From Takakia lepidozioides (Eukaryota > Plantae > Bryophyta): a stretch of DNA of 64,000 bases. A model generated the notes under the pieces. The model ran no database searches. It had not been told where the DNA came from and worked only from the letters and a program-made list of their open reading frames with translations. The DNA lies in contig CM060732.1 of assembly GCA_030704615.1 (NCBI GenBank), positions 10,850,001 through 10,914,000 of the forward strand. Reading direction: 5' to 3'. Position numbers and translations under genes: made by a program. The stretch's first letter is position 1, and each line of letters starts with the position of its first letter. Shown one piece after another: positions 1 to 64,000 of this stretch.

Positions 1-1033
1 ACAGTTGGTGTGATTTGCAGCAAATGCGCAATCCATAACTTTATAGCGTGGAAGGGGCTATTCCAGCACCTTGAGGGGCCGCCCATGGATGATTACCATG
101 AATTTAGGCGGGGACATGCGGTGGAGATTAAGAGATGGCGAGAGTATTGGTCACCTAACTATGTCTCCATCACTAGAGGCACAAGGGCAACGGCGACACC
201 AACATCTACATAAAATCTCCAACTACAAGCACTAGTAGTGGGATGAGTGGTACATGAGCTAGGAATTCCACTCAAGCTCCTACTGCAGCACCAGCACCCG
301 TGCCTGCCTTTAACCCAGTTGTGGAGTTCTTCGAGGAGTTGAGGAGAAACTACCAAGGGATAAGGACAGAAAAGTTGCGGAGCTTGCAAGAGTTCCAACG
401 AAGGTCTACTGAGAGTTTGAGGGAGGCTTACACCCGCATGAGGCGCTTGATAAACGTAACTCAAGGGGTTACAGAAGCTCAGGCAGTCCAGTTCTGGTAT
501 GGGATCCTGGACAAGGAGCTGAGGAGAAGGGTGCGGGATGCAACTCTCCTACAAGTGGACCCACCCACCTTAGCAAATGTGTTTTTGCTGGCAGAGCGGA
601 TAGAGCTCAATATGGTGGAGGATCGAGTGGTTATGGTGGGATTTGGACAGGAGACACAACGAAGTGGGGCTCCTAGCCAACAACAACCACTATCCCAACG
701 TGTTCAAGGCAACAAGGGGGCTCAGGTGAAGCCGAGGGAAGGATAGAGAGGATCTCAGATGCAGAGGTCTCTTCCTTCATTCTCAGGCCAACAACAGTCA
801 GGTGTGACTTGTTGGGATTGTGGAGGACCCCGTCAAAAAGGATTGTCCGGAGAGAGGCAAAGGGCCGGCACAGACACAGCTAACATAACTACAGTGTGGG
901 CATTGTGGATGGGCATGAGGAGGCCCATTGTTATGGCTTGCATCCTGAGCTACAGCCAAGCCAGTTCCAAGGGAACAATGGTGGCCGAGGACGAGGCAAT
1001 GTAGTCCAGAGAGGTAGAGGAGGTAGAGGGCGG
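1..1033 (+). pseudogene. gag: gag of copy B (capsid-like region, degenerate CCHC knuckles, RGG-rich), disrupted
   Basis: Near-identical to 4993-6080 (WKGLFQHLEGPPMDDYHEF, ESLREAYTRMRRLI, CWDCGGP); contains stops and frameshifts. Confidence 0.85.
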
Positions 1034-1763
1034 TGTCGCGGCCCTTTGCCTTGAGGGAAGGGGGTCGGGACACAAGAGGGGCTGCCCCTGTGGTGGGGGC
1101 AGTGGCGACAATAGATGCGGGGGCTGAAGCACCCTTGAGTGCCCAAGGCACTCAAGGAGGCAGAGGCGCTCACTAGGTGGAGCCCCGCACACCGGGTTGC
1201 GGTGGGGGTGGTTCCACGAGGAGTGGTGGTAGCTTAGTGGGTCTTAGTGGGGGTGGCATAGGACTCACCATGGGGCGGAAAACTTGTGGTGGGAGTCGTG
1301 GGGAGTCTTGGGACTCATCATGGCCCAATGGGGCCGTGGTGGGTGGGCCAAGACTCACCGCGACTCGTCACCGGGAGTCGAGGGTTTTCGTGGTGGTTCG
1401 CCATAAAATGGCAAGGTTGTTTGTAAAACCCCCGCGGACAGTCACAGAAGTATATATAGGGAGTAGTAACCCCGAGAATGGTGCAAGCCCGTTGGTGACC
1501 AAAAGCTAGTGAGTAAGCGTGCGAATCGGAGAGCGACCAAGGTGTGGGGAGCTGTTCCGGACTGCCATCGACCAAAGGGAATTTCCACTTGGCCCAAAAT
1601 TGAGAGAGGGTTCGGATGGAGGATAAAGGGGGACCGTTATGTCCAGTGAGCGCCGACGGAAACTCCGAGTGAAACCGGGCGGCCAGTTTGGGAGTTAGGC
1701 ACGACCGCATCAAAGCGAGTAACATGACTTGAAGGGGAGCTTACAAAATGACGGTGAGCGACA
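1034..1763. mobile_element. Probable solo LTR of an unrelated family inserted in copy B gag
   Basis: Ends TGTCGC…GCGACA (6-bp perfect inverted termini); flanked by GGCGG/GTCGG (5-bp TSD, 1 mismatch); gag RGG reading continues across it. Confidence 0.7.
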
Positions 1764-1814
1764 GTCGGGGTGGAGGTCGTAACCAAAACCAGGAGACCAG
1801 GTCAGGATCAAGGT

Positions 1815-2234
1815 TGTCATGGTTTTAGTCATGGTTATCTAGAATTACCTACTTCTAGTTAACTAGGACATTTTAGATATTTATATTTATATTTTGTGTG
1901 TTGGGACTTCATTTGGTCTCACATGCCAAGTGAGGTGTCGAGCCTCACTTGAGACATGGAGATAGGGTTTCCCCTTGTGAGTGTTGAGGAGGCTCATCTT
2001 CTTGTAGTTGAGCCTCCATGAGCTTCTCTCACCTCCATAGCTCTAGGTATTGAGAGGGAGTGTGTTGAGGGCTTTGTAGGGTGGATTCCTTTAGCAAGGT
2101 GCCCTTGGCTTGACTTAGTTTATGTGATAGAGTGGATTTCACTTGGAAGGACTAGGGCTTGTTCTTCATGTGATTGCTTCATGCTTTGAGAGCTTTCATT
2201 GTCTTCTACTTCTCTCATTTCTCATCTCTTATCA
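1815..2234 (+). repeat. Terminal repeat segment A1 (copies at 12399-12811 and 19228-19596)
   Basis: Direct sequence match tgtcatggttttagtcatgg…catctcttatc; differences from A2 are mostly 1-bp indels. Confidence 0.92.
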
Positions 2235-2246
2235 CTACAAGAAGAT
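2234..2246 (+). promoter_or_regulatory. Putative self-priming primer-binding site (ACTACAAGAAGAT)
   Basis: Immediately 3' of A1; exact reverse complement of 1996-2008; lacks the TGG start of a tRNA-type PBS. Confidence 0.6.
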
Positions 2247-3545
2247 CACCTTATGCTTGTTGTGAGTGCGGAGTGTAAGGATTAGTTTTGCACTTGTATT
2301 TTAAAGAGGTTGAGAGCTAGGAGAATTTAGCTCTTGTATCACAAGGCTTGCAAGGGGTTGCAAGGAAAGGTGCTCGAGTATTGCATGCACCAAGGAGTTG
2401 GAGAGCTTGAGAAGAAAGCTCTTGAGTCACAAGATTTTGCAAGGATTGTAAGGAGGAAGTCTTGTGTGTGTGGAAGCATGGATTCTAGGGTTTGAGAATC
2501 CTTTGTATGCATTATGGAGTCGATGGTGTGCGCCATGGCTTGTGGAGAGTGACTAAAGGCTTGTTAGTGCTCATTTCACTATCAAGCTAGGGTTAAGCAA
2601 GTTCAAAGTGTGGATGTTGTGGAAGAGAAGCCAAGGAGCTATATATGCTTGGGCTTGAAGACAACAAGGGCAAGCACTTGGAGAGCACTAAGAAGCTCAA
2701 GAGGTTTTGAAAGGGAGCATGTGAAGAAATCTTCCAATCATGGTGGTGTGGAGCCAAGCTTAGGGTGCCATTGGAAGGGCTTGGAGAACATGTGGTGGGA
2801 AATCCTTGAAGGGAAATCATCATTCAATGTATGCATAGCTTCACCCTAACTATGTAATGTGACAAGAGGGGGAGGCAATACTTGGCTATTCATGCTCTTG
2901 GTAGTGCGAGCTTTGTGGTGGATAGTTGACCAAGCAAGTGGTGCATGTGTGGAGCATGCTCGCTTGAGTTTGTAAGTTCAAGTTTGAGAAGGGAGCTCTT
3001 GAACTAGCAAGAGGTGAAGGCCTTTGAGATCCATTTGTGTGTGAAGTGGAGAGGTGTTGATTCATGTTATGATGAAGGAGAGCAACACATAGGCCAAGAG
3101 GTCATGAAACATGCATTCAAATGACCACGGGGAGCACATGGATGATGGATTGGTGCAAGACCCCAAATGAGGCATATGGCGTGAGAGTGGGATCCAAGGC
3201 GGATTGCTTGGGAGCATTATTGTAAGTGACAAGCATTGCTCCTACACATTGAGATAATTTGTGTTGATTTGGAGCAATTGTCAAGTGATGAGGAGACAAA
3301 TGCATGATTGCTCGGCAATGGAGATATGGTAGTTTGCAATCAAATCCCAAGGACTAGAAGGGGGATTGATTTGGTGGACAATGACTTGCAAGTTGAGTTG
3401 GACCACTCTTGGTTGCACATTGGGGTGGAAGAGAGCAAGAAGATGCCTCTTATGACCACCTAGAGACCATATTTTTGCTTGAGTAGAAGCATAGAAGTCA
3501 AGGACTTGCATTCTAGCTCTTCATTACAAACCCTAGTAGTGTATG

Positions 3546-3941
3546 CTCAGACTATACCTCTGTTAGTATACCAAACAGGAGCTTGTCCCTTTGACTATAC
3601 CTCTGTTGAGGTATCACCATATGTGAACCCTAATGTGAGACTATACCTCTGTTAGTATACCAAACAGGAGCTTGTCCATTTTACTATACCTCTATTGAGG
3701 TATCACCATATGTGAACCCTAATCAGCTCAGACTATACCTCTGTTAGTATACCAAACAGGAGCTTGTCCCTTTTACTATACCTCTGTTGAGGTATCACCA
3801 TATGTGGACCCTAATCAGCTCAGACTATACCTCTGTTAGTATACCAAACAGAACCCTCATTTTACTATACCTCTGTAAGGTATCAACATAAGGGACCCTA
3901 GCACCTCAGACTATACCTCTGTTAGGTATAACAAACAGGAC
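3546..3941 (+). repeat. Tandem repeat (~90-bp unit, ~4.5 copies, two ACTATACCTCTGTT subunits per unit) in the 5' leader of copy A
   Basis: Repeated gactatacctctgttagtataccaaacaggagcttgtcc…actatacctctgttgaggtatcaccatatgtgaaccctaat. Confidence 0.9.
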
Positions 3942-4786
3942 TTATTTTAAGGCCTTTAGGATTGTTTGGAAGATATTTGAGGGCCCTTGGAATTTGGAGA
4001 CTGGACCTCTGAGGTTTCCAGTGGAGGACTTAGCCTTCGAGGAGCTTTGGTGGACAATGTTGAAGAGCTCTTGAAGGATTGATTGAGGGATATTGAAGGA
4101 TACTTGCCACGGCCATACAAGCGAGATAGAGATAGGAGAGAGGGAGAGTGGGAGAGTGGTGGATGAGAGCATTCTGGGGTTAGGAATTGCTTTAGTTTCT
4201 CTTCTCCATAGTCTTTCACCCTCTCTGTAGGCCAAAACCTTTCCGTAGGTGGAGGCAAGAGTCAGTCCGGGTTTGGGCTGGGGTGTCCTTGCAGGAGCGA
4301 CACTGTGGAGTGTTTTTTGTGTGGGGGAGTTGTTGTCTTGATTTTCTTGTGTTTGGATCCCCTCCACACCTGCATGCTTGACTGTGCGCCATGTTAGCTT
4401 TGTGTGGGCGCTTGTTTTCATAGGAGGTTGGTCCGGATTTGATCACCGGCCAATCCTAGAGTATGCTGTCGGTGGTGAGGCTGGAGTGATGACCAGCAAG
4501 ACCACCAGTGTTTCTTCTATGGTGAGGCTGGGTTGATGACCAGCAGACCATAGGAGTGCTTGCGGTGGATGCAGGTGCAGGTACAGGTCTACGTTAGAAA
4601 CCTATTATTCCTGCTTGAACCAGTAGCCGCAACAGGTTCTTTACCCGGTTACCTTGTAGAAAGTGGGGATTAGAGACAGGTTGACAACCGGTTGGGTTGT
4701 GAGTTTTCATCACGGAGGGTGCCACCAGCTGCTGAGGGAGTGCCGGTACAAGCACCAGCGATACTAGTGGGTACACAAGACAAGGT

Positions 4787-6354
4787 GTGCGGTTTAGGCC
4801 ACTTTCACCTTCAGTGTCTTCTGAGGAAGGTTCAGACTCGGAGTCAGGAGGATTCTCGCCGAGGGTGCAAGTCATTTCCGTGCCATTGTTGTGGGACACG
4901 ATGGAGGAGATGTATGGAGCTACCAAGGGGCCACGTAGGTACTCTGGAGCTGTGGGCACCATCGAGCTTGATGACTTTATACAAGAGTTTGACAGTTGGT
5001 GTGATTTGCAGCAAATGCGCAATCCACAACTGTTTACGCCCTTTATGGCGTGGAAGGGGATAGGGGCTATTCCAGCACCTTGAGGGGCCGCCCATGGATG
5101 ATTACCATGAATTTAGGCGGGGACATGCGGTGGAGATTGAGGAGTGGCGAGAGTATTGGTCACCTAACTATGTCTCAATCACTAGAGGCACAAGGGCAGC
5201 GGTGACAACAGCAGCTACACAAACATCTCCAACTACAAGCACTAGTAGTGGAACAAGTAGTGCCGGCACTTCTGCAGGTGGTACCAGTTCAAAAGTGTGC
5301 TACTACTCCTCCTGCCACAATTACAACACATGTGCCTAGATTCAACCCGGTGGTGGAGTTCTTCCAGGAGTTGCGGAGGAACTACCAAGGTGTACGGACA
5401 GAGAAGCTGCGAAGTTTGCAAGACTTCCAGCGCAAATCCAGTGAGAGCTTGCGAGAGGCCTACACTCGTATGAGGCGCTTGATAAGTGTGACCCAAGGGG
5501 TTACTGAAGCTCAGGCAGTCCAGTTCTGGTATGGAATTTTGGACAAGGAGCTCAAGAGAAGGGTGCGGGATGCAACCCTGTTACAAGCGGCCCAACCACA
5601 TTAGCGGATGTGTTTCTGCTGGCTGAGCGGATTGAGCTCAACATGGTGGAGGAGCGAGTTGTTACCATTGGATTTGGCAAGGACATGCCTGCACGAGGTG
5701 CAGCTGCCAGCCAACAGGTACAAGGGACTGCCCAACAGCGTGGTCAGGGGGGCAAGGTTGCCCAACCCAAGTTCCATGGAGCTTACAGGGGACCTCAGGT
5801 GCAGAGGCCGTGGCCGTGGATCTTTTGCAGGCCAACAGCAACCAGGGGTGATATGTTGGACATGTGGAGGACCCCATGTCAAGAGAGATTGCCCAGAGAG
5901 TGGCAGAAGGCCGGCACAAGCACAGCCTGCACAGTTGCAGTGTGGGCATTGTGGCAAGTATGGGCATGGAGATGCCCAGTGTTATGACTTGCACCCTGAG
6001 TTGCGCCCAGGCCAGTTCCAAGGGAACAATGGTGGCCGGGGGCGAGGTGGACCAGCCCAGAGAGGACGAGGTGGTCGGGCACGAGGTGCAGGCCAAGGGC
6101 AAGCTCAACATGGCCAAGGACGCGGAGGTCAGGGTGTTGACCAAGACATGGCCAACCGGCTTCAGCAGCTAGAGCAGAGGCTCGCTGCCATGGCTACAGC
6201 TCAGGTGGTACCGGCTCCCAGGCGGGATGGTCCACCTCCTGCTCCTGAGGGAGGAGATATGGGAGGCATGGGATTCATGTGCGGAGCAGCACTACCACTA
6301 GTGCAGGTGGAGTCTGCTGCAGCCGTGACTCGAGGAGAGCACACGAGTTCCTGA
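4787..6354 (+). CDS. gag: Gag of copy A (frameshifted in this assembly; start uncertain); two Zn knuckles and an RGG-rich nucleocapsid region
   Basis: ORF pieces 4787, 5094, 5248, 5608; CWTCGGPHVKRDC and CGHCGKYGHGDAQC; RGRGG repeats. Confidence 0.8.
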
Positions 6355-7300
6355 GCCACGAGGTGCAGAGGTGGAGGTGGAATTGGATCCACAGCGTGGG
6401 GAGGCAAGCCGTCAGGCGAGGCTTCCTCAGTCATTCACATTGGCGGAGACAGTGTCGACGCCATCCATGGCACCTAGTTCTCGCCCGACTGTTACCGAGG
6501 CGGAGGTTACTATGCCATTGGGGAGAGCTACACGTGCAGCACTGACACCTGCTACCAAGGCTAGTGCAGCCGGTGTGTTATTGGGGGCAGCCACCTCTGT
6601 GTGTCAAGCCCCACTGTTCTCGGCAACCATGATTGCGACGCCGGGGTGGGTAAGACCAGCTGCAGTGTTCAGACTAGCAGCAACACTCTGCGAGAGTGGG
6701 GAGGTCACTTCATCTTCTGCGGAGTTACTGGAAGGTGTAGTGGCAGAGGGATCCTCGGATTTGAGGGTCAAGACTGCCACGGCTGCGCCATGGCAAGCTG
6801 CAGCTGCCAGGTTGACGGAGCTGCCAGCTAGGCCAGCCTTTGAGCGCGCCATGGTGACACCTGGAGTTGTCTTGTTAGACAACCAGGAGGCATTTTCACT
6901 TTGAGTGGACCGGCAGGCAAGAAGTACCGGCCACTGCGGGTCTTGTTGGACTCAGGAGCTCAGCCACTGATGTTGGGCAGAGCTGCTATTGCAGGTTTGG
7001 GCCTCATGGAGGCGGATATGGAGCCTTGTCCTTTCCAGATACAGACATCTCTGGGAGGATCAGAGCAGGCTCGGGGCATGACACGGCGTGAGTTGGCCAT
7101 TGGACTACAACCAGATCATCCTGTAGATGGCTCAGTGATGCGAGCCAAGGCCATTGTGACAGACGCGGTCTCTTACGATGTCCTTGTTGGTGGGGCAGTG
7201 TTATATCCCATGGGCTTCACCCTGGACTTTGGGAGGAGTCAGCATCCTACAGGCCTGGATGGCAGTCAGGGGATGGTCGTCGTGCACAGCTCCCTGTGAC
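6355..7300 (+). CDS. Gag C-terminal region and aspartic protease of copy A
   Basis: VLLDSGAQPLMLG active-site motif and downstream YDVLVGG motif; continuous in frame with gag in copy B (ORF 12832-13935). Confidence 0.85.
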
Positions 7301-7629
7301 ATTCATTGGGGGTATTGCGGCTGCCCAGCGGGGCAAGATGCCAACACTAGCCGCCTTTACAGCTGCAGTTAGTTGGTGGCCTGGAGAGTTGCTGGAAGGC
7401 AATGCCCATGCAGAGGATGTGCCACCTCCAGCAGAGCAGGATGACATGCATGGTACGGCGGAGTTGCCTGCCATGGTTGCTCACACTCCATTATGGGGTA
7501 CGAGCAAGGATTTGCAGCAGGCTGCTGATGGACGGGTACAACAAGCCTGGGTAGAGCCTTCGTACCGTCAGGAGAAGAGGAGAGTGCGGTGATTGCACCA
7601 GGACCACCTCAGTTGTCGCCATTGGACAC

Positions 7630-8630
7630 CACACCTCTTGTGTGGCAGTGCCCGGATGAAGGCATATGCCTTCTGGACTTGTTTGGCGGGATCAGCACTG
7701 GATTGGCTGCAGTACTGCAGGCAGGTGTACGAGTTCGACGTTACCTGTATGTGGAGAGGGATGAGACTGCACGACGCGTCTCACTGCGCCATGTTGCTCA
7801 GTTGGTACAGCAGTACCCTGATTTGATTTGTTGCCAGTGTCTGCAGTTCGTGGATACCAACAAGCCTTGCCAGCAGACATTTCGTTGCTGGGGGCAGGAT
7901 TTGGAGCGGGTTGGCTCCATTGATCTGGTAGTGGCAGGTTGGCCCTGCCAAGGGCATTCATCAGCCGGGCATGGCAATGGATTGCGAGACTCGAGGACGG
8001 GTCTGTTTTGGGAGATGGTGCGGATTTTGCGCCACTTGCAGCTTCATCAAGCTGTATCTCAGCATACATCTGGAGAATGTGCCACTGATGGGTGATTCTC
8101 GGGCCAGGGTGATGGCCAGTGTGCATCAAGTCCGGTCGTGGCTTGGGTCAGCAGTGTTGCTGGATGCAGCTGCAGTGGGGTCACTGGGCTCATCGTCCAC
8201 GGCTATGGTGGACTAACTTGATGCCACCCGCACTGCTCAAGCGTGCATTTGATGGGGTGCAGCGGCCAGCACACCTCACAGTGGATAGCATTTTGGACAC
8301 AGGGAGGCAGTCTCAACGTGTGAGACACGATGACCGTTCGCCTTTGGCAGTGGTCAACAGGGTGGGTCAACCACGAGCAGCATTACCTACACTGCTCAGC
8401 TTCCCAGGATCCCATGCTTTTCGGGATGGTGGACCTGGCCTCTTGTGGGATAGCCAGTTGCAACAATTAGTGGAGCCCAATGCTGACGAGCGCGAGCGGG
8501 CGATGGGTTTTACCACAGGTACCACGGCGGTGCCATCTCTTTCTGAGGCATCACGTCGTCAGGTGTTGGGGCAAGCAATGGATCTCAATTGCTTGACCTG
8601 GATTATCAGCTTGGCTATGGCTGAGCAGCG
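7630..8630 (+). CDS. DNMT3-like DNA (cytosine-5) methyltransferase domain within the retrotransposon polyprotein
   Basis: Motif I LLDLFGGIST, II YVERD, IV DLVVAGWPCQGHS (catalytic Cys), VI LENV, VIII AHRPRLWWTNL, IX ERERAMGF..GTT, X RRQVLGQAM; split by 1-bp indels. Confidence 0.9.
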
Positions 8631-8913
8631 CAGAGTACGGAGTACACTTCCCTTCATGGTCTCCCTGCCTACCGAGACGGTACAGGCAGCGAGTGGGGGC
8701 GAGCAGGTGAGGACCACGAGGTGCAGGCCGCATCCATGGCACACGTGGGAGGTGCTCGAGGTTCAGAAGGAGTTGGCAGCCAAGGCGGCGGTGATGGATC
8801 AGGTTGGGGATTTTTCTCGGATTGAGGAGGTCCTCAAGGATGGGATGATGGGGCAGGATGAGACATTGTCACTGACAGAGGAGGCAGTGGTCACTGCTCA
8901 AGAGGTTGCAGCA

Positions 8914-8922
8914 TAGCAACCA
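8914..8922 (+). promoter_or_regulatory. Putative stop-codon readthrough signal UAG-CAA-CCA (UAG-CARYYA)
   Basis: Same TAG CAACCA in copy B at 15739-15747; frame after the TAG is open into RT (in frame with ORF 9043). Confidence 0.7.
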
Positions 8923-10546
8923 CGGGACGCGTCTTCTACCTCTAAGCCTGCTGGACTCAAGGTTGCAGTCACGGAGGACAACTGGGAGCCTGATGTTGGA
9001 CCTATAGTCACCGGAGGAGAGAGACGACGTATACGGCGGTTCTTGAGGGCTTACAGGAACTGCTTTGCCTTCAGTTTGAAGGACTTAGGAGCACTGAAGG
9101 GTCAAGAGATTCGCATTGAATTGGCTACTGACACGCCAATCTTTCGGAGACCCTATAGATACAGTGACATGGAGAGGTCCTTGATTCAGATGAGAACTCA
9201 GGACCTTTGGGAGGCTGGTTTGGTGGAGCTATCTGGGGGAGAGTATGCTTCAGCCACAGTGATGCCAGCCAAGAAGGATGTCTTTGGCAATTGGACGAGG
9301 AGAGACGTATGTGCGGTGATTACCGGCCTGTAAATCGTCAGACCAAGTCCGATAGGTATGCCATGCCAACACCAGAGGAGATCTTTGATGCCATTGGGCA
9401 TGCCAAGGTCTTTAGCACTTGGATTTACGATCCGGATATCACCAGTTGCCGATCAAGGAGGGCGGATAGCAAAAGACGGCATTCTGGGGGATCAATGAGC
9501 ACGGGAAGGATTGCCTATACCAGTGGCGGTTCTTACCATTGGGCTTAAGAACGCTCCGGCAGAGTTTCAGAGAGTCATGGACAGGATTCTAGCAGGGGTG
9601 GAGTTTGCTCGGTGCTACATAGATGACATCATCATCTTTAGTGCTACGGTGGAAGAGCATGAGAGACACCTTCAGGGGGTATTTGAGCGCTTGAGGGCGC
9701 ACATTGAAGTTACATCCGGGAAAGTGCAAGTTTTTCCACAACCAGATTGAGTATCTGGGTCACATGATATATCCTGGAGGATTGGGGGTACAGCAGACTA
9801 AGGTAGAGTCCATTGCACAGGTTCCACGCCCCACGGATGTGAGCCGAGTTCGAGCTTTCATGGGGTTAGCAAACTATTATAGACGGTTTGTTAAGGGATT
9901 TAGTGCCATTGCAAAGGCTCTAACCAAGCTGACCAAGGTGGACCAGGAGTGGCAGTGGGAAGATGAGCAAGAACAAGCTTTTCAAGAGCTCAAGGCGAGG
10001 TTGACCTCGGCGCCCATCTTGAGACGACCTATCAGGGGGCGTCCTTTTCAGCTGCATACAGATTGGAGCATGCTGGGGCTTGGAGCGGTGCTCACACAGG
10101 TGGATGATGAGGGAAGAGAGTTCGTAGTGGCTTATGCTAGCCGCTCGAACAACGTTGCAGAGTCTAAGTATAGCTCATATGAGGGAGAATGCTTAGCTGC
10201 AGTGTGGGCCGTGGCACACTTCAGGTGCTATCTATACGGCAATCTCTTCACCCTTGTCACGGATCACCAACCACTCAAGTGGTTGATGGAGTCAGACAAG
10301 CTTACGGGGAAGCTTGCACGGTGGGCACTCATCCTTCAAGAGTATGACTTTCAGGTGGTGCATCGACCGGGTTTGGTCAATCGCAATGCAGATGGGTTGA
10401 GTCGCAATCCATGCACGAGCCAGCAGGATGACACTGGAGCTCGGTGGCATGGTGAGACGGACGAGGAGATGGTGCCCGGATGGCATGCATCTGCATTTCT
10501 GTGTATCTTGGCAGCGGAAGGCCAGTTGGACCTGCAACAGGGATGA
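8917..10546 (+). CDS. pol: Reverse transcriptase and RNase H of copy A (frameshifted in assembly)
   Basis: RRMCGDYRPVN, GLKNAPAEFQRVMD, YIDDII; RNase H LHTDWS, YEGECLA, VTDHQPL, NADGLSR. Confidence 0.95.
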
Positions 10547-12052
10547 CTGTAGATCAAGTGTCTGAGGACCCTGAGGCCAGCAATGAGCAAGGTGGCGCCA
10601 AAGATATACATGAGGATTCAGTTGTGTTGGACTACCTCCGCACTGGAGACACTGCAGCCACTGTGACTGCCAAGGAGAGGGATCGGATCCTACAACGAGC
10701 CAAGAGGTTCAAGTGGGAGGGGACACACCTGCTCCGAGTGTGGGAGGATGGTCGAGTGAGGATTGTGCCTCACCCAACACAGCGGGCACGGTTAGTGCGG
10801 CATGCCCATGAGGAGTTGGGGCATTTTGGGGTGCGACGCACTCATAGTCTACTGCAGGGGCAGTATTGGTGGCGTGGTATGCACACAGAGGTGCAACAAT
10901 TTGTGGCTAGGTGCATGGTGTGTGACAGGGTGCGTGCTTCATTCAACGCCCCTACTCCACAATTGCACCCTCTTCCGATCATGGGATTGGGCTACAGGTG
11001 GAGTCTTGACTTCGCAGGGCCGTTGCCACTGACCATGCGCCACAACAAGTACGTGTTGGTGATGGTGGAGCACTTCTCCAAGTGGATTGAATTGGTTCCA
11101 TTGCCTGATAAGGCTAGTGAGGGAGCTGCGTATGCATTCTTGGATTGTGTGCTTAGCCGATTCGGTGCTCCAGCTGAGGTACTCACGGACCAAGGGAGAG
11201 AGTTCTTGGGGGAGTTTCAGGCTTTGTGTGACAAGGCCTTGATAGACCACCGCACCACTTCTCGGGATCATCCTGAGGCCGATGGCTTGGCAGAGAGAGT
11301 TGTTCAGACAGTAAAGAGGGGTTTGCGCAAGTATGGCTTGCAGAAGGGACACCTAGGAGATTGGGACCTTCAGTTACCCTGGTTAGCCATGGGCTACAGG
11401 TTCAGCAAGCAAGCATCACTTGCCTCCTTCTCACCATACTTTCTTCTCTTTGGCCGAGAGCCGGATTTGCCTACATCCATTCGCAGAGAAGCTGCTACAG
11501 TTCTTAACCTTGACGATCCGGACGTGTGGGCACGTGCATGTGAGCAGCGTGCAGAGTTGTTCAAGAAAGTCATGCCCATGGCTTTCGAGAACCTTGCCAT
11601 TGCACAACATCGTGATACGTTGAGGTATGCTACCATACGTGGTGGGGCTATCGTCCTGGGGTTCGGAGATTCAACCCTGGTGACTATGTTTATCTGCAGC
11701 AGACTGCTCCTACGACCTTGGATGTGACTGCAGGACGTACTATTTTGAGGGTTCGAGAGGTGTTGCCCTCAGGAGTCCTGATCTTGGAGGGTCGGGATGG
11801 CATGATTTGGAAGGACCATGTGCGTAATTGCGCGCCATGTCACCTTCCAAATGTTGATGGAAGGGTTGACCCAAACCTGGCAGTGTAGTGGTACCTGCAA
11901 GTTTGAGGTGCATGTTGTGTGGGTCTGCTAGAGGGGCAGCCACCATGCTGGTGTGTGATCAATGCTCTAGAGGTTGGCATATGGGATGCTTGACTCCACC
12001 TCTTGAGATGGTTCCTGATGGGGATTGGTTATGTCCGCATTGCATTGGATAG
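10547..12052 (+). CDS. pol: DDE integrase with C-terminal PHD finger (copy A)
   Basis: HHCC (HAHEELGH…CMVC), WSLDFAGP, LTDQGREF, GLAERVVQ; C-terminal CMLCG…MLVCDQCSRGWHMGCLTPPL..VPDGDWLCPHC, stop at 12050-12052. Confidence 0.92.
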
Positions 12053-12295
12053 TGGGAGTGGATACAACCATGGAAGGCTAACAAGAAATGCAAGGCCAAG
12101 CTACTAGGAGACCAACACACGAGATCCTGACTCAAGTTCACAGATTGCAAGACGGCAACTAACGATGGGGTTGCTCTTGTACCCGGCCTCTTGGTCTATA
12201 GAGTTTGAGTACAATAGGGACAGTGATAGAGGACTTAGTACGGCTGTGGCTATTACATCTTGTAGCTATCTGGAGTTAGAGGGACCTAACCACCA

Positions 12296-12309
12296 GCTAG
12301 GGGGGCGAT
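12296..12309 (+). promoter_or_regulatory. Polypurine-tract-like sequence before repeat B1
   Basis: GCTAGGGGGGCGAT directly before TGTGGTATAGC; equivalent tract at ~19127-19140 in copy B. Confidence 0.7.
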
Positions 12310-12881
12310 TGTGGTATAGCTTTCTAGGATTGTGTGCTTAGATTGTGTGGTGGACAGCGATGTATGTTGTTGTGGCACGATGCTTAGGTGCCGACAGCTG
12401 TCATGGTTTTAGTCATGGTTATCTAGAATTACCTACTTCTAGTTAACTAGGACATTTTAGATATTTATATTTATATTTTGTGTGTTGGGACTTCATTGGT
12501 TCACATGCCAAGTGAGGTGTCGAGCCTCACTTGAGACATGGAGATAGGTTTTCCCCTTGTGAGTGTTGAGGAGGCTAATCTTCTTGTAGTTGAGCCTCCA
12601 TGAGCTTCTCTCACCTCCATAGCTATGGTATTGAGGGGAGTGTGTGAGGGCTTGTAGGGTGGGATTCCTTTAGAAGGTGCACTTGTGCTTGACTTAGTTT
12701 ATGTGATTAGAGTGGATTGCACTTGGAAGGGACTAGGCTTGGTCAATGTGATTGCTTCATGCTTTGAGAGCTTTCATTGTCTTCTACTTCTCTCATTTCT
12801 CATCTCTTATCTAGGACTGTGTGCTTAGATTGTGTGGTGGACAACGATGTATGTTGTGGCACGATGCTTAGGTGCACGACA
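12310..12881 (+). repeat. 3' terminal repeat block of copy A: B1 (12310-12396) - GC - A2 (12399-12811) - B2 (12812-12881, 5'-truncated)
   Basis: B = tgtggtatagc…gcacgaca (~85 bp) occurs twice around A2. Confidence 0.9.
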
Positions 12882-13970
12882 AGGTCATGACCAAGGCATG
12901 GTGGATAGATTTGCCCAGCTAGAGCAACGTCTTGCTGCCATGGCCACTACTCATGTTGCGCCAGCTCCAAGGCTTGAGGTTCAAGCCCCACCTGCACAAC
13001 CTCCTATGCCTAGGGAAGATAAGATTGGTATGGGCTTCATGTGTGGAGCCGCACTTGCAGGGCCATTGCATGTATTGGACTCTGCTGCTGCTGTCACTCG
13101 AGCAGCAACGCGTGCTCCTGAGCCAAGAGGAGCGGATGTGGATTTTGATCCACAAAGGGGGGAAACAAGTCGTCAGACCAGGCTTCCACAGTCCATTACA
13201 TTGGCTGAGACAGTGCCACCTACGCCATCAATGGCACCCGCTTGCCCAAGTGTGTCAGAGGTAGAGCCACGAGTGTCATTAGGGAGAGTTGGTGTGGCTC
13301 GGGAAATGCTAGTGGGTGATGCTGCAAAACACGATGCAGCCAGTACATTGTTGGGGGCGGCTACGGCGGTTTGCCAAGCTCCATTATTTTCTGTAATGAC
13401 CATTGCAATGCCGGGGATTTGGCCAGCTGCTGTGTTCATACTAGCAGTTAGACTCTGTGAGAGTGGTGATGCATCGGCACTATCTGCGGAGATAGCAGAT
13501 AAGGTACAGTCTATGGATGCTTTGGATTCGAGGGTGAAGTCAGCCACAGCTGCGCCATGGCAAGCGACAGTTGCAAGGTTGCAGGAGTTGCCAGCTAGGC
13601 CAGCCATTGAGCGCAGCATGATGACTCCTGAGGTAGTCCTGGTGGACAATCAGGATGGAGTGTTTCAATTGGGTGGCCCAACCTGGAGGAGGTATAGGCC
13701 ACTGCGGGTCTTGTTGGACTCGGGAGCACAGCCATTGATGTTGGGGAGAGCAGCAATTGCAGGCTTGGGCCTTACAGAGGCAAATTTGGAGCCTTGCCCT
13801 TTCCAAATTCAAACATCTTTGGGTGGTTTAGAGAAGGTGCGAGGGATTACACGCCATGAGCTCTTCATTCGATTGCAGCCGGACCATCCTACGGACGGCT
13901 CAGTCATGAGAGCTTACGAACGCGATCTCTTATGATGTGCTTGTTGGTGGGGCTGTGTTGTACCCCATGG
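12882..13970 (+). pseudogene. Gag C-terminus and protease of copy B
   Basis: ORF 12832-13935 with VLLDSGAQPLMLG; homologous to 6140-7210. Confidence 0.88.
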
Positions 13971-15400
13971 ATGATTTGGGCCGGCATGGTGCAATTGACT
14001 TGGTGATAGCTGGATGGCCTTGCCAAGGACACTCTCCCGCAAGTCATGGGAATGGCTTGCATGAGGCACGATCACATTTGTTTTGGGAGATGTTGAGAGT
14101 GTTGCGTGACTTGCAGACGAGGCAACTGCAACCTCTAGCCTATATCTTGGAGAATGTTCCTCTTATGGGGGACTCTCGGGCCAAGGTTATGGCCAGTGTG
14201 CATCAGGTGCGGTCGTGGATTAGATCAGCGGTGCTATTGGATGCAGTAGCGGTGGGATCACGAGTGCATCGACCTCGATTGTGGTGGACCAATCTTGCAC
14301 CACCAGAGCTGCTCAAGAGAGCATACGATTCCATTCAACGGCCACCCAATCTCACAGTTGAGGGCATTTTGGACCAAGGGAGGCAACCACAAAGGGTGCG
14401 ACATGATGACCGTCCACCTCTAGCAGTAGTAAATCGAGTGGGGCAGCCACGTGTAGCCTTGCCTACGTTCATGAGCTTTCCCTCGTCTCATGCTTTTCGA
14501 GACAATGGTCCTTGGTTGATTTGGGACAGTGTGCTACAGCAATTGGTGGAGCTCAATGCGGATGAGCAGGCTTTACTTTGGACTTTTGGGAGGAAATGAC
14601 ATCCTACAGGCCGGAATGGCAGTCAGGGGGTCGACGTGCACTGCTCCCAGTGCGGTTTATTGGGAATGTAGCGGTGGATCATAGGAACATGATGCCCACA
14701 TTGGCTGCATTCTCAAGGGTGGTGGCTTGGGGTGGTGACCTCTTGGAGGGCAATGGCCATGCAGATGATAGGCCACCACCTGATGAGGACAAACAATTGG
14801 CATACAAGGCTGAGTTGCTTTCTCATGTTCTTGTGCATAGCTCATTGTGGAATACAGTTGGGGATTTGCAGTGAGTGACAATTGCAAGCCAGTGTGTGCA
14901 GCAAGCATGGCATGATACCTTTCCATCGGTAGGTGAGGGGAATTCAGTTACATCACCTGGACCTCCTCAATTAGCTCCATTGGACACAATGCCTATTATC
15001 TGGCAACAACCTGACTCAAGCATTTGTTTGCTAGAACTGTTTGGAGGCATGAGCACTGGGCTTGCAAGAGTGTTGCAAGTTGGGATTAAAGTACGAAAGT
15101 ACTTGTATGTGGAGAAGGATGAGATAGCTCGGCATATTTCTATGTGCCACGTTGCCTTGCTCACACACCAGTATCCTGAGCTGCTGCCTTTCTCAGCAAT
15201 TCAAGGGTACCAAAAGGCCTTGCCAGCAGACATTACTTTGTTGGGGGAGCAGGCAATGGGTTTTGCCACGGGCACTACAGCTGTGCCAGCTCTATCAGAG
15301 GCATCACGACGCCAGGTGTTGGGTCAGGCAATGGATCTCAATTGCTTGACATGGGTCATAGGCTTGTGCATGGCTGAGCAATGGATATTGCAAACATTGG
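13971..15400 (+). pseudogene. DNMT3-like domain of copy B, internally rearranged (motifs IV-VIII placed before motif I)
   Basis: 13971-14570: IAGWPCQ, ILENV, HRPRLWWTNL; 15030-15253: LLELFGGMSTG, YVEKD; 15253-15380: AMGFATGTT, RRQVLGQAM. Confidence 0.85.
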
Positions 15401-15741
15401 TGGCTACTTCTGTACTTCCATTGGATATTGCACCATCTCTGCTAACCAGGACGGTGGAGGCAGTGAGTGGGGGCGAGCACAGGATGATGGGGTGCAAACA
15501 CCCATGGCAGATGTATGATAAGATGCGCAAACAAAGGGAAATTGGATCTCTCAAGCAGCAGTATGAGGAGTGAGGAGAGCCATACACTGAGGATCAGTTG
15601 GAGGCCAAGGTGACCAATGTTTTTGAAGAAGTTGAGAATGTTTCTTCCCCAGAGGATGTTCTCAAGGTGGCTATGGCGGAGCAAGTGGAGGCTACGTCAC
15701 GGTCAAGGTGGGTAGATAAAGCCCAAGAGGTTGCTATCTAG

Positions 15742-18700
15742 CAACCAAAGGATGCGTCTCCTACTTCCAAGCCTGGTGTACCCAAGGTTGCAGTCACTGA
15801 GGACAACTGGGAACCAGATGTTGAACCTACTGTCACCGGAGGAGAGAGGCGGAGGATCCAGCGATTTCCAAGGGCTTATAGAAATTGCTTTGCCTTCGGT
15901 TTAAAGGATTTGGGGAGTTTGAAGGGCCAGGAGATTTGGATTGATTTGGCAAGTGACACGCCAATTTTTCGAAGGCCCTACAGGTATAGTGATATGGAGA
16001 GGTCTTTGATCCAGTCACGGACTATGGAGTTGTTCGAAGCTGGATTGGTGGAGTTGTCTGGCGGGGAGTATGCCTCGGCAACGATGATGCTAGCTAAGAA
16101 GGATATCTATGGCAATTGGATAGAAAGGAGGATGTGTGGGGATTACCGTCCTATGAACCGTCAGACTAAGTCCAATAGATATGTCATGCCAACTCCAGAG
16201 GAAATCTTTGATGTCATTGGGCATGCAAAGGTATTTAGTACATTGGACTTACGATCGGGTTATCACCAGTTGCCAATCAAAGAGGTTGACAAGCAAAAAC
16301 GACATTCTGGGGGATTAACCAGCATGGGAAGGATTGTTTGTACCAATGGCGCTTCCTACCATTTGGGTTGAAGAATGCTCTTGCAGAGTTTCAGAGGGTC
16401 ATGGATAGGATTCTTGTGGGGCTAGACTTTGCCCGGTGCTACATTGATGACATCATCATCTTTAGTGCTACGATTGAGGAGCACGAGAGACACCTTCATA
16501 TGGTGTTTGAGCGTTTGAGAGCGCATGGGTTGAAATTGCACCTTGGGAAGTGTAAGTTCTTCCACAACCAGATTGAGTATCTGAGCCACATGATATACCC
16601 TGGAGGATTGGGTGTTCAAAAGACGAAGGTGGAGGCCATTGCACGCATTCCACGCCCCATCGATGTTAGCAGAGTTCGTGCTTTCATGGGGTTGGCAAAC
16701 TACTATCGACAGTTTGTCAAGGGATTTAGCAGCATTGCAAAGGCTCTTACCAAGTTGACCAAGGTGGGTCAGGAGTGGCAGTGGGAGGAGGGGCAGGAGG
16801 AAGCCTTTGAGGAACTCAAGGGCTCGATTGACTTCTGCGCCTATTCTGAGGCGGCCTATTTGGGGGCGGTCTTTCGAGCTACATACGGATTGGAGTATGC
16901 TAGGGATTGGAGCAGTGCTCACACATGTGGATGATGAGGGAAGAGAGTTCGTAGTGGCATATGCTAGCCGCTCGAACAATGATACCGAGACAAAGTATAG
17001 TTCTTATGAAGGGGAGTGTCTAGCTGCAGTATGGGCAGTGGCTCATTTTAGATGCTACCTCTATGGCAATCTCTTCACCTTTGTCACGGATCACCAACCA
17101 TTGAAGTGGTTGATGGAGTCAGACAAGCTTACAGGGAAGCTTGCACGGTGGGCACTTATGCTTTAAGAATACGACTTCCAGGTGGTGCATCGAGCCGGAA
17201 TAGTCAATCGGTATGCGGATGGATTGAGTCGCAATCCATGCACAAGTGAGCTTGATGATACAGGAGCTCATTGGCATGGTGAAACGGACGAGGAGATGGT
17301 GCCAGGATGGCATGCATCTGCCTTTTTATGCATTCTAGCAATGGGAGCTCAAGGTGGTCCATCCCATGTGATTAGTCATAGAGATAATATGCATGACGAT
17401 CCAGAGATCAGTGAGGAGCTTGGTGGTGCTAAAGATGTACATGAAGATTCAGCAGTGTTGGCCTACCTTCATACTGGAGAGACAGTAGCCAGTGTGACTG
17501 CTAAGGAGAGAGATCGGATCCTACAACAAGCCAAGAGGTTCAAGTGGGAGGGGACTCACCTACTCCGAGTATGGGAGGATGGACGAGTGAGGATTGTGCC
17601 TCATCCAACACAACGAGCGCGATTGGTATGCCATGCCCATGAGGAGTTGGGACATTTTGGGGTGCGGCGCACTCATAGTTTGCTGCAAGGACAGTATTGG
17701 TGGTGGGGCATGTACACGGATGTGCAACAGTTAGTGGCAAGGTGCATGGTGTGTGATAGAGTGCGGGCTCCTTTCAATGCACTTACTCCACAATTGCATC
17801 ATTTACCCATTATGGGTTTGGGCTATCGTTGGAGTCTTGACTTCGCAGGCCCATTGCCATTAACGATTCGCCATAACAAGTATGTGCTGGTGATGGTGGA
17901 ACATTTCTCCAAATGGATTGAACTGGTGGCATTGCCTGACAAGGCAAGTGAGGGGGCTGCGTACGCATTCTTAGATCGAGTGCTTAGCCAATTTGGTGCT
18001 GCCAGCCGAGGTACTCACGGACCAGGGGAGAGAGTTCTTGGGGGAGTTTCAGGCTTTGTGTAAGCAAGCCTTGATAGATCACCGCTACTTCTCGGGATCA
18101 TCCCGAGGCTGATGGCTTGGCTGAGAGGGTTGTGTAAACAGTCAAACAAGGCTTGCGCAAGTATGGCTTGCAGAAGGGACACTTGGGAGATTGGGACCTT
18201 CAGCTACCTTGGTTGGCCATGGGCTACAGATTTAGAAAGCAAGCATCACTTGCCTCGTTCTCGCCTTATTTCCTTCTCTTTGGCCGAGAGCCAGATTTGC
18301 CTGCATCTATTCGCAGGGAGACTGCAGTAGTCCTCAACCTTGATAATCCGGATGTGTGGACACAAGCATATGCCCAGCGGGCAGAGTTGTTCAAGAGAGT
18401 CATGCCTATGGCTTTTGAGAACCTTGCTATTGCCCAACACCGAGACACATTGAGGTACGTCACTATACGTGGATGAGGATATCGGCCAGGTGTTTGGCGT
18501 TTCCATCCTGAGGACTATGTGTATCTGCAGCAGACAGCGTCTACGACCTTGGATGTCACAGCAGGTCGTGTGATTCTAAGGTCCGAGAGGTGTTGCCTTC
18601 AGGAGTGCTGATTCTAGAGGGTCGAGATGGCATGGTATGGAAGGACCATGTGCGCAATTGTGCGCCATGTCACCTTCCACATATGGATGGGAGGATACAT

Positions 18701-18877
18701 CCCAACCTTGCAGTGGTACCTGCAGGGTTGCGTTGCATGCTATGTGGGCATGCTGGTGGTGCCGCGACCATGTTGGTGTGTGACAAATGCTCAAGGGGGT
18801 GGCACATGGGATGCTTGACACCGCCACTTGAGGAGGTTCCTAGTGGAGAATGGTTGTGTCCACGATGCCTTGGATAG
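15742..18877 (+). pseudogene. pol: RT-RNaseH-integrase-PHD of copy B (stops and frameshifts)
   Basis: YIDDII, LHTDWS, WSLDFAGP, PHD CMLCGHAGGAATMLVCDKCSRGWHMGCLTPPLEEVPSGEWLCPRC; premature TAA at 17164-17166 and ~18135. Confidence 0.92.
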
Positions 18878-19140
18878 ACGTAGTGGGGCATGACAGGGGT
18901 GAGGTTGACAAATGATCCAAGGTCTAGCTAACGGGAGTTCAATGCCATGGACACCCAATTGAAGCCATGGATTACAGGAAGGCGAATAACGATGGGGCTA
19001 CTTTTGCACCCGGCCTCTTGATCTATTGCCTTCAAATACTGGGACTTGGGCGATTGATGACCAAGCGATGATCTTATTGGGATGGATACTTGTCAGCTAT
19101 CCGGTGTTAGAGGGACCTAATCACCAGCTAGGGGGACGAT

Positions 19141-19683
19141 TGTGGTATAGCTTTCTAGGATTGTGTGCTTAGATTGTGTGGTGGACAGCGATGTATGTTG
19201 TGGCACGATGCTTAGGTGCACGACAGCTGTCATGGTTTTAGTCATGGTTATCTAGAATTACCTACTTCTAGTTAACTAGGACATTTTAGATATTTATATT
19301 TATATTTTGTGTGTTGGGACTTCATTTGGTCTCACATGCCAAGTGAGGTGTCGAGTCTCACTTGGGACATGGGGATAAGGTTTCCCCCCTTGTGTGAGGA
19401 TGGAGGAGGCTCATCTTCTTGTAGTTGAGCCTTCATGAGCATTTCTCACCTCCATAGCTCTAGGTATTGAGAGGGAGTGTGGTGAGTGCTTTGTAGGGTG
19501 GATTCCCTTAGCAAGGGTGCCCTTGGCTTGACTTAGTTAATATGATTGAGTGGATTCATGAGTGGAGGGTTTCCATTATGTTCACTTTCATTATCTATTG
19601 TGGTATAGCTTTCTAGGATTGTGTACTTAGATTGTGTGGTGGACAACAATGTATGTTGTGGCACGATGCTTAGGTGCACGACA
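19141..19683 (+). repeat. 3' terminal repeat block of copy B: B1 (19141-19225) - GC - A (19228-19596) - AT - B2 (19599-19683)
   Basis: Same B-A-B arrangement as copy A, with a full-length B2. Confidence 0.9.
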
Positions 19684-20052
19684 CATCCATGGTTCATTTA
19701 TCATGCCAATTTTTCATCCCGGGAGTCCAGGCCTCACAAGTTCTGGTTTTGCCCTGATGACATTCAACTTTGTGTGATGGGGACTTGTCGGGATTCAGTC
19801 ATCACTAAGCCTCAAATTCCAACTGTGTGGCCAGTGAAGGTGGGAACATGTTTGTCGAAGCAAGAAATTGAGATGCTGGAGGATGGCACCGGGTTTTGTC
19901 TTCCAAGAGGCCCAACTGTCATAATACCAGTTTCATGTCGGGGTTCGCAATCCGCACTCCCCCCACGTCCACCACATGGGAACGACTGGCCTACGAAACG
20001 AAATGGAAAAGTGGTCTGTCGTGTTGAGGCAGGTCCCGAAAACCAGTGCTAA
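19684..20052 (+). pseudogene. Fragment of an unidentified, probably transposon-associated ORF that copy B inserted into
   Basis: Protein-like reading HPWFIYH…KFWFCPDDIQLCVMG…PTVWPVKVGTCLSKQEIEMLE begins exactly at the element end. Confidence 0.35.
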
Positions 20053-20094
20053 ATTGAGTCAGCAAGAACCCTACATCCATTTATCTTTTGGATG

Positions 20095-20149
20095 AATTTT
20101 TTTTCGGGTGAATTGTTTTGGGGTTGTTGGTTTTTCCATGAATTGTCAT

Positions 20150-20184
<35 letters not shown>

Positions 20185-20552
20185 CCCCCCCGAATGTGCC
20201 AGATTAAGGTGTCGTCAATGACATCTTAATTCCCAGTACGAGTTGGCACATGACAATTCATGGAAAAACCAAAAACCCCAAAAAAATTCACCCAAAAAAT
20301 TTCAACCCAAAAAAATCTGATGGCGTTGCCTTGGCGGTAAGGCGGTGTGTGTGCAGGTGCTAGGGATTAAGGTGTCGTCAATGACATCTTAATTCCCAGT
20401 ACGAGTTGACACATGACAATTCATGGAAAAACCAAAAACCCCAAAAATTTCAACCCAAAAAAAATCTGATGGCGAACAAGCCTTGGCGGTAAGGCGGTGT
20501 GTGTGCAGGTGCTGGGGATTAAGGTGTCGTCAACGACATCTTAATTCCCAAT
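20095..20552. repeat. Inverted plus tandem repeat block with poly-T and palindromic ATTAAGGTGTCGTCAATGACATCTTAAT cores
   Basis: 20100-20150 is inverted relative to 20248-20300; ~155-165-bp unit repeated ~2.3 times. Confidence 0.75.
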
Positions 20553-22139
20553 ACGTGTTTTGAAATTTTTATTTATAAAGCACGAGTTCACCTCTCTGCC
20601 TTCTGTAGATTTGGATGTCAGCCTCTCTCTCAACCTTGGATACCTGGAAAAATGACAAGTAACCCCTCCTCAATCAACAAAGCAATGTGGATTCATTGTT
20701 GGCAATATACATTGCACTTTCATAATTGATTTGCAAGCAAGACTATCATGGTTTAAGGGATTTCGGAGCTCGGGGGATTTCGGAGCTACTACTACAAAAC
20801 AACTTTGTATTATTGCATTTATTTCATTCATCCATGTCTCATTCATCATACAAACATTCATTCATTCATCATCCGCCATTCATCCCAGCAGCAACCATAA
20901 CCGAGCTTGTAATACTGGCCACTCTGCGCAGTCTTCTAAGTTGAGTAGGCGTCCGCGGTTATAGGTGGGCAGATCCTGAAGCGTGAGCAGATTTCTGCTC
21001 ACGGAATTTTCTGCTCGCAGGATCTGCTCACAGAATAGCATCCCCCAGGGCGGTGTTCAGAATGACATCTGGTAATTGACAAGCATACACCTTTCTGCCT
21101 CGGTTGTCCCACCATTGACTGGGGTCAGAAAAGTATTCATTTCACAGTTTCTCCTCATCTCTGTTACCTGTTTTTGGATACTACACACATGTATATATAA
21201 ATTAACAAGTACACATATCAGAGTAAATAAGGAAGACAGCGGGGGAACACTGGTATTGTGGCTGGTATGAAAAAACTGATACCGGCCTAGTCTGATATAT
21301 GACAAAGTATTTTCCCAAACGATACCAGTTTGGTCTAGTATCTAATACCAGTGCATATACCAATAAAGAATGCCCCTGAGGTGCAAGCAGGGAGAGCACC
21401 TGTGAGAATGCTAACTATTCAGGGAAGACAACACCAAAAAATGAGGAATTGAAGGGCATGCATGTGGAAAAAGATGGTAATGTGTACCAAAATCATAGGA
21501 AAGGAGGAATAGCGAAGAAGAGTGACAACAAAGGAACCATCAACACTTACCAAGATGTCACATGTGAAACATGCACAGGTCTGGAAAATAAACAAAGAAG
21601 TGGAGAAAGTACATGTGTGAGGGCAGTGCATCAAAGCACTAACACTTGGCAACATGAAGACAAAGCTAAGATGGTTAAGGGTACAAAAGATGGACCAAAA
21701 TCTGAACAGAAGAGGGACAAACATGGGTTGGACATTGAAGGAGCTACTCAGATAGAAAGGGAGACAATGAGTGGGGACTTATCTTTTTTTATGAAGACTG
21801 GGAGAAGTTCAGGTGCTGAGGACCTACACATAAAAGAAATGCATCAGCAAACAAAGGTTGGACTGCAGTCATGAAAAGATGACACTGAGGCAAGGGAAGT
21901 TCAGATTGCATGTCAAGATGCACATGACAAGAGAGGAAGCAAGCAAGTAGGGTCCTAGAAAGTCATGACAATCTGAAAACAGTGACAGAGCAAGCATGAG
22001 GGCAACATCTATGATAAACCAGCATGGGCACGAGATTCTTGAAAGAGGAGCAAGGCCATCAAGGCAGGGCATCAGGACTTTCATGTTTCAATGGTGTTTT
22101 CGTGTGCTTTCAATGGTGCTTTCATGTTTCAATGCTGCT

Positions 22140-22850
22140 AGAGTCAGGCCCATGACTACGGTCATGTACACGACTACCTCCCATCCACAAAGCCTCCGCC
22201 ACATGCTACTTTTACCCCTTGTGTTTGCCCATACTCGTGCCACGTGCAGTATCCAGAGTGCGCCCTGGAAGTCGTATATTCCAGTCATAACGACCACCCC
22301 CATCCTGCATAATTTGACTCCGCGTGTGGACCTGGGATTAAACGTCCGAAGTCATACATGCCAGTCACGAAAGACCCTCCACTCCATATTGTCATGCCAC
22401 GTGTCATGTCCCATATTCTCCACGTGTTGTCCTGGGGTTAATCTACGGAAGTCATACATGCAAGTGGAAGACCCCCTCTCCTCACCCTGTCATGCCACGT
22501 GTCATGTCCAGTCTTCTCCACGTGTTGTCCTGGGGTTAATCTGCGGAAGTCATATATGCCAGTCGTGAAGACCCCGTCGCTGTCGCATTGTCATGACATG
22601 TGGCATACCTCCGTTCCACGTGAAGCTGACATGGATTAGCAGTCTTTTATTGCGGTCTTATCTATGAGTATGATTAGATGTCCCCGTTGTCACGTCAACA
22701 GTGAGCACCACGACTGGCAGATACGACTCAATGGCGCTTACGACTCATTTGTCACAACTGACTGGGTGTATAATCTGACTGGTCATGCAGTCATAAAAGG
22801 CTGATACGACTGGAAAATTGTAGACCTAAAAGCTAGGATTTGCTGTAGTG
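22140..22850. mobile_element. One end of a CACTA (En/Spm-like) DNA transposon with subterminal repeats
   Basis: Ends …TTTGCTGTAGTG (reverse complement CACTACAGCAAA); many short ACGACT/AGTCRTA repeats in both orientations; three ~95-bp tandem units at 22300-22600; other end not found. Confidence 0.55.
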
Positions 22851-23074
22851 GAAATCATGTTTGAAGGCAGATTTGAAGATCAGAATGCTCAAATCACTGC
22901 GTGGTCCCATGTTTAAGGTGTTGAACACTATCGATGGTTGCAGGGACCTATAAATCATTTGAGTCAAGAACGAAGAGCCGAATACTTGACAAGTATAATT
23001 CGCCAAATTTTGGATTTCTTTCAACTCTAAGCAAGCCCGCTCCTCGAGGAACTCGACGCTAGAAAAGGGGGTGA

Positions 23075-24130
23075 TGTCACGGACATAGCCCAAAGGAACT
23101 TACCAAGAGTAATTACCAGAAGTTACCAAGTTATCGGAAGGTAGCAAGTTACCGAGAGTTATCATGATTTACCATAATTTACCATGAGTTACCGAGTTAC
23201 AAGAGTTATCAAATTATGGAGAGTAACACAGTAAACTGCTCAGGAAGCTTCATTGGTTGAGGAAGCTTCTCAGGAGACTTCCTTTGGCTGAGGAAGCTTC
23301 TCAAGAGACTTCCCTTGGTTGGTGAAGCTTCTTAGGAAACTTCATAGTAGCAGAATCAGACTCGGGGGCCACGGATTCCGCCCAGGGGACCATTTTCACG
23401 CAGGTCGAGGGCCCAACAACGTCCGGGCCTTTACCCAGGATAGATGAGGTAGGAGTGGAGGTTGAGGTGCGAGGTACCCAATTGCCTCTACCTCTAGAAC
23501 TAGTACCAGAGCTCGAGCGTTTCTTACGAGAAAGAGCACCTCAAGAGGCCATGATCAGGGGAGGGCAAAATGAGACACACACCGAAGCTGGCCGCACAGC
23601 GATAGAAGACAAAAGAAGAGAAGGGAAGAGAAAGGGAATGAAGTGACCTTGAAAGGCTTCACGGGAGCAGCTAGCAGATAACAGGACCACGAAGGAAGCT
23701 ACCACTTTGAAGAGAGTTGGAGGCGATTACGACAGGCCAATTAAAGCATTATTGCGCAGGAGCCAGGGGAGGTAAATGAAGCTGGAATGAAACCGAGGCA
23801 GACAAGGCCAATCGCGGGGCCGAGGAGGGAGAAGAGTGGCGTGAAACAAGGTCTGACAAAACAGAAAACGGGGCAGAGCCAGCAGAGGAAGCAAGAGAAG
23901 AGGCAAATTATGACAGAACACCGGAGGGAGCGCAAGCATAAGGGCGGTGAGAATCTGAAGAAGAGAGCAGTAACTGCGCTTAGACGCAGGGCAACAAATC
24001 AATAAACGAGCTGAGCAGACCACCAGGAAGCAGAGATGGAAAAATCTGGAGGACAGATAAGACATTGAGGGCAGGCGCGCGAAACGAGTGCGCACAGGGG
24101 ATCATGGCATAGCCCACAGGGGGGATCACA
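23075..24130 (+). mobile_element. Probable 3' LTR of another LTR retrotransposon
   Basis: PPT-like AGAAAAGGGGGTGA then TGTCAC; internal short repeats (GTTACC, GGAAGCTTCTCA); AATAAA at ~24001; right end uncertain. Confidence 0.4.
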
Positions 24131-24269
24131 TAATACTAAAATGAGAACAGAAGGGGTTGCAGGGTTCACCTCCTGTGATTTCTTGTCATTAATTTCAGTA
24201 AAATGTTTCGCCTATTTTCAAAACAAAAGTACTTACATTGCACATTTTCGTCTTTGTGTGCATTATGCC

Positions 24270-24465
24270 ATGTATACTCTTATGGTCTTCGACATTTGGC
24301 TGAACGGCATCCCTGTTGCATACATAATATCTTCAAGAAACAATGCCATCGATTTGTCAAGTTGGATGTTGGCTCTTCGTCAAAGGCTCCAGGCCGATCA
24401 GCCGGATTGGTGTCCCAACGCATTCATTGTGGACGATGCCGATGCTGAGATTAACGCCATTTGGT
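24270..24465 (+). pseudogene. Mutator-like (MULE) transposase exon fragment
   Basis: YTLMVFDIWLNGIPVAYIISS…WCPNAFIVDDADAEINAI resembles the MULE DDE core. Confidence 0.7.
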
Positions 24466-25929
24466 TTATTCTCAATCCCTCCCCCCTACCAATGAACTTC
24501 CATTGCCTTGCCTGCTTCTGCATGAGGGGTTTCCTGCCGGGGAATCCGTGTAGAGGGGACCAAGAGTGTAGGGTTGCATGGGGGATCAGTGAAAGGGGAT
24601 CGATTATGGGATCAGTGATTAGGGGACAAAGGGGAGGGTAGCAGGGGATCAGGAGAAGCAGATCTCACATCCGACAATTATCGAGGGTCCAGGAGTCCAA
24701 GGTTGCATGGGGGGATCAGTGAAAGGGGATCAATTATGGGATCAGTGATCAGGGACTTCGGACACTCAGGGTACCAGGGGATCAGGACCAGCACATGTTT
24801 GATCCGACAATGTGAATTTTATCGGCCTTTCATTGGCCATAGGAGGGCTCATGTGATCCCCTTTCATTGCCTTCACCGGATCTGCATGAGGGGTTTCAGT
24901 CAAAGAGGATCAGGGGATCGGGGGTTCAGTGAAAGGGGATCAGGGGCTCACGAGCAGGGAGCACTTATCGGAGATTCATACTTGTATCTGATTTTGTGGT
25001 GGTCCTGTTGTGGTGTTGTAGTGTATATAACATATGGGACACCGTATATGTGGTTTTGAAAGCCATTCTGTCTCATAAACATTATACATTCGCTTCCAAC
25101 GTGAAGCCACCAGTTCAAAGTTCTCCATTTGAAAAGGAGGATAGCATTGCATTTGCAAGGCAGTGCACCATAAAACCGATGCTTTAGTATCATCGTCCCT
25201 TTCAGAGAGCAAATGACATTGTCTTGGACTAAAGCGAAAGTTTGTGGGCTCTGGGTCATTTTCCGACTCTGGGCTCTCCGCCATTGTTGGGCAAATTTCA
25301 GATTTTGCTTTGGGGTTTATTTTCAGTTTTTGTTGCATGCTTATGCACCACTCGTACATGCAAGGGACGTGACCTTTCATAGTACAAAACACGGACATGA
25401 CCTTTCACAACTTGCCCCTTCACACGCGATTTTTCATCAGTAATCCCCCGATCCCCCGATTCGAAACCTGTCGTCCCTCATCCCCTCACCCCGTGGTCCC
25501 CTCATCCCCTTATCCCCCGTGCAGCTCCCGACATTCCCTCCATGATCCCCTCATCTCCCGGCCTGTTCCCCTGGTTCCCTGATCCCCTCATTTGCCCGGC
25601 CACTCCCCTGGTTCCCTGATCTCTCCCGCCCGTTCCCCTGCTTCCCTGATCTCCGCTAACCCCTTATACAATCCTTGTTTTCCCTCATCCCCCGACTGCC
25701 CTGAACCTGAACCCCCTGATCCCGGGATCCCCCTGATCCCCCCTGATCCCGCCCTGAACCTGAGCTCCCTGATCCCCCCCCGCCCCCCCCGACCCCCCCT
25801 GATCCCTGGTTGTCTGATCCACCTCAAGGATCCCCTCACCCCTCACCCCTCCCCCTTCATCCCCTTCACAGCATAGTGGACGCCAAAGAAGGCACAAAGG
25901 GATTACAAAGAAGAGGACAAGCTTCATTT

Positions 25930-26800
25930 TTTTTTCGTGGGGAATGGAGATACAATAGCTACATCCTCAGCATCCGAGGCATGCACATGCGACAGTCTAC
26001 GCTGCAAATCTGCATCATCCCAATTATCCACTATCCATCCACAAAGAAAATCTTGCTTTGATACTGCGTACTCACATGTAAACCAATCTGCTGTAAAAGT
26101 TGCCCCCCATTTTTTGTGATTTGGTCTCCAAGTATTTCTGTATGAAAGTCATTACAAAGTAGCCACACTCCCAGCCGCTTGGTTGTTGTGGCACCTCAGG
26201 TTCCAGCCACTCCCATGCCATTATTTCATTCCAAAGTACTGAGTCCGGTTCGGCTTTGTGTAGGTATGCTCTAAAAGTGCGAAGACGCGTTTCAAAGGCA
26301 AGTCGGCTATGGGATTTGAATGATGTCATGGAGTTCAGATGAACAAACTTGGACTTATCAAAAACCATCAAACTCCAATGGCCCCTGTAGAACGCACATG
26401 TGTTTGATGCCAGACACCACTAATGCTTTCTATTCTCCAAATCAAATCAAAGTCGGTCAAAGCTGCAAAATAGGAGGATTGAGGAACGTACCCAGAGCAT
26501 AAGGGGATGAACCATGTCTGAACCTTATCTGGATCCTTCCCTAGGCACTTCTTAGTTACCCAATCATTTACAAGCCCTTTGGAAATCATGTGAAGGTCGT
26601 CCTTGGATGATGCCTCCAAAGCCGTCCATATTAGTGTGTCCATCACAGCCCACCAGCAATGATTACTCTCCTCCAGGGATAGCTGCAAAATATTGGCAAA
26701 CACCCCTCCATCCCCCGCTCCCCCATACAATTTTGACAACCGTAGATAATCCCATGAACCCAGAATGGACTCTTGTGGAGTGCCTTTGAAGAAAACAAGG
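25930..26800 (-). CDS. Ulp1-like (C48) cysteine protease exons, transposon-borne
   Basis: TWFIPLCSG / intron / HWSLMVFD…HLNSM … VPQQPSGWECGYFV: His, Asn (usually Asp), Gln and Cys of Ulp1-type proteases. Confidence 0.7.
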
Positions 26801-26886
26801 CAGCCCTTGTCCTCTGGGAGCTTTTCCCTCAGTCTATTCTGGTTTCTGCATTGAACACAAGTTCACAAAGTCAGACAGGCAGGCTA

Positions 26887-29800
26887 TTAACTGTTAAGGG
26901 TGTTTTCAAGCAACCATATCATCCCCCTATCATGAGTGTAAGCCCTGCTGAATGTACTCACCGTGAATTTGGTCCCCCCTTGGTCGTTGGAAGCCCTGGC
27001 CCACTTACTTAGTGACTTCTGGCCGACCAGATTTCGCCTTCCGTTTCTTCCCTGTTCTGGTGATAGCTTTACTTTCCCCCTCAGCTGCACGGTTCTCCTC
27101 CCTCCCCCGCATCGTCACCCGTATTTTTGGCGCATGCTTCGGCTCCCCCTCATCCTTCGGGGGTCTTTGAAGCCCTTGCCGATCCCCTCTCCGGTCTGCT
27201 CCCCCTTGCCCTTCATGTGTTCCTTCTCCTTCCCCTTATCCTTTGTTTCTTTCTGATCCACCTGCTCCATGCCCTACAGGTTCAATTGGCGTCTCGAAGT
27301 TTTTGCAGCAACCCTATGTCGTGTTCGACCTGCTACTTGGCCAGATGATGGTTTGCCTGAGGTCAAACCCATGTGCAGGGGGGTTGGAGCAGAAACCATA
27401 GGCTCACGCACCGTCAGACCCGTGGTGAATGTGGAGCTAGGGGTGACCCCCAATTCAATATTCCAAGGATCTGTAGAAGCGATGGGAGCAGTACCAGGGG
27501 GCTGGAATAAGCGCTCTGCTGTGGGGGAGACCAGACTATCTGCGAGTGCGGATAACAATGGGATGGCCTGTGCATGATATGGGGGTGCACCTGGCAAAAC
27601 TGACATGAGCGGAACAAACCCCTCCGTTGGCAATTCGGTGTTCCCTGCCAATGACTGGCATTCAGGAGTCACCAACGTTGAATAACCTCAACCTCTGTCG
27701 TCGGCAGAGGACTGGAAACAGCTGCAAATCTGTTGGACTTGGTAGTTGGATCCACCATTCTTGGCACATCCTTCCTCTCCACGTGGGAAGTGCACACAGA
27801 CTCGGGATGAGTTGAAAGAGGTGATTGGACAAGGGCAGAGAGTGAAGGACCACAGAGAGACACAGCAGCCTGCGACAGAGCATATACATGGAGGGGAGGA
27901 GGCATGACATCGGGAACAACGTTGGGGGATGACACCTCGGGTGATGGAGCACTGAGGGGGGGACCAGAGGGAGTCACAGTTGCATGCGAGAGAGCAGACA
28001 GATGTGGGGAAGAAGAGTGGAAGTCAGGGGCAGACAGGGGGGGACCAGGGTCACACACGGATGCATGCTTCGTAGAAGACAGATCTGGGGGAGCAGACAA
28101 AACATCGGGAGTAGAGGTGGGGGCTGCCAAGGCTAAAGGGAGATCAGAAAGGGAGGGAGCAGTGATACACTCTAAAGCAGTACGAGATGAGGGGGGATCA
28201 CAAAAAGAAAACTCATGCGAGGAGGGAGATGAATCCGATGGGATAACATACGGTGAGACGAGGGTAGCCACTACTGGGGGAGCAGATAATGGATGAAGTG
28301 CAGAGGCGGGGGGATCACATGGTTGGGGAGGAGTGGCAGAGAGGGCGGCAGACACAGGGGGGGGGGGCGGAGAGGAGGGTAGCACCTGGTGCGGGTTCAC
28401 AGATTTCAAGGGGACCAGCGGGGGACATCACATGATGGGGCAGCAGAGACAGAGAGGGTAGCAGAGAGGAGGGCCGCTCCTTGGGAGCGATCAGAGATAG
28501 GAAGGGGAGAAGAGGCGGGGGCAGCAGAGACAACGAGGGCAGCGGAATATTCCCTTGGGGAGTCTAAAAGAAGTATGTGAGGCAGAACAGTATGAGAGGG
28601 GATGGGATTGACATCAACTTCTGTAATGGGTGTGTAGAAACCTGCCGTCGGAGATTCCACTTGAAAAGTCTCTGTATGAGGTGCTTGAAGGTCTTCAACC
28701 TGTGAGGGTGTTGGCGACGCCATCTGCGATGCATGGTGGGACAACTGCGATGAATTGAAGGCGTCCACATCGATGTGGGAAAGGTGAGGGGCATATGGTG
28801 ACACTCGTCGGTCGTATAGTTCATATCTTCTCGCCAACAACACCTTGTTTGCTCGTAAGACCTCCTCCATGGCATTTTGAACTCCAACATCAGCTGCCTC
28901 AGCCTCACCTATCACAGAGACAAGCACTTGTGTCTTAGCTTTGACCCCCGTGATCCCGTGATCCCCCGATCCCCGACTGTAAAGTCTGCTCCCCCATTTA
29001 TCTATTCCAATTCAGATCTTCACAATGACAGACTGTTGGAGAGGCAAAGCATGCACTTACTCAAAAGATGCACGTAGCGTCCCAAATCAATGTGCTCCCG
29101 CCTAAACAATAGATCCTCCCAGGCCTTGGCTGCACGTCGTATCCCTTTGGTTGCCCTTGCACCACAAAACTTGGAAGTGGGCGGTTTTCGTTGCTGCAAA
29201 GAAATGAAATGCTCGGGCAGGCACCATGCGAAGAAATGCTCGGCATGAGTCGAAGATCTGCATTTTGTCTTGCATTGTACCATATCTAAGCTGACCCTCT
29301 GCCAGGAGCACTTCTTTCAACATAGTCTCCTGATTCTGAAAATTCCCAAACGTCCGCCAACCTCCATGCAAGAAGAGTCCAAATCCATGGTAGGGCAGTT
29401 TGTGAGCAGTCTGCAGTGCAAAAAGCATCATGATATGACTGGGGCAGATGCCGTGTCTTAAATCGGCCCAATGATACAAGTGTGAAACAGGGGGTCGAGG
29501 GTCCATGGTAGAGAAAACTTGGAGGGGAACAGGACCGGAGGCAGTCGGGCTGGACATTGACGTTTCAGCCAGGTGACAATGGCATTAGATTCCTCGACAG
29601 TTCTTAGGAGAGGGAATTCAGGAAGTAGACGTCGAACGTCCTCTCCTCCAGCAATAGTTCAACAATATCAAACTGGAGATCTATAGATGAGGGGGAGCAG
29701 AAGAGGAGGGAGCAGCAGAGGGGGGAGCAGACCTAAAAGAAGTCGAGGGAGCAGAAGAGGGGGGAACGGTGCAAGGGGTCATGACGTGGGGGACCTGATA

Positions 29801-31040
29801 TGGGGCGAGCAGACTTGTTTGCAGCAGAGGCGGGGGGGGGGGGGAGAGGGGTAGACGATGAAGGGGGAGCAGAGATAGGCATGATGGGGGGAACAACATT
29901 CACCGGACAGGAGGGTGTTATGATAGGAGTACTCATCTTTCCCACAAGGTAGCTCTCAAATCTTCCAACTCAGCCCAATGGATAGAGCACAGGGAACGCC
30001 GTCTTTGTAGGTGCTCCATGCCCGCACTGATTTCCGCACAGCCTCAATTTCTCCCACTGAAGCATTGATCTGCAGGCAAAAATGCAACACAGAATGAGCA
30101 TTTACAAACCGGGGGCAATCCTGGGAAACTATTGGGGGGATCAAATGGCCGGACACTCAAAAGGAGATTGGGGGGTGAAGCAAACCTGTTCTTGTAGAAG
30201 CCATCTTCTCTAGCGGCGTTCAGCCCTCTCCACTCACTTTGCAAACCCTCCACTCCATGCAAAATCCACAAATGCATCCCATAATCTTTCATCATTCTGG
30301 TTAGCAAAATTGGAAGGGAGAAGTCCATGTTGTAGGAGTATAAATGTTCCAGCAGGAGTGATCGGGTGCGGTGTGTCGTGGTCGATGTCCATGGCCCCAT
30401 CCCCTGTAAGAGGCCCTGAGCTCCCAGGCTACTCCCCCTCGTCCTGATGAGTAGTCTGCTCCCCCACATCTGCGTGCCTTCGCTGTTTTCCGGACTGGCC
30501 CCCCTGACTTTGAGACGGATCCCCCCCATTTCTGCTGCTGGCTACTCACGGCTGTAGGGATACTTTTTCTTTGGCTTTCTACTCCAAGTGATAGCGAGTT
30601 CAGGCCGCACTTTGGCTTGTCTCTCACAGGCGGAGGGTAAAGTAGTAACAATCTTAACCTTTTTTGCCCCCTTCTTTGGTTTGGTGCGCTCAAAATCGGT
30701 GTCGGACCCACTACGGCTACTCCTCTTGTGAGGGGAAGCCACTTGTGACGGTGCAGGCGCATCAAGCTTCTGTTTTCTCGCTCCTTTGGGCTGCTACTGC
30801 CGATCAGTAGGGGACGTGTCATCTCCTGGTACGCGCCGCGCTTCGGGGTAGAGGGGAGCTGACATGTGCGGAGAGTACTGGATATGACATGCATGGCGAT
30901 TCTGTGGTCAAGGAGGTGACACGTGGGCAGCGAAGACAGGGGGAGCGGCGGGGGGGGGGACCAGACAGTGGGGGAGCAAAAACTCGGGAGGAATTGGATG
31001 TTTGGGGGTTTGCAAGTGACGGATTCAGGGAGGGAGACAA
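26887..31040 (-). CDS. Upstream exons of the Ulp1-containing transposon gene; long Pro/Ser-rich low-complexity region, partly degenerate
   Basis: Chain of minus-strand ORFs (27274, 27669, 28406, 29102, 29733, 30044, 30542) with PPLSAP-type repeats. Confidence 0.4.
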
Positions 31041-31719
31041 CTCATGAGAGGAAGGGGACCAAAACTGCAGGGGCAGGGAACATGAGAAGAGACCGTTGTG
31101 TAGGACGAGTAAAACACCATGCTAGGTTGAAAAAGAAATCCCTATAAGTGCATGCATTATGAGCTGGCCGGTATACAACCATCTTGGACTCTCCAACCGC
31201 CATCAATCCTATTCAGCTGCTCGATACCCAACCATGTTCGATTTTGCAACATACACATGTTCACATTTGAATCTAGCAAGGTAAGTAGTATGAAAAAACA
31301 AACATGAAGTTGAGGCTGAAGTTTAATATGTGAAAGGTACTAAAGTTACAGATCCTCATCCCCCTGCACATGGGATTTGGGTCAGCCTACGCCAATCCTG
31401 TCAGCTTTCAACACAAACAACAACAAACAAGAAAGAGGCAAACAAGAAAGAACAACAAAAGAAGAATAAGAAGAAGAAGAAGAAGAAGAAGAGAAGAAAA
31501 CCCCTGTACGCATTGTATGCAAGACATGAGTCGCAAGAGAATCACAAACGCCGTAGAGCGCACACGATTGAGGCCCTGGCAGGTCATCCCAAGCCCATCG
31601 AAGTAAGAGCACGAACAAGCACGATAGCTGGAAACCCTCGCTCAATCCAGATGGAGAACCCTACCTCCACGACGAAGTGAACAGCACATGCAGGTCCACG
31701 TGGTGCGATACCCACCGTT

Positions 31720-32860
31720 GGAAATGGAAGGGATTGGGGGATCGGTCGAAGGGGGATCAAAGTAGGAGATCGGCGGCAAGACCGGGGAGGGGGGTGGACG
31801 ACCGGGGGAGTGCCACGCAGTGGACCATCGAGCAAAATCGGACGGCGGGGGGACGGGCCGTCGGCCGTCGTCCATCCACTGCGCGGAGGATGGCGGGGGA
31901 TGAGGGGCGGATGACCCAGAACATCCATTGTTTTGAGGTTGGATGAATGAGTAGGGGATTGACGGTTCGGGGAAGCAGCACGTGGCGGGCGATTAGGGGT
32001 GGGGGATCATTGCGGGTCCGGAGTGGGGATCAAGCAAGGTCGGGGGGAGCGGTGACGTGTCGGAGGATCGCGCTGTAGATGGGAAGAGGGGATCGGCGGC
32101 GGGGGGAGCGCCACGTGCCGTCCGATGGGTGGAGGGGGGATTAGTCACCGCATTGGACGGGGATCAACGGGGGGGGGGGGCACCGTGTCGGGGATCGGGC
32201 CGTCGATGGGAAGAGGGGATCGACAGCGGGGGGAGCGGGAGGATGGTGGGGGATGAGGGGCGGACGACACACAACATCCATTGTTTGTGAGGTCGGATGG
32301 ATGCGTAGGGGATCGACGGTCCGGGGGATCCGCACGTGGCGGGCGATTAGGGTTGGGGGATCACTCCCGGTCCGGAAGGGGGATCAAGGCGCGTCGGGGC
32401 AAGCAGCGACGTCTTGGGGAGCGCGCCGTGGATGAGAGGAGGGGATCGACGGCGGCGGGAGCGCCTCGTGGCGATGGGCGCGTCATGGGGCCTTCATCCG
32501 GCCGTCATCCATTCAATTGAGGTTGGATGGATGGGGAGGGGATCGACGGTTCGGGGTAGCACCACGTGGTTGGACATGGGGGTGGGGGATCACTCCGGCA
32601 CTGGAAGGGGGATCAACCCAGTGAGGGGATCCACGGGGGGGCCACCACGTGGTTGGAGATCGGGCGGTGCTGTGGGGCGCCGCGCGGTCAGCGGTGGGGG
32701 GGGTCAGGGTCCCAGGCGGCAGGCGTGGGGGGTTAGGGGGGCGCGGGGAGGAGCGGGCGGGCGGGGCGGGGCAACTGGCGGAGGGGGGTGGGGATGATTT
32801 GACATGGGGTGTCCTGCTCGCCGACGAGGCTGCCGGGGAACCGGAGTAGGGTTCCCCGGC
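31720..32860. repeat. G-rich GGGGATC-laden repeats, probably subterminal to the Mutator/Ulp1 element, ending in hairpin GCCGGGGAACC…GGTTCCCCGGC
   Basis: Three copies of catccatt…gaggt.ggatg…ggggat.gacggt.cgggg…cacgtgg at ~31922, ~32275 and ~32506. Confidence 0.55.
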
Positions 32861-33325
32861 TGTACCTCGGACGTACCCGTGAGTTCACACGCTTGCAATA
32901 AAATCAAGCCACATCCATATTGGGACCGGTTTGGAAGTCCGACTAAGTTGCGTCCTCTTCGTGAGCTTCCGTCTTCTCTGCCAGGCCCATCTATCGACTA
33001 CATTCCCTAGATAAGATTAAGTAGGGTAGAGGAAGGGGAACAAACCCATAGCGCCCGAATCAGACTTCACAAAGTCCCATACCCAAAATAAAAAACAAAA
33101 AAAAGAAAAGGAAGAAAAAAGGAAAAAGGAGCCCAAACTTCACCTAGTCACCCCAAGTAACGGTACCTACTGCAATGCCCACGTGTCTCCACACGTGTGT
33201 GGGACCCGGCGTTCAGACGGTTCAGATGTCAGTTCTTATTGTGGGCCGGCCCGCCGCTCAACCACACCTGCGTTCTGGCCCTCATCATGGCTCTTGCGCC
33301 CGCGATCGATGGTTTACGTACTAGA

Positions 33326-34069
33326 GAACTCGCCCCCTAGGGCGCATTATGGCTTCTAGTGAGTCACTAGGGCGAGGCCGGTAGGCCGAGACCTAGGGAC
33401 GAACTAGAGCCATAATGCGCCCTAGGGGGCGCGTTCCCTGGCGTAAAGGACTTTTGGGAGCAGATTCTGCGAGGCCCTGATTGGCTGCAGGCCATAATGA
33501 GGCAATTAAAGTCAACCTGCAGATTAGGAGAGTCAAACAGCCGATTAGGAATGCAGAAAGCGCCAGCGCCCTGGAGCTAATTTGCCTCAAAAACAGCAGA
33601 ATCTGCCCCTAAAATCCTTTACGGTGGCTATACGTCAGCTATACTTTGGACGTGGTTCCATACACGCTGGATACAAGCTGGATGTCGTATCCCTGCTGAG
33701 AGACTGATGACGTCCAAGATGAAAATGCCAGACACCTGTCCAGGGTTTCTCTGATTTGATTCTGTAAATAAAAAGAACCCTTAAAAACATAAAAATAAAA
33801 TGACGGTTTATTTTTTCCTTAGGAAAAAAAATAAAAAAGAGCAGCAGCTGGTAAGCTCAGTTGGATACGAGGGCTTTTTCCGGTGTGCGTGGGATGTGGC
33901 AGTCTCGTGTTATGGACTAGGTAGCATTCGAGAGGAGCCCCTGCTACCATATATAGCATGGAGCCAGGACCTACCGAGCCGCGTTAGTACCGAGCCAGGA
34001 CCTGCCGAGCGGCGAGGTGTCATGGCGACCTGCTATATCCAGTAGCAGGGGCTCCTCTCGAGCGCTACC
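33326..34069. mobile_element. Cluster of at least three MITE-like foldback elements
   Basis: Inverted pairs: 33326-33360/33403-33436; CGTAAAGGA…GCAGATTCTGC termini at 33442/33623; GGTAGC.TTCGAGAGGAGCCCCTGCTAC termini at 33920/34069. Confidence 0.65.
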
Positions 34070-37000
34070 GGACATCACCGGTTTTTAGGGCAGCGAGCCA
34101 GTCAGTTTACCCTTGTACGTACCTACCACCTCGTTTACTATCCATTTGGAGCTGTGATACGAAGTTTTCATCCCCGCAGCAGGTAGGCAGGTAGTTAAAA
34201 TCTAGTAGGTCGTAGAATATCACATATAGCACCCCCTCAAATCCAGTAGAAACACGCCACGTCAGCGAGTCTTCTCTAAAAATCGGTTATGCAGCTTAAG
34301 TAGAGAAAGGGGCTTATATTTGCCCCTATTTTACTCTGTAAAGGGCCTGAGTTGTGAGCTGTCCGGTCGCTGAGTCCCAGGTTTCCTTTTTGAAAGAAGG
34401 AAAAAAAAAAAAGAAGTAATAGAGATGGCAGCAGCCTCAGCTGCAAGCTGTTTTATCCTGGCATGATTTTTGGGCGCATGCGACTGCAACGGACCCATGT
34501 GGGCAATCCAGTGCTCTCTGTTGTGTGTGTGACAGTTTGCCTGCTCATCTGAGAAAGAGAGTCTAGATCCGGGATATATGCAAGGTGTGAAACGGGGTTG
34601 AATGAGTCCTATTCATTGGTGGAGGGTGCAGTTAAAGAGCTGGTGCAATGGCTGCCAGGCTTCGGATCCATCATTCAAAGCTTTGTCTCTCCTGTTCATA
34701 AGTTTCAGTCAATTGGGAGCAAGTCTGAGCCTGAAGAGCATTGAACTTGGCAGTTCATTCTCCGCTGTGATGATGAAGTCCAGGTGACGGCGGCATGCAA
34801 AGTTTGCAGTCTGCATATGTATGGGGTGGGATAGAGAAGACGGCGGCAGGTGGATGAATATCGTGGAGGTGGGCACATGAGGGTCCAGTTGAGGAATTTG
34901 GCGTGGCACTGGATCCGAATTGCTGGGATGTATTTCCTTTCGTTGCGCTTGAGGTGTGTGGGTAACCAGTGGTTGGGTGTGTGCGTAACCAGGGTATCCT
35001 GGGTTGAATCCTTCAACCGTCCACTGGGCCCTGGAGACCTGTAGAGCAGTAGGCTATGTAAATTTAAACACAATGTTTAAACCTTTTTTTGTGGGCTGTA
35101 AATTGTAATATATTGACTGATTGCACCTGTGCGCTGATTGCCTAGGACATCAAACATTCCTTCTTGAATTCTCTGGACGAACTTTCTTCTTCATTGACAA
35201 TTGGGTTTTGGTGGCCTGTAGGATGCATACTTTCCAAGTACTTATATTATATTCCAGCTTTCAAGGCAAATCCATAAGCGTGTGGTGAGCTCGAAGGACG
35301 TGCCGGCTGTGAGCCATCCATGAAGGTTTGTCCGGCTCGTGGTCCAAGCCATGTTCAACCAATGTGAACGCCATGCGCGTTGGAGAGCAGTCAGATTTAA
35401 TTTCATAATCTACCTCTTCATTTGCCCAATGTGCATTGAAAGCGTGGAAAGCAAATTTGGAATGAATTATAAGAACCAAAACTATTTTAATGGAGATTTC
35501 GTACCCCCTGGCTTTCAAAATTCCGATGTTGGGGGAGACTACACGAACAGTAACCATCATATTCCACATGCCGGTTTCAGTCAATGGATTTTGTTAGGTT
35601 TTCACAGGACCAAAGAAGCACAAGAACAGCTGACCGTAAAGGATGCAGATCTCAAGTAATGGAAGCCTATGATGGCGCTATCCAGAGCCAAAGATCCCCA
35701 TCAAATAAGGACTTCCATCTTATTCCAAATTGTTGACAAGTGGGGAATTGGTTGTTATTGAACTCATACCCGAACGCACAGACTTGAGTTTGTTGGCACT
35801 TGATTACTCAGGGCACAGAAAAAACGCCTGGTCAGTTGAGCAATGGTGATGTGTAGGTATGTGGCCTGGGCCTGGGCTCCATCATTCAAATCGAGACTCG
35901 AGACCACAGTTTTGAAGATGAGTTATGGTGGCGAGAGGTCGTGACTCCGTAACTCTTTCCCTAGACAAAAGTTAGTTCTACGAGCTTCCAGCAGAATGAC
36001 GGTTAGAAACCCAATAAAGCAAAAATGATGCGCAACAAGAACCCCTGTTCTGCGGGCCTCTTCACAGGAAAATTGGTGACGAATCAACAAGAGAAACATG
36101 AGCGCAACAGGAACCCCATGGAAAATGTTGAAGAAAACTGATGCATAATGTTCTGAAAGAAGAAGGAATTGCACAACATGTTTCTTCAGTCGTCAAGCCT
36201 CGGGAGTCCGGACCCACAACTTGACTAGGCTCTAAGTTTGAAGTAGCACTAGTTACAGAGAATTAAATTCCATCCACTCATTGAACATTCCCTAACCCAC
36301 CAGCCACGTCTGGCAGTTGCTCTGTGGCATTGCGTCACTGCAGGTATGCATTGAAGGGACCAAAGCAATGAAGGAAGGAAGGAAGGAAACACTGTCTGAT
36401 ATGTTTCAGAAAGGATGGCACTTCTGTCAGAGGTCAAAGGCAAAGGAAGAGCAGAAGAACAGAACACGTTCTCCGACTCTCTGAGTCAAGTGCGGTGCAA
36501 GCATTGAATGAACAACTGTTGTTGCAGCAACAGTGCCGGTTGCTAATATAAGCAGACAATCCTATCTTTCATGAGATTTAGAGTAGCATTCTTGAACAAA
36601 GCGATCGTCCAAATGAAATGCATGAATTAAACGTCTGATCAATGATCAACGCGTATGATCAATTAACGGAAAACTACTGTCCCTGAAAACAGCCTCGATT
36701 AGAAGTAATACTAGTTACATGTATCTAGTGCAAATGATTACTAAAATCTACAGAAGAACGGGCTATTTTGGAAGTACTTCTAGTTTTGATGATTGCTTAG
36801 AAATTCGGCCCATCTTTGGAGCTTGACCCTTTCACATGCAAGAAGGGATATCTGCTAGATCACCTATATGATATTTCACAGATTTCGATAGGAGTATACA
36901 AATCACATCTAACTGGTATTAACAGTTCAGCAGACTTGTCGTCCTACCTAGTCAATGTCATTGGGAAGAGACAAATCTGCCATTGAAGACTGAAATTGGA

Positions 37001-40000
37001 ATCAACATTTGTACAAAGCAAGAGTCACGGAAGGCTTACAGTAGGTATTATATATCAAATGGTATGAAGACAATCAAGGCTCACAATCAATTTTATTCTC
37101 ATCGGCAATTATGTGTCCGGATATGTTGCCACTAAACAAGGCTTAAGATGTTTTATGCTGAGACTCTGAGCCATCATTAAATTAGAGTCTTTTTTATTTC
37201 TCCGCACAATAATAGTTCCAAGTACAAAATGCCCGCAGTCAAGCCTTACATCAATCAATCAATCAGCTTGAAACCAGCCTTGAGATGGGAGCTGCATATC
37301 CTTGTGAGGTTACAGGTATGTCCATTTTGAAAAAAAACCAGACTGGTACTGCTAGGTCCAACTTGGCTCTTGGGTCCAACTGGTAGGGCCCGGGGTAGGT
37401 TAGGACTGGCCAGGGTAGGTTATAGGATGGGTATGGGTATTTCCAATTTTGAGATACCCTGGTCCAGGCATGGGTATGGCAAAAACTCAAATGACATATG
37501 GGAGGAGCATGTGCAATGGTATGGTATACCCTAACAGTCATCATACTGTATTCAAAGCTAAAATTAAAACCAGATTGAGGACGACATACAAAAGGTAAAA
37601 AAAAATTGCAATCACACATACCCATGCAAATTAATTTGTATTGCTCATAAATTAGTGAAGGTCCTTGTATTGTAAGACTGGATTATAACAAAAATAGGAG
37701 AAAAGCTGGATGCCATGACAAAAACTGAAGAAATCCTGCATATTGTACCTTGTATGCTGATCATTGTATGCCATACCTTCTACCCCTATTGTATCATTAC
37801 ACATACCCATGCTAGCTTAGGTTCATCAATCCTCAATACGGGTCTCAAGCGGAGTATGAAAGTAGTTCATACTTAGACTGGTATGGTAGGTAGGTAGGTC
37901 CAGTGTTCAAAACCCGGGTCCATGGTATAGCCGGGGTATATGCCCCAAGACATACCCAACTGGTATGTTCTACAATACCCTTACTCATACCAGTGCACAT
38001 ACCCAAGGCCTACTGGCACATACCAGTACAACACTGGTACAAACATACTATCATAAACTTGTTGGCATGTAATGCAGACGTGGAGAGAGACCATGTTGCC
38101 CATCTTATTATATGCGCATGAGTCCCGGACTTGGAGCAAACAATCCTTCGCAGACTCACAATCTCTGGGCGCTTATTTGCATGCATGAATCCTTCCAGAG
38201 AGGGTCAGCGTCATGGAATTCAAAAAGAAGGCCCGGGAAACCCCAGAAATTATTAACGTACCCGAAAATAGAAACGACGGCAGAGGGAATTTGCATTGGT
38301 AAGTGAAGTATTGGCAGGAGTGAGGCTGCACTGAATGCCCCTCTCCCACACTACACTACACTACAAAAACCCAGCACTGTGTTCCTGCTGCCACTACTCT
38401 CATAACTGCACCCTCACCCTCCCCTTTCTACTTACCAACCTTTCCCCCGCACCCCTTCCTACTTGAACCTTCCTACTTGAAAATACAGAACCAGTGTTGG
38501 GCGGATATAGAGTCATCAGGATATCAACAGCAGGATATCAATGTATCCGGACCCAGAACCGACATTTTGTTTTAGTATCCGGGCTAGATGCATAACCTGC
38601 CGATCTGAAAATACAAAAAAAATTCCTTTACCTGGTGTAATACCCTGCGGATATCCGGCCAATACTGTCAATACTTGGCGGATCCCAACCCTAAACTTAA
38701 TAACCGGATGCATACCCGGATCCGCAAAAGATCCGCTCTAAAAAGTACTTCACTCTGGGATTGTGGGAGAATTGCCACTGGAATGAGGGAAGAGTCTTGT
38801 GGCCTACTGTGCATTTAGTAGGGATATTGTATCAAAGAAGGATATACAGTGGGCCCTGGATAAATGTTACCTCCTTATACTTATGTTTTATATCTCTTTT
38901 ATTGTTATGTGATTTCTACTCTCTAGAGTTTTACACTAGAAAAGAGTGAAAGAGTGTTAAATGTCGGCCCTCTTTAATATATATTTTTGAAATAAAGTAT
39001 TTTAAGAAAAGAGAGGACAGACTCAGGCTGGCAAAATTGGTGGATAGTTTGGTGGCACTGTATATATCAGAAAAGCCTGTTTTTATGGCCCATTGAAAAA
39101 GCCAAGGCTTGCAGGCACTGTTCACACACCCAAAGTGTTTGTTGGATGTGGTTTCATTTTCACCTGGCCCTAGCTGTGTGAACGCGTGTGGAAAGAAATG
39201 TGGGTTTAGGATAAACAAATATATATAGACGGGATGGATGAGGTGATCGTTCACTCAAAACTCATAACGTCATCCATGTCAAGTCTGGAGGCCAAGTCGT
39301 CATCCATTCCGTTGAAAACATCATCCGTCTCTTTCCGACAGCTACCCTGTTTTTAGATAAACATTTAAACAATATTATTTGCTATTTTCTTCTGTCCGTA
39401 CACGACCGCAGTCGCTGTTCTTATCTGCCCGATGGGATTTGTTTTTGTTTTTTTCCAATTAACTTTCATAACTAATCACGGAAAATAATTATCAAATTAA
39501 CCATAATTAAAACAGAGTTACCGAAATCCCTGACACTGACCGCCCTGAAAAACCACGTGAATATCACCGACCGAAGGTCGGTACTGCGAACCGAGGAACG
39601 TACCTTCCCGACTGATGGATGGATGAACAAGTGGTCAAACGGATGGACGGCGGTCGCTGCGCTTTTGAGTATTGGGTCGTCACCCGCACGCCGCTCGTCT
39701 CCCTCCCTCTCCCTTAAGCTGGACACCAGCACACAAAGGTTCTCTCTTTCTTCCTCAAATCGCTGGCGTCCTCGGTGTGTGTGCTTCTCTGTTTCAGGAA
39801 ATATCTCTCTTTCGTCGAGAAAGGCTGGTCTGTTTTTGGCTTTGAAAGGTTGGGTGTTTTGCTGGACAGCTCTGCAAATGTTTAGGCTATTTTCGTCTAG
39901 TCTCCCGAGAATCCCTCGCGCCGTTGCTGGCTATATTTGTGCTGTATTTCTGGTGGCACCGAGTGCTGTATCTCAGAGGTTCAATGGATGTAGAAGTGAT

Positions 40001-40679
40001 TGATCTTCCTGCACGTATGCGATCTTCTCTCGCTGCCGACGTCACTTTCCCTCCTCCCGGGCTCTTTGTTAAGATCAAGGAGGTCATCTGTCTCTCTCTC
40101 AGCCTGCGCTTGCGCGTCTCTTCCTCTGGACTCTTCCAGTTCTTGCTAGCTCATCAGTTATAATCTGATTGCTTCTCGGGCTGGCAGACGCTCTGACCAC
40201 CTGTCTTTGACAATTACTACAGTTCAGGCAGAGTTTGTTTAATACAGTCTCGATACCAGCGGTCTTCAAAGAATTGTCTCCCGGGCAATGTGCACAACAT
40301 TTTCTCCAGGGATTTGTGTCGAAACATGAGAAATAGAATTGTGGCGGGACTATGGGTGCTAGTCTTGTGAGTCTGCAAGTCGTGCAGCAGATGACAGTGG
40401 TTTATCTCTTTCGTTGAAACTAGTGTGATGGAGGCCAATAATTGCTTTGGACGTTGTGGTTCTGTCCTTGACGCCCATTCCTTGCCGAGATATCCCCAGC
40501 TTCTTGTCCTCTCCAGTACCCTTCGCTTGCATCTCACTTTGTTGTGAAGCAAAGTATTCCATTGGATCTCCGTGGGAATTACAGGAGTTTGGCAGTCGCT
40601 CTTCACATATTTCTTGGTTGCTATTCAAGGCCAGTGAGACAGTGGGTCCGGCTCGAAGGAAACGAGAGAGAGAGCATCG

Positions 40680-42757
40680 ATGGTTACGAACATGGATTTG
40701 CAAGAGTCGCCTAAGAAAGGTGGTGGCATCTTATTTATGGACCGGCCTACCACAGTGGATTGTGAGAAGGAAATCAATTGCTGGATCTCGTTTCGAGGCT
40801 TTTTTAGGATATTCCGAAGGACGGGTCGAGCTCGCACCAACAACTCTAGAACTGTCAGGGTGAGGGCTGTCGAGTCCGTGCTTGGAGCGGCCGTCACGGG
40901 GACCCTCTATGGCCAGAGGTACGGTACATCTCCTTCTGTTTCCTCATTGAATATATATTGACGTGGACCACCATGTCGATGGAAAGATAAGAGTGTCAGC
41001 ATGTGCAGGGTTCAGCAGTATTGGATGATCTGCATGGTTGAAAGATTGTTGCTCGTGTAACGAATTCAAAGATGGAGTTTACGTGCTTGTTGGATTGGCT
41101 ATTTCGGTGCAGAAATCCTTACGTCAATGGTTCACCTGATGATGTCAAGTCATTCTTAAGTCAGGGAAAATTTCGTATATCTTTGGAATCTAATCTCTGA
41201 AGGCTCTTGAATTTCAATCGTTTGAGCTCGTCATCATTCTTCTGTATTCCCCCGTACAATACAGGTTACCCAGGCATGGTGGTTCAAGTGTTTGATCAGC
41301 TGTGCCTCTATTGACTTACACGCTCTCACCGCAAAGTTTGTCTTAGAGCATGTTACTAGTTTCCTAAGAAGTTTCGCGAGGCGGGGAATATCATGGTAGT
41401 CCTTTTACCTATGCAATGTCCGTCACTTTCCCTGATTGATATCATCTTTCGGAGAGAATTGGGTTTCGCTTCAAGGACCCTCACTTTGGACCTCGTGTCC
41501 ATCTTTCTGTCAATTGAGATTGCAGTTTCTTTCATTAAGCGCGCTTGTGGGGCGCCCAAGTTTTTCTCCCTTGTTGATTCCGATTAGACTGCCAGTCGAA
41601 GGCTGCGAATAGATATCGGCCATGCCCAATAATTGCACGAAACACCTCTAGGCAGTATGTTAAAAGTAAACTCAGAGCTCTCACAATACTCTAAATGGCT
41701 CGGCTCACCTACAGTTGCTGAAGAGTAGCTAGCGATCTCATTAAAGCTCCCCTCCGGTACTCAGGAAACGGTTCGCGGAGTGAAGACGTGTTCTCATCTT
41801 TCTCCCCCGACTGTCTCTTGATTGTCAATCTTAATCAGCATGACACCTAAGGCATTTGCATTTTTCTTCGTGCAGGAAGGGTCGGGTTACCTTCTGTCTG
41901 CAAGAAGGTCCGAAGACCCCACCTCTCGTGTTACTGGAATTTGCCATACCCACCTACTCTTTGGTCAGGGAGATGTCTTCTGGGTTGCTACGAATTGCGC
42001 TGGAGTGTGAAAAATCCAAGGGGGCCAAAGATTTGAAAGCTGGGGGCCTGTTTGCAGAGCCTGTATGGAACATGTTTTGCAATGGCCGCAAGGTGAGCAT
42101 GAAACGAAAACCTCCTGTTTTTTTGTGGCTGTGAGGTGGAGGAAGCTCCTTGGGACACGAATATATCACGTAGGATGTGTCAGAAATGTCTTCACCTAGT
42201 GTGGGCCGGAAGAGAGGCCCACTGCCTCATCTCAAAGAGAAGGAGGTCAACTTTTCAACTTCTTTTCCTACCTCACCTAGCCAGTACTCGTATTTGCATG
42301 TACAGAGTTGGTCTATGATCTTGCTTTCTCCACAATGTATATGATCTTAAAGGCCAGCCAAGGATTGTCCAGAATCAATGAATCCTCTGGACAACCAGTT
42401 CACAAGAGAATGTAGTAGGTTGTTTTCACAAAAACGTTTGTGACAAAATTTGCCTAGTCTTCAATAGGGTCTGAATTTTTTCTTTCTCTGGATGTGATTC
42501 AGGTGGGTTTTGCAATCAAGCGTCAGATTTCCGATTCAGATCGGAATGTCCTAGGCCTGATGCAGTCTGTCACGATGGGAGCAGGGGTCATTCCCCCGGA
42601 AGATGAAAAGGCGGTTGATGCAGATGAGGAGATCATGTACATGCGAGCCCGCTATGAAAGGGTTGGGGGTGCGCCTGATTCTCTCTCTCTTCACATGATA
42701 AACCCTGATGGATCCCCAGGACAAGAGCTCAGTATTTTCTTTCTTCGAGTGGAATGA
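40680..42757 (+). CDS. MIZ1: MIZU-KUSSEI1-like protein (DUF617), 3 exons: 40680/40692-40918, 41876-42092, 42503-42757
   Basis: VTGTLYGQR|KGRVTFCLQE…LLEFAIPT…EMSSGLLRIALECE…WNMFCNGRK|VGFA…SVTMGAGV…YMRARYERV…HMINPDGSPGQELSIFFLR; GT-AG junctions keep frame. Confidence 0.9.
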
Positions 42758-44855
42758 CCTCTATCCAGTCTCTATATTTTGTGAATGTAAAATACCACAT
42801 CCTGGGGGCCCTTGGAATATTCTCTCAAGCCCTTAGTCTGTCAGTGCCATTCTTCACTTCGTGGCAGGCTCTTAAGCTCTGGGTTTCTCTGGTAGGTTAC
42901 TTGTGGTCTCAGCTCTTGGGGCACCTCTTAGTAAGTACTCATTTCAGTATCTTTTTTGTATCATTAATGGAGTTCAACCCACAGTATGAAAGCCCTCTTG
43001 TATCGTAAGTCGGTGAGGAGTTTGAACCCGTCCTTAGTTTCTGTAGGCTTGATATTATGTCATCTGGACAGTGGTGGCTGATTATGGCAACTTTGTTTCA
43101 GAAGAGTATGTGTAATAAGCTAGGAGGCTTTAGTCTCATTGAAAAGATGAGTACACAAGCCTGTCAAAATGATGGATTTGAGGGATCTCTGCGGAAGTGA
43201 TCAAGGTGGTGGGTGTTCAAACACTGAAATTTTAAATGATTTTGACTTAACTTTCTCAAGTTTTTTCTCAGTTTCCCCTCAACATGCCATAGACCCTTGT
43301 ACTCACTGCAAAGAGACTCAGAAAGAGAGAACTGCAGGGTATGTACCTATAATACAATCAAACTGCAAACTACCTGTCAGTATTAAATCTCCATTCTCTC
43401 CTACATCCCCAAGTATTTCAAGTAGAGCTGTAGACCTGCAGTAGAGCCAATTGTGCAACATGGGAAAGGTTCCTCTAAGCGCTCAACTCTTCAATTGCAC
43501 ACAACGGAGCAGCCACTCCTTCAGTATCAAACCTTTCACAGAGCTAACGGACCAGACGCTGCCTACTGTAAGCGCTAAATCTCTGATACACAACTTGTTT
43601 AGAGCTTTTCTCTGGCATCCACACACCACTACTGTATCTATCCATTACTTCTCTATGAGACCTTCAACCCACTGGAGTTATCAACAAGCATGAATGGCCT
43701 AGAAAATACTGCCAGTTTTGGATTAGGAGCAGGATGGAGGGTGGAAAGATCCCACATTTCTATCCGACCAGAACTTGATTATTTATGGTACACTGCGTAA
43801 TATGATTCAGTCCCAACTTCACTTCCTTATGTTGCTTATGACAGAACCTGCAATAGGAAGCTGTGGCCTATAGCAGCAGCCGCACTGCCCTTCCGCCCTC
43901 TTTCTTGCTTCAGGCGCCTAGTTTTGTGTCTTTTCCTGTGGATTTGTTCCAGGTGCTCTGTTTTTGGGCCTCATCGGACGTACTGAACTTCTTCGTTCTA
44001 TGCTGAGTTCACCCTGGTAGCTCAGGGCCATGGCCACTAGCAAGGCCCACTCCTCGCTAAGGGAAGCAGTTTTGTCTTTCTGTCCATACGAGATTGGATA
44101 CTGGATGTTTCAATAGCACCACTGTAATAATGGGGATTATGCTGGACAAACATAGAGTCCAGGGGGGAATATGAATCAGTGAACAACCTTTGCAGAAAAG
44201 AACTTGCCGGCATTGTGGACGGAAAGAATACAAGAGATTATTGTTTATGATTCCATCGTGAAATTTGCGAATTTCTTCAGCTAATCCCACAGCCAGACTA
44301 TGAAGTGTGCAGGCCCATGCCATATTCAAAATCGTTGAGCACTACCAAAATAGATGTTGACATCAAGTGTTAGCTCTTGCGTGTATTACTGTGCAGAGAC
44401 AAGTCCGAGTGTAGAAAAAACGCGAAATTTGCAGCTACTCCTGGACACCACGAGAGCTGCAAGATGAGAATCTGTAGAAATCATTGTTGAACGTCACAAC
44501 ATATATTTCAAGGGAGGCACACATTGTATCGGGCCGTAGAAGACTCGTGCAATGGCAAATCGCTGTTTATGTACCTACGAATCGCTGCCAAGTGTCCAAT
44601 GTCTGAAACGTCCATCATTCCGCAGACAACTGGGGTTTCGCAGAGATTTTGGCGTATGGGTTGTTGACAGAATTCTGTGAGCCGTTCTGGGTTCTGAGAG
44701 GCTATAAGCCGCATTTTGAAAAAAGGGCCTTATGGACAGCTTGGAAGAGAGTGTAAAAAGAGACTATTGCGAACAGCTCAGAACGTTCCTTTCAGCGGTT
44801 GTTGAATGTATATCTAAGCTTCACCCTTTCCTGCATTAAAAGAGAAAGGCTCCAA

Positions 44856-45230
44856 TTAACGATCGCTCCATGAAACCTCAAATGTATCCTCCTCCATGAA
44901 TTCTTCCAGCTCTCTCTCAAGAGCATCTTCCAACCAAGTCTGGGCTTGGGTCAAAAGAAACGGGCTGGTTCTGATCATGAGAAGGCAGAACTCATATTCG
45001 TTCAATTCTCCGTCGCCATCCCTGTCGCCCACCATGATCATGGCACGAAGGTCATCGTCGGTCATGCCTTCAAGGCCCAGCCACCTCGCATTCGTCTTCA
45101 GGCTTGCAAATGTGATCGTGCGCGTGTAAGGGTCCGCAAGCAAACGGAATCCACTGCAGAGCTCCTCCATGAAACCCTCTTCGTCCAGTTTCTGAGATAT
45201 AATCGGCAAGAAATCATGGAATTCCACCAT
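44856..45230 (-). CDS. KIC/PBP1-like single EF-hand calcium-binding protein
   Basis: FHDFLPII…EELCSGFRLLADP…ITFASLKTNA..LGL…GDRDGDGELNEYEFCLLMIRTSP; intronless, 124 aa from the ATG at 45230. Confidence 0.88.
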   Translation of the reverse strand: MVEFHDFLPIISQKLDEEGFMEELCSGFRLLADPYTRTITFASLKTNARWLGLEGMTDDDLRAMIMVGDRDGDGELNEYEFCLLMIRTSPFLLTQAQTWLEDALERELEEFMEEDTFEVSWSDR

Positions 45231-46061
45231 CTCCGCTTCTCTGCGTCCCGGTGTTAACCTCTTCTTCCAGAACCACACGAACAAAGCTGAAAGAAGTGTG
45301 GCAAACCTCATCTCATTTCCAAAGAAAACAGGAAATTTCCACATACCCTCCAGGAATCCAAGCCTGGGGTGCCCCTGAACCGCTTGACCTCAATTGCAAG
45401 ACATACGAGGAAAGAGAAACACAGCCCCCTTCATCTACCTTGCACTTCCGCATCAATTTCTCAGAAGAATCGTCAACACTTGATCCGGCGAAACTCAACC
45501 GCCCACTACATGAAAAACGCTTCCAAAATGCAGACATTTATAGAGCTGAATTGTATGCAAGTACGGAGAGACAAGGAAGAATCCGGGCGGGCAGATGACC
45601 GCAGATGAGTCAAGGCAGCCTTGACCTTGCCGCAGCGGGCGCTTCCCTACTCGGTCTTTCTCTGGATGAATCCCATCGCCCAGCTGGAACTACTCATCCA
45701 CATTCTGACCTGTTCAGAGCAAATGACCGACAATTGAATGAATGCCTTCATCGAGGATAGTGGCGTGGAGGAAGGAGATGGGCGCGTGGGTCGGTGCTCA
45801 CTGTGAGATGGCTGCCTTGAAACTTCTTGTTCCTTGTCAGAGCAGAAGAAGGTCACGCTGGGGTGCAGACTAGGGTGGACACAAGGTTGCTACGGTGGTG
45901 GAAATCCTTGAAGAATTTCACCATGCGGTCCATGATGACCTAGATTGCATTGGATTGTGTGTTTCCTTGGCACATAGATGCAGGCTTTTCAAGTTTCAGA
46001 GGAGGGGGATCGCACCAGTTGGCATTCTGGAAATTTTCCCGGTGGAGCTAAAGGTATGGTT

Positions 46062-46814
46062 TGTATAGAAAATTATCGACAAGGATAGACTTGCACGAGT
46101 CCGGAATGCCACAACGAACACACTTCTTGCATAGAATGAGAGATTTAAGTCTAACACAAGATCAAAGACTATATACCTAGCTTCCATACCTTAGCATGAG
46201 TAAAGGCAAGAACAAAAAATGAGTACCGTTCAACGATCGTGCTTGGCTATGAGTAATAGTAACACATACTGGTGTGCCCAGTAAGTGGCAAGTCCGGTAA
46301 GCGGCGGAGCTTGGAAGTGGATCCTGGCTTTTCTAGATCATGAGTATACTCTACGAGTAGAGTACCAAATACTCTGCAGTTGTAGTTTCTAAATTTCTAC
46401 ACTCCCACTTGGTGAGCATTCTCTTGCAGATAATGCGATCTGGCCGATTTGACTAGATATCTGATCTTCCCACTACTTCCGTTGACCCTCCCACTGCTTC
46501 CTTTGCAGGTAAGAGAATCATGCCAAGGAGTATGCGAAGCTTTTCGAACCGATCAGCCGGTAGTGCTTTCGTGAACAGGTCAGCTAACTGTTGTATTGTC
46601 GAAATGTAGAGGACGTTAATGGTGCCGAGAATCTGGTGCTCACGAATAAAGTGGTACTGGACGTCGATATGCTTAGTTCGACGATGAAACTCAGGATTGA
46701 GCTTTGATTATCGGAGTACAGCTTCGTAGGCTGAGCTTGAGGAAACCCCAGGTCAGTAAGGTGCCGGCGGAGCCAAACCACTTCCTTAGTGACAGTGCTT
46801 GCAGCGATAAGCAC
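46062..46814 (-). mobile_element. Ty1/copia remnant: RNase H, PPT and 3' LTR
   Basis: KEVVWLRRHLTDLG…LYSDNQS…RTKHIDVQYHFIRE…QLADLFTKAL; PPT AAGTGGGAG then TGTAG at 46401; far LTR end approximate. Confidence 0.8.
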
Positions 46815-48795
46815 TCACTTCATTCATAAAAAATAGGGGACAAATAAAGGCAACGCACACTTCTAGATGCCACTACCTTACTATGGTCTCAACAAAGACC
46901 CACCGTTTTCTACTACTGTACCCTCGTTTTGGTTTCCGACCTGCTGCCTGCATATTCCAGACTTTGTGGATGGACAGGGTCTATAGTTGTTGACCTTCAT
47001 AGATGGACAGACAACATATTTGCTGACCTCATGGATGGACAGAGAATGCAGAAGTCCAACTGTCCAAATTTGCAGCAGGCGTATCAGATTGGGGTCCACC
47101 TTCTACACCCTTGTGAACTTGTACCTCTCTTACTTATTATTTCCTCTCTGTTACACCATTTAAAATCTCACACCCGCAAGGTAAGCGGGCCAACCATTCG
47201 TAGCTTGCTACCTACCGAGTCGCAACAGGGCGAAACGTGACATATCCCTAGTCCGTATCCGTCTCGCAGCTTTAGTTTCTTTCTTGCTAATATGGGTTGG
47301 GATGAAGTCTGGAAGCCTTTGAGTGGAATCGCTCAAAGTTTTGGTCAAGAATCTTCGCTTTGAAACTTTCCTGGAATATACTGAGTTGTCATGTAATGTG
47401 CGAAGTGGCTCAAGCCAATTCATGCCCACTCTAGGTTTGATCAGTACTGAATCCTCCCTCCATTCCACTCCACTCCGTCACGGTATTTGTTAAGTCATGT
47501 GCACTCAGTTTTATTCCCTATTCCTGATGAAACAAGTTACCCAGTTGGGTAACTCGCAGTTCTGTGTATGAGCTGATATACAAAGAGGTCAGCACAAAGT
47601 TTCTTTGGAAGTTGCAGCTAAAAGATTGATGTATGAAGTTCAACAAGTTGGAATTTTCAGCTGGCTGTATTCATTGTAAAGGGCTGGTGGGGTTTGGTAA
47701 CTGTTCCTGCAATATTTCTGCGAAGAAGATAAATGCAGGCCTTCTGGCCAACGCTCGTGAACGACAGTAGTACAAAAGACCAGTAGGATTCAGCTCAAAT
47801 CTTCCTCTGGTAGCTGTTCACAAAGTTGTCACGTACGCAGCGGATTTAGGGCTGACCCAGCTCTCGAAATTTTTCTCAGGCACGACTAAAACTCCCGGAA
47901 AGTCCCGCGGTGTTCGTAAGTGTACGTAAGTCTGTAGATGAGCTTTGCGAGAATCGGTGTGTATATGTACGTACATAAGCAAATGGATGAATTAAGTTGG
48001 CGTGTCACTGTAAGGACATCTTCAAGATTTGAATGATCACAAGTACAGCTTTGCTGGGAGGAGGCGATCGGAAGGATGTGGGAGATTTAGAGGAAGAAAT
48101 ACTTCGAGCTGCTAGAATCTGGAAAGACACGCCAGAAACCCATGAATCTCGAACTCTTCATAATCTCCAAAGGAAAACTTTATCTCTCTCCCAGAGCACG
48201 CTTCTCAACCTCAGTCTGTGGCTAAAGGCTACTGTGAGTGTGAGGTGCACTACTTGACGTACTCTCCATCGCTTTATCTCTTCCCAGTGTTGATACTGAA
48301 TGGCGAGGAAATGCATGTAGATGGAATAATTTCACAATTGAGCTCTTGGCCCAGCTCATCCCGAAATCTGAAGTTGGGGGTAAGAGTTGGAATTGTGGTC
48401 ACTAAGAAAGCTACAAACTGGACAGTCTCAGAATCTGGCAAATGAACACTTGACGGTTGGAAATTTCGTGACTAAGATGGCCGACAAAACTTCCGTCCAG
48501 CTCAAAATATCGCTGTGCGGCCAGTGCCATCTAGGTTCATCCGTTGAAGAGGAGACTTCTATTCAGGTGTAAAGAAACAAGAATTCGTGTTAGCTCAAAA
48601 GTCCAAACGGTATAGAGCTGCACAATCGAGACTCTGTCCCAAGCCAGTGCAAGTAGGAGTCACTTCCCCGTGATCAGGAAATGTTATTCACTGGGTTCAC
48701 TGGCCGATTAGGAGCTGGGGGCCGAGTGTCGACCCAAACGTCCTGACATTAGTCCCTAATAGTTGTAAGCTCGGGATCTGAAATCAAGACAGCAA

Positions 48796-51700
48796 ATGTG
48801 GTCCAAGAAAAGAGCAAGCTCAACCTCGGCGTCTCGACGAGCTAGCACAGGCGGCATAGGCAAACCATCCAAGGGGATCAAGTCCTCTCCCTGGATGCGA
48901 GCCAGCCTCAGGAACCCAGATTTGGCCCTTGATCGGAACGAAGATGGGCCTATCATTGGACTTGGAATGCACCCAGACTTTATGATTCCGACTACTCCCC
49001 GTGCTAAAGGTATAAAGCTAGATGACCTGAGGAGCATGAACATGGGTCATCTCAATCCCAGGCTGCACCAGGACTATCTGAATCCTGATTCCCAGAGTGG
49101 AAGGCCTGATTCTAAGGCTTCAGTGTCGAAAGAGAAGGGGATACTTCCGATTCCTGATACATGGCAAAGGCCTAGTAATCTCTCACCAGCCAAACAAAGG
49201 AAAGGGCATTCCCCCAAACAGAGACTCTCCTCTGCTTCGAGGGAAGGAGGCAGCAAAGAAGCTAACTTGAGATCCGCAGGACGTAAGAGTAGAGAAGGCT
49301 TCTTCACAGAGGACCAAGGCATCGGTACTGCTCGAGGTGCATCTCCCATCTACAAGGCAGGTGGATCTATTAAATATGATCTTAGAACTTTCTTTGATTA
49401 TTGAATAGGTGCATGACAAGATGTCTGAGAATCTCGACCTGCATCTTACATATAGATATATCTTGAAAACCCAGACTTTTTGGAAGGTGAAATCTAAGGT
49501 TCAGACTGCAAGTCTAGAAGACAATGCAGCCTATACAGTCAATGACCTGCTGCAATGCATGAATGAACGGTTGGGCCAGAAAGTGGGCACGTAGTGTACA
49601 CGTGCGCGTGAGAATGTTCAAAGACAACACTAGACATCTACTTTCCATATATGTGCTAGTGAAGAGGAAAGGGACAGCACTCGAAGTTGGCCAGGGAGGA
49701 TGGACTTCAAAATAGCTTTTTGAATCATGTGCAGAGTCAACTCACTTGAGTGAGAAATCTCATGATTTAACATGATCCTTTGAAGAGTACTTCGAGATTA
49801 TATATAATCGTCTAGAAGGTAGTACTGCAACCTCTTTCAACAGGAGTAGGCCTGTGAATTACCCAGCAAACTTCTGGGTCAACTGACGCACTCCTAGTTT
49901 ACAGAAAATTTGGGAAGAGGAGGATGATGATGATGATGCCAGTTCAGCAAGCGGTGGCAGTCCTACATTCATGCTGATGAAGTCAGTATTAAACTTCGAC
50001 TCTAGTTCGCCAAAAGGGTCCAATGGTAAGAATTCATGATCTGAACCATGTTGCCATATGAGTACAAAGTGCAAGAAAAGCCTCCAGGGACATGTCAGTC
50101 CTTCTTGTTCAAGTCTTCCCAATTGATCTTTATTGTAACTGCGTCAATTCAGCAGGCTACCCCTTCATAGAAGTGGATTCATTGACAGCCACCTGGGAAA
50201 TGCCAAATGGCCAGGTGCACTTCAAAATAACCTCAAACTACGTTCAAAAAGATAGAACTTCGTAGTAACATAATTTGACTTCCTTAAAAATGGAATCGTC
50301 ATACACCCTGACCGATCAGTTTGTTCTCACCACCGGAGATCTGATGTTCTGACCTTGATGGGTCTTTGCAGATCAGCCTGACAGATCTCTGTCACCCGTG
50401 GGACTAAGGCTCCAGAATAGAGCGCGGAAGCTAAATCTTTGGTGAGCTCCTAAATGTTTCTTAATCCGATAATCTTGCAGGTCCTGAAGATTGCTTAAAT
50501 TGCATATAGTAAGATAATCTTGATAGATCTAACGTTGTGGTCTGGGTTGATTGAGCACTGAAGGTCTTAAGTTGCTCTTGTTGAAGATTTGACTGATAGT
50601 TGAACATTCTGATAGCCTTCTGATAGCTACAATCGCTTGACGACGTGCCCGCGCATATCACGTGTTTTTGTGTCGGCAAATGCTATTTTCTTTAGCAATC
50701 CATGCTTATGTGGTTTATTTCGACTGGCCAGCTACAACAAGCTACTCAGGGAGACCGCCCGGAGTACATCCTTGTAGAAGCCTGAGCTCGTACAGTGGAG
50801 CATTTGGGGTGCATGGTGAACCTACTTGGCCGTGCATGGCGATGGAATGATGCAGAGACGCCAGAAACCTGCTCTCTGATTAAAACTCTTGCAATTGCGT
50901 ACGTACAGGCATCGGCTTTGTCCCAGAAAAAAACAAAGTTCTAGAGGAAATCTGCGGGACGGCCAAAGGACCCAAGCGGACAGGAGACTGAGGAGGCATT
51001 CGACATGAATTCTTCTAGATAATGCCTGCAGTTATTTTCGAATTAACGGCTGGCAGATCATAACTGATGGCTACAGTGATACGGATTATTTTGCAGGCAT
51101 GAGAAGTTGAATCCACCTGTAGGAAGACCTGGCAAGCCTGCTGTATTGGACGGAATAGTGGCATCCGCCTCTGCTCGCACTAATTCCATCACCCCTCAGT
51201 AAGCTTCTGCTGGTTTTTCTTCTTCACCTCTGTCTTGATCAGTTCATAATTCTCCCCACGACGAGCTTCGAAATTCAGATGCCAACCTACTAAAGCAATG
51301 GTTCATCAAGTCGGATCTATTTGTTATGAATATTTTCAGTCTCCGAGTATAGTCTCCATATTGCATGCGTGCACGTCTACAATGATCTACATAAAGAGCT
51401 CAAGAGAATTTTAACCGAAAGTTTCAATAGCAACACTAGATAGGTACCAGATTTCTTGGGCATTCTGTGCAGTACAATGGGCAGAAGTAGTCTATGCACC
51501 GCTCCGATGTTGGCCATCTATAGCATTAAGGTGCCCGCCTCCCACTTTTGTTGGGCAGTATTCATCTTTGCTGCTGACATTTGGGGGATGGACATGGCTC
51601 TAAAGTGCAGATATGGAGATTCATAGGCCCATCACCACCTTCATCCGCATGCCGGCACCTGCTCCGCTTCGTCTTCCTGACAGGATTAACGCCGAGGAGC

Positions 51701-54700
51701 AGAAAAACAGACTTGAAAAGGGTGGAGGAGTAGGTAAGTTGCACTCATCGTCGGACTCTTGCATTTGCAGTGTGAGAAATCCGTGCGACGGAGAGATTTA
51801 AGGAAATAGAGAACTAGAGGGAGAACTCAAGCAGAACCTCAAACCCACGCCTTTCTGGACGGAGTGGGGTGAGAGGAGTAGCAAAATATGGAGCAGGGTA
51901 AGCTCGGGAGCAGACTGCGAGCCACTACCATCGCCTAGTTTGGGAAGAGTAAAAAGGGCAAAGAATTGGAACGACACATCATGCTTGCAACTCTTTCATG
52001 TAGCTCAATGAGTGAGAACTAGATCCAACGAACATAGGGACAGGCGACTACATGCTGCGGTGACAGACTGGCTTGTGGTGGACAGAGAGTGTGCGTAGGT
52101 CCGGGCCTACATCATAATACGTAACACCAGTTGACAATTCTGGTCATGTTTGTCAGGGGATAAAAACAAGATTTCTGATTATGGCGTGCTTGCTGTAGCC
52201 TTGAGGCGACAAAGAGATCCAGAGAAGTGTAAGGACGAAGCTAAGGCTGAACTATCCATGGGGATTCTTCATGACAATGCCCAGGTAATACGCATCTAAC
52301 TCTTTCTGGGGGTGAGACAATTTCTGAGATCATATCCAATATAGCGAGCTGGAGGGGAAATGGTCATATTCGGCTAGTTGTATGATTGCGTAGATGTGCA
52401 TCGACCCAAATACTGTAGAATCGCGGGAATCCTCTGTTTAATAAGAGCTGGCCATGAAGAAAGCCTCAGACCACAAGAATTGAGCTCGAAAAAGGCTCTA
52501 CACGATATTAACAAGTGTAGACAATTTGATCTTCTAGTAGGATACTTGACGACTGAGCTTGCTATTGAGACAGGACTTTTCCAAGGCGCTGGAGTGTTAC
52601 CAGAGGTATTTGGAGTTGTGTGTTAAGATGGGCGACATGGAAGGGAAGGCCTTGGTTTTAAACTACATGGGCTGCTCCATTCAAGAATACGAGGATTTAA
52701 GATTTGCAAGTTCCCGAGACAAGATGGGGGTTTCAGCTGGGCAAGCTGCAGAGGTAATTGAAGCAACGGTGTACAGCCAATTTCCATTGTAGCGCTGAGC
52801 TAGACATGCTTGTAATGAGATTCCGACGAAGTTCACTGGTCAGAGCGCTTCCCTACATTCCCAAATGGGACGATGGCGTTACCAAATAGGTCATTGGGGG
52901 CTGCTAAGTCTCTGGCGGAAGAGGGGAGCCACGAAGTTGCTCTCATCCCACTCAAGTATGCAGAGTGCTACATTGAAAGTGCCCAACATTAAATAATACA
53001 TAATGCTAACGGATGAGCACAGCCACAGATTAACAAGGAAAGCATGCAACACATGCAACATCCATCATACTGTTTTCTTTTAATCAACTTGACCTGTTGA
53101 TATCACCATTGATGTAAGATTAGCCTGCTTATTTGTACATTTTGATTTGTGTGCCTGAATGGACAGCACAGTATGAAAAGGCGGTGGAGTTCCATAAACG
53201 ACATGCAGAGAAAGCAGATGTGGAGGGCAAGTTTGTCGCCTACACCAACTTGGGCCTTCTATGTGCAACCCTCTCGCAATGGGCTGAAGCAGCCAAGTTT
53301 CACAAGGTAGAAAGTTCTTTCAAGCTGTAAGTTTAGGTTGACCATTGCAGCTGCTCTATTTCTTACCCATATGAGTCACTGCGATTTTTGACAAAAACAG
53401 CCATTTTCTTTCAAGAAGAGAGAGTGTTTGTGTCATTGTTATAATATGATTAAAGCTGATCTTCTTGTCTCCAGGGAGGTTATAAAGTTCCCGTGGATGT
53501 GATAAATTTCTTCTTCCTACTCAGCAAATATGACCTCATAGATAGAAAGAAATGAAATGAAATGGAATGGTACTTTATAACGTCCGCAGAAAGCTCATAG
53601 AGCTTATCGGACAAAATGGAAGAAAACATGAGAGAAAACAAAACCAGAGCCAAAAATAAAAAACTATTGCTCGAGCGATTGTCTAAGGGTGAAGGGCTCG
53701 TGCAGGTAAGCTGCCAAGCATTTCTGATCCTCATAGTGGAAGACTTCAGTGAGAGATCGGGTTCCGCGGAATAGACAGTGGAATAAAGAAATGAAATGAA
53801 ATGGTGCTTTATGACGTCCACGGAAAGCTCATAGAATAAGTGGAATAAAGAGAAAGGAATAAGTTTCATGTAGGCTGATAGTATGCATGGAAAACAACAT
53901 TGGTATGATCACACAAATGTCTGGGATGTCTAATCTGCAAGCCATGTGCAGAAAGCATTGAAATGTGCCACCTACTTGGAGAGCCCCCAAGAGCAGTTGA
54001 TTGCTGTGGGTAGCTTGGGATTCCTTTCCTTTTGTTTCGCCGCCAAAAGTTGGTTGCGGCGAAAGCTTGTATAAGCAGGTCATAGTAACTCTCAGCTTTG
54101 ATTGAACCACTCTTTCTCACACTCAACCAGGACAACTAGAATGTGTTTTGGGTTTGTTTGGATGACTGACAAGAAGCAAATCATCTCTTAGACTCTTACA
54201 ATGTTTCTCTCTTTTTTTTCTTCTTTCATTTCTTTTGGGCTGTTTTTTGGCTCTGGTTTTGTTTCCTCTCTTGATTTTTCCGTTTCGTCCCATATGCTCT
54301 TTGAGCTTTCCGCGGATGTATATAGTACCATTTCATTTCTTTCTCTGCAGACGTTATAAGTGCCATTTCATTTCATTTCTTCTCTCTCTTGGACACCTCT
54401 CCTACCCAGAGAACAGTCAAACATCCCTCTATCCTCTCTCCAGTCCGTGCCACTAAGTCACTGATAACCAACCATGGAACCTACAGGTATCTACAGATTT
54501 GTCAGCTGCTAGGAGATGTTCAGGGCCTTGCAAGGGCACACTACACCCTTGGCAACATTGCTGCCCAATTTAAAAAGTTAGTGTAATTCTTCTTCCCACC
54601 TGAAATATATGGTACCCACACTCACAATGGGCAGGTGCTCCCCTCAAGTCAATCAATCAATCAATCAACTGTTGCTACTTCACGTAACGATGGAAGTCAT

Positions 54701-55122
54701 GATATTTAGAGATCAGAACCTTGTTTTTTCTACCTTCGCAAGCTTTTGTATGCATTAAAGACTTCAATCACTTCATCTCCTAGCAATGTTTGGGATTTTT
54801 CAGCCTGCTATTTTGTTTCTCTTGTAGTTGTACTGTGTCCTGTAGCCCCTTGGTCTCTATGGAGGTAGAATTTCTTTATTCCTTTCCTTCCTCACAGGTT
54901 GCTAACACAAACATCCAAGAAATCACCTGTAGGTACAAAGAAGCTGAAGCAGAGTTTAGGGCAGCAATGATGGCAGCCAAGGCATATGGCGATAAGCAAA
55001 TAGAGACTTTTTCAAAAGTCCAGATTGGAATTTGTAGGGGCAATATTGAGTTCAACAACCGAAAGGCCTCCTTTGAAAACTTCAACCCAGACCTCGGTAT
55101 TTTCTCGAGCTTGTCATCATAG
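48796..55122 (+). CDS. Multi-exon tetratricopeptide-repeat protein (TPR exons ~52158-52284, 52574-52752, 53167-53307, 54488-54577, 54933-55122; 5' exons at ~48796, 51098 and 51613 tentative)
   Basis: EAKAELSMGILHDNAQ|DFSKALECYQRYL…ALVLNYMG|QYEKAVEFHKRH…FVAYTNLG|ARAHYTLGNIA|YKEAEAEFRAAM. Confidence 0.65.
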
Positions 55123-55690
55123 CTGACTTCAATGTCTTCCAAGTTTGAGCCAAACATGTCTCTTTGGGGTTCCACGGCAATCCCATTGACAGGAACCACA
55201 CAGATTTAATGAGAGGCTTCAGTGCCCTCACTCTAATAAGACAACTGAAAGGAAGTCAGATTATCCCAGATGACCGCAGGAGCCCCAAGAGTCGAATCTC
55301 CTGTGCTACAATCTGGACAACAGTAGCCAATGTACCGGAAATCTGGACAAGTAAATAGCTTGAACTACCAGCCCTCTCTAAGCTTCAACTTCATGGGGGG
55401 ACTCTTACCTCATCAAGCTTTTGATCTTGAGTCACAACAGTTTTTGGCCTATTTGATACAGATCAGGACACACTTCCCCACGATTAAGAACTGGAGGAAA
55501 TGTCAACTGAAGCTAAATCATTTTACTTTCACTACATGTTTGGGAGCACCCAAAACCTAGTGTCAACACCCTAGAACTGCATGGAAAGTGGCTCATCCTT
55601 TCATGCACTACAGTTGGAAAATTTGCTTCATCTTTTTTATTGGCACAAATCTAAAATCAAACATCTGATGGTTGTGTATGATTGGCAAGC

Positions 55691-57267
55691 TTATCCTCCC
55701 TCTGTAGTACTAAATACCATTTTCTTAGCATTTTGAAGTGACACGCAACACCAGAGGTCTAGCACCTCCAAATCTGTCAACTGCTTCATTGAATCTGGAA
55801 GGTCCTTTAAACTTATGCAATCACCAAGCACGAGCTTCTGAAGCCCTGTCAACTCCCCAATAGACTCTGGTAGGCTATTGATTGATTGACACTGTGAGAG
55901 GTCCAAGAGTAGTAAGTTTCTGAGCTGCCCAACAGAATGTGGGAGACTCTTCAGACTCGTACAGTTAGTGCCAGTTAGGTTCTGTAGCCTTCTCAACTCT
56001 CCAAGAGAATCCGGTAAGCCCTGAATAGAGCTGCAGTGCGCAAAGTTCAAATCACACAAGTCCCCCAACTGCCCAATAAAATGAGGTAGGCTCTTCATTC
56101 TTTGGCAATGGGCAAGGTTAAGCTTTTGTAGACCTCTCAATTCCCCAATCGACTCAGGTGCATACTCAATGGAGTGGCAATAAGAAAGGTCTAACTCAAG
56201 CAGGTCTGTCAATTGCGCAATGCAATGAGGCAAGCTAGTCAGACTTATACAATGAGCAAGATTCAGTTTCTGTAAGCTTCTCAACTGCCCAATTGTCCCT
56301 GGCACACTCTCAAGTGACAGGCAGCCCTGAAGGTTGAGCTCCTGTAGCTCTCTTAATTTTCCAATGGACTGTGGTAGGTTCTTGATACTAATACAGTTTG
56401 ATAGAGTCATCTTCAGCAACCCTCCCAGTTCCCCAATAGACTCTGGTAGATTCTCAAGGGAGTCACAATACTCGAAGATAAGCTCTTGCAAGTCCCAACT
56501 CAGATGTCCAATGGAAATTGGCAGCTTTTGATACTTATGCAATCAATAAGAGTTAGCTTTCGAAGCCCCCTCAACTCTCCAGTACAGATAGGAAGACTTT
56601 CAAGCGATTTACATTGTGAGAGGTCTAGCTCCTCGATGCCTCCCAACCCATGCCCAATGGATTCTGGGAGGCTTTTCAGACTTGTACAATTAGCAAGCTG
56701 TAGCTTCAAAAGCCCTCTCATCTCCCCAATAGACTCTGGGAGGGTCTCCATTGACTCACAGTAGCTGAGGTCTAGCTCATGCATTCTCTTCAAATGGCCA
56801 ATGGAATGAGGTAGGCTTTTCATTCTTCTACAATGAGCTAAAATTAACTTTTTAAGCTCCCTCAACTCGCCAATGGATTCAGGGAGACTGTCAAGTGATA
56901 CACAATACCAAAGGTCTAGCTCTTGAAGATCTCTCAGGTGTACTATGGATTGTGGCAGCCTCTTCAAACTTTCGCAATTAGCCAGAGTAAGCTTTTGCAG
57001 TTCGTGCAAATCCCCTACAGACTCTGGCAAGCTACCAAGTGACTCACAATACCCGAGGTCTAGCTCGTGGAGGCCCTTCAATTGTCCAACGGAATGTGGT
57101 AGCCTCTTGGCTCTCCGACAGTGAGCAAGATTCAATTTTTGGAGCCCCTTCAACTCCCCCATAGACTCTGTGAGGCTCTCCAATGATTCACACTCCCAGA
57201 GATCTAGCTCCATCATGCGCCCCTCAACTGCCCAACAGAATAAGGCAAAGTCTTCATATTTTGACAA
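55691..57267 (-). CDS. LRR-only protein of NLR-type 24-aa repeats; one frameshift at ~56520 (pseudogene or assembly error)
   Basis: ~21 repeats of LPESIGELxGLQKLNLAHCxxLxS in ORFs 56500-57267 and 55691-56542; the paralog shows the missing base (gcagActt). Confidence 0.8.
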
Positions 57268-58274
57268 TCACCAAGAGTCAGCTTTTGCAGTTTCAATCTC
57301 AAATCCACCATGGACCCTGGCATGGTGTCAAAGGTATATACAAACTAAAGTCTAGCTATCCTGAGAGGTTTTGGCTCCTGCGGTGCCACCAACTATTTCC
57401 TTGGCCACCAACAATACTCTCTACTCATGAGCAGCGGCATGATCATGGAATGAGGTACACCCTACACTCACCTAGCGGTGTCAGGGATTTGCAGGCGCTA
57501 GTGCTCTAATTGGATTTTCTCTCTATGGTGGTCTGGAGGAAGACTAGTGACGCATGAAATACAGGAAGGATGTGACTATTGAGGTGTCAAGGGCCACATA
57601 CCCCTTACACTTGACTCTTTCTGCTCTTTGACTGTTGGGGGAATAACACTTGAATTCTTATAAACGGTCAATTTCAACTATCCGTTCAACTCACTCGAAC
57701 CTCGCGTCCTAGAGACAGATCTCGTTGAAAACTTCGTGCTGTTTCTAATCTCAGACTCTATCATCTCTGGTCCGTCACTCGATCAGTTTCGAGGTTTCAG
57801 AACCCGGGAGTGGGAGCCTAGGACCTTTGCGCAACGCGGGCCATGCCCAAATGCCACACAAGCAGACCTGACGACGGCTCTATTGTAGGTCACCAAACTG
57901 CAGACTCAAGGACAAGGCTGAAGGCATTCGAATTGCTAGCCGCAGCCTCCATTCTTCTGGAAATTTCCCGGAGTGGCACGATTGGCCTGTCGTTCGCCTT
58001 TTACTTTCAGATCTTCCTCCTAAAAGTTTTGGAAACAAAGAATTTTCAGCCTGCATTCTGGGCTGTGTTCTTCTTTGGACATGTGTGATGGAAGAAAATA
58101 CAGGCAGGTAAAAGAAGGGACATGCATCATCCACCATGCAGAAAAATTGCACCCTTGTGAAGTAACGTACCAAGATCTTCCACCAATCTCACCTTCCTGC
58201 TAGATGATGCAAGTGAGAAAACTCTGGAAAGCCCCCTCTCTTGTCTCATGTCTATGCGATCTGCAGATCCCCTA

Positions 58275-58480
58275 TCACAACACTGAATCTTCCTCTACTT
58301 CTCCACTACCCTCTTCCTCCCCGCTACTACCACCACGTCAATCCCATCGACCCCTTCAACATCCAGCCATGTCACAATTTCCCCATGTAAGGTACAGGAA
58401 GCGCATGGATGACAGCAGCAGCCGCGATCATCTCTGCTGCATCCCCGACCCACGCTGCCGCCGCCAGACCCGTTCTCGCA
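58275..58480 (-). pseudogene. Degenerate duplicate of the NUFIP1 3' coding end
   Basis: Matches 63144-63340 (tctccactaccctcttcctcccc…acagcagca). Confidence 0.7.
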
Positions 58481-59329
58481 CTCTGCATGCCAACCTTAGG
58501 GGATATTTATATCCCCACCCTTCTTTTTTCCAACAAATCCAATAATGGCCCACATTTTCGCCTTCAGAGAGTCATGAACACGTGGCCGGGATGGACGACT
58601 GTGAAGTCCGGGGGGAGCCACGTCAGATGGGTGCGGCCTCTCCGCGTCTGCCACGTCAGAGATGCGAGGTCCAAGGGCGGCAGGCAGCCTCATCACTCGA
58701 GACTCTGCGCTGTACCGCCTGCTCTCTCTGCTCGCTCGCTCGCTCGCTCGATGGCGGGCCCCGGTGTGTGGAACGTGCACAGGAGCGTGCAACACTGCTG
58801 CTTCTCTTTTTTCGTGTTTCTAACTGAGATGTCTTCACTGACCTTTTCTTGATTTCTCTTTTCCTGGTTTGTGCTGGGGATCTTTGATGCTCTTTGCTTC
58901 TCCGTTCTTTCCTCGCTTCTCAGTTGAACTGACGATTCCTCTTGTTGTAATCAATTTATTGGATATTTTTGGGTTTAGTCTCTTCAAGATTTTCCATGCT
59001 CGACGGCCGCTGTGTTCGAGAAAGGGTGTTTAGATGACGAGCATCGCGAACAGACGTACTTGGCTGCTGTGAGAGGTCTTTTCCAGTTCCAAATTCTGGC
59101 AGGCTGGAGATTTGGGTCTCTAGTGATCAGCGCAGGAGAACGTGAATGAAATCGGGGTGGGGAGAGGAGGAAGTGAAGCGATCAAAAGAGAACAGGATTT
59201 CTGAGTGAGGAGATGAGGCTGAAAGATTTTGATGGAAGTGTTGTAGACAAGAGAAGTGGTTCGTGTTAGTGGAGGGAGAGTGAAGAGGTACAACAATATC
59301 GATAGGCGGGGGAGGAGGAGTGTTAGAGA

Positions 59330-61003
59330 ATGCAGTGGAAGCCAGCCCCTCTGTCGGAGGATACGGGGTTGTTAGGAAGAGCAGGACCAGGCAGGCCACA
59401 ATCATCAAAGCGGGAATGGCCGCTCCAGCTGAGCAAAATGATTTGTTTTTGCACACTTCTAGGGGCAGGGGTGTTGCTGGGACTGGTAGTAAGCCTTAAC
59501 CTGATGGGGTACATAACGACACAACAGAAGTATTTTTCAAATTTCTCAACTTCTTGTGTAGATTGTGTCCCTGCTTCCCATGTAGTAGTTGATCCTTTGC
59601 ATCATAATATGTCAGATGAAGAGCTTCTATGGCGGGCATCATGGGCACCGCGACGCCCCGGGATCCCCATCCATCGCACTCCTAAAATTGCCTTCATGTT
59701 CCTCACAATTGGACCTCTGCCCCTGGCGCCGCTCTGGGAGAGATTCTTCAAGGGCCACGAAGAATTTTTCTCCATCTACATCCATGCACTTCCCGGCTAC
59801 GAACCAGACGAATCGTCAAAATCTCTTTTTCACGGGCGCCATATCCCAAGTCAGGTGAGTTACTGAATCAGCACATCATGCTCCAATTCAACTTCTGATC
59901 TGATTAGGTCTATCACCTGGATGTTGTCGCACTTCATACCAGATATTTTCAAAGGTGTTTTAACAGTGTTAATACGGTGTTAATACGTTGTCATTTGGAC
60001 TAGGTGCTTTCTTGCTTCAGCTCATGTTGCGAAAGATTTCTGTTCTACCATTTCATCTTCCTTCCTCTCACTTGTTGGTTGCATGATCCTTCCTATCACG
60101 CCCTGTTTCTCTCTTTCTAGGGGTTAAAATTATGGTCTTGACTCCAGACATGTTTGAGCAAGTAAAATTCAGAGGAGAGATGGAGAAGAGGAGCTAGAAG
60201 GATGCCACTCAATGATGATACCGAACACTGAGGATCTGCAATCGTTGACCCTTGCTCAAAAAGTGGGAGCCAGAGTTAAAATATCTTGGATGGTAAAATT
60301 GCTGAAAGCCTGATGAGAGTGGCTCTCATTCTTGATATTCTTTTCAATGGTTGTGGCTTCTGGTGATTAATTGTAGGTGGCGGACTGGGGTGATATTACA
60401 ATGTGCGATGCCGAAAGACGGCTGCTGGCCAATGCGCTGCTGGACTACTCAAATGAGCGTTTCGTCCTTCTGTCAGAAACATGTGCACCTCTGTTCAATT
60501 TCACATTTTCCTACAACTACATCATAAAAGCACATCACAGCTTTACCGGGGTGTTTGATGACCCAGGGCCCTTTGGGCGGGGCAGATATGATCAAAACAT
60601 GTTACCTGAGGTCACTCTCGATCAGTGGCGCAAAGGCAGCCAGTGGTTTGAGGTGAACCGTAAACTGGCTCTTTACATTATTGCAGATGTCAAGTACTAT
60701 CCCAAGTTTCGGGACTTTTGCAAGCCTGTTTGCTATGTTGACGAGCATTACATCCCCACCATGCTGTATATAGAATTTGAGTCAAAATTGGCGAAGAGGA
60801 GTGTGACTTCTGTGGACTGGTCCAGGGGGGGCTCTCATCCAGCAATGTTTGGCAAGGAGGATGTATCAGATGCATTCCTTCGACGTCTTAGGGATGACCG
60901 GGGTTGCGATTATAATGGTGAACCACGGCATATCTGCTACTTGTTTGCTAGGAAATTCTCTCCAAATGCCTTGGAGAATTTACTGCAGCATTCCGCCTTT
61001 TAG
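59330..61003 (+). CDS. Core-2/I-branching beta-1,6-N-acetylglucosaminyltransferase family (DUF266/BC10-like), exons 59330-59854 and 60377-61003
   Basis: TM anchor; [81 protein letters not shown]. Confidence 0.95.
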
Positions 61004-61624
61004 GACCCTCTCTCACACCTGGGTTCTAGTGTCTGACCACAAGCTACAGTAAGGACAGATTGACCAGTATGCCACTCCTCTCTCTCTCTCTCTCCCAAAC
61101 TGGGTACAGGGTCTATGGCCAAAAGGCTACGGCAAACGTCATCTTATGAGTACATTCTCTCTCTATTGTAAACCCCCACATTCTCTTTTCACAGCATTAG
61201 GCCGTGTTAGGCAGGAACCTGCTTAGCGATATCAGGATTAATTATTTTTATTTGTGCAATCCCATAGAGTCACTGTGCTTCCTATGGATGGAATAAATTG
61301 TCTTCATCCTCTTCTTCACCTGATGTGGAAGATCCTGTATTAGAGAATTATCTCAGCCATGCCTGAACGTTAATTTTCCTATAATCTCACTACCCCTATC
61401 GTGTGATGTGCAGTTTTACTTATCTGTGCAAGATGCAGGTAAACTCCGACCTTCTACCATTGATGCTGTTGAATGGGCTGGCTCTTGCCGATTCGCCCTA
61501 GAATCAAAAGTGAACACTATTTTTTCAGCGGACCTTTTACCTGCAGGGCAGAAAGGGCAGAGAACCTCAACTGCAGATGCAGTTGCCATGAGGGACATCG
61601 TGTAATATTACCAATCCACAAATT

Positions 61625-62470
61625 TAATCTAGAAGGTCCTTCGAACTTATGCTATCAGCAAGCGCGAGCTTCTGCTGCCCTGTCAACTCCCCAACAGACT
61701 CTGGTAGGCTATTCAATTGACATCGTGTGAGGTCCAAGAGTAGTAAGTTTCTGAGCTGCCCAATGGAATGTGGCAGACTCTTCAGACTTGTACAGTTAGT
61801 GCCAATTAGGTTCTATAGTCTTCTCAACTCTCCAAGAGACTCCGGTAATCCCTGAATAGAGCTGCACTGGGCGAAGTTGAAATCGCACAGGTCCCTCAAC
61901 TGCCCAATAGAATGGGGCAGGTTCTTCATTCTTTGTCAATGGGCAAGGTTAAGCTTTTGTAGACCTCTCAATTTTCCCATCGACTCAGGTGCATGCTCAA
62001 TGGAGTGGCAATATAAAAGGTCTAATTCAGGTCTGTCAATTGCGCAATCCAATGAGGCATCGAGTGACAGGCAGCCCTGCCGGTTGAGCTCTTGTAGCTC
62101 TCTTAATTTTCCGATGGACTGGTACATTCTTGATACATACACAGTTTGATAGAGTCAACCTCAGCAACCCTCCCAGTTCCCCAAGAGACTCTGGTAGATT
62201 CCTAGTGGAGTCAAAATACTCGAAGGTAAGTAAGCTCTTGCAAGTCCCAGCTCGGATTTACAATGGAAAATGGCAGACTTCTGATACTCATGCAATCAGT
62301 AAGAGTTAGCTTTCGGAGCCCTCCGAACACTCCAATACAGATGGGAAGGCTTTCAAGTGACTTACATTGTGGGAGGTCTAGCTCCTCATGCCTCCCAACC
62401 CATGCCCAATGGATTTTTGGAGGTTTTTCAGACTTGTACAATTAGCAAGCTGTAGCTTTAAAAGCCCCAA
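61625..62470 (-). pseudogene. Degenerate duplicate of the LRR ORF
   Basis: Collinear with 55790-56712 but with deletions, frameshifts and stops. Confidence 0.85.
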
Positions 62471-63143
62471 TGAAATACAGAAAGTACAGAAAGTATGTGA
62501 CTGTTGAGGTGCAATGGCCACATAGCCCTCACCCTCGAACCTCCCTGCTCTTTGACTGTTGGGGGAACTTCTTATAATCGGTCAATTTCAATTGTCCATT
62601 CAACTCTGGCGTCCTAGAGACAGATCTCATTCAAAATTCTGTGCTGTTTCTAATCTCAGACTCTTATCATCTCTGGTCCGCTACTCGATCAGTTTCCGAG
62701 GTTTCAGAACCCAGGAGTGGGAGTCTGGGAACTTTGAACCATGCAGGCCATGCCCAATGCCACCCAAGCAGACCTGACAACACACTATGTAGATCACCAA
62801 ACCACAGACCGCATAAGGCATTGGAATTGCTAGCTGCAGCCTCCATTCTTCTGGAATTTGCCCGGAGTGGCAGTATTGGCCTTTCATTTGCCTTTTCCTT
62901 TCAGATCTTCATCCTCAAGTCTAATGAAACAAAGAATTTTTGGCCTGCATTCTGGACGTTGTTCTTCTTTGGAGATTTGATATTAACAGGCAGGTAAAAG
63001 AAGGGATGTGCATCATCCACCATGCAGAAAAAATTGCATGTGGTAAGGTCATACCAAGATCTCCAGCAATCTCACCTTCCTGCTAGATGATCCAAGTGAG
63101 AAAACTCAGCAGCCTCTCGTCTATGCGATCTGCAAATCCCCTA

Positions 63144-64000
63144 TCACAACGCTGACTCTTCCTCGTCTTCTCCACTACCCTCTTCCTCCCCACTATTACT
63201 AGCACTATCAATCCCATCAATCTCTTCAACATCTAGCCCTATGACCTTTTCCCCATTTACATGAAGTGCATCGATAACAGCAGCATCAGCTGCCAGGACA
63301 TCATCTGAAGACGTCATTGATCCTTGAACGACACTGTCGCCGCTGGCAGCTTCCTGTGTCACCCAATCAAAAAACTCCAGCTCATTTGCAGGCCATTCTA
63401 ACAGGAACGAGTTGTTAACAAAAAACCTGAAACACTGCAAGATATGACTTTTATCACGCCGTATGCCGGAGTCCAACAGCTTGGCAAGCAAAGTGGGCGG
63501 ACGCTTACTAGGGAGCCCCACTCTCTGGTTTCCTCCTTTGCCATCTTTAAGACCTTTATCTCCTGCAGCCTTTCCCCTTGGCCGACGATCATGCACATAA
63601 TGGCATCTGGCTCCCTTTTTGCAAAGACCACGTTGGTGGAAGTAGCAAGGTTGGTCAGAGGTCTTCCGTGGCCCCCTCTTCAACTCTTCTTTTTTAGAAC
63701 TATCAACTATGGATGCTGAACCCGACACTCCTACTGTTGAGATCTCTTCCTGTAACACCTGTGCTCCTTCAGCTACAATATCCCCAGTGCTCACAACCCG
63801 GGGTGCATGGTGCATGGAACCATTCATCACAGCCGAAGACTCAACATTTACATGTGCTACATTGGCTGGCCTCTCTTGCATGGAACCATTCACCACAGCT
63901 GAAGACTCAACATGTACACGTGCTAACTTGGCTGGCTGTTCTTCATCTTCTCTTCCGTCATTTCTCTCCCTGAGTTCGATGTCTTCATTATTGGAACGCT
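63144..64000 (-). CDS. NUFIP1: NUFIP1-like box C/D snoRNP assembly factor with CCCH zinc finger (3' part; continues beyond window)
   Basis: CYFHQRGLCKKGARCHYVH (CCCH) and KRPPTLLAKLLDSGIRRDKSHILQCFRFFVNNSFL, typical of the plant NUFIP C-terminus. Confidence 0.8.
   Translation of the reverse strand, partial: RSNNEDIELRERNDGREDEEQPAKLARVHVESSAVVNGSMQERPANVAHVNVESSAVMNGSMHHAPRVVSTGDIVAEGAQVLQEEISTVGVSGSASIVDSSKKEELKRGPRKTSDQPCYFHQRGLCKKGARCHYVHDRRPRGKAAGDKGLKDGKGGNQRVGLPSKRPPTLLAKLLDSGIRRDKSHILQCFRFFVNNSFLLEWPANELEFFDWVTQEAASGDSVVQGSMTSSDDVLAADAAVIDALHVNGEKVIGLDVEEIDGIDSASNSGEEEGSGEDEEESAL

Follow-up and report, generated by a model that had tools for sequence, protein, structure and literature searches.

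A DNMT3-like cytosine methyltransferase as the last ORF1 domain of a Ty3/gypsy retrotransposon with split terminal repeats in a moss

Retrotransposons carrying a cytosine methyltransferase (DNMT) have been described before, and the closest of them is KnitGypsy-Dnmt3 of the alga Klebsormidium nitens, in which gypsy domains are combined with an unrearranged, intronless Dnmt3-related DNMT under purifying selection (PMC5890265). According to a figure legend its repeats follow the DIRS-like order A-coding-B-A-B (de Mendoza et al. 2018, PMC5890265), and its DNMT is described as part of the Pol ORF together with reverse transcriptase (RT) and RNase H. SymbioDIRS-Dnmt3 and SymbioLINE-Dnmt (PMC5890265) are also retrotransposons with a cytosine methyltransferase, with tyrosine-recombinase or LINE backbones, and EpiLTRs carry a DNMT4-related enzyme together with DAM and a chromodomain (bioRxiv 10.64898/2026.05.21.726589). 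The SymbioDIRS-Dnmt3 domains were reported to methylate CG in yeast, and the KnitGypsy-Dnmt3 enzyme gave no methylation there, a result which its authors deemed inconclusive (PMC5890265). The question of what a retrotransposon gains from an enzyme that would ordinarily silence it dates from 2018, and it has persisted partly because the hosts Symbiodinium and Klebsormidium are hard to manipulate. The available portions of PMC5890265 contain no mention of Marchantia, PHD fingers, self-priming, readthrough or a palindrome. Those of PMC12344493 and bioRxiv 2026.05.21.726589 speak of "streptophytes" and do not name land plants, and the supplementary trees could include bryophytes. Five Marchantia DNMTs are listed in the accessible text of PMC5784723, none of them of this kind and none a DNMT3; the accessible parts of PMC11982613, PMC10952607, PMC9940879 and bioRxiv 363937 hold nothing on such elements. 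The literature searched, mostly at the level of titles and abstracts and outside Repbase, theses and subscription journals, yielded nothing on DNMT-gypsy elements from bryophytes or chlorophytes, nor on split repeats in gypsy elements. The retrotransposon with a DNMT is a known kind, and as far as these sources go, the land-plant form with the enzyme in ORF1 is new, earlier descriptions having been found from algae only.

The window, the whole stretch of 64,000 nucleotides from Takakia lepidozioides analysed here, contained two nested copies of such an element, and the coordinates of their features are collected in Table 1. Copy A lay within the gag of copy B, and the empty site of this insertion was seen in a contig from a further copy, which joined position 1791 to 12880. 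The domain order of copy A was Gag-protease-DNMT-stop-RT-RNase H-integrase-PHD. The order protease-RT-RNase H-integrase, a DDE integrase, a polypurine tract (PPT), TG...CA ends and a short target duplication are those of Ty3/gypsy elements, while two identical terminal LTRs were replaced by split repeats. The order A-coding-B-A-B was seen in copy A, in copy B as far as visible, and in loci L026, L034, L038 and L040, three of which had clean 4-bp duplications (AAGG, CATA, AATC), the left end of L026 being decayed. The 2.7-kb leader of copy A also held a tandem repeat of 89-92 bp units at 3545-3949.

Table 1. Features of the two element copies, by position in the window
Feature	Position	Strand	Evidence or remark
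Copy B, gag part left of copy A insertion	1..1814	+	5' end outside window; insert at 1034-1763
Copy A, full-length Ty3/gypsy element in gag of copy B	1815..12881	+	TG...CA ends, 4-bp target duplication AGGT
Copy A, repeat A1 (5' terminal repeat)	1815..2234	+	95% to A2
Copy A, predicted RNA 5' end and self-primer	1996..2008	+	complementary to primer-binding site, 13-nt perfect match
Copy A, predicted primer-binding site, self-priming type	2234..2246	+	tRNA-type TGG absent
Copy A, gag, broken	4901..6170	+	two zinc knuckles (5854-5892, 5941-5982); Pfam, motifs
Copy A, aspartic protease	6868..7230	+	LLDSG at 6943; weak Asp_protease_2 below cut-off; tblastn to Marchantia ORF1
Copy A, DNMT3-like C5 cytosine methyltransferase, last ORF1 domain	7646..8613	+	four frame breaks; Pfam, PDB, selection, motifs
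Copy A, in-frame UAG CAA CCA, type I readthrough context	8914..8922	+	motif definition from the available part of PMC11166343
Copy A, reverse transcriptase and RNase H, broken	8983..10321	+	Pfam; best PDB match Ty3 Gag-Pol
Copy A, DDE integrase (H2C2, rve, C-terminal part)	10567..11860	+	Pfam
Copy A, PHD finger at ORF2 end	11894..12043	+	PF00628, E 2.9e-12
Copy A, polypurine tract	12299..12308	+	
Copy A, repeat B1	12309..12396	+	repeat comparison
Copy A, palindromic B1/A2 junction GACA-GC-TGTC	12393..12402	.	same sequence as both element ends placed head to tail
Copy A, repeat A2	12399..12811	+	repeat comparison
Copy A, repeat B2, right end	12810..12881	+	first ~14 nt missing
Copy B remainder	12882..19683	+	gag end, protease, DNMT, stop, RT-RNase H-integrase-PHD, repeats
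Copy B, DNMT, two adjacent blocks swapped (IV-VIII before I-III)	13973..15363	+	motif positions
Copy B, UAG CAA CCA	15739..15747	+	homologous position
Copy B, PHD finger	18701-18868	+	
Copy B, repeat B1	19139-19225	+	
Copy B, repeat A2	from 19228	+	
Copy B, repeat B2	19597-19683	+	

Compared with KnitGypsy-Dnmt3, the moss element had the same repeat order and the same gypsy domains, and its dN/dS (given below) lay under the Ka/Ks of 0.2 applied to the algal element. It differed in its host, a land plant instead of the alga, and in its DNMT, which shares a frame with RT but is separated from it by a stop codon, so that the two would be joined only on readthrough. K. nitens names were absent among the matches listed in both DNMT searches, and the likeness stands on the published description. 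An rve integrase was present and no tyrosine recombinase match was obtained in the ORFs scanned, which sets the element apart from DIRS and Ngaro. Predicted self-priming and occurrence in moss are shared with the Tf1/Sushi and plant Tcn1 chromoviruses (Neumann et al. 2019, PMC6317226, available part), but the moss element has split repeats, a DNMT, and a PHD finger in place of a chromodomain, no chromo match having been found in its ORFs. A PHD finger in the polyprotein is also known from Chlamydomonas gypsy elements such as Gypsy-7a_cRei, for which the available text of PMC9940879 lists no DNMT and gives near-normal LTRs.

The methyltransferase domain was recognized by PF00145 in both copies, at 7529-8092 in copy A (E 8.5e-11, 42.3 bits) and at 13910-14596 in copy B (E 1.6e-10, 41.3 bits), both passing the Pfam cut-off of 22 bits. 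In copy A, as the original prediction had it, the C5 methyltransferase motifs lay between the protease and RT (YIDD at 9616) in canonical order with the catalytic residues kept: I (LLDLFGG, 7670), IV (AGWPCQG, 7934), VI (LENV, 8070), VIII (AHRPRLWWTNL, 8188), IX (ERERAMGF, 8488) and X (RRQVLGQAMD, 8554). Its frame was broken near 7825, 7895, 8060-8070 and 8184. The same motifs had been claimed for copy B; they were indeed present, but motifs IV-VIII (13973-14567) came ahead of I-III (15007-15246), followed by IX-X, the block with IV-VIII preceding that with the protease end and motifs I-III. This block swap may be genuine or an assembly error. DRM enzymes have circularly permuted motifs, with VI-X before I-V. 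A DRM-like permutation was rejected for copy B, its order IV-VIII, I-III, IX-X being a swap of another kind, and copy A is canonical.

The class of the enzyme was assessed by sequence and fold. A PDB search with a Calypogeia homolog placed DNMT3A on top with 44 bits, ahead of DRM-type enzymes (at most 32) and bacterial enzymes (about 22), and a 15-sequence profile gave 49 bits for DNMT3A, 24.5 for the DRM-type (4onj) and 22 for M.HaeIII. The parallels to DNMT3A that had been proposed from the motifs (AHRARYFWGNL, EMERVFGF and RQRLLG) were all present in the PDB alignment. A structure model of the intact homolog P0005 (56 sequences, pLDDT 92.3) again matched DNMT3A best (E 2.5e-19). In a wide structural search this model aligned to DNMT3B with Z 28.5 (rmsd 2.6, 279 aligned), followed by M.MpeI (Z 24.9) and DNMT1 (Z 17.9), and the Atlas structure search gave DNMT3A with a TM of 0.75. 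Resting on these best sequence and fold matches, the element DNMT is classed as DNMT3-like, as predicted; the DNMT trees comprised element DNMTs only.

Across 24 conserved positions, the common residue of the group was kept at all 24 in copy A and at 23 in copy B, and the catalytic and SAM-binding residues hardly varied among 39 homologs of the ORF1 type and 45 of the Pol type. The motif IV Cys was found in 33 of the 39 ORF1-type homologs, the other 6 being gaps, and in all 45 Pol-type homologs. Between copies A and B, dN/dS of the DNMT was 0.087 (95% bootstrap 0.04-0.13, 307 codons, in-frame pieces), a rough value because dS was as high as 1.8. Similar values were obtained for RT (0.06-0.09), RNase H (0.05), integrase (0.07) and gag (0.06). 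The DNMT is thus under purifying selection and neutrality is excluded. Against distant loci dS was saturated, and among moss-type loci dN/dS rose to 0.51 for the DNMT and 0.40 for RT owing to decay after insertion. All 19 single-frame DNMT segments from loci contained stops (1-11 each), and copies A and B are both broken as assembled.

Both copies carried an in-frame TAG CAA CCA after the DNMT. A stop was found at the homologous site in 29 of the 30 loci with both DNMT and RT (19 TAG, 10 TAA), the exception, L027, having GAG; these loci represent 26 distinct sequences, mostly of one family with a median identity of 87%, and are not 30 independent tests. Since the stop follows the DNMT, the enzyme is the last domain of ORF1 rather than an ordinary part of Pol, which corrects the original prediction, right though it was in placing the enzyme between protease and RT. 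The stop did not arise from random CAG-to-TAG decay, which was rejected with CAG at the site in none of the 30 loci. The sequence UAG CAR YYA is described as the type I readthrough signal (PMC11166343, PMC2194720, in the parts available), and the moss element shares the 3' hexamer with the tobamovirus type I signal. Among the 734 TAG triplets on the plus strand of the window, only 3 were followed by CARYYA, two of them being the junctions of copies A and B, where the first in-frame Met after the stop came 85 codons on, inside RT. Read-through of UAG-CAA-CCA is likely, judging from this context. In moss-type loci the stop was followed by CAA CCC ATG, an imperfect motif with an in-frame ATG; given this context, the TAA at 10 of 29 stops and the GAG of L027, Pol may also be reached by reinitiation or splicing. 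Gag-protease-DNMT proteins ending at that point made up 21 of 230 homologs, and most ORF1 models from Marchantia (P0007, P0009, P0016, P0032, P0048) and Calypogeia (P0003) ended 81-85 residues past the DNMT. In-frame stops are also described for SIRE1, Tca2 and MuLV in the sources available; that of the moss element stands instead after Gag-protease-DNMT and before RT. In two basal homologs of the ORF1 type, P0082 and P0088, the DNMT ran into RT with no intervening stop, a structure that may be like that of Klebsormidium.

The putative primer-binding site (PBS) paired with a stretch inside repeat A over 13 nt in the window and over 17 nt of different sequence in L034, lengths which were reached by none of 2000 shuffles (shuffled maximum 11). 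Among the 15 loci that had a 5' A, the best partner was at offset 150-162 in 11, with decay, and a tRNA-type PBS was not seen when sought by eye after A1. A self-priming PBS is predicted from this pairing, a pattern described for Tf1/Sushi and moss Tcn1 (PMC6317226, available part). The PBS and PPT together predict a cDNA with terminal repeats B-GC-A. In L026, L038, L040 and L043 the A2/B2 junction consisted of the CA end of A, GT and the post-PPT sequence, and the palindrome of the B1/A2 junction was identical to the outer ends of the element joined. Such a predicted cDNA, if its two ends were joined and the palindrome then cut, would give the integrated form. In the available part of PMC1180852, foamy virus integrase is described as cleaving palindromic 2-LTR junctions, that is, opening a palindromic CA..TG junction as is proposed here; the viral palindrome is made by joining the ends, whereas the moss palindrome is encoded internally and the natural cDNA ends would stay joined. 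The alternative isomer A-B-A-coding-B was found in none of the 15 loci with a 5' A, which counts against a simple symmetric circle, since a symmetric closed circle should also yield it; speculatively, a one-sided template jump would fit the missing isomer. L037 was an A-coding-B copy with target duplication ATTA, and copies ending at B1 were observed in L012 (7296-7407), L018 (4610-4719) and L037 (5904-15602); they would be products of either B1 x B2 recombination or a second mode of integration. The left ends of L009 (~7170-7450) and L010 (~6340-6620) consisted of inverted 3' UTR-PPT-B joined to the A end and PBS, possibly through autointegration or inversion.

The host of the window was examined with a BC10-like glycosyltransferase gene (59327-61003, plus strand), which grouped with Ceratodon and Physcomitrium (UFBoot 99) and next with Sphagnum (94) in a tree of 29 of 120 matches. 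On the evidence of this one gene the host is a moss, which speaks against non-embryophyte contamination. A search with the DNMT C-terminal part gave 117 matches, including Marchantia (23), Calypogeia (3), Riccia (1) and Sphagnum (3), with one bacterial MAG label (P0053, a 2.4-kb contig) and one SM label, which we take to be Spirogloea; vascular plant names were absent among the 117. A Pol-type-seeded search gave 235 matches, of which the best 120 included Monoraphidium, Haematococcus and a Chrzof1 model. Chlorophyte gypsy elements (P0151, P0181, P0184, P0214, P0218 and many unnamed) carried the DNMT between RNase H and integrase together with a PHD finger, and no description of them was found in the literature searched. 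An embryophyte lineage had been proposed, and the embryophyte host stood, but the homologous chlorophyte elements show that the lineage is not restricted to embryophytes. In the RT tree the ORF1-type elements came together in a single clade (support 1.0), at the base of which stood P0082, which lacks the stop. Distances in RT were correlated with those in the DNMT (Mantel r 0.79 for 39 rows, 0.64 for the 31 rows of the Pol type), and of 20 supported splits in the RT tree 11 recurred in that of the DNMT; both trees were without outgroup and are compatible with one DNMT capture as well as two. One DNMT tree omitted 82 unnamed Pol-type rows at random, the RT tree giving the same placement, and included about 55 wrong-frame residues in copy A, the corrected sequence being used for conservation counts and Mantel tests. 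The same architecture recurred in 44 loci from metagenomes and in liverwort and moss assemblies of chromosome scale, and with its presence in both copies this bears out the view of a heritable family domain. The IMG/VR search gave 1 weak locus. The family was abundant in sequencing runs with the host label, with 14,926 contigs on 1.4 kb (X2), a figure that is not a copy number.

Based on these features, we consider it on balance probable that the DNMT is made at Gag levels, packaged in the particle and methylates new cDNA before integration. Most ribosomes would stop at UAG-CAA-CCA and yield Gag-protease-DNMT, and a minority would continue into RT, integrase and PHD. The element RNA would prime itself with its first ~13 nt, and ordinary reverse transcription would give cDNA with terminal repeats B-GC-A, whose joined ends would form the A2/B2 junction. 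The integrase would then open the internal palindrome CA-GC-TG, leaving CA-3' ends and 2-nt overhangs. Marked by the DNMT, a new copy would resemble methylated host DNA and be shielded from surveillance or born quiet, and the PHD finger would guide integration to chromatin with unmodified H3 tails. Methylation before integration is favoured by the place of the DNMT on the Gag frame, which would put many packaged copies beside the nascent cDNA. The unstopped P0082 and P0088 and the chlorophyte DNMTs inside Pol suggest that a Gag-level dose would not be needed family-wide.

The DNMT could instead have host chromatin as its main substrate, during integration or later. With the PHD-bearing integrase it would then methylate either the target site or the newly inserted copy, and so recreate the pairing of DNMT3 with its PHD-like ADD. 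PHD fingers of the type of CHD4, PHF12, KDM5, ATXR5 and UHRF1 read unmodified H3 tails, as does the ADD of DNMT3. The best matches of the element PHD were CHD4, PHF12, KDM5A/B, ATXR5, PHF21A and UHRF1; almost every full Pol-type homolog had both PHD and DNMT (85 of 230 homologous proteins being RT-RH-MT-INT-PHD), and in these the DNMT mostly lay between RNase H and integrase and so adjoins the latter. In the moss element, however, DNMT and PHD stand on opposite sides of the stop and the protease would separate them, and we regard this action on chromatin as unlikely here. It is less probable still that the domain is kept for a non-catalytic or non-DNA role, such as binding or shielding cDNA or RNA in the particle, or RNA methylation. 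The Klebsormidium enzyme showed no activity in yeast (PMC5890265, available part), and the Pro of motif IV is substituted in the majority of Pol-type homologs, by E in 31 of 45. CpG and CWG composition within the window gave no signal specific to the element: CpG observed/expected was 0.49 in the coding DNA of copy A, close to the 0.56 of the rest of the window, so that there is neither CpG depletion nor a compositional trace of self-methylation. The yeast result and this composition also weigh against methylation of the new cDNA. But the catalytic Cys, the Glu and Asn of ENV and both Arg of RxR were kept in all 45 Pol-type homologs and conserved in the ORF1-type, and the fold is nearest to DNMT3 and not to DNMT2.

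A further reading, doubtful but with a somewhat better chance than action on chromatin, retains the methyltransferase role but has Pol made by splicing or reinitiation instead of readthrough, and derives the split repeats from a splint mechanism of the DIRS/Ngaro kind instead of end joining and palindrome cutting. It would fit the in-frame ATG that moss-type loci have directly past the stop, the gene models predicted for Marchantia and Sphagnum that join DNMT to RT, and the missing second isomer, but copies A and B have no ATG for 84 codons past the stop and a perfect CARYYA in both, and the element is gypsy-type in its PPT, PBS, DDE integrase and target duplications. The many indels of copy A, the rearrangement of copy B and the MAG label of P0053 might raise the suspicion of a gene captured only once, a nested insertion, a chimeric assembly or contamination from algae or bacteria. 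The recurrence of the architecture in metagenomes and assemblies, the correlated DNMT and RT trees, the moss grouping of the host gene, and sequencing runs of 6 studies that contain the stretch or part of it refute these explanations, which would be exceedingly improbable unless those assemblies share one artefact. Tentatively, and with more doubt than for the packaging of the enzyme itself, the family might be an ancient gypsy clade across the green lineage with a DNMT3-like writer and a PHD reader, whose bryophyte branch would have transferred the writer to the Gag frame, closed by a leaky stop, with many copies per particle pre-methylating a cDNA that integrates via the internal palindrome cut and not by its natural ends; the element enzymes of Marchantia could then be an unrecognised source of de novo methylation. 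The intact ORF1 models in Marchantia polymorpha, for which methylation mutants, methylomes and editing exist, make the question of 2018 directly testable, and the ORF1 position, putatively leaky stop and palindromic internal junction lead to specific predictions on dose, timing and the chemistry of integration. Marchantia genes of this kind that are annotated with PF00145 belong to elements, a point of importance for inventories of DNMTs.

Repeats A1 and A2 of copy A differed by 7 transversions, 0 transitions and 14 gap positions, other family contigs deviated from the window at the DNMT frame breaks, and a contig of a second organism differed from copy A mainly by C>T (33) and G>A (35), with A>G at 1 and T>C at 3 positions. 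From these differences copy A is probably young and part of its indels may be assembly error. Copies A and B were 93-97% identical in the terminal repeats, about 70% in ORF1 and about 81-84% in ORF2, a contrast that suggests recombination between subfamilies. The 730-bp solo-LTR-like insert in the gag of copy B (1034-1763) had the ends TGTCGC...GCGACA and no match among the loci. Elsewhere in the window, a poly(T) run at 20086-20559 was surrounded by repeats, inverted as well as direct, in a MITE-like structure. Two genes related to each other, at 55691-57267 (minus strand) and ~61600-62500, had leucine-rich repeats of 24 aa of the disease-resistance type, and a Ulp1 peptidase fragment at 26075-26419 and an EF-hand gene at 44856-45389 both lay on the minus strand.

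Follow-up and report, generated by a model that had tools for sequence, protein, structure and literature searches.

A candidate tobamovirus-type readthrough stop between the DNA methyltransferase and reverse transcriptase of a clade of Gypsy retrotransposons

Gypsy retrotransposons with a cytosine methylase have been described from Klebsormidium nitens, where KnitGypsy-Dnmt3 combines Gypsy domains, a Dnmt3-related DNA methyltransferase (DNMT) and DIRS-like repeats (de Mendoza 2018). The main text of that paper treats the reason why retrotransposons carry cytosine methylases as an open question. It reports that the DNMT of the Klebsormidium element had no activity in yeast, a result that its authors call inconclusive, and, figures aside, it mentions neither readthrough nor a stop at a junction. 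Later work, in the portions available to us, cites Gypsy-DNMT3 elements as streptophyte elements.

In-frame stops are known from several other retroelements, among them MuLV gag-pol, Tj1, Tca2 and SIRE1 pol-env. The relevant parts of these reports put MuLV readthrough, which uses a pseudoknot, at 5% and state that transposition of Tj1 requires its stop. The in-frame stop of Tca2, placed in a yeast reporter with its local context, gave no readthrough (PMC2194720, PMC4600332, PMC2829016), so the presence of an in-frame stop does not by itself imply local readthrough. Type I readthrough is specified by UAG-CAR-YYA and serves the tobamovirus replicase and the coat-protein extension of benyviruses and pomoviruses; the portions of the literature consulted add that UAA-CAA-UUA occurs naturally, that the signal works on UAA too and that CAA-UUA gave 6-10% readthrough in an alphavirus reporter (PMC3159437, PMC3542737). 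The original prediction had named UAG-CARYYA as the tobamovirus-type context, and it equals the type I context published in those two papers. Ogre elements of the Tat clade are described as having GAG-PROT separated from RT-RH-INT by a spliced spacer of about 274 bp (Neumann et al. 2019, PMC6317226). The existence of Gypsy-DNMT3 elements is thus established, and so, independently, is the readthrough of stops in retroelements. We found no paper that combines Gypsy-DNMT3 with readthrough at a junction in the openly searchable literature, subscription papers lying outside that scope.

Two decayed Gypsy-DNMT copies in Takakia

The window, by which we mean the whole stretch of DNA analyzed, comprises 64,000 nt of Takakia lepidozioides (assembly GCA_030704615.1, contig CM060732.1, positions 10,850,001-10,914,000, forward strand). 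It contains two dead Ty3/Gypsy retrotransposon copies, A and B, with the order gag, protease (PR), DNMT, stop, reverse transcriptase (RT), RNase H (RH), integrase (IN) and PHD finger. Pfam and tblastn searches recovered gag, the aspartic protease, the C5 DNA methylase, RT, RNase H, integrase and the PHD finger in that order, and the Gypsy domain order gag-PR-RT-RH-IN is present. The features are as follows.

1..1024, + strand: gag fragment of a third copy, 77% identical to 4992-6075, ending short of the stop site
1815..2233, + strand: 5' repeat A of copy A, 95% identical to 12399-12811
4901..6201, + strand: gag of copy A with CCHC-type knuckles, frameshifted (Retrotrans_gag match below the curated cut-off)
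6868..7230, + strand: aspartic protease of copy A with an LLDSGA motif, DSG at 6949-6957 (match below the curated cut-off)
7652..8640, + strand: DNMT3-like C5 methyltransferase domain of copy A, frameshifted
8641..8913, + strand: variable tail of 91 codons from the DNMT core to the stop, copy A
8914..8916, + strand: in-frame TAG closing gag-PR-DNMT in copy A, the candidate readthrough codon
8917..8922, + strand: CAA CCA of copy A, matching the CAR-YYA type I readthrough context
8917..12043, + strand: pol of copy A (linker, RT, RNase H, integrase, PHD finger)
12308..12881, + strand: 3' repeats of copy A (B at 12308-12396, A at 12399-12811, B at 12810-12881)
12882..19683, + strand: copy B, 5'-truncated, with 3' B-A-B repeats at 19139-19683
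15739..15747, + strand: TAG CAA CCA of copy B, at the equivalent site and in the equivalent frame

The repeats of copy A form DIRS-like split direct repeats (A-coding-B-A-B), as do those of a relative, L033. Copy A has a long 5' region that separates repeat A from gag, and in it, at 3545-3949, are tandem repeats of about 90 nt. The DNMT of copy A retains the motifs LFGGI, WPCQ (7940-7951), ENVP, HRPR and LGQAMD, and the DNMT domain of an intact relative, L073, had DNMT3A/B/C as its best PDB matches (E about 6e-8), ahead of HaeIII/HhaI. Judged by its sequence, the methylase is Dnmt3-related and has catalytic motifs. PHD fingers were found at 11876-12043 and 18578-18868. In all complete relatives examined, a PHD finger and not a chromodomain ends the integrase; the term "PHD" is absent from the main text both of de Mendoza (2018) and of a survey of plant LTR elements (PMC6317226).

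Both copies carry many frameshifts, including several in the pol region of copy A (the first near 9297), and copy B meets a premature TGA before it reaches the conserved stop. Since both are dead, no intact expression is expected from this locus. Copy B also shows protease-DNMT blocks in swapped order (13973-14567 and 14569-15247, matching 7898-8491 and 7213-7894 of copy A), which is either a rearrangement or an assembly artefact. Far downstream, leucine-rich-repeat, resistance-gene-like sequences at 55691-57290 and 61622-62467 (- strand), duplicated about 5 kb apart, flank a Core-2/I-branching glycosyltransferase gene at 59327-61003.

The original prediction placed TAG CAA CCA at the same site in both copies, with the frame of copy A open into RT. 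Both statements were confirmed: the nine bases occupy 8914-8922 and 15739-15747, and the copy A frame stays open for 138 codons past the stop (8917-9333). The copy B frame is likewise open, for 209 codons (15742-16371), and in both copies the stop shares its frame with the upstream DNMT C-terminal motifs and with the downstream start of RT. Neighboring codons had been said to differ between the copies, which holds for codons -2, -1, +3 and +4, whereas codons -5 to -3 are identical. TAGCARYYA occurs five times in the window against 3.48 expected, a count reached by 32 of 100 shuffles, and with copies about 80% identical (79% in the stop region) simple arithmetic predicts nine identical bases about 12% of the time. 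Given this chance count and this identity, the motif match in the window copies alone proves little; its significance therefore comes from relatives rather than from the window.

The stop in intact and distant relatives

The relative L073 has an ORF1 with gag, knuckles, protease and DNMT that stays open for 1369 codons, then TAG CAG TTA, then an ORF2 of 1047 open codons running from RT to PHD, all in a single frame. The stop is the sole interruption in its 2417 codons. Equivalent junctions, both reading TAG CAA TCA, were present in L081, where ORF1 is cut off by the contig end, and in L070, which has one frameshift upstream. RT and DNMT are under selection in these three elements: amino-acid identity is 70-94%, with the codon retained at only 43-61% of shared residues. 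In Marchantia, Calypogeia and assemblies, ORF1 proteins mostly terminate 59-168 aa past the DNMT core; for records of about 1250-1430 aa comprising gag, protease and DNMT, this distance is mostly 79-144 aa. The proposal that gag-PR-DNMT is one ORF, which had been reached by cross-correcting the window copies, is unreadable in those many-times frameshifted sequences, but it was shown in the intact relatives, by L073 and by proteins of this length.

Relatives with host names come from Marchantia, Calypogeia and Sphagnum. Four Marchantia ORF1 copies (P0101, P0102, P0103 and P0106) bear Mp_Vg gene names, which by label places them on the V sex chromosome; two are full-length, with a 1281-aa ORF1. 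The contig holding L081 (CADCWO010000201.1), an intact-looking Gypsy-DNMT3 element, is filed under a cyanobacterial genome assembly, where it is most likely eukaryotic contamination. Scanning of viral contigs found no relatives.

To this we added a metagenome scan, from which the best 80 of at least 196 confirmed loci, among at least 600 matches, were kept; because only these 80 were retained, a single family dominates the set. Both the DNMT and the RT anchor, and hence a scorable junction, were present in 62 of the 80. The homologous codon was TAG in 41 of these, TAA in 19 and TAC in 2, giving a stop in 60 of 62. With near-identical copies merged and the two window copies added, the counts became 40 TAG, 16 TAA and 2 TAC (n = 58). 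Four of the other 18 loci reach the site, and all four read TAG CAA CC; the remaining 14 break off early, are interrupted or have no anchor. The original prediction had called for the alignment of more copies, with a majority of sense codons as the adverse outcome; a sense codon was found in only 2 of 62 loci, representing one event on the tree.

We considered whether the two TAC copies, L013 and L031, form a stop-free subfamily and rejected this, since they trace to one event on a long shared branch and are probably one old insertion seen twice. A propagated TAA subfamily was likewise rejected. On a tree of 52 copies the TAA copies are scattered and mostly reflect decay, and their frequency (15 of 52, or 0.29) falls within the 0.02-0.38 of G-to-A decay at 18 other TAG-context sites.

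Such decay is common, averaging 0.18 at TAG-context sites. Both window copies are heavily decayed, and the window shows no enrichment of the motif. The stop could on these grounds be taken for a decay product (of CAG or TGG, via methyl-cytosine deamination) or for a chance match, copied in either case from one dead ancestor. This explanation is refuted by intact L073 and L081, by the locus counts and by the comparison of lineages: the stop is the only break in the whole coding length of L073, and it is present in five lineages in which RT and DNMT have been kept under selection. We regard it as extremely improbable.

All five lineages with the junction have the stop followed by CAR-YY, and four have the full CAR-YYA.

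Window lineage: CAACCA
L062: CAACCA
L063/L064: TAA CAATCA
L065/L070/L073/L081: CAGTTA or CAATCA
Large family: CAACCC

The large family has CCC as codon +2 in 49 of 52 distinct copies, so it lacks the A at +6 and is one base off the motif. Between lineage representatives (copy A of the window and the others), the DNMT C terminus is 46-72% identical, and the 45-nt flanks, compared in register, are 20-47% identical, which is near random. As a background, CARYY follows 62 and CARYYA 17 of the 7459 stop triplets in these elements, a frequency that does not give a true P value because the lineages share ancestry. Since codon +2 differs in the residue it specifies (Leu, Ser or Pro) and is united only as YYN, selection appears to act on the nucleotides of the RNA. 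We looked for a shared RNA structure 3' of the stop in seven 100-nt folds and found none: z scores ran from +1.55 to -1.45, with none of the seven below -1.5, and there was no common shape.

Within the window's own family, contigs from four of four runs listed no substitution at or above 1% at 8893-8923 (501 records in run X1), in data where run contigs drop rare variants and X1 may be the window's own source. Positions 8934, 8949, 8950 and 8958 do vary in same-family run contigs, and one low-depth contig of run X5 has different letters across the stop site.

Ways of making Pol across the junction

A stop that is conserved in this manner could still leave Pol to be made separately, by reinitiation at an AUG just past the stop or from an internal promoter, so that Gag-PR-DNMT would remain the major product and no fusion would be made. 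The large family fits this best, as it has an in-frame ATG at codon +3 (nt +7) in 50 of 52 copies (CAA CCC ATG, for example at 1470-1481 of L001) and has also lost the +6 A; it may have switched to reinitiation, or added it. In-frame ATGs also occur past the stop at +5 in L063 and L065 and at +14 in L070, and the junction of gag and pol in Tca2, from what we could consult of its description, contains a promoter and lacks a local readthrough signal (PMC2194720, PMC4600332, PMC2829016). Against this, the first in-frame ATG past the stop is at codon +85 in both window copies and at +117, inside RT, in L073, and the first Met of L081 is equally deep in RT. No conserved start codon follows the stop among the compared sequences, and reinitiation leaves the shared frame and CAR-YY unexplained. 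We consider separate production of Pol unlikely.

Splicing could also remove the stop if the AG of TAG served as an acceptor, with spliced RNA giving Gag-PR-Pol and unspliced RNA giving Gag-PR-DNMT. The available account of Ogre provides the precedent (PMC6317226). The TAG does end in an in-frame AG, pyrimidines make up 67-72% of the 18 nt before it in five of seven sequences, and seven annotated gene models connect DNMT to pol. Those seven models, however, use seven different joints, none of them at the base behind TAG. Upstream of the stop lies open coding sequence of 45-52% A+T, and the window copies have only 39-50% pyrimidine there. The plant splice acceptor consensus would accept CAG, yet CAG replaces TAG in 0 of 62 loci, and an acceptor would not need CAR-YY. 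The TAA copies are no help against splicing, because they are scattered and mostly reflect decay. Run X8 is RNA only by guess; its one contig crosses the junction with no joint and is left out of account here for both expression and splicing. Splicing of this kind is a quite improbable route.

Genetic codes in which TAG specifies a residue exist, as does TAG editing in fungi, and the stop could in principle be recoded by such a host code or by RNA editing. A changed code would scatter TAG through the frame and need no context, whereas L073 has only one TAG in 2417 codons. The closest named hosts are liverworts and Sphagnum, which use the standard code. We judge recoding of this sort to be very unlikely.

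Readthrough best explains the junction because the stop is single, in frame, located in a linker and followed by a fixed hexamer. On the sequence evidence, we assign a probability of about 0.8 to tobamovirus-type readthrough, with Gag-PR-DNMT as the major and an RT-bearing fusion as the minor product. The original prediction had named the same two products, and its interpretation is supported. The conserved TAG and CAR-YYA between the gag-protease-DNMT3-like and the RT-RNase H-integrase-PHD frames would then constitute a programmed leaky stop. Most ribosomes would terminate at the TAG and yield Gag-PR-DNMT, and a few per cent, in which a near-cognate tRNA read the stop, would continue to give the RT-bearing fusion. 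Judging from known type I and MuLV levels, the ratio of DNMT to RT would be roughly ten or more to one; if the site behaves like MuLV (5%) and CAA-UUA (6-10%), DNMT would exceed RT some ten- to twentyfold. As a further step, the DNMT may co-assemble into particles as part of Gag, be released by the protease and then methylate new cDNA or the DNA at the insertion site.

A wider proposal, which we offer tentatively and think somewhat less than even in its favor, is that in this clade a captured DNMT3 was relocated to the Gag side of a leaky, tobamovirus-type stop that the elements had newly gained. Particles would thereby carry as many methylases as shell proteins and could deliver either a densely pre-methylated new copy or a dose of methylase to host chromatin, the element setting its own epigenetic state on arrival.

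Place in the wider family and comparison with known systems

We built a tree from 236 residues of the RT connection and RNase H (29 rows, midpoint root), without the short hits L013, L031 and L065 and without L062 and L081. The stop-bearing loci and two Marchantia models formed one branch (95/92). P0043 and P0045, in which DNMT is fused to RT in one frame as described for KnitGypsy-Dnmt3, fell outside this branch, and elements with DNMT between RNase H and integrase lay further out still. Full DNMT-RT fusions were sought among protein records of 2185-5000 aa. Of the 150 best representatives (at 50% identity), DNMT lies behind RT/RNase H in 73, before integrase only in 19 and fused ahead of RT in 4; a further 7 stop after gag/protease-DNMT, and the other 47 each consist of a DNMT piece alone. 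DNMT has shifted its place within the polyprotein at least once. With the midpoint root, the simplest reading is that DNMT first reached a position ahead of RT and that the stop was then gained once. Because most wider relatives have DNMT inside one open Pol frame, a methylase at Gag level would be a feature of one clade.

The elements with DNMT between RNase H and integrase (P0040, P0046-P0058 and 73 of the 150 representatives) make up a far larger Gypsy-PHD set with single ORFs of 2200-3600 aa, one of them named from Haematococcus.

If a recoding site kept the methylase as abundant as Gag and left RT at a few per cent, this would mean that the clade needs its methylase in quantity; the fused-frame relatives provide a natural control. 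The junction offers a conserved candidate readthrough site of tobamovirus type in a nuclear plant element, testable in Marchantia. It also explains why Marchantia gene annotations end there or invent introns across it.

Like KnitGypsy-Dnmt3 as described in the main text of de Mendoza (2018), the window element has Gypsy domains, a Dnmt3-related DNMT and DIRS-like ends (A-coding-B-A-B). The two differ, by description, in that the DNMT of KnitGypsy-Dnmt3 is placed in the ORF of RT and RNase H, whereas a conserved stop separates them here. Since its DNMT lies outside that ORF, the window element is a variant rather than a plain member of Gypsy-DNMT3. The named hosts of its relatives are land plants, unlike that of KnitGypsy-Dnmt3, and no Klebsormidium-named protein was among the relatives recovered by protein searches.

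Ogre, in the account available, shares the split between a protease-bearing ORF1 and RT. The frames of L073, in contrast, are only one codon apart, with no non-coding spacer bearing splice sites, and its ORF1 includes DNMT. The junction resembles type I tobamovirus sites, as far as these are set out in the material consulted, in having UAG-CAR-YYA; those sites have no extended 3' structure (PMC3159437, PMC3542737), and the seven 100-nt folds of the window element and its relatives gave no shared one. It differs in belonging to a nuclear retrotransposon and not an RNA virus, in its CCA/CCC variants at codon +2 and in that only some of its copies have xxA ahead of the stop. With MuLV, Tj1, Tca2 and SIRE1, in the reports as consulted, it shares a single in-frame stop, which in those elements sets the ratio of structural to enzymatic protein. 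MuLV uses a pseudoknot, and none is evident in the seven folds made past the stop here. The stops of those four elements follow gag or pol; that of the window element follows gag-protease-DNMT.
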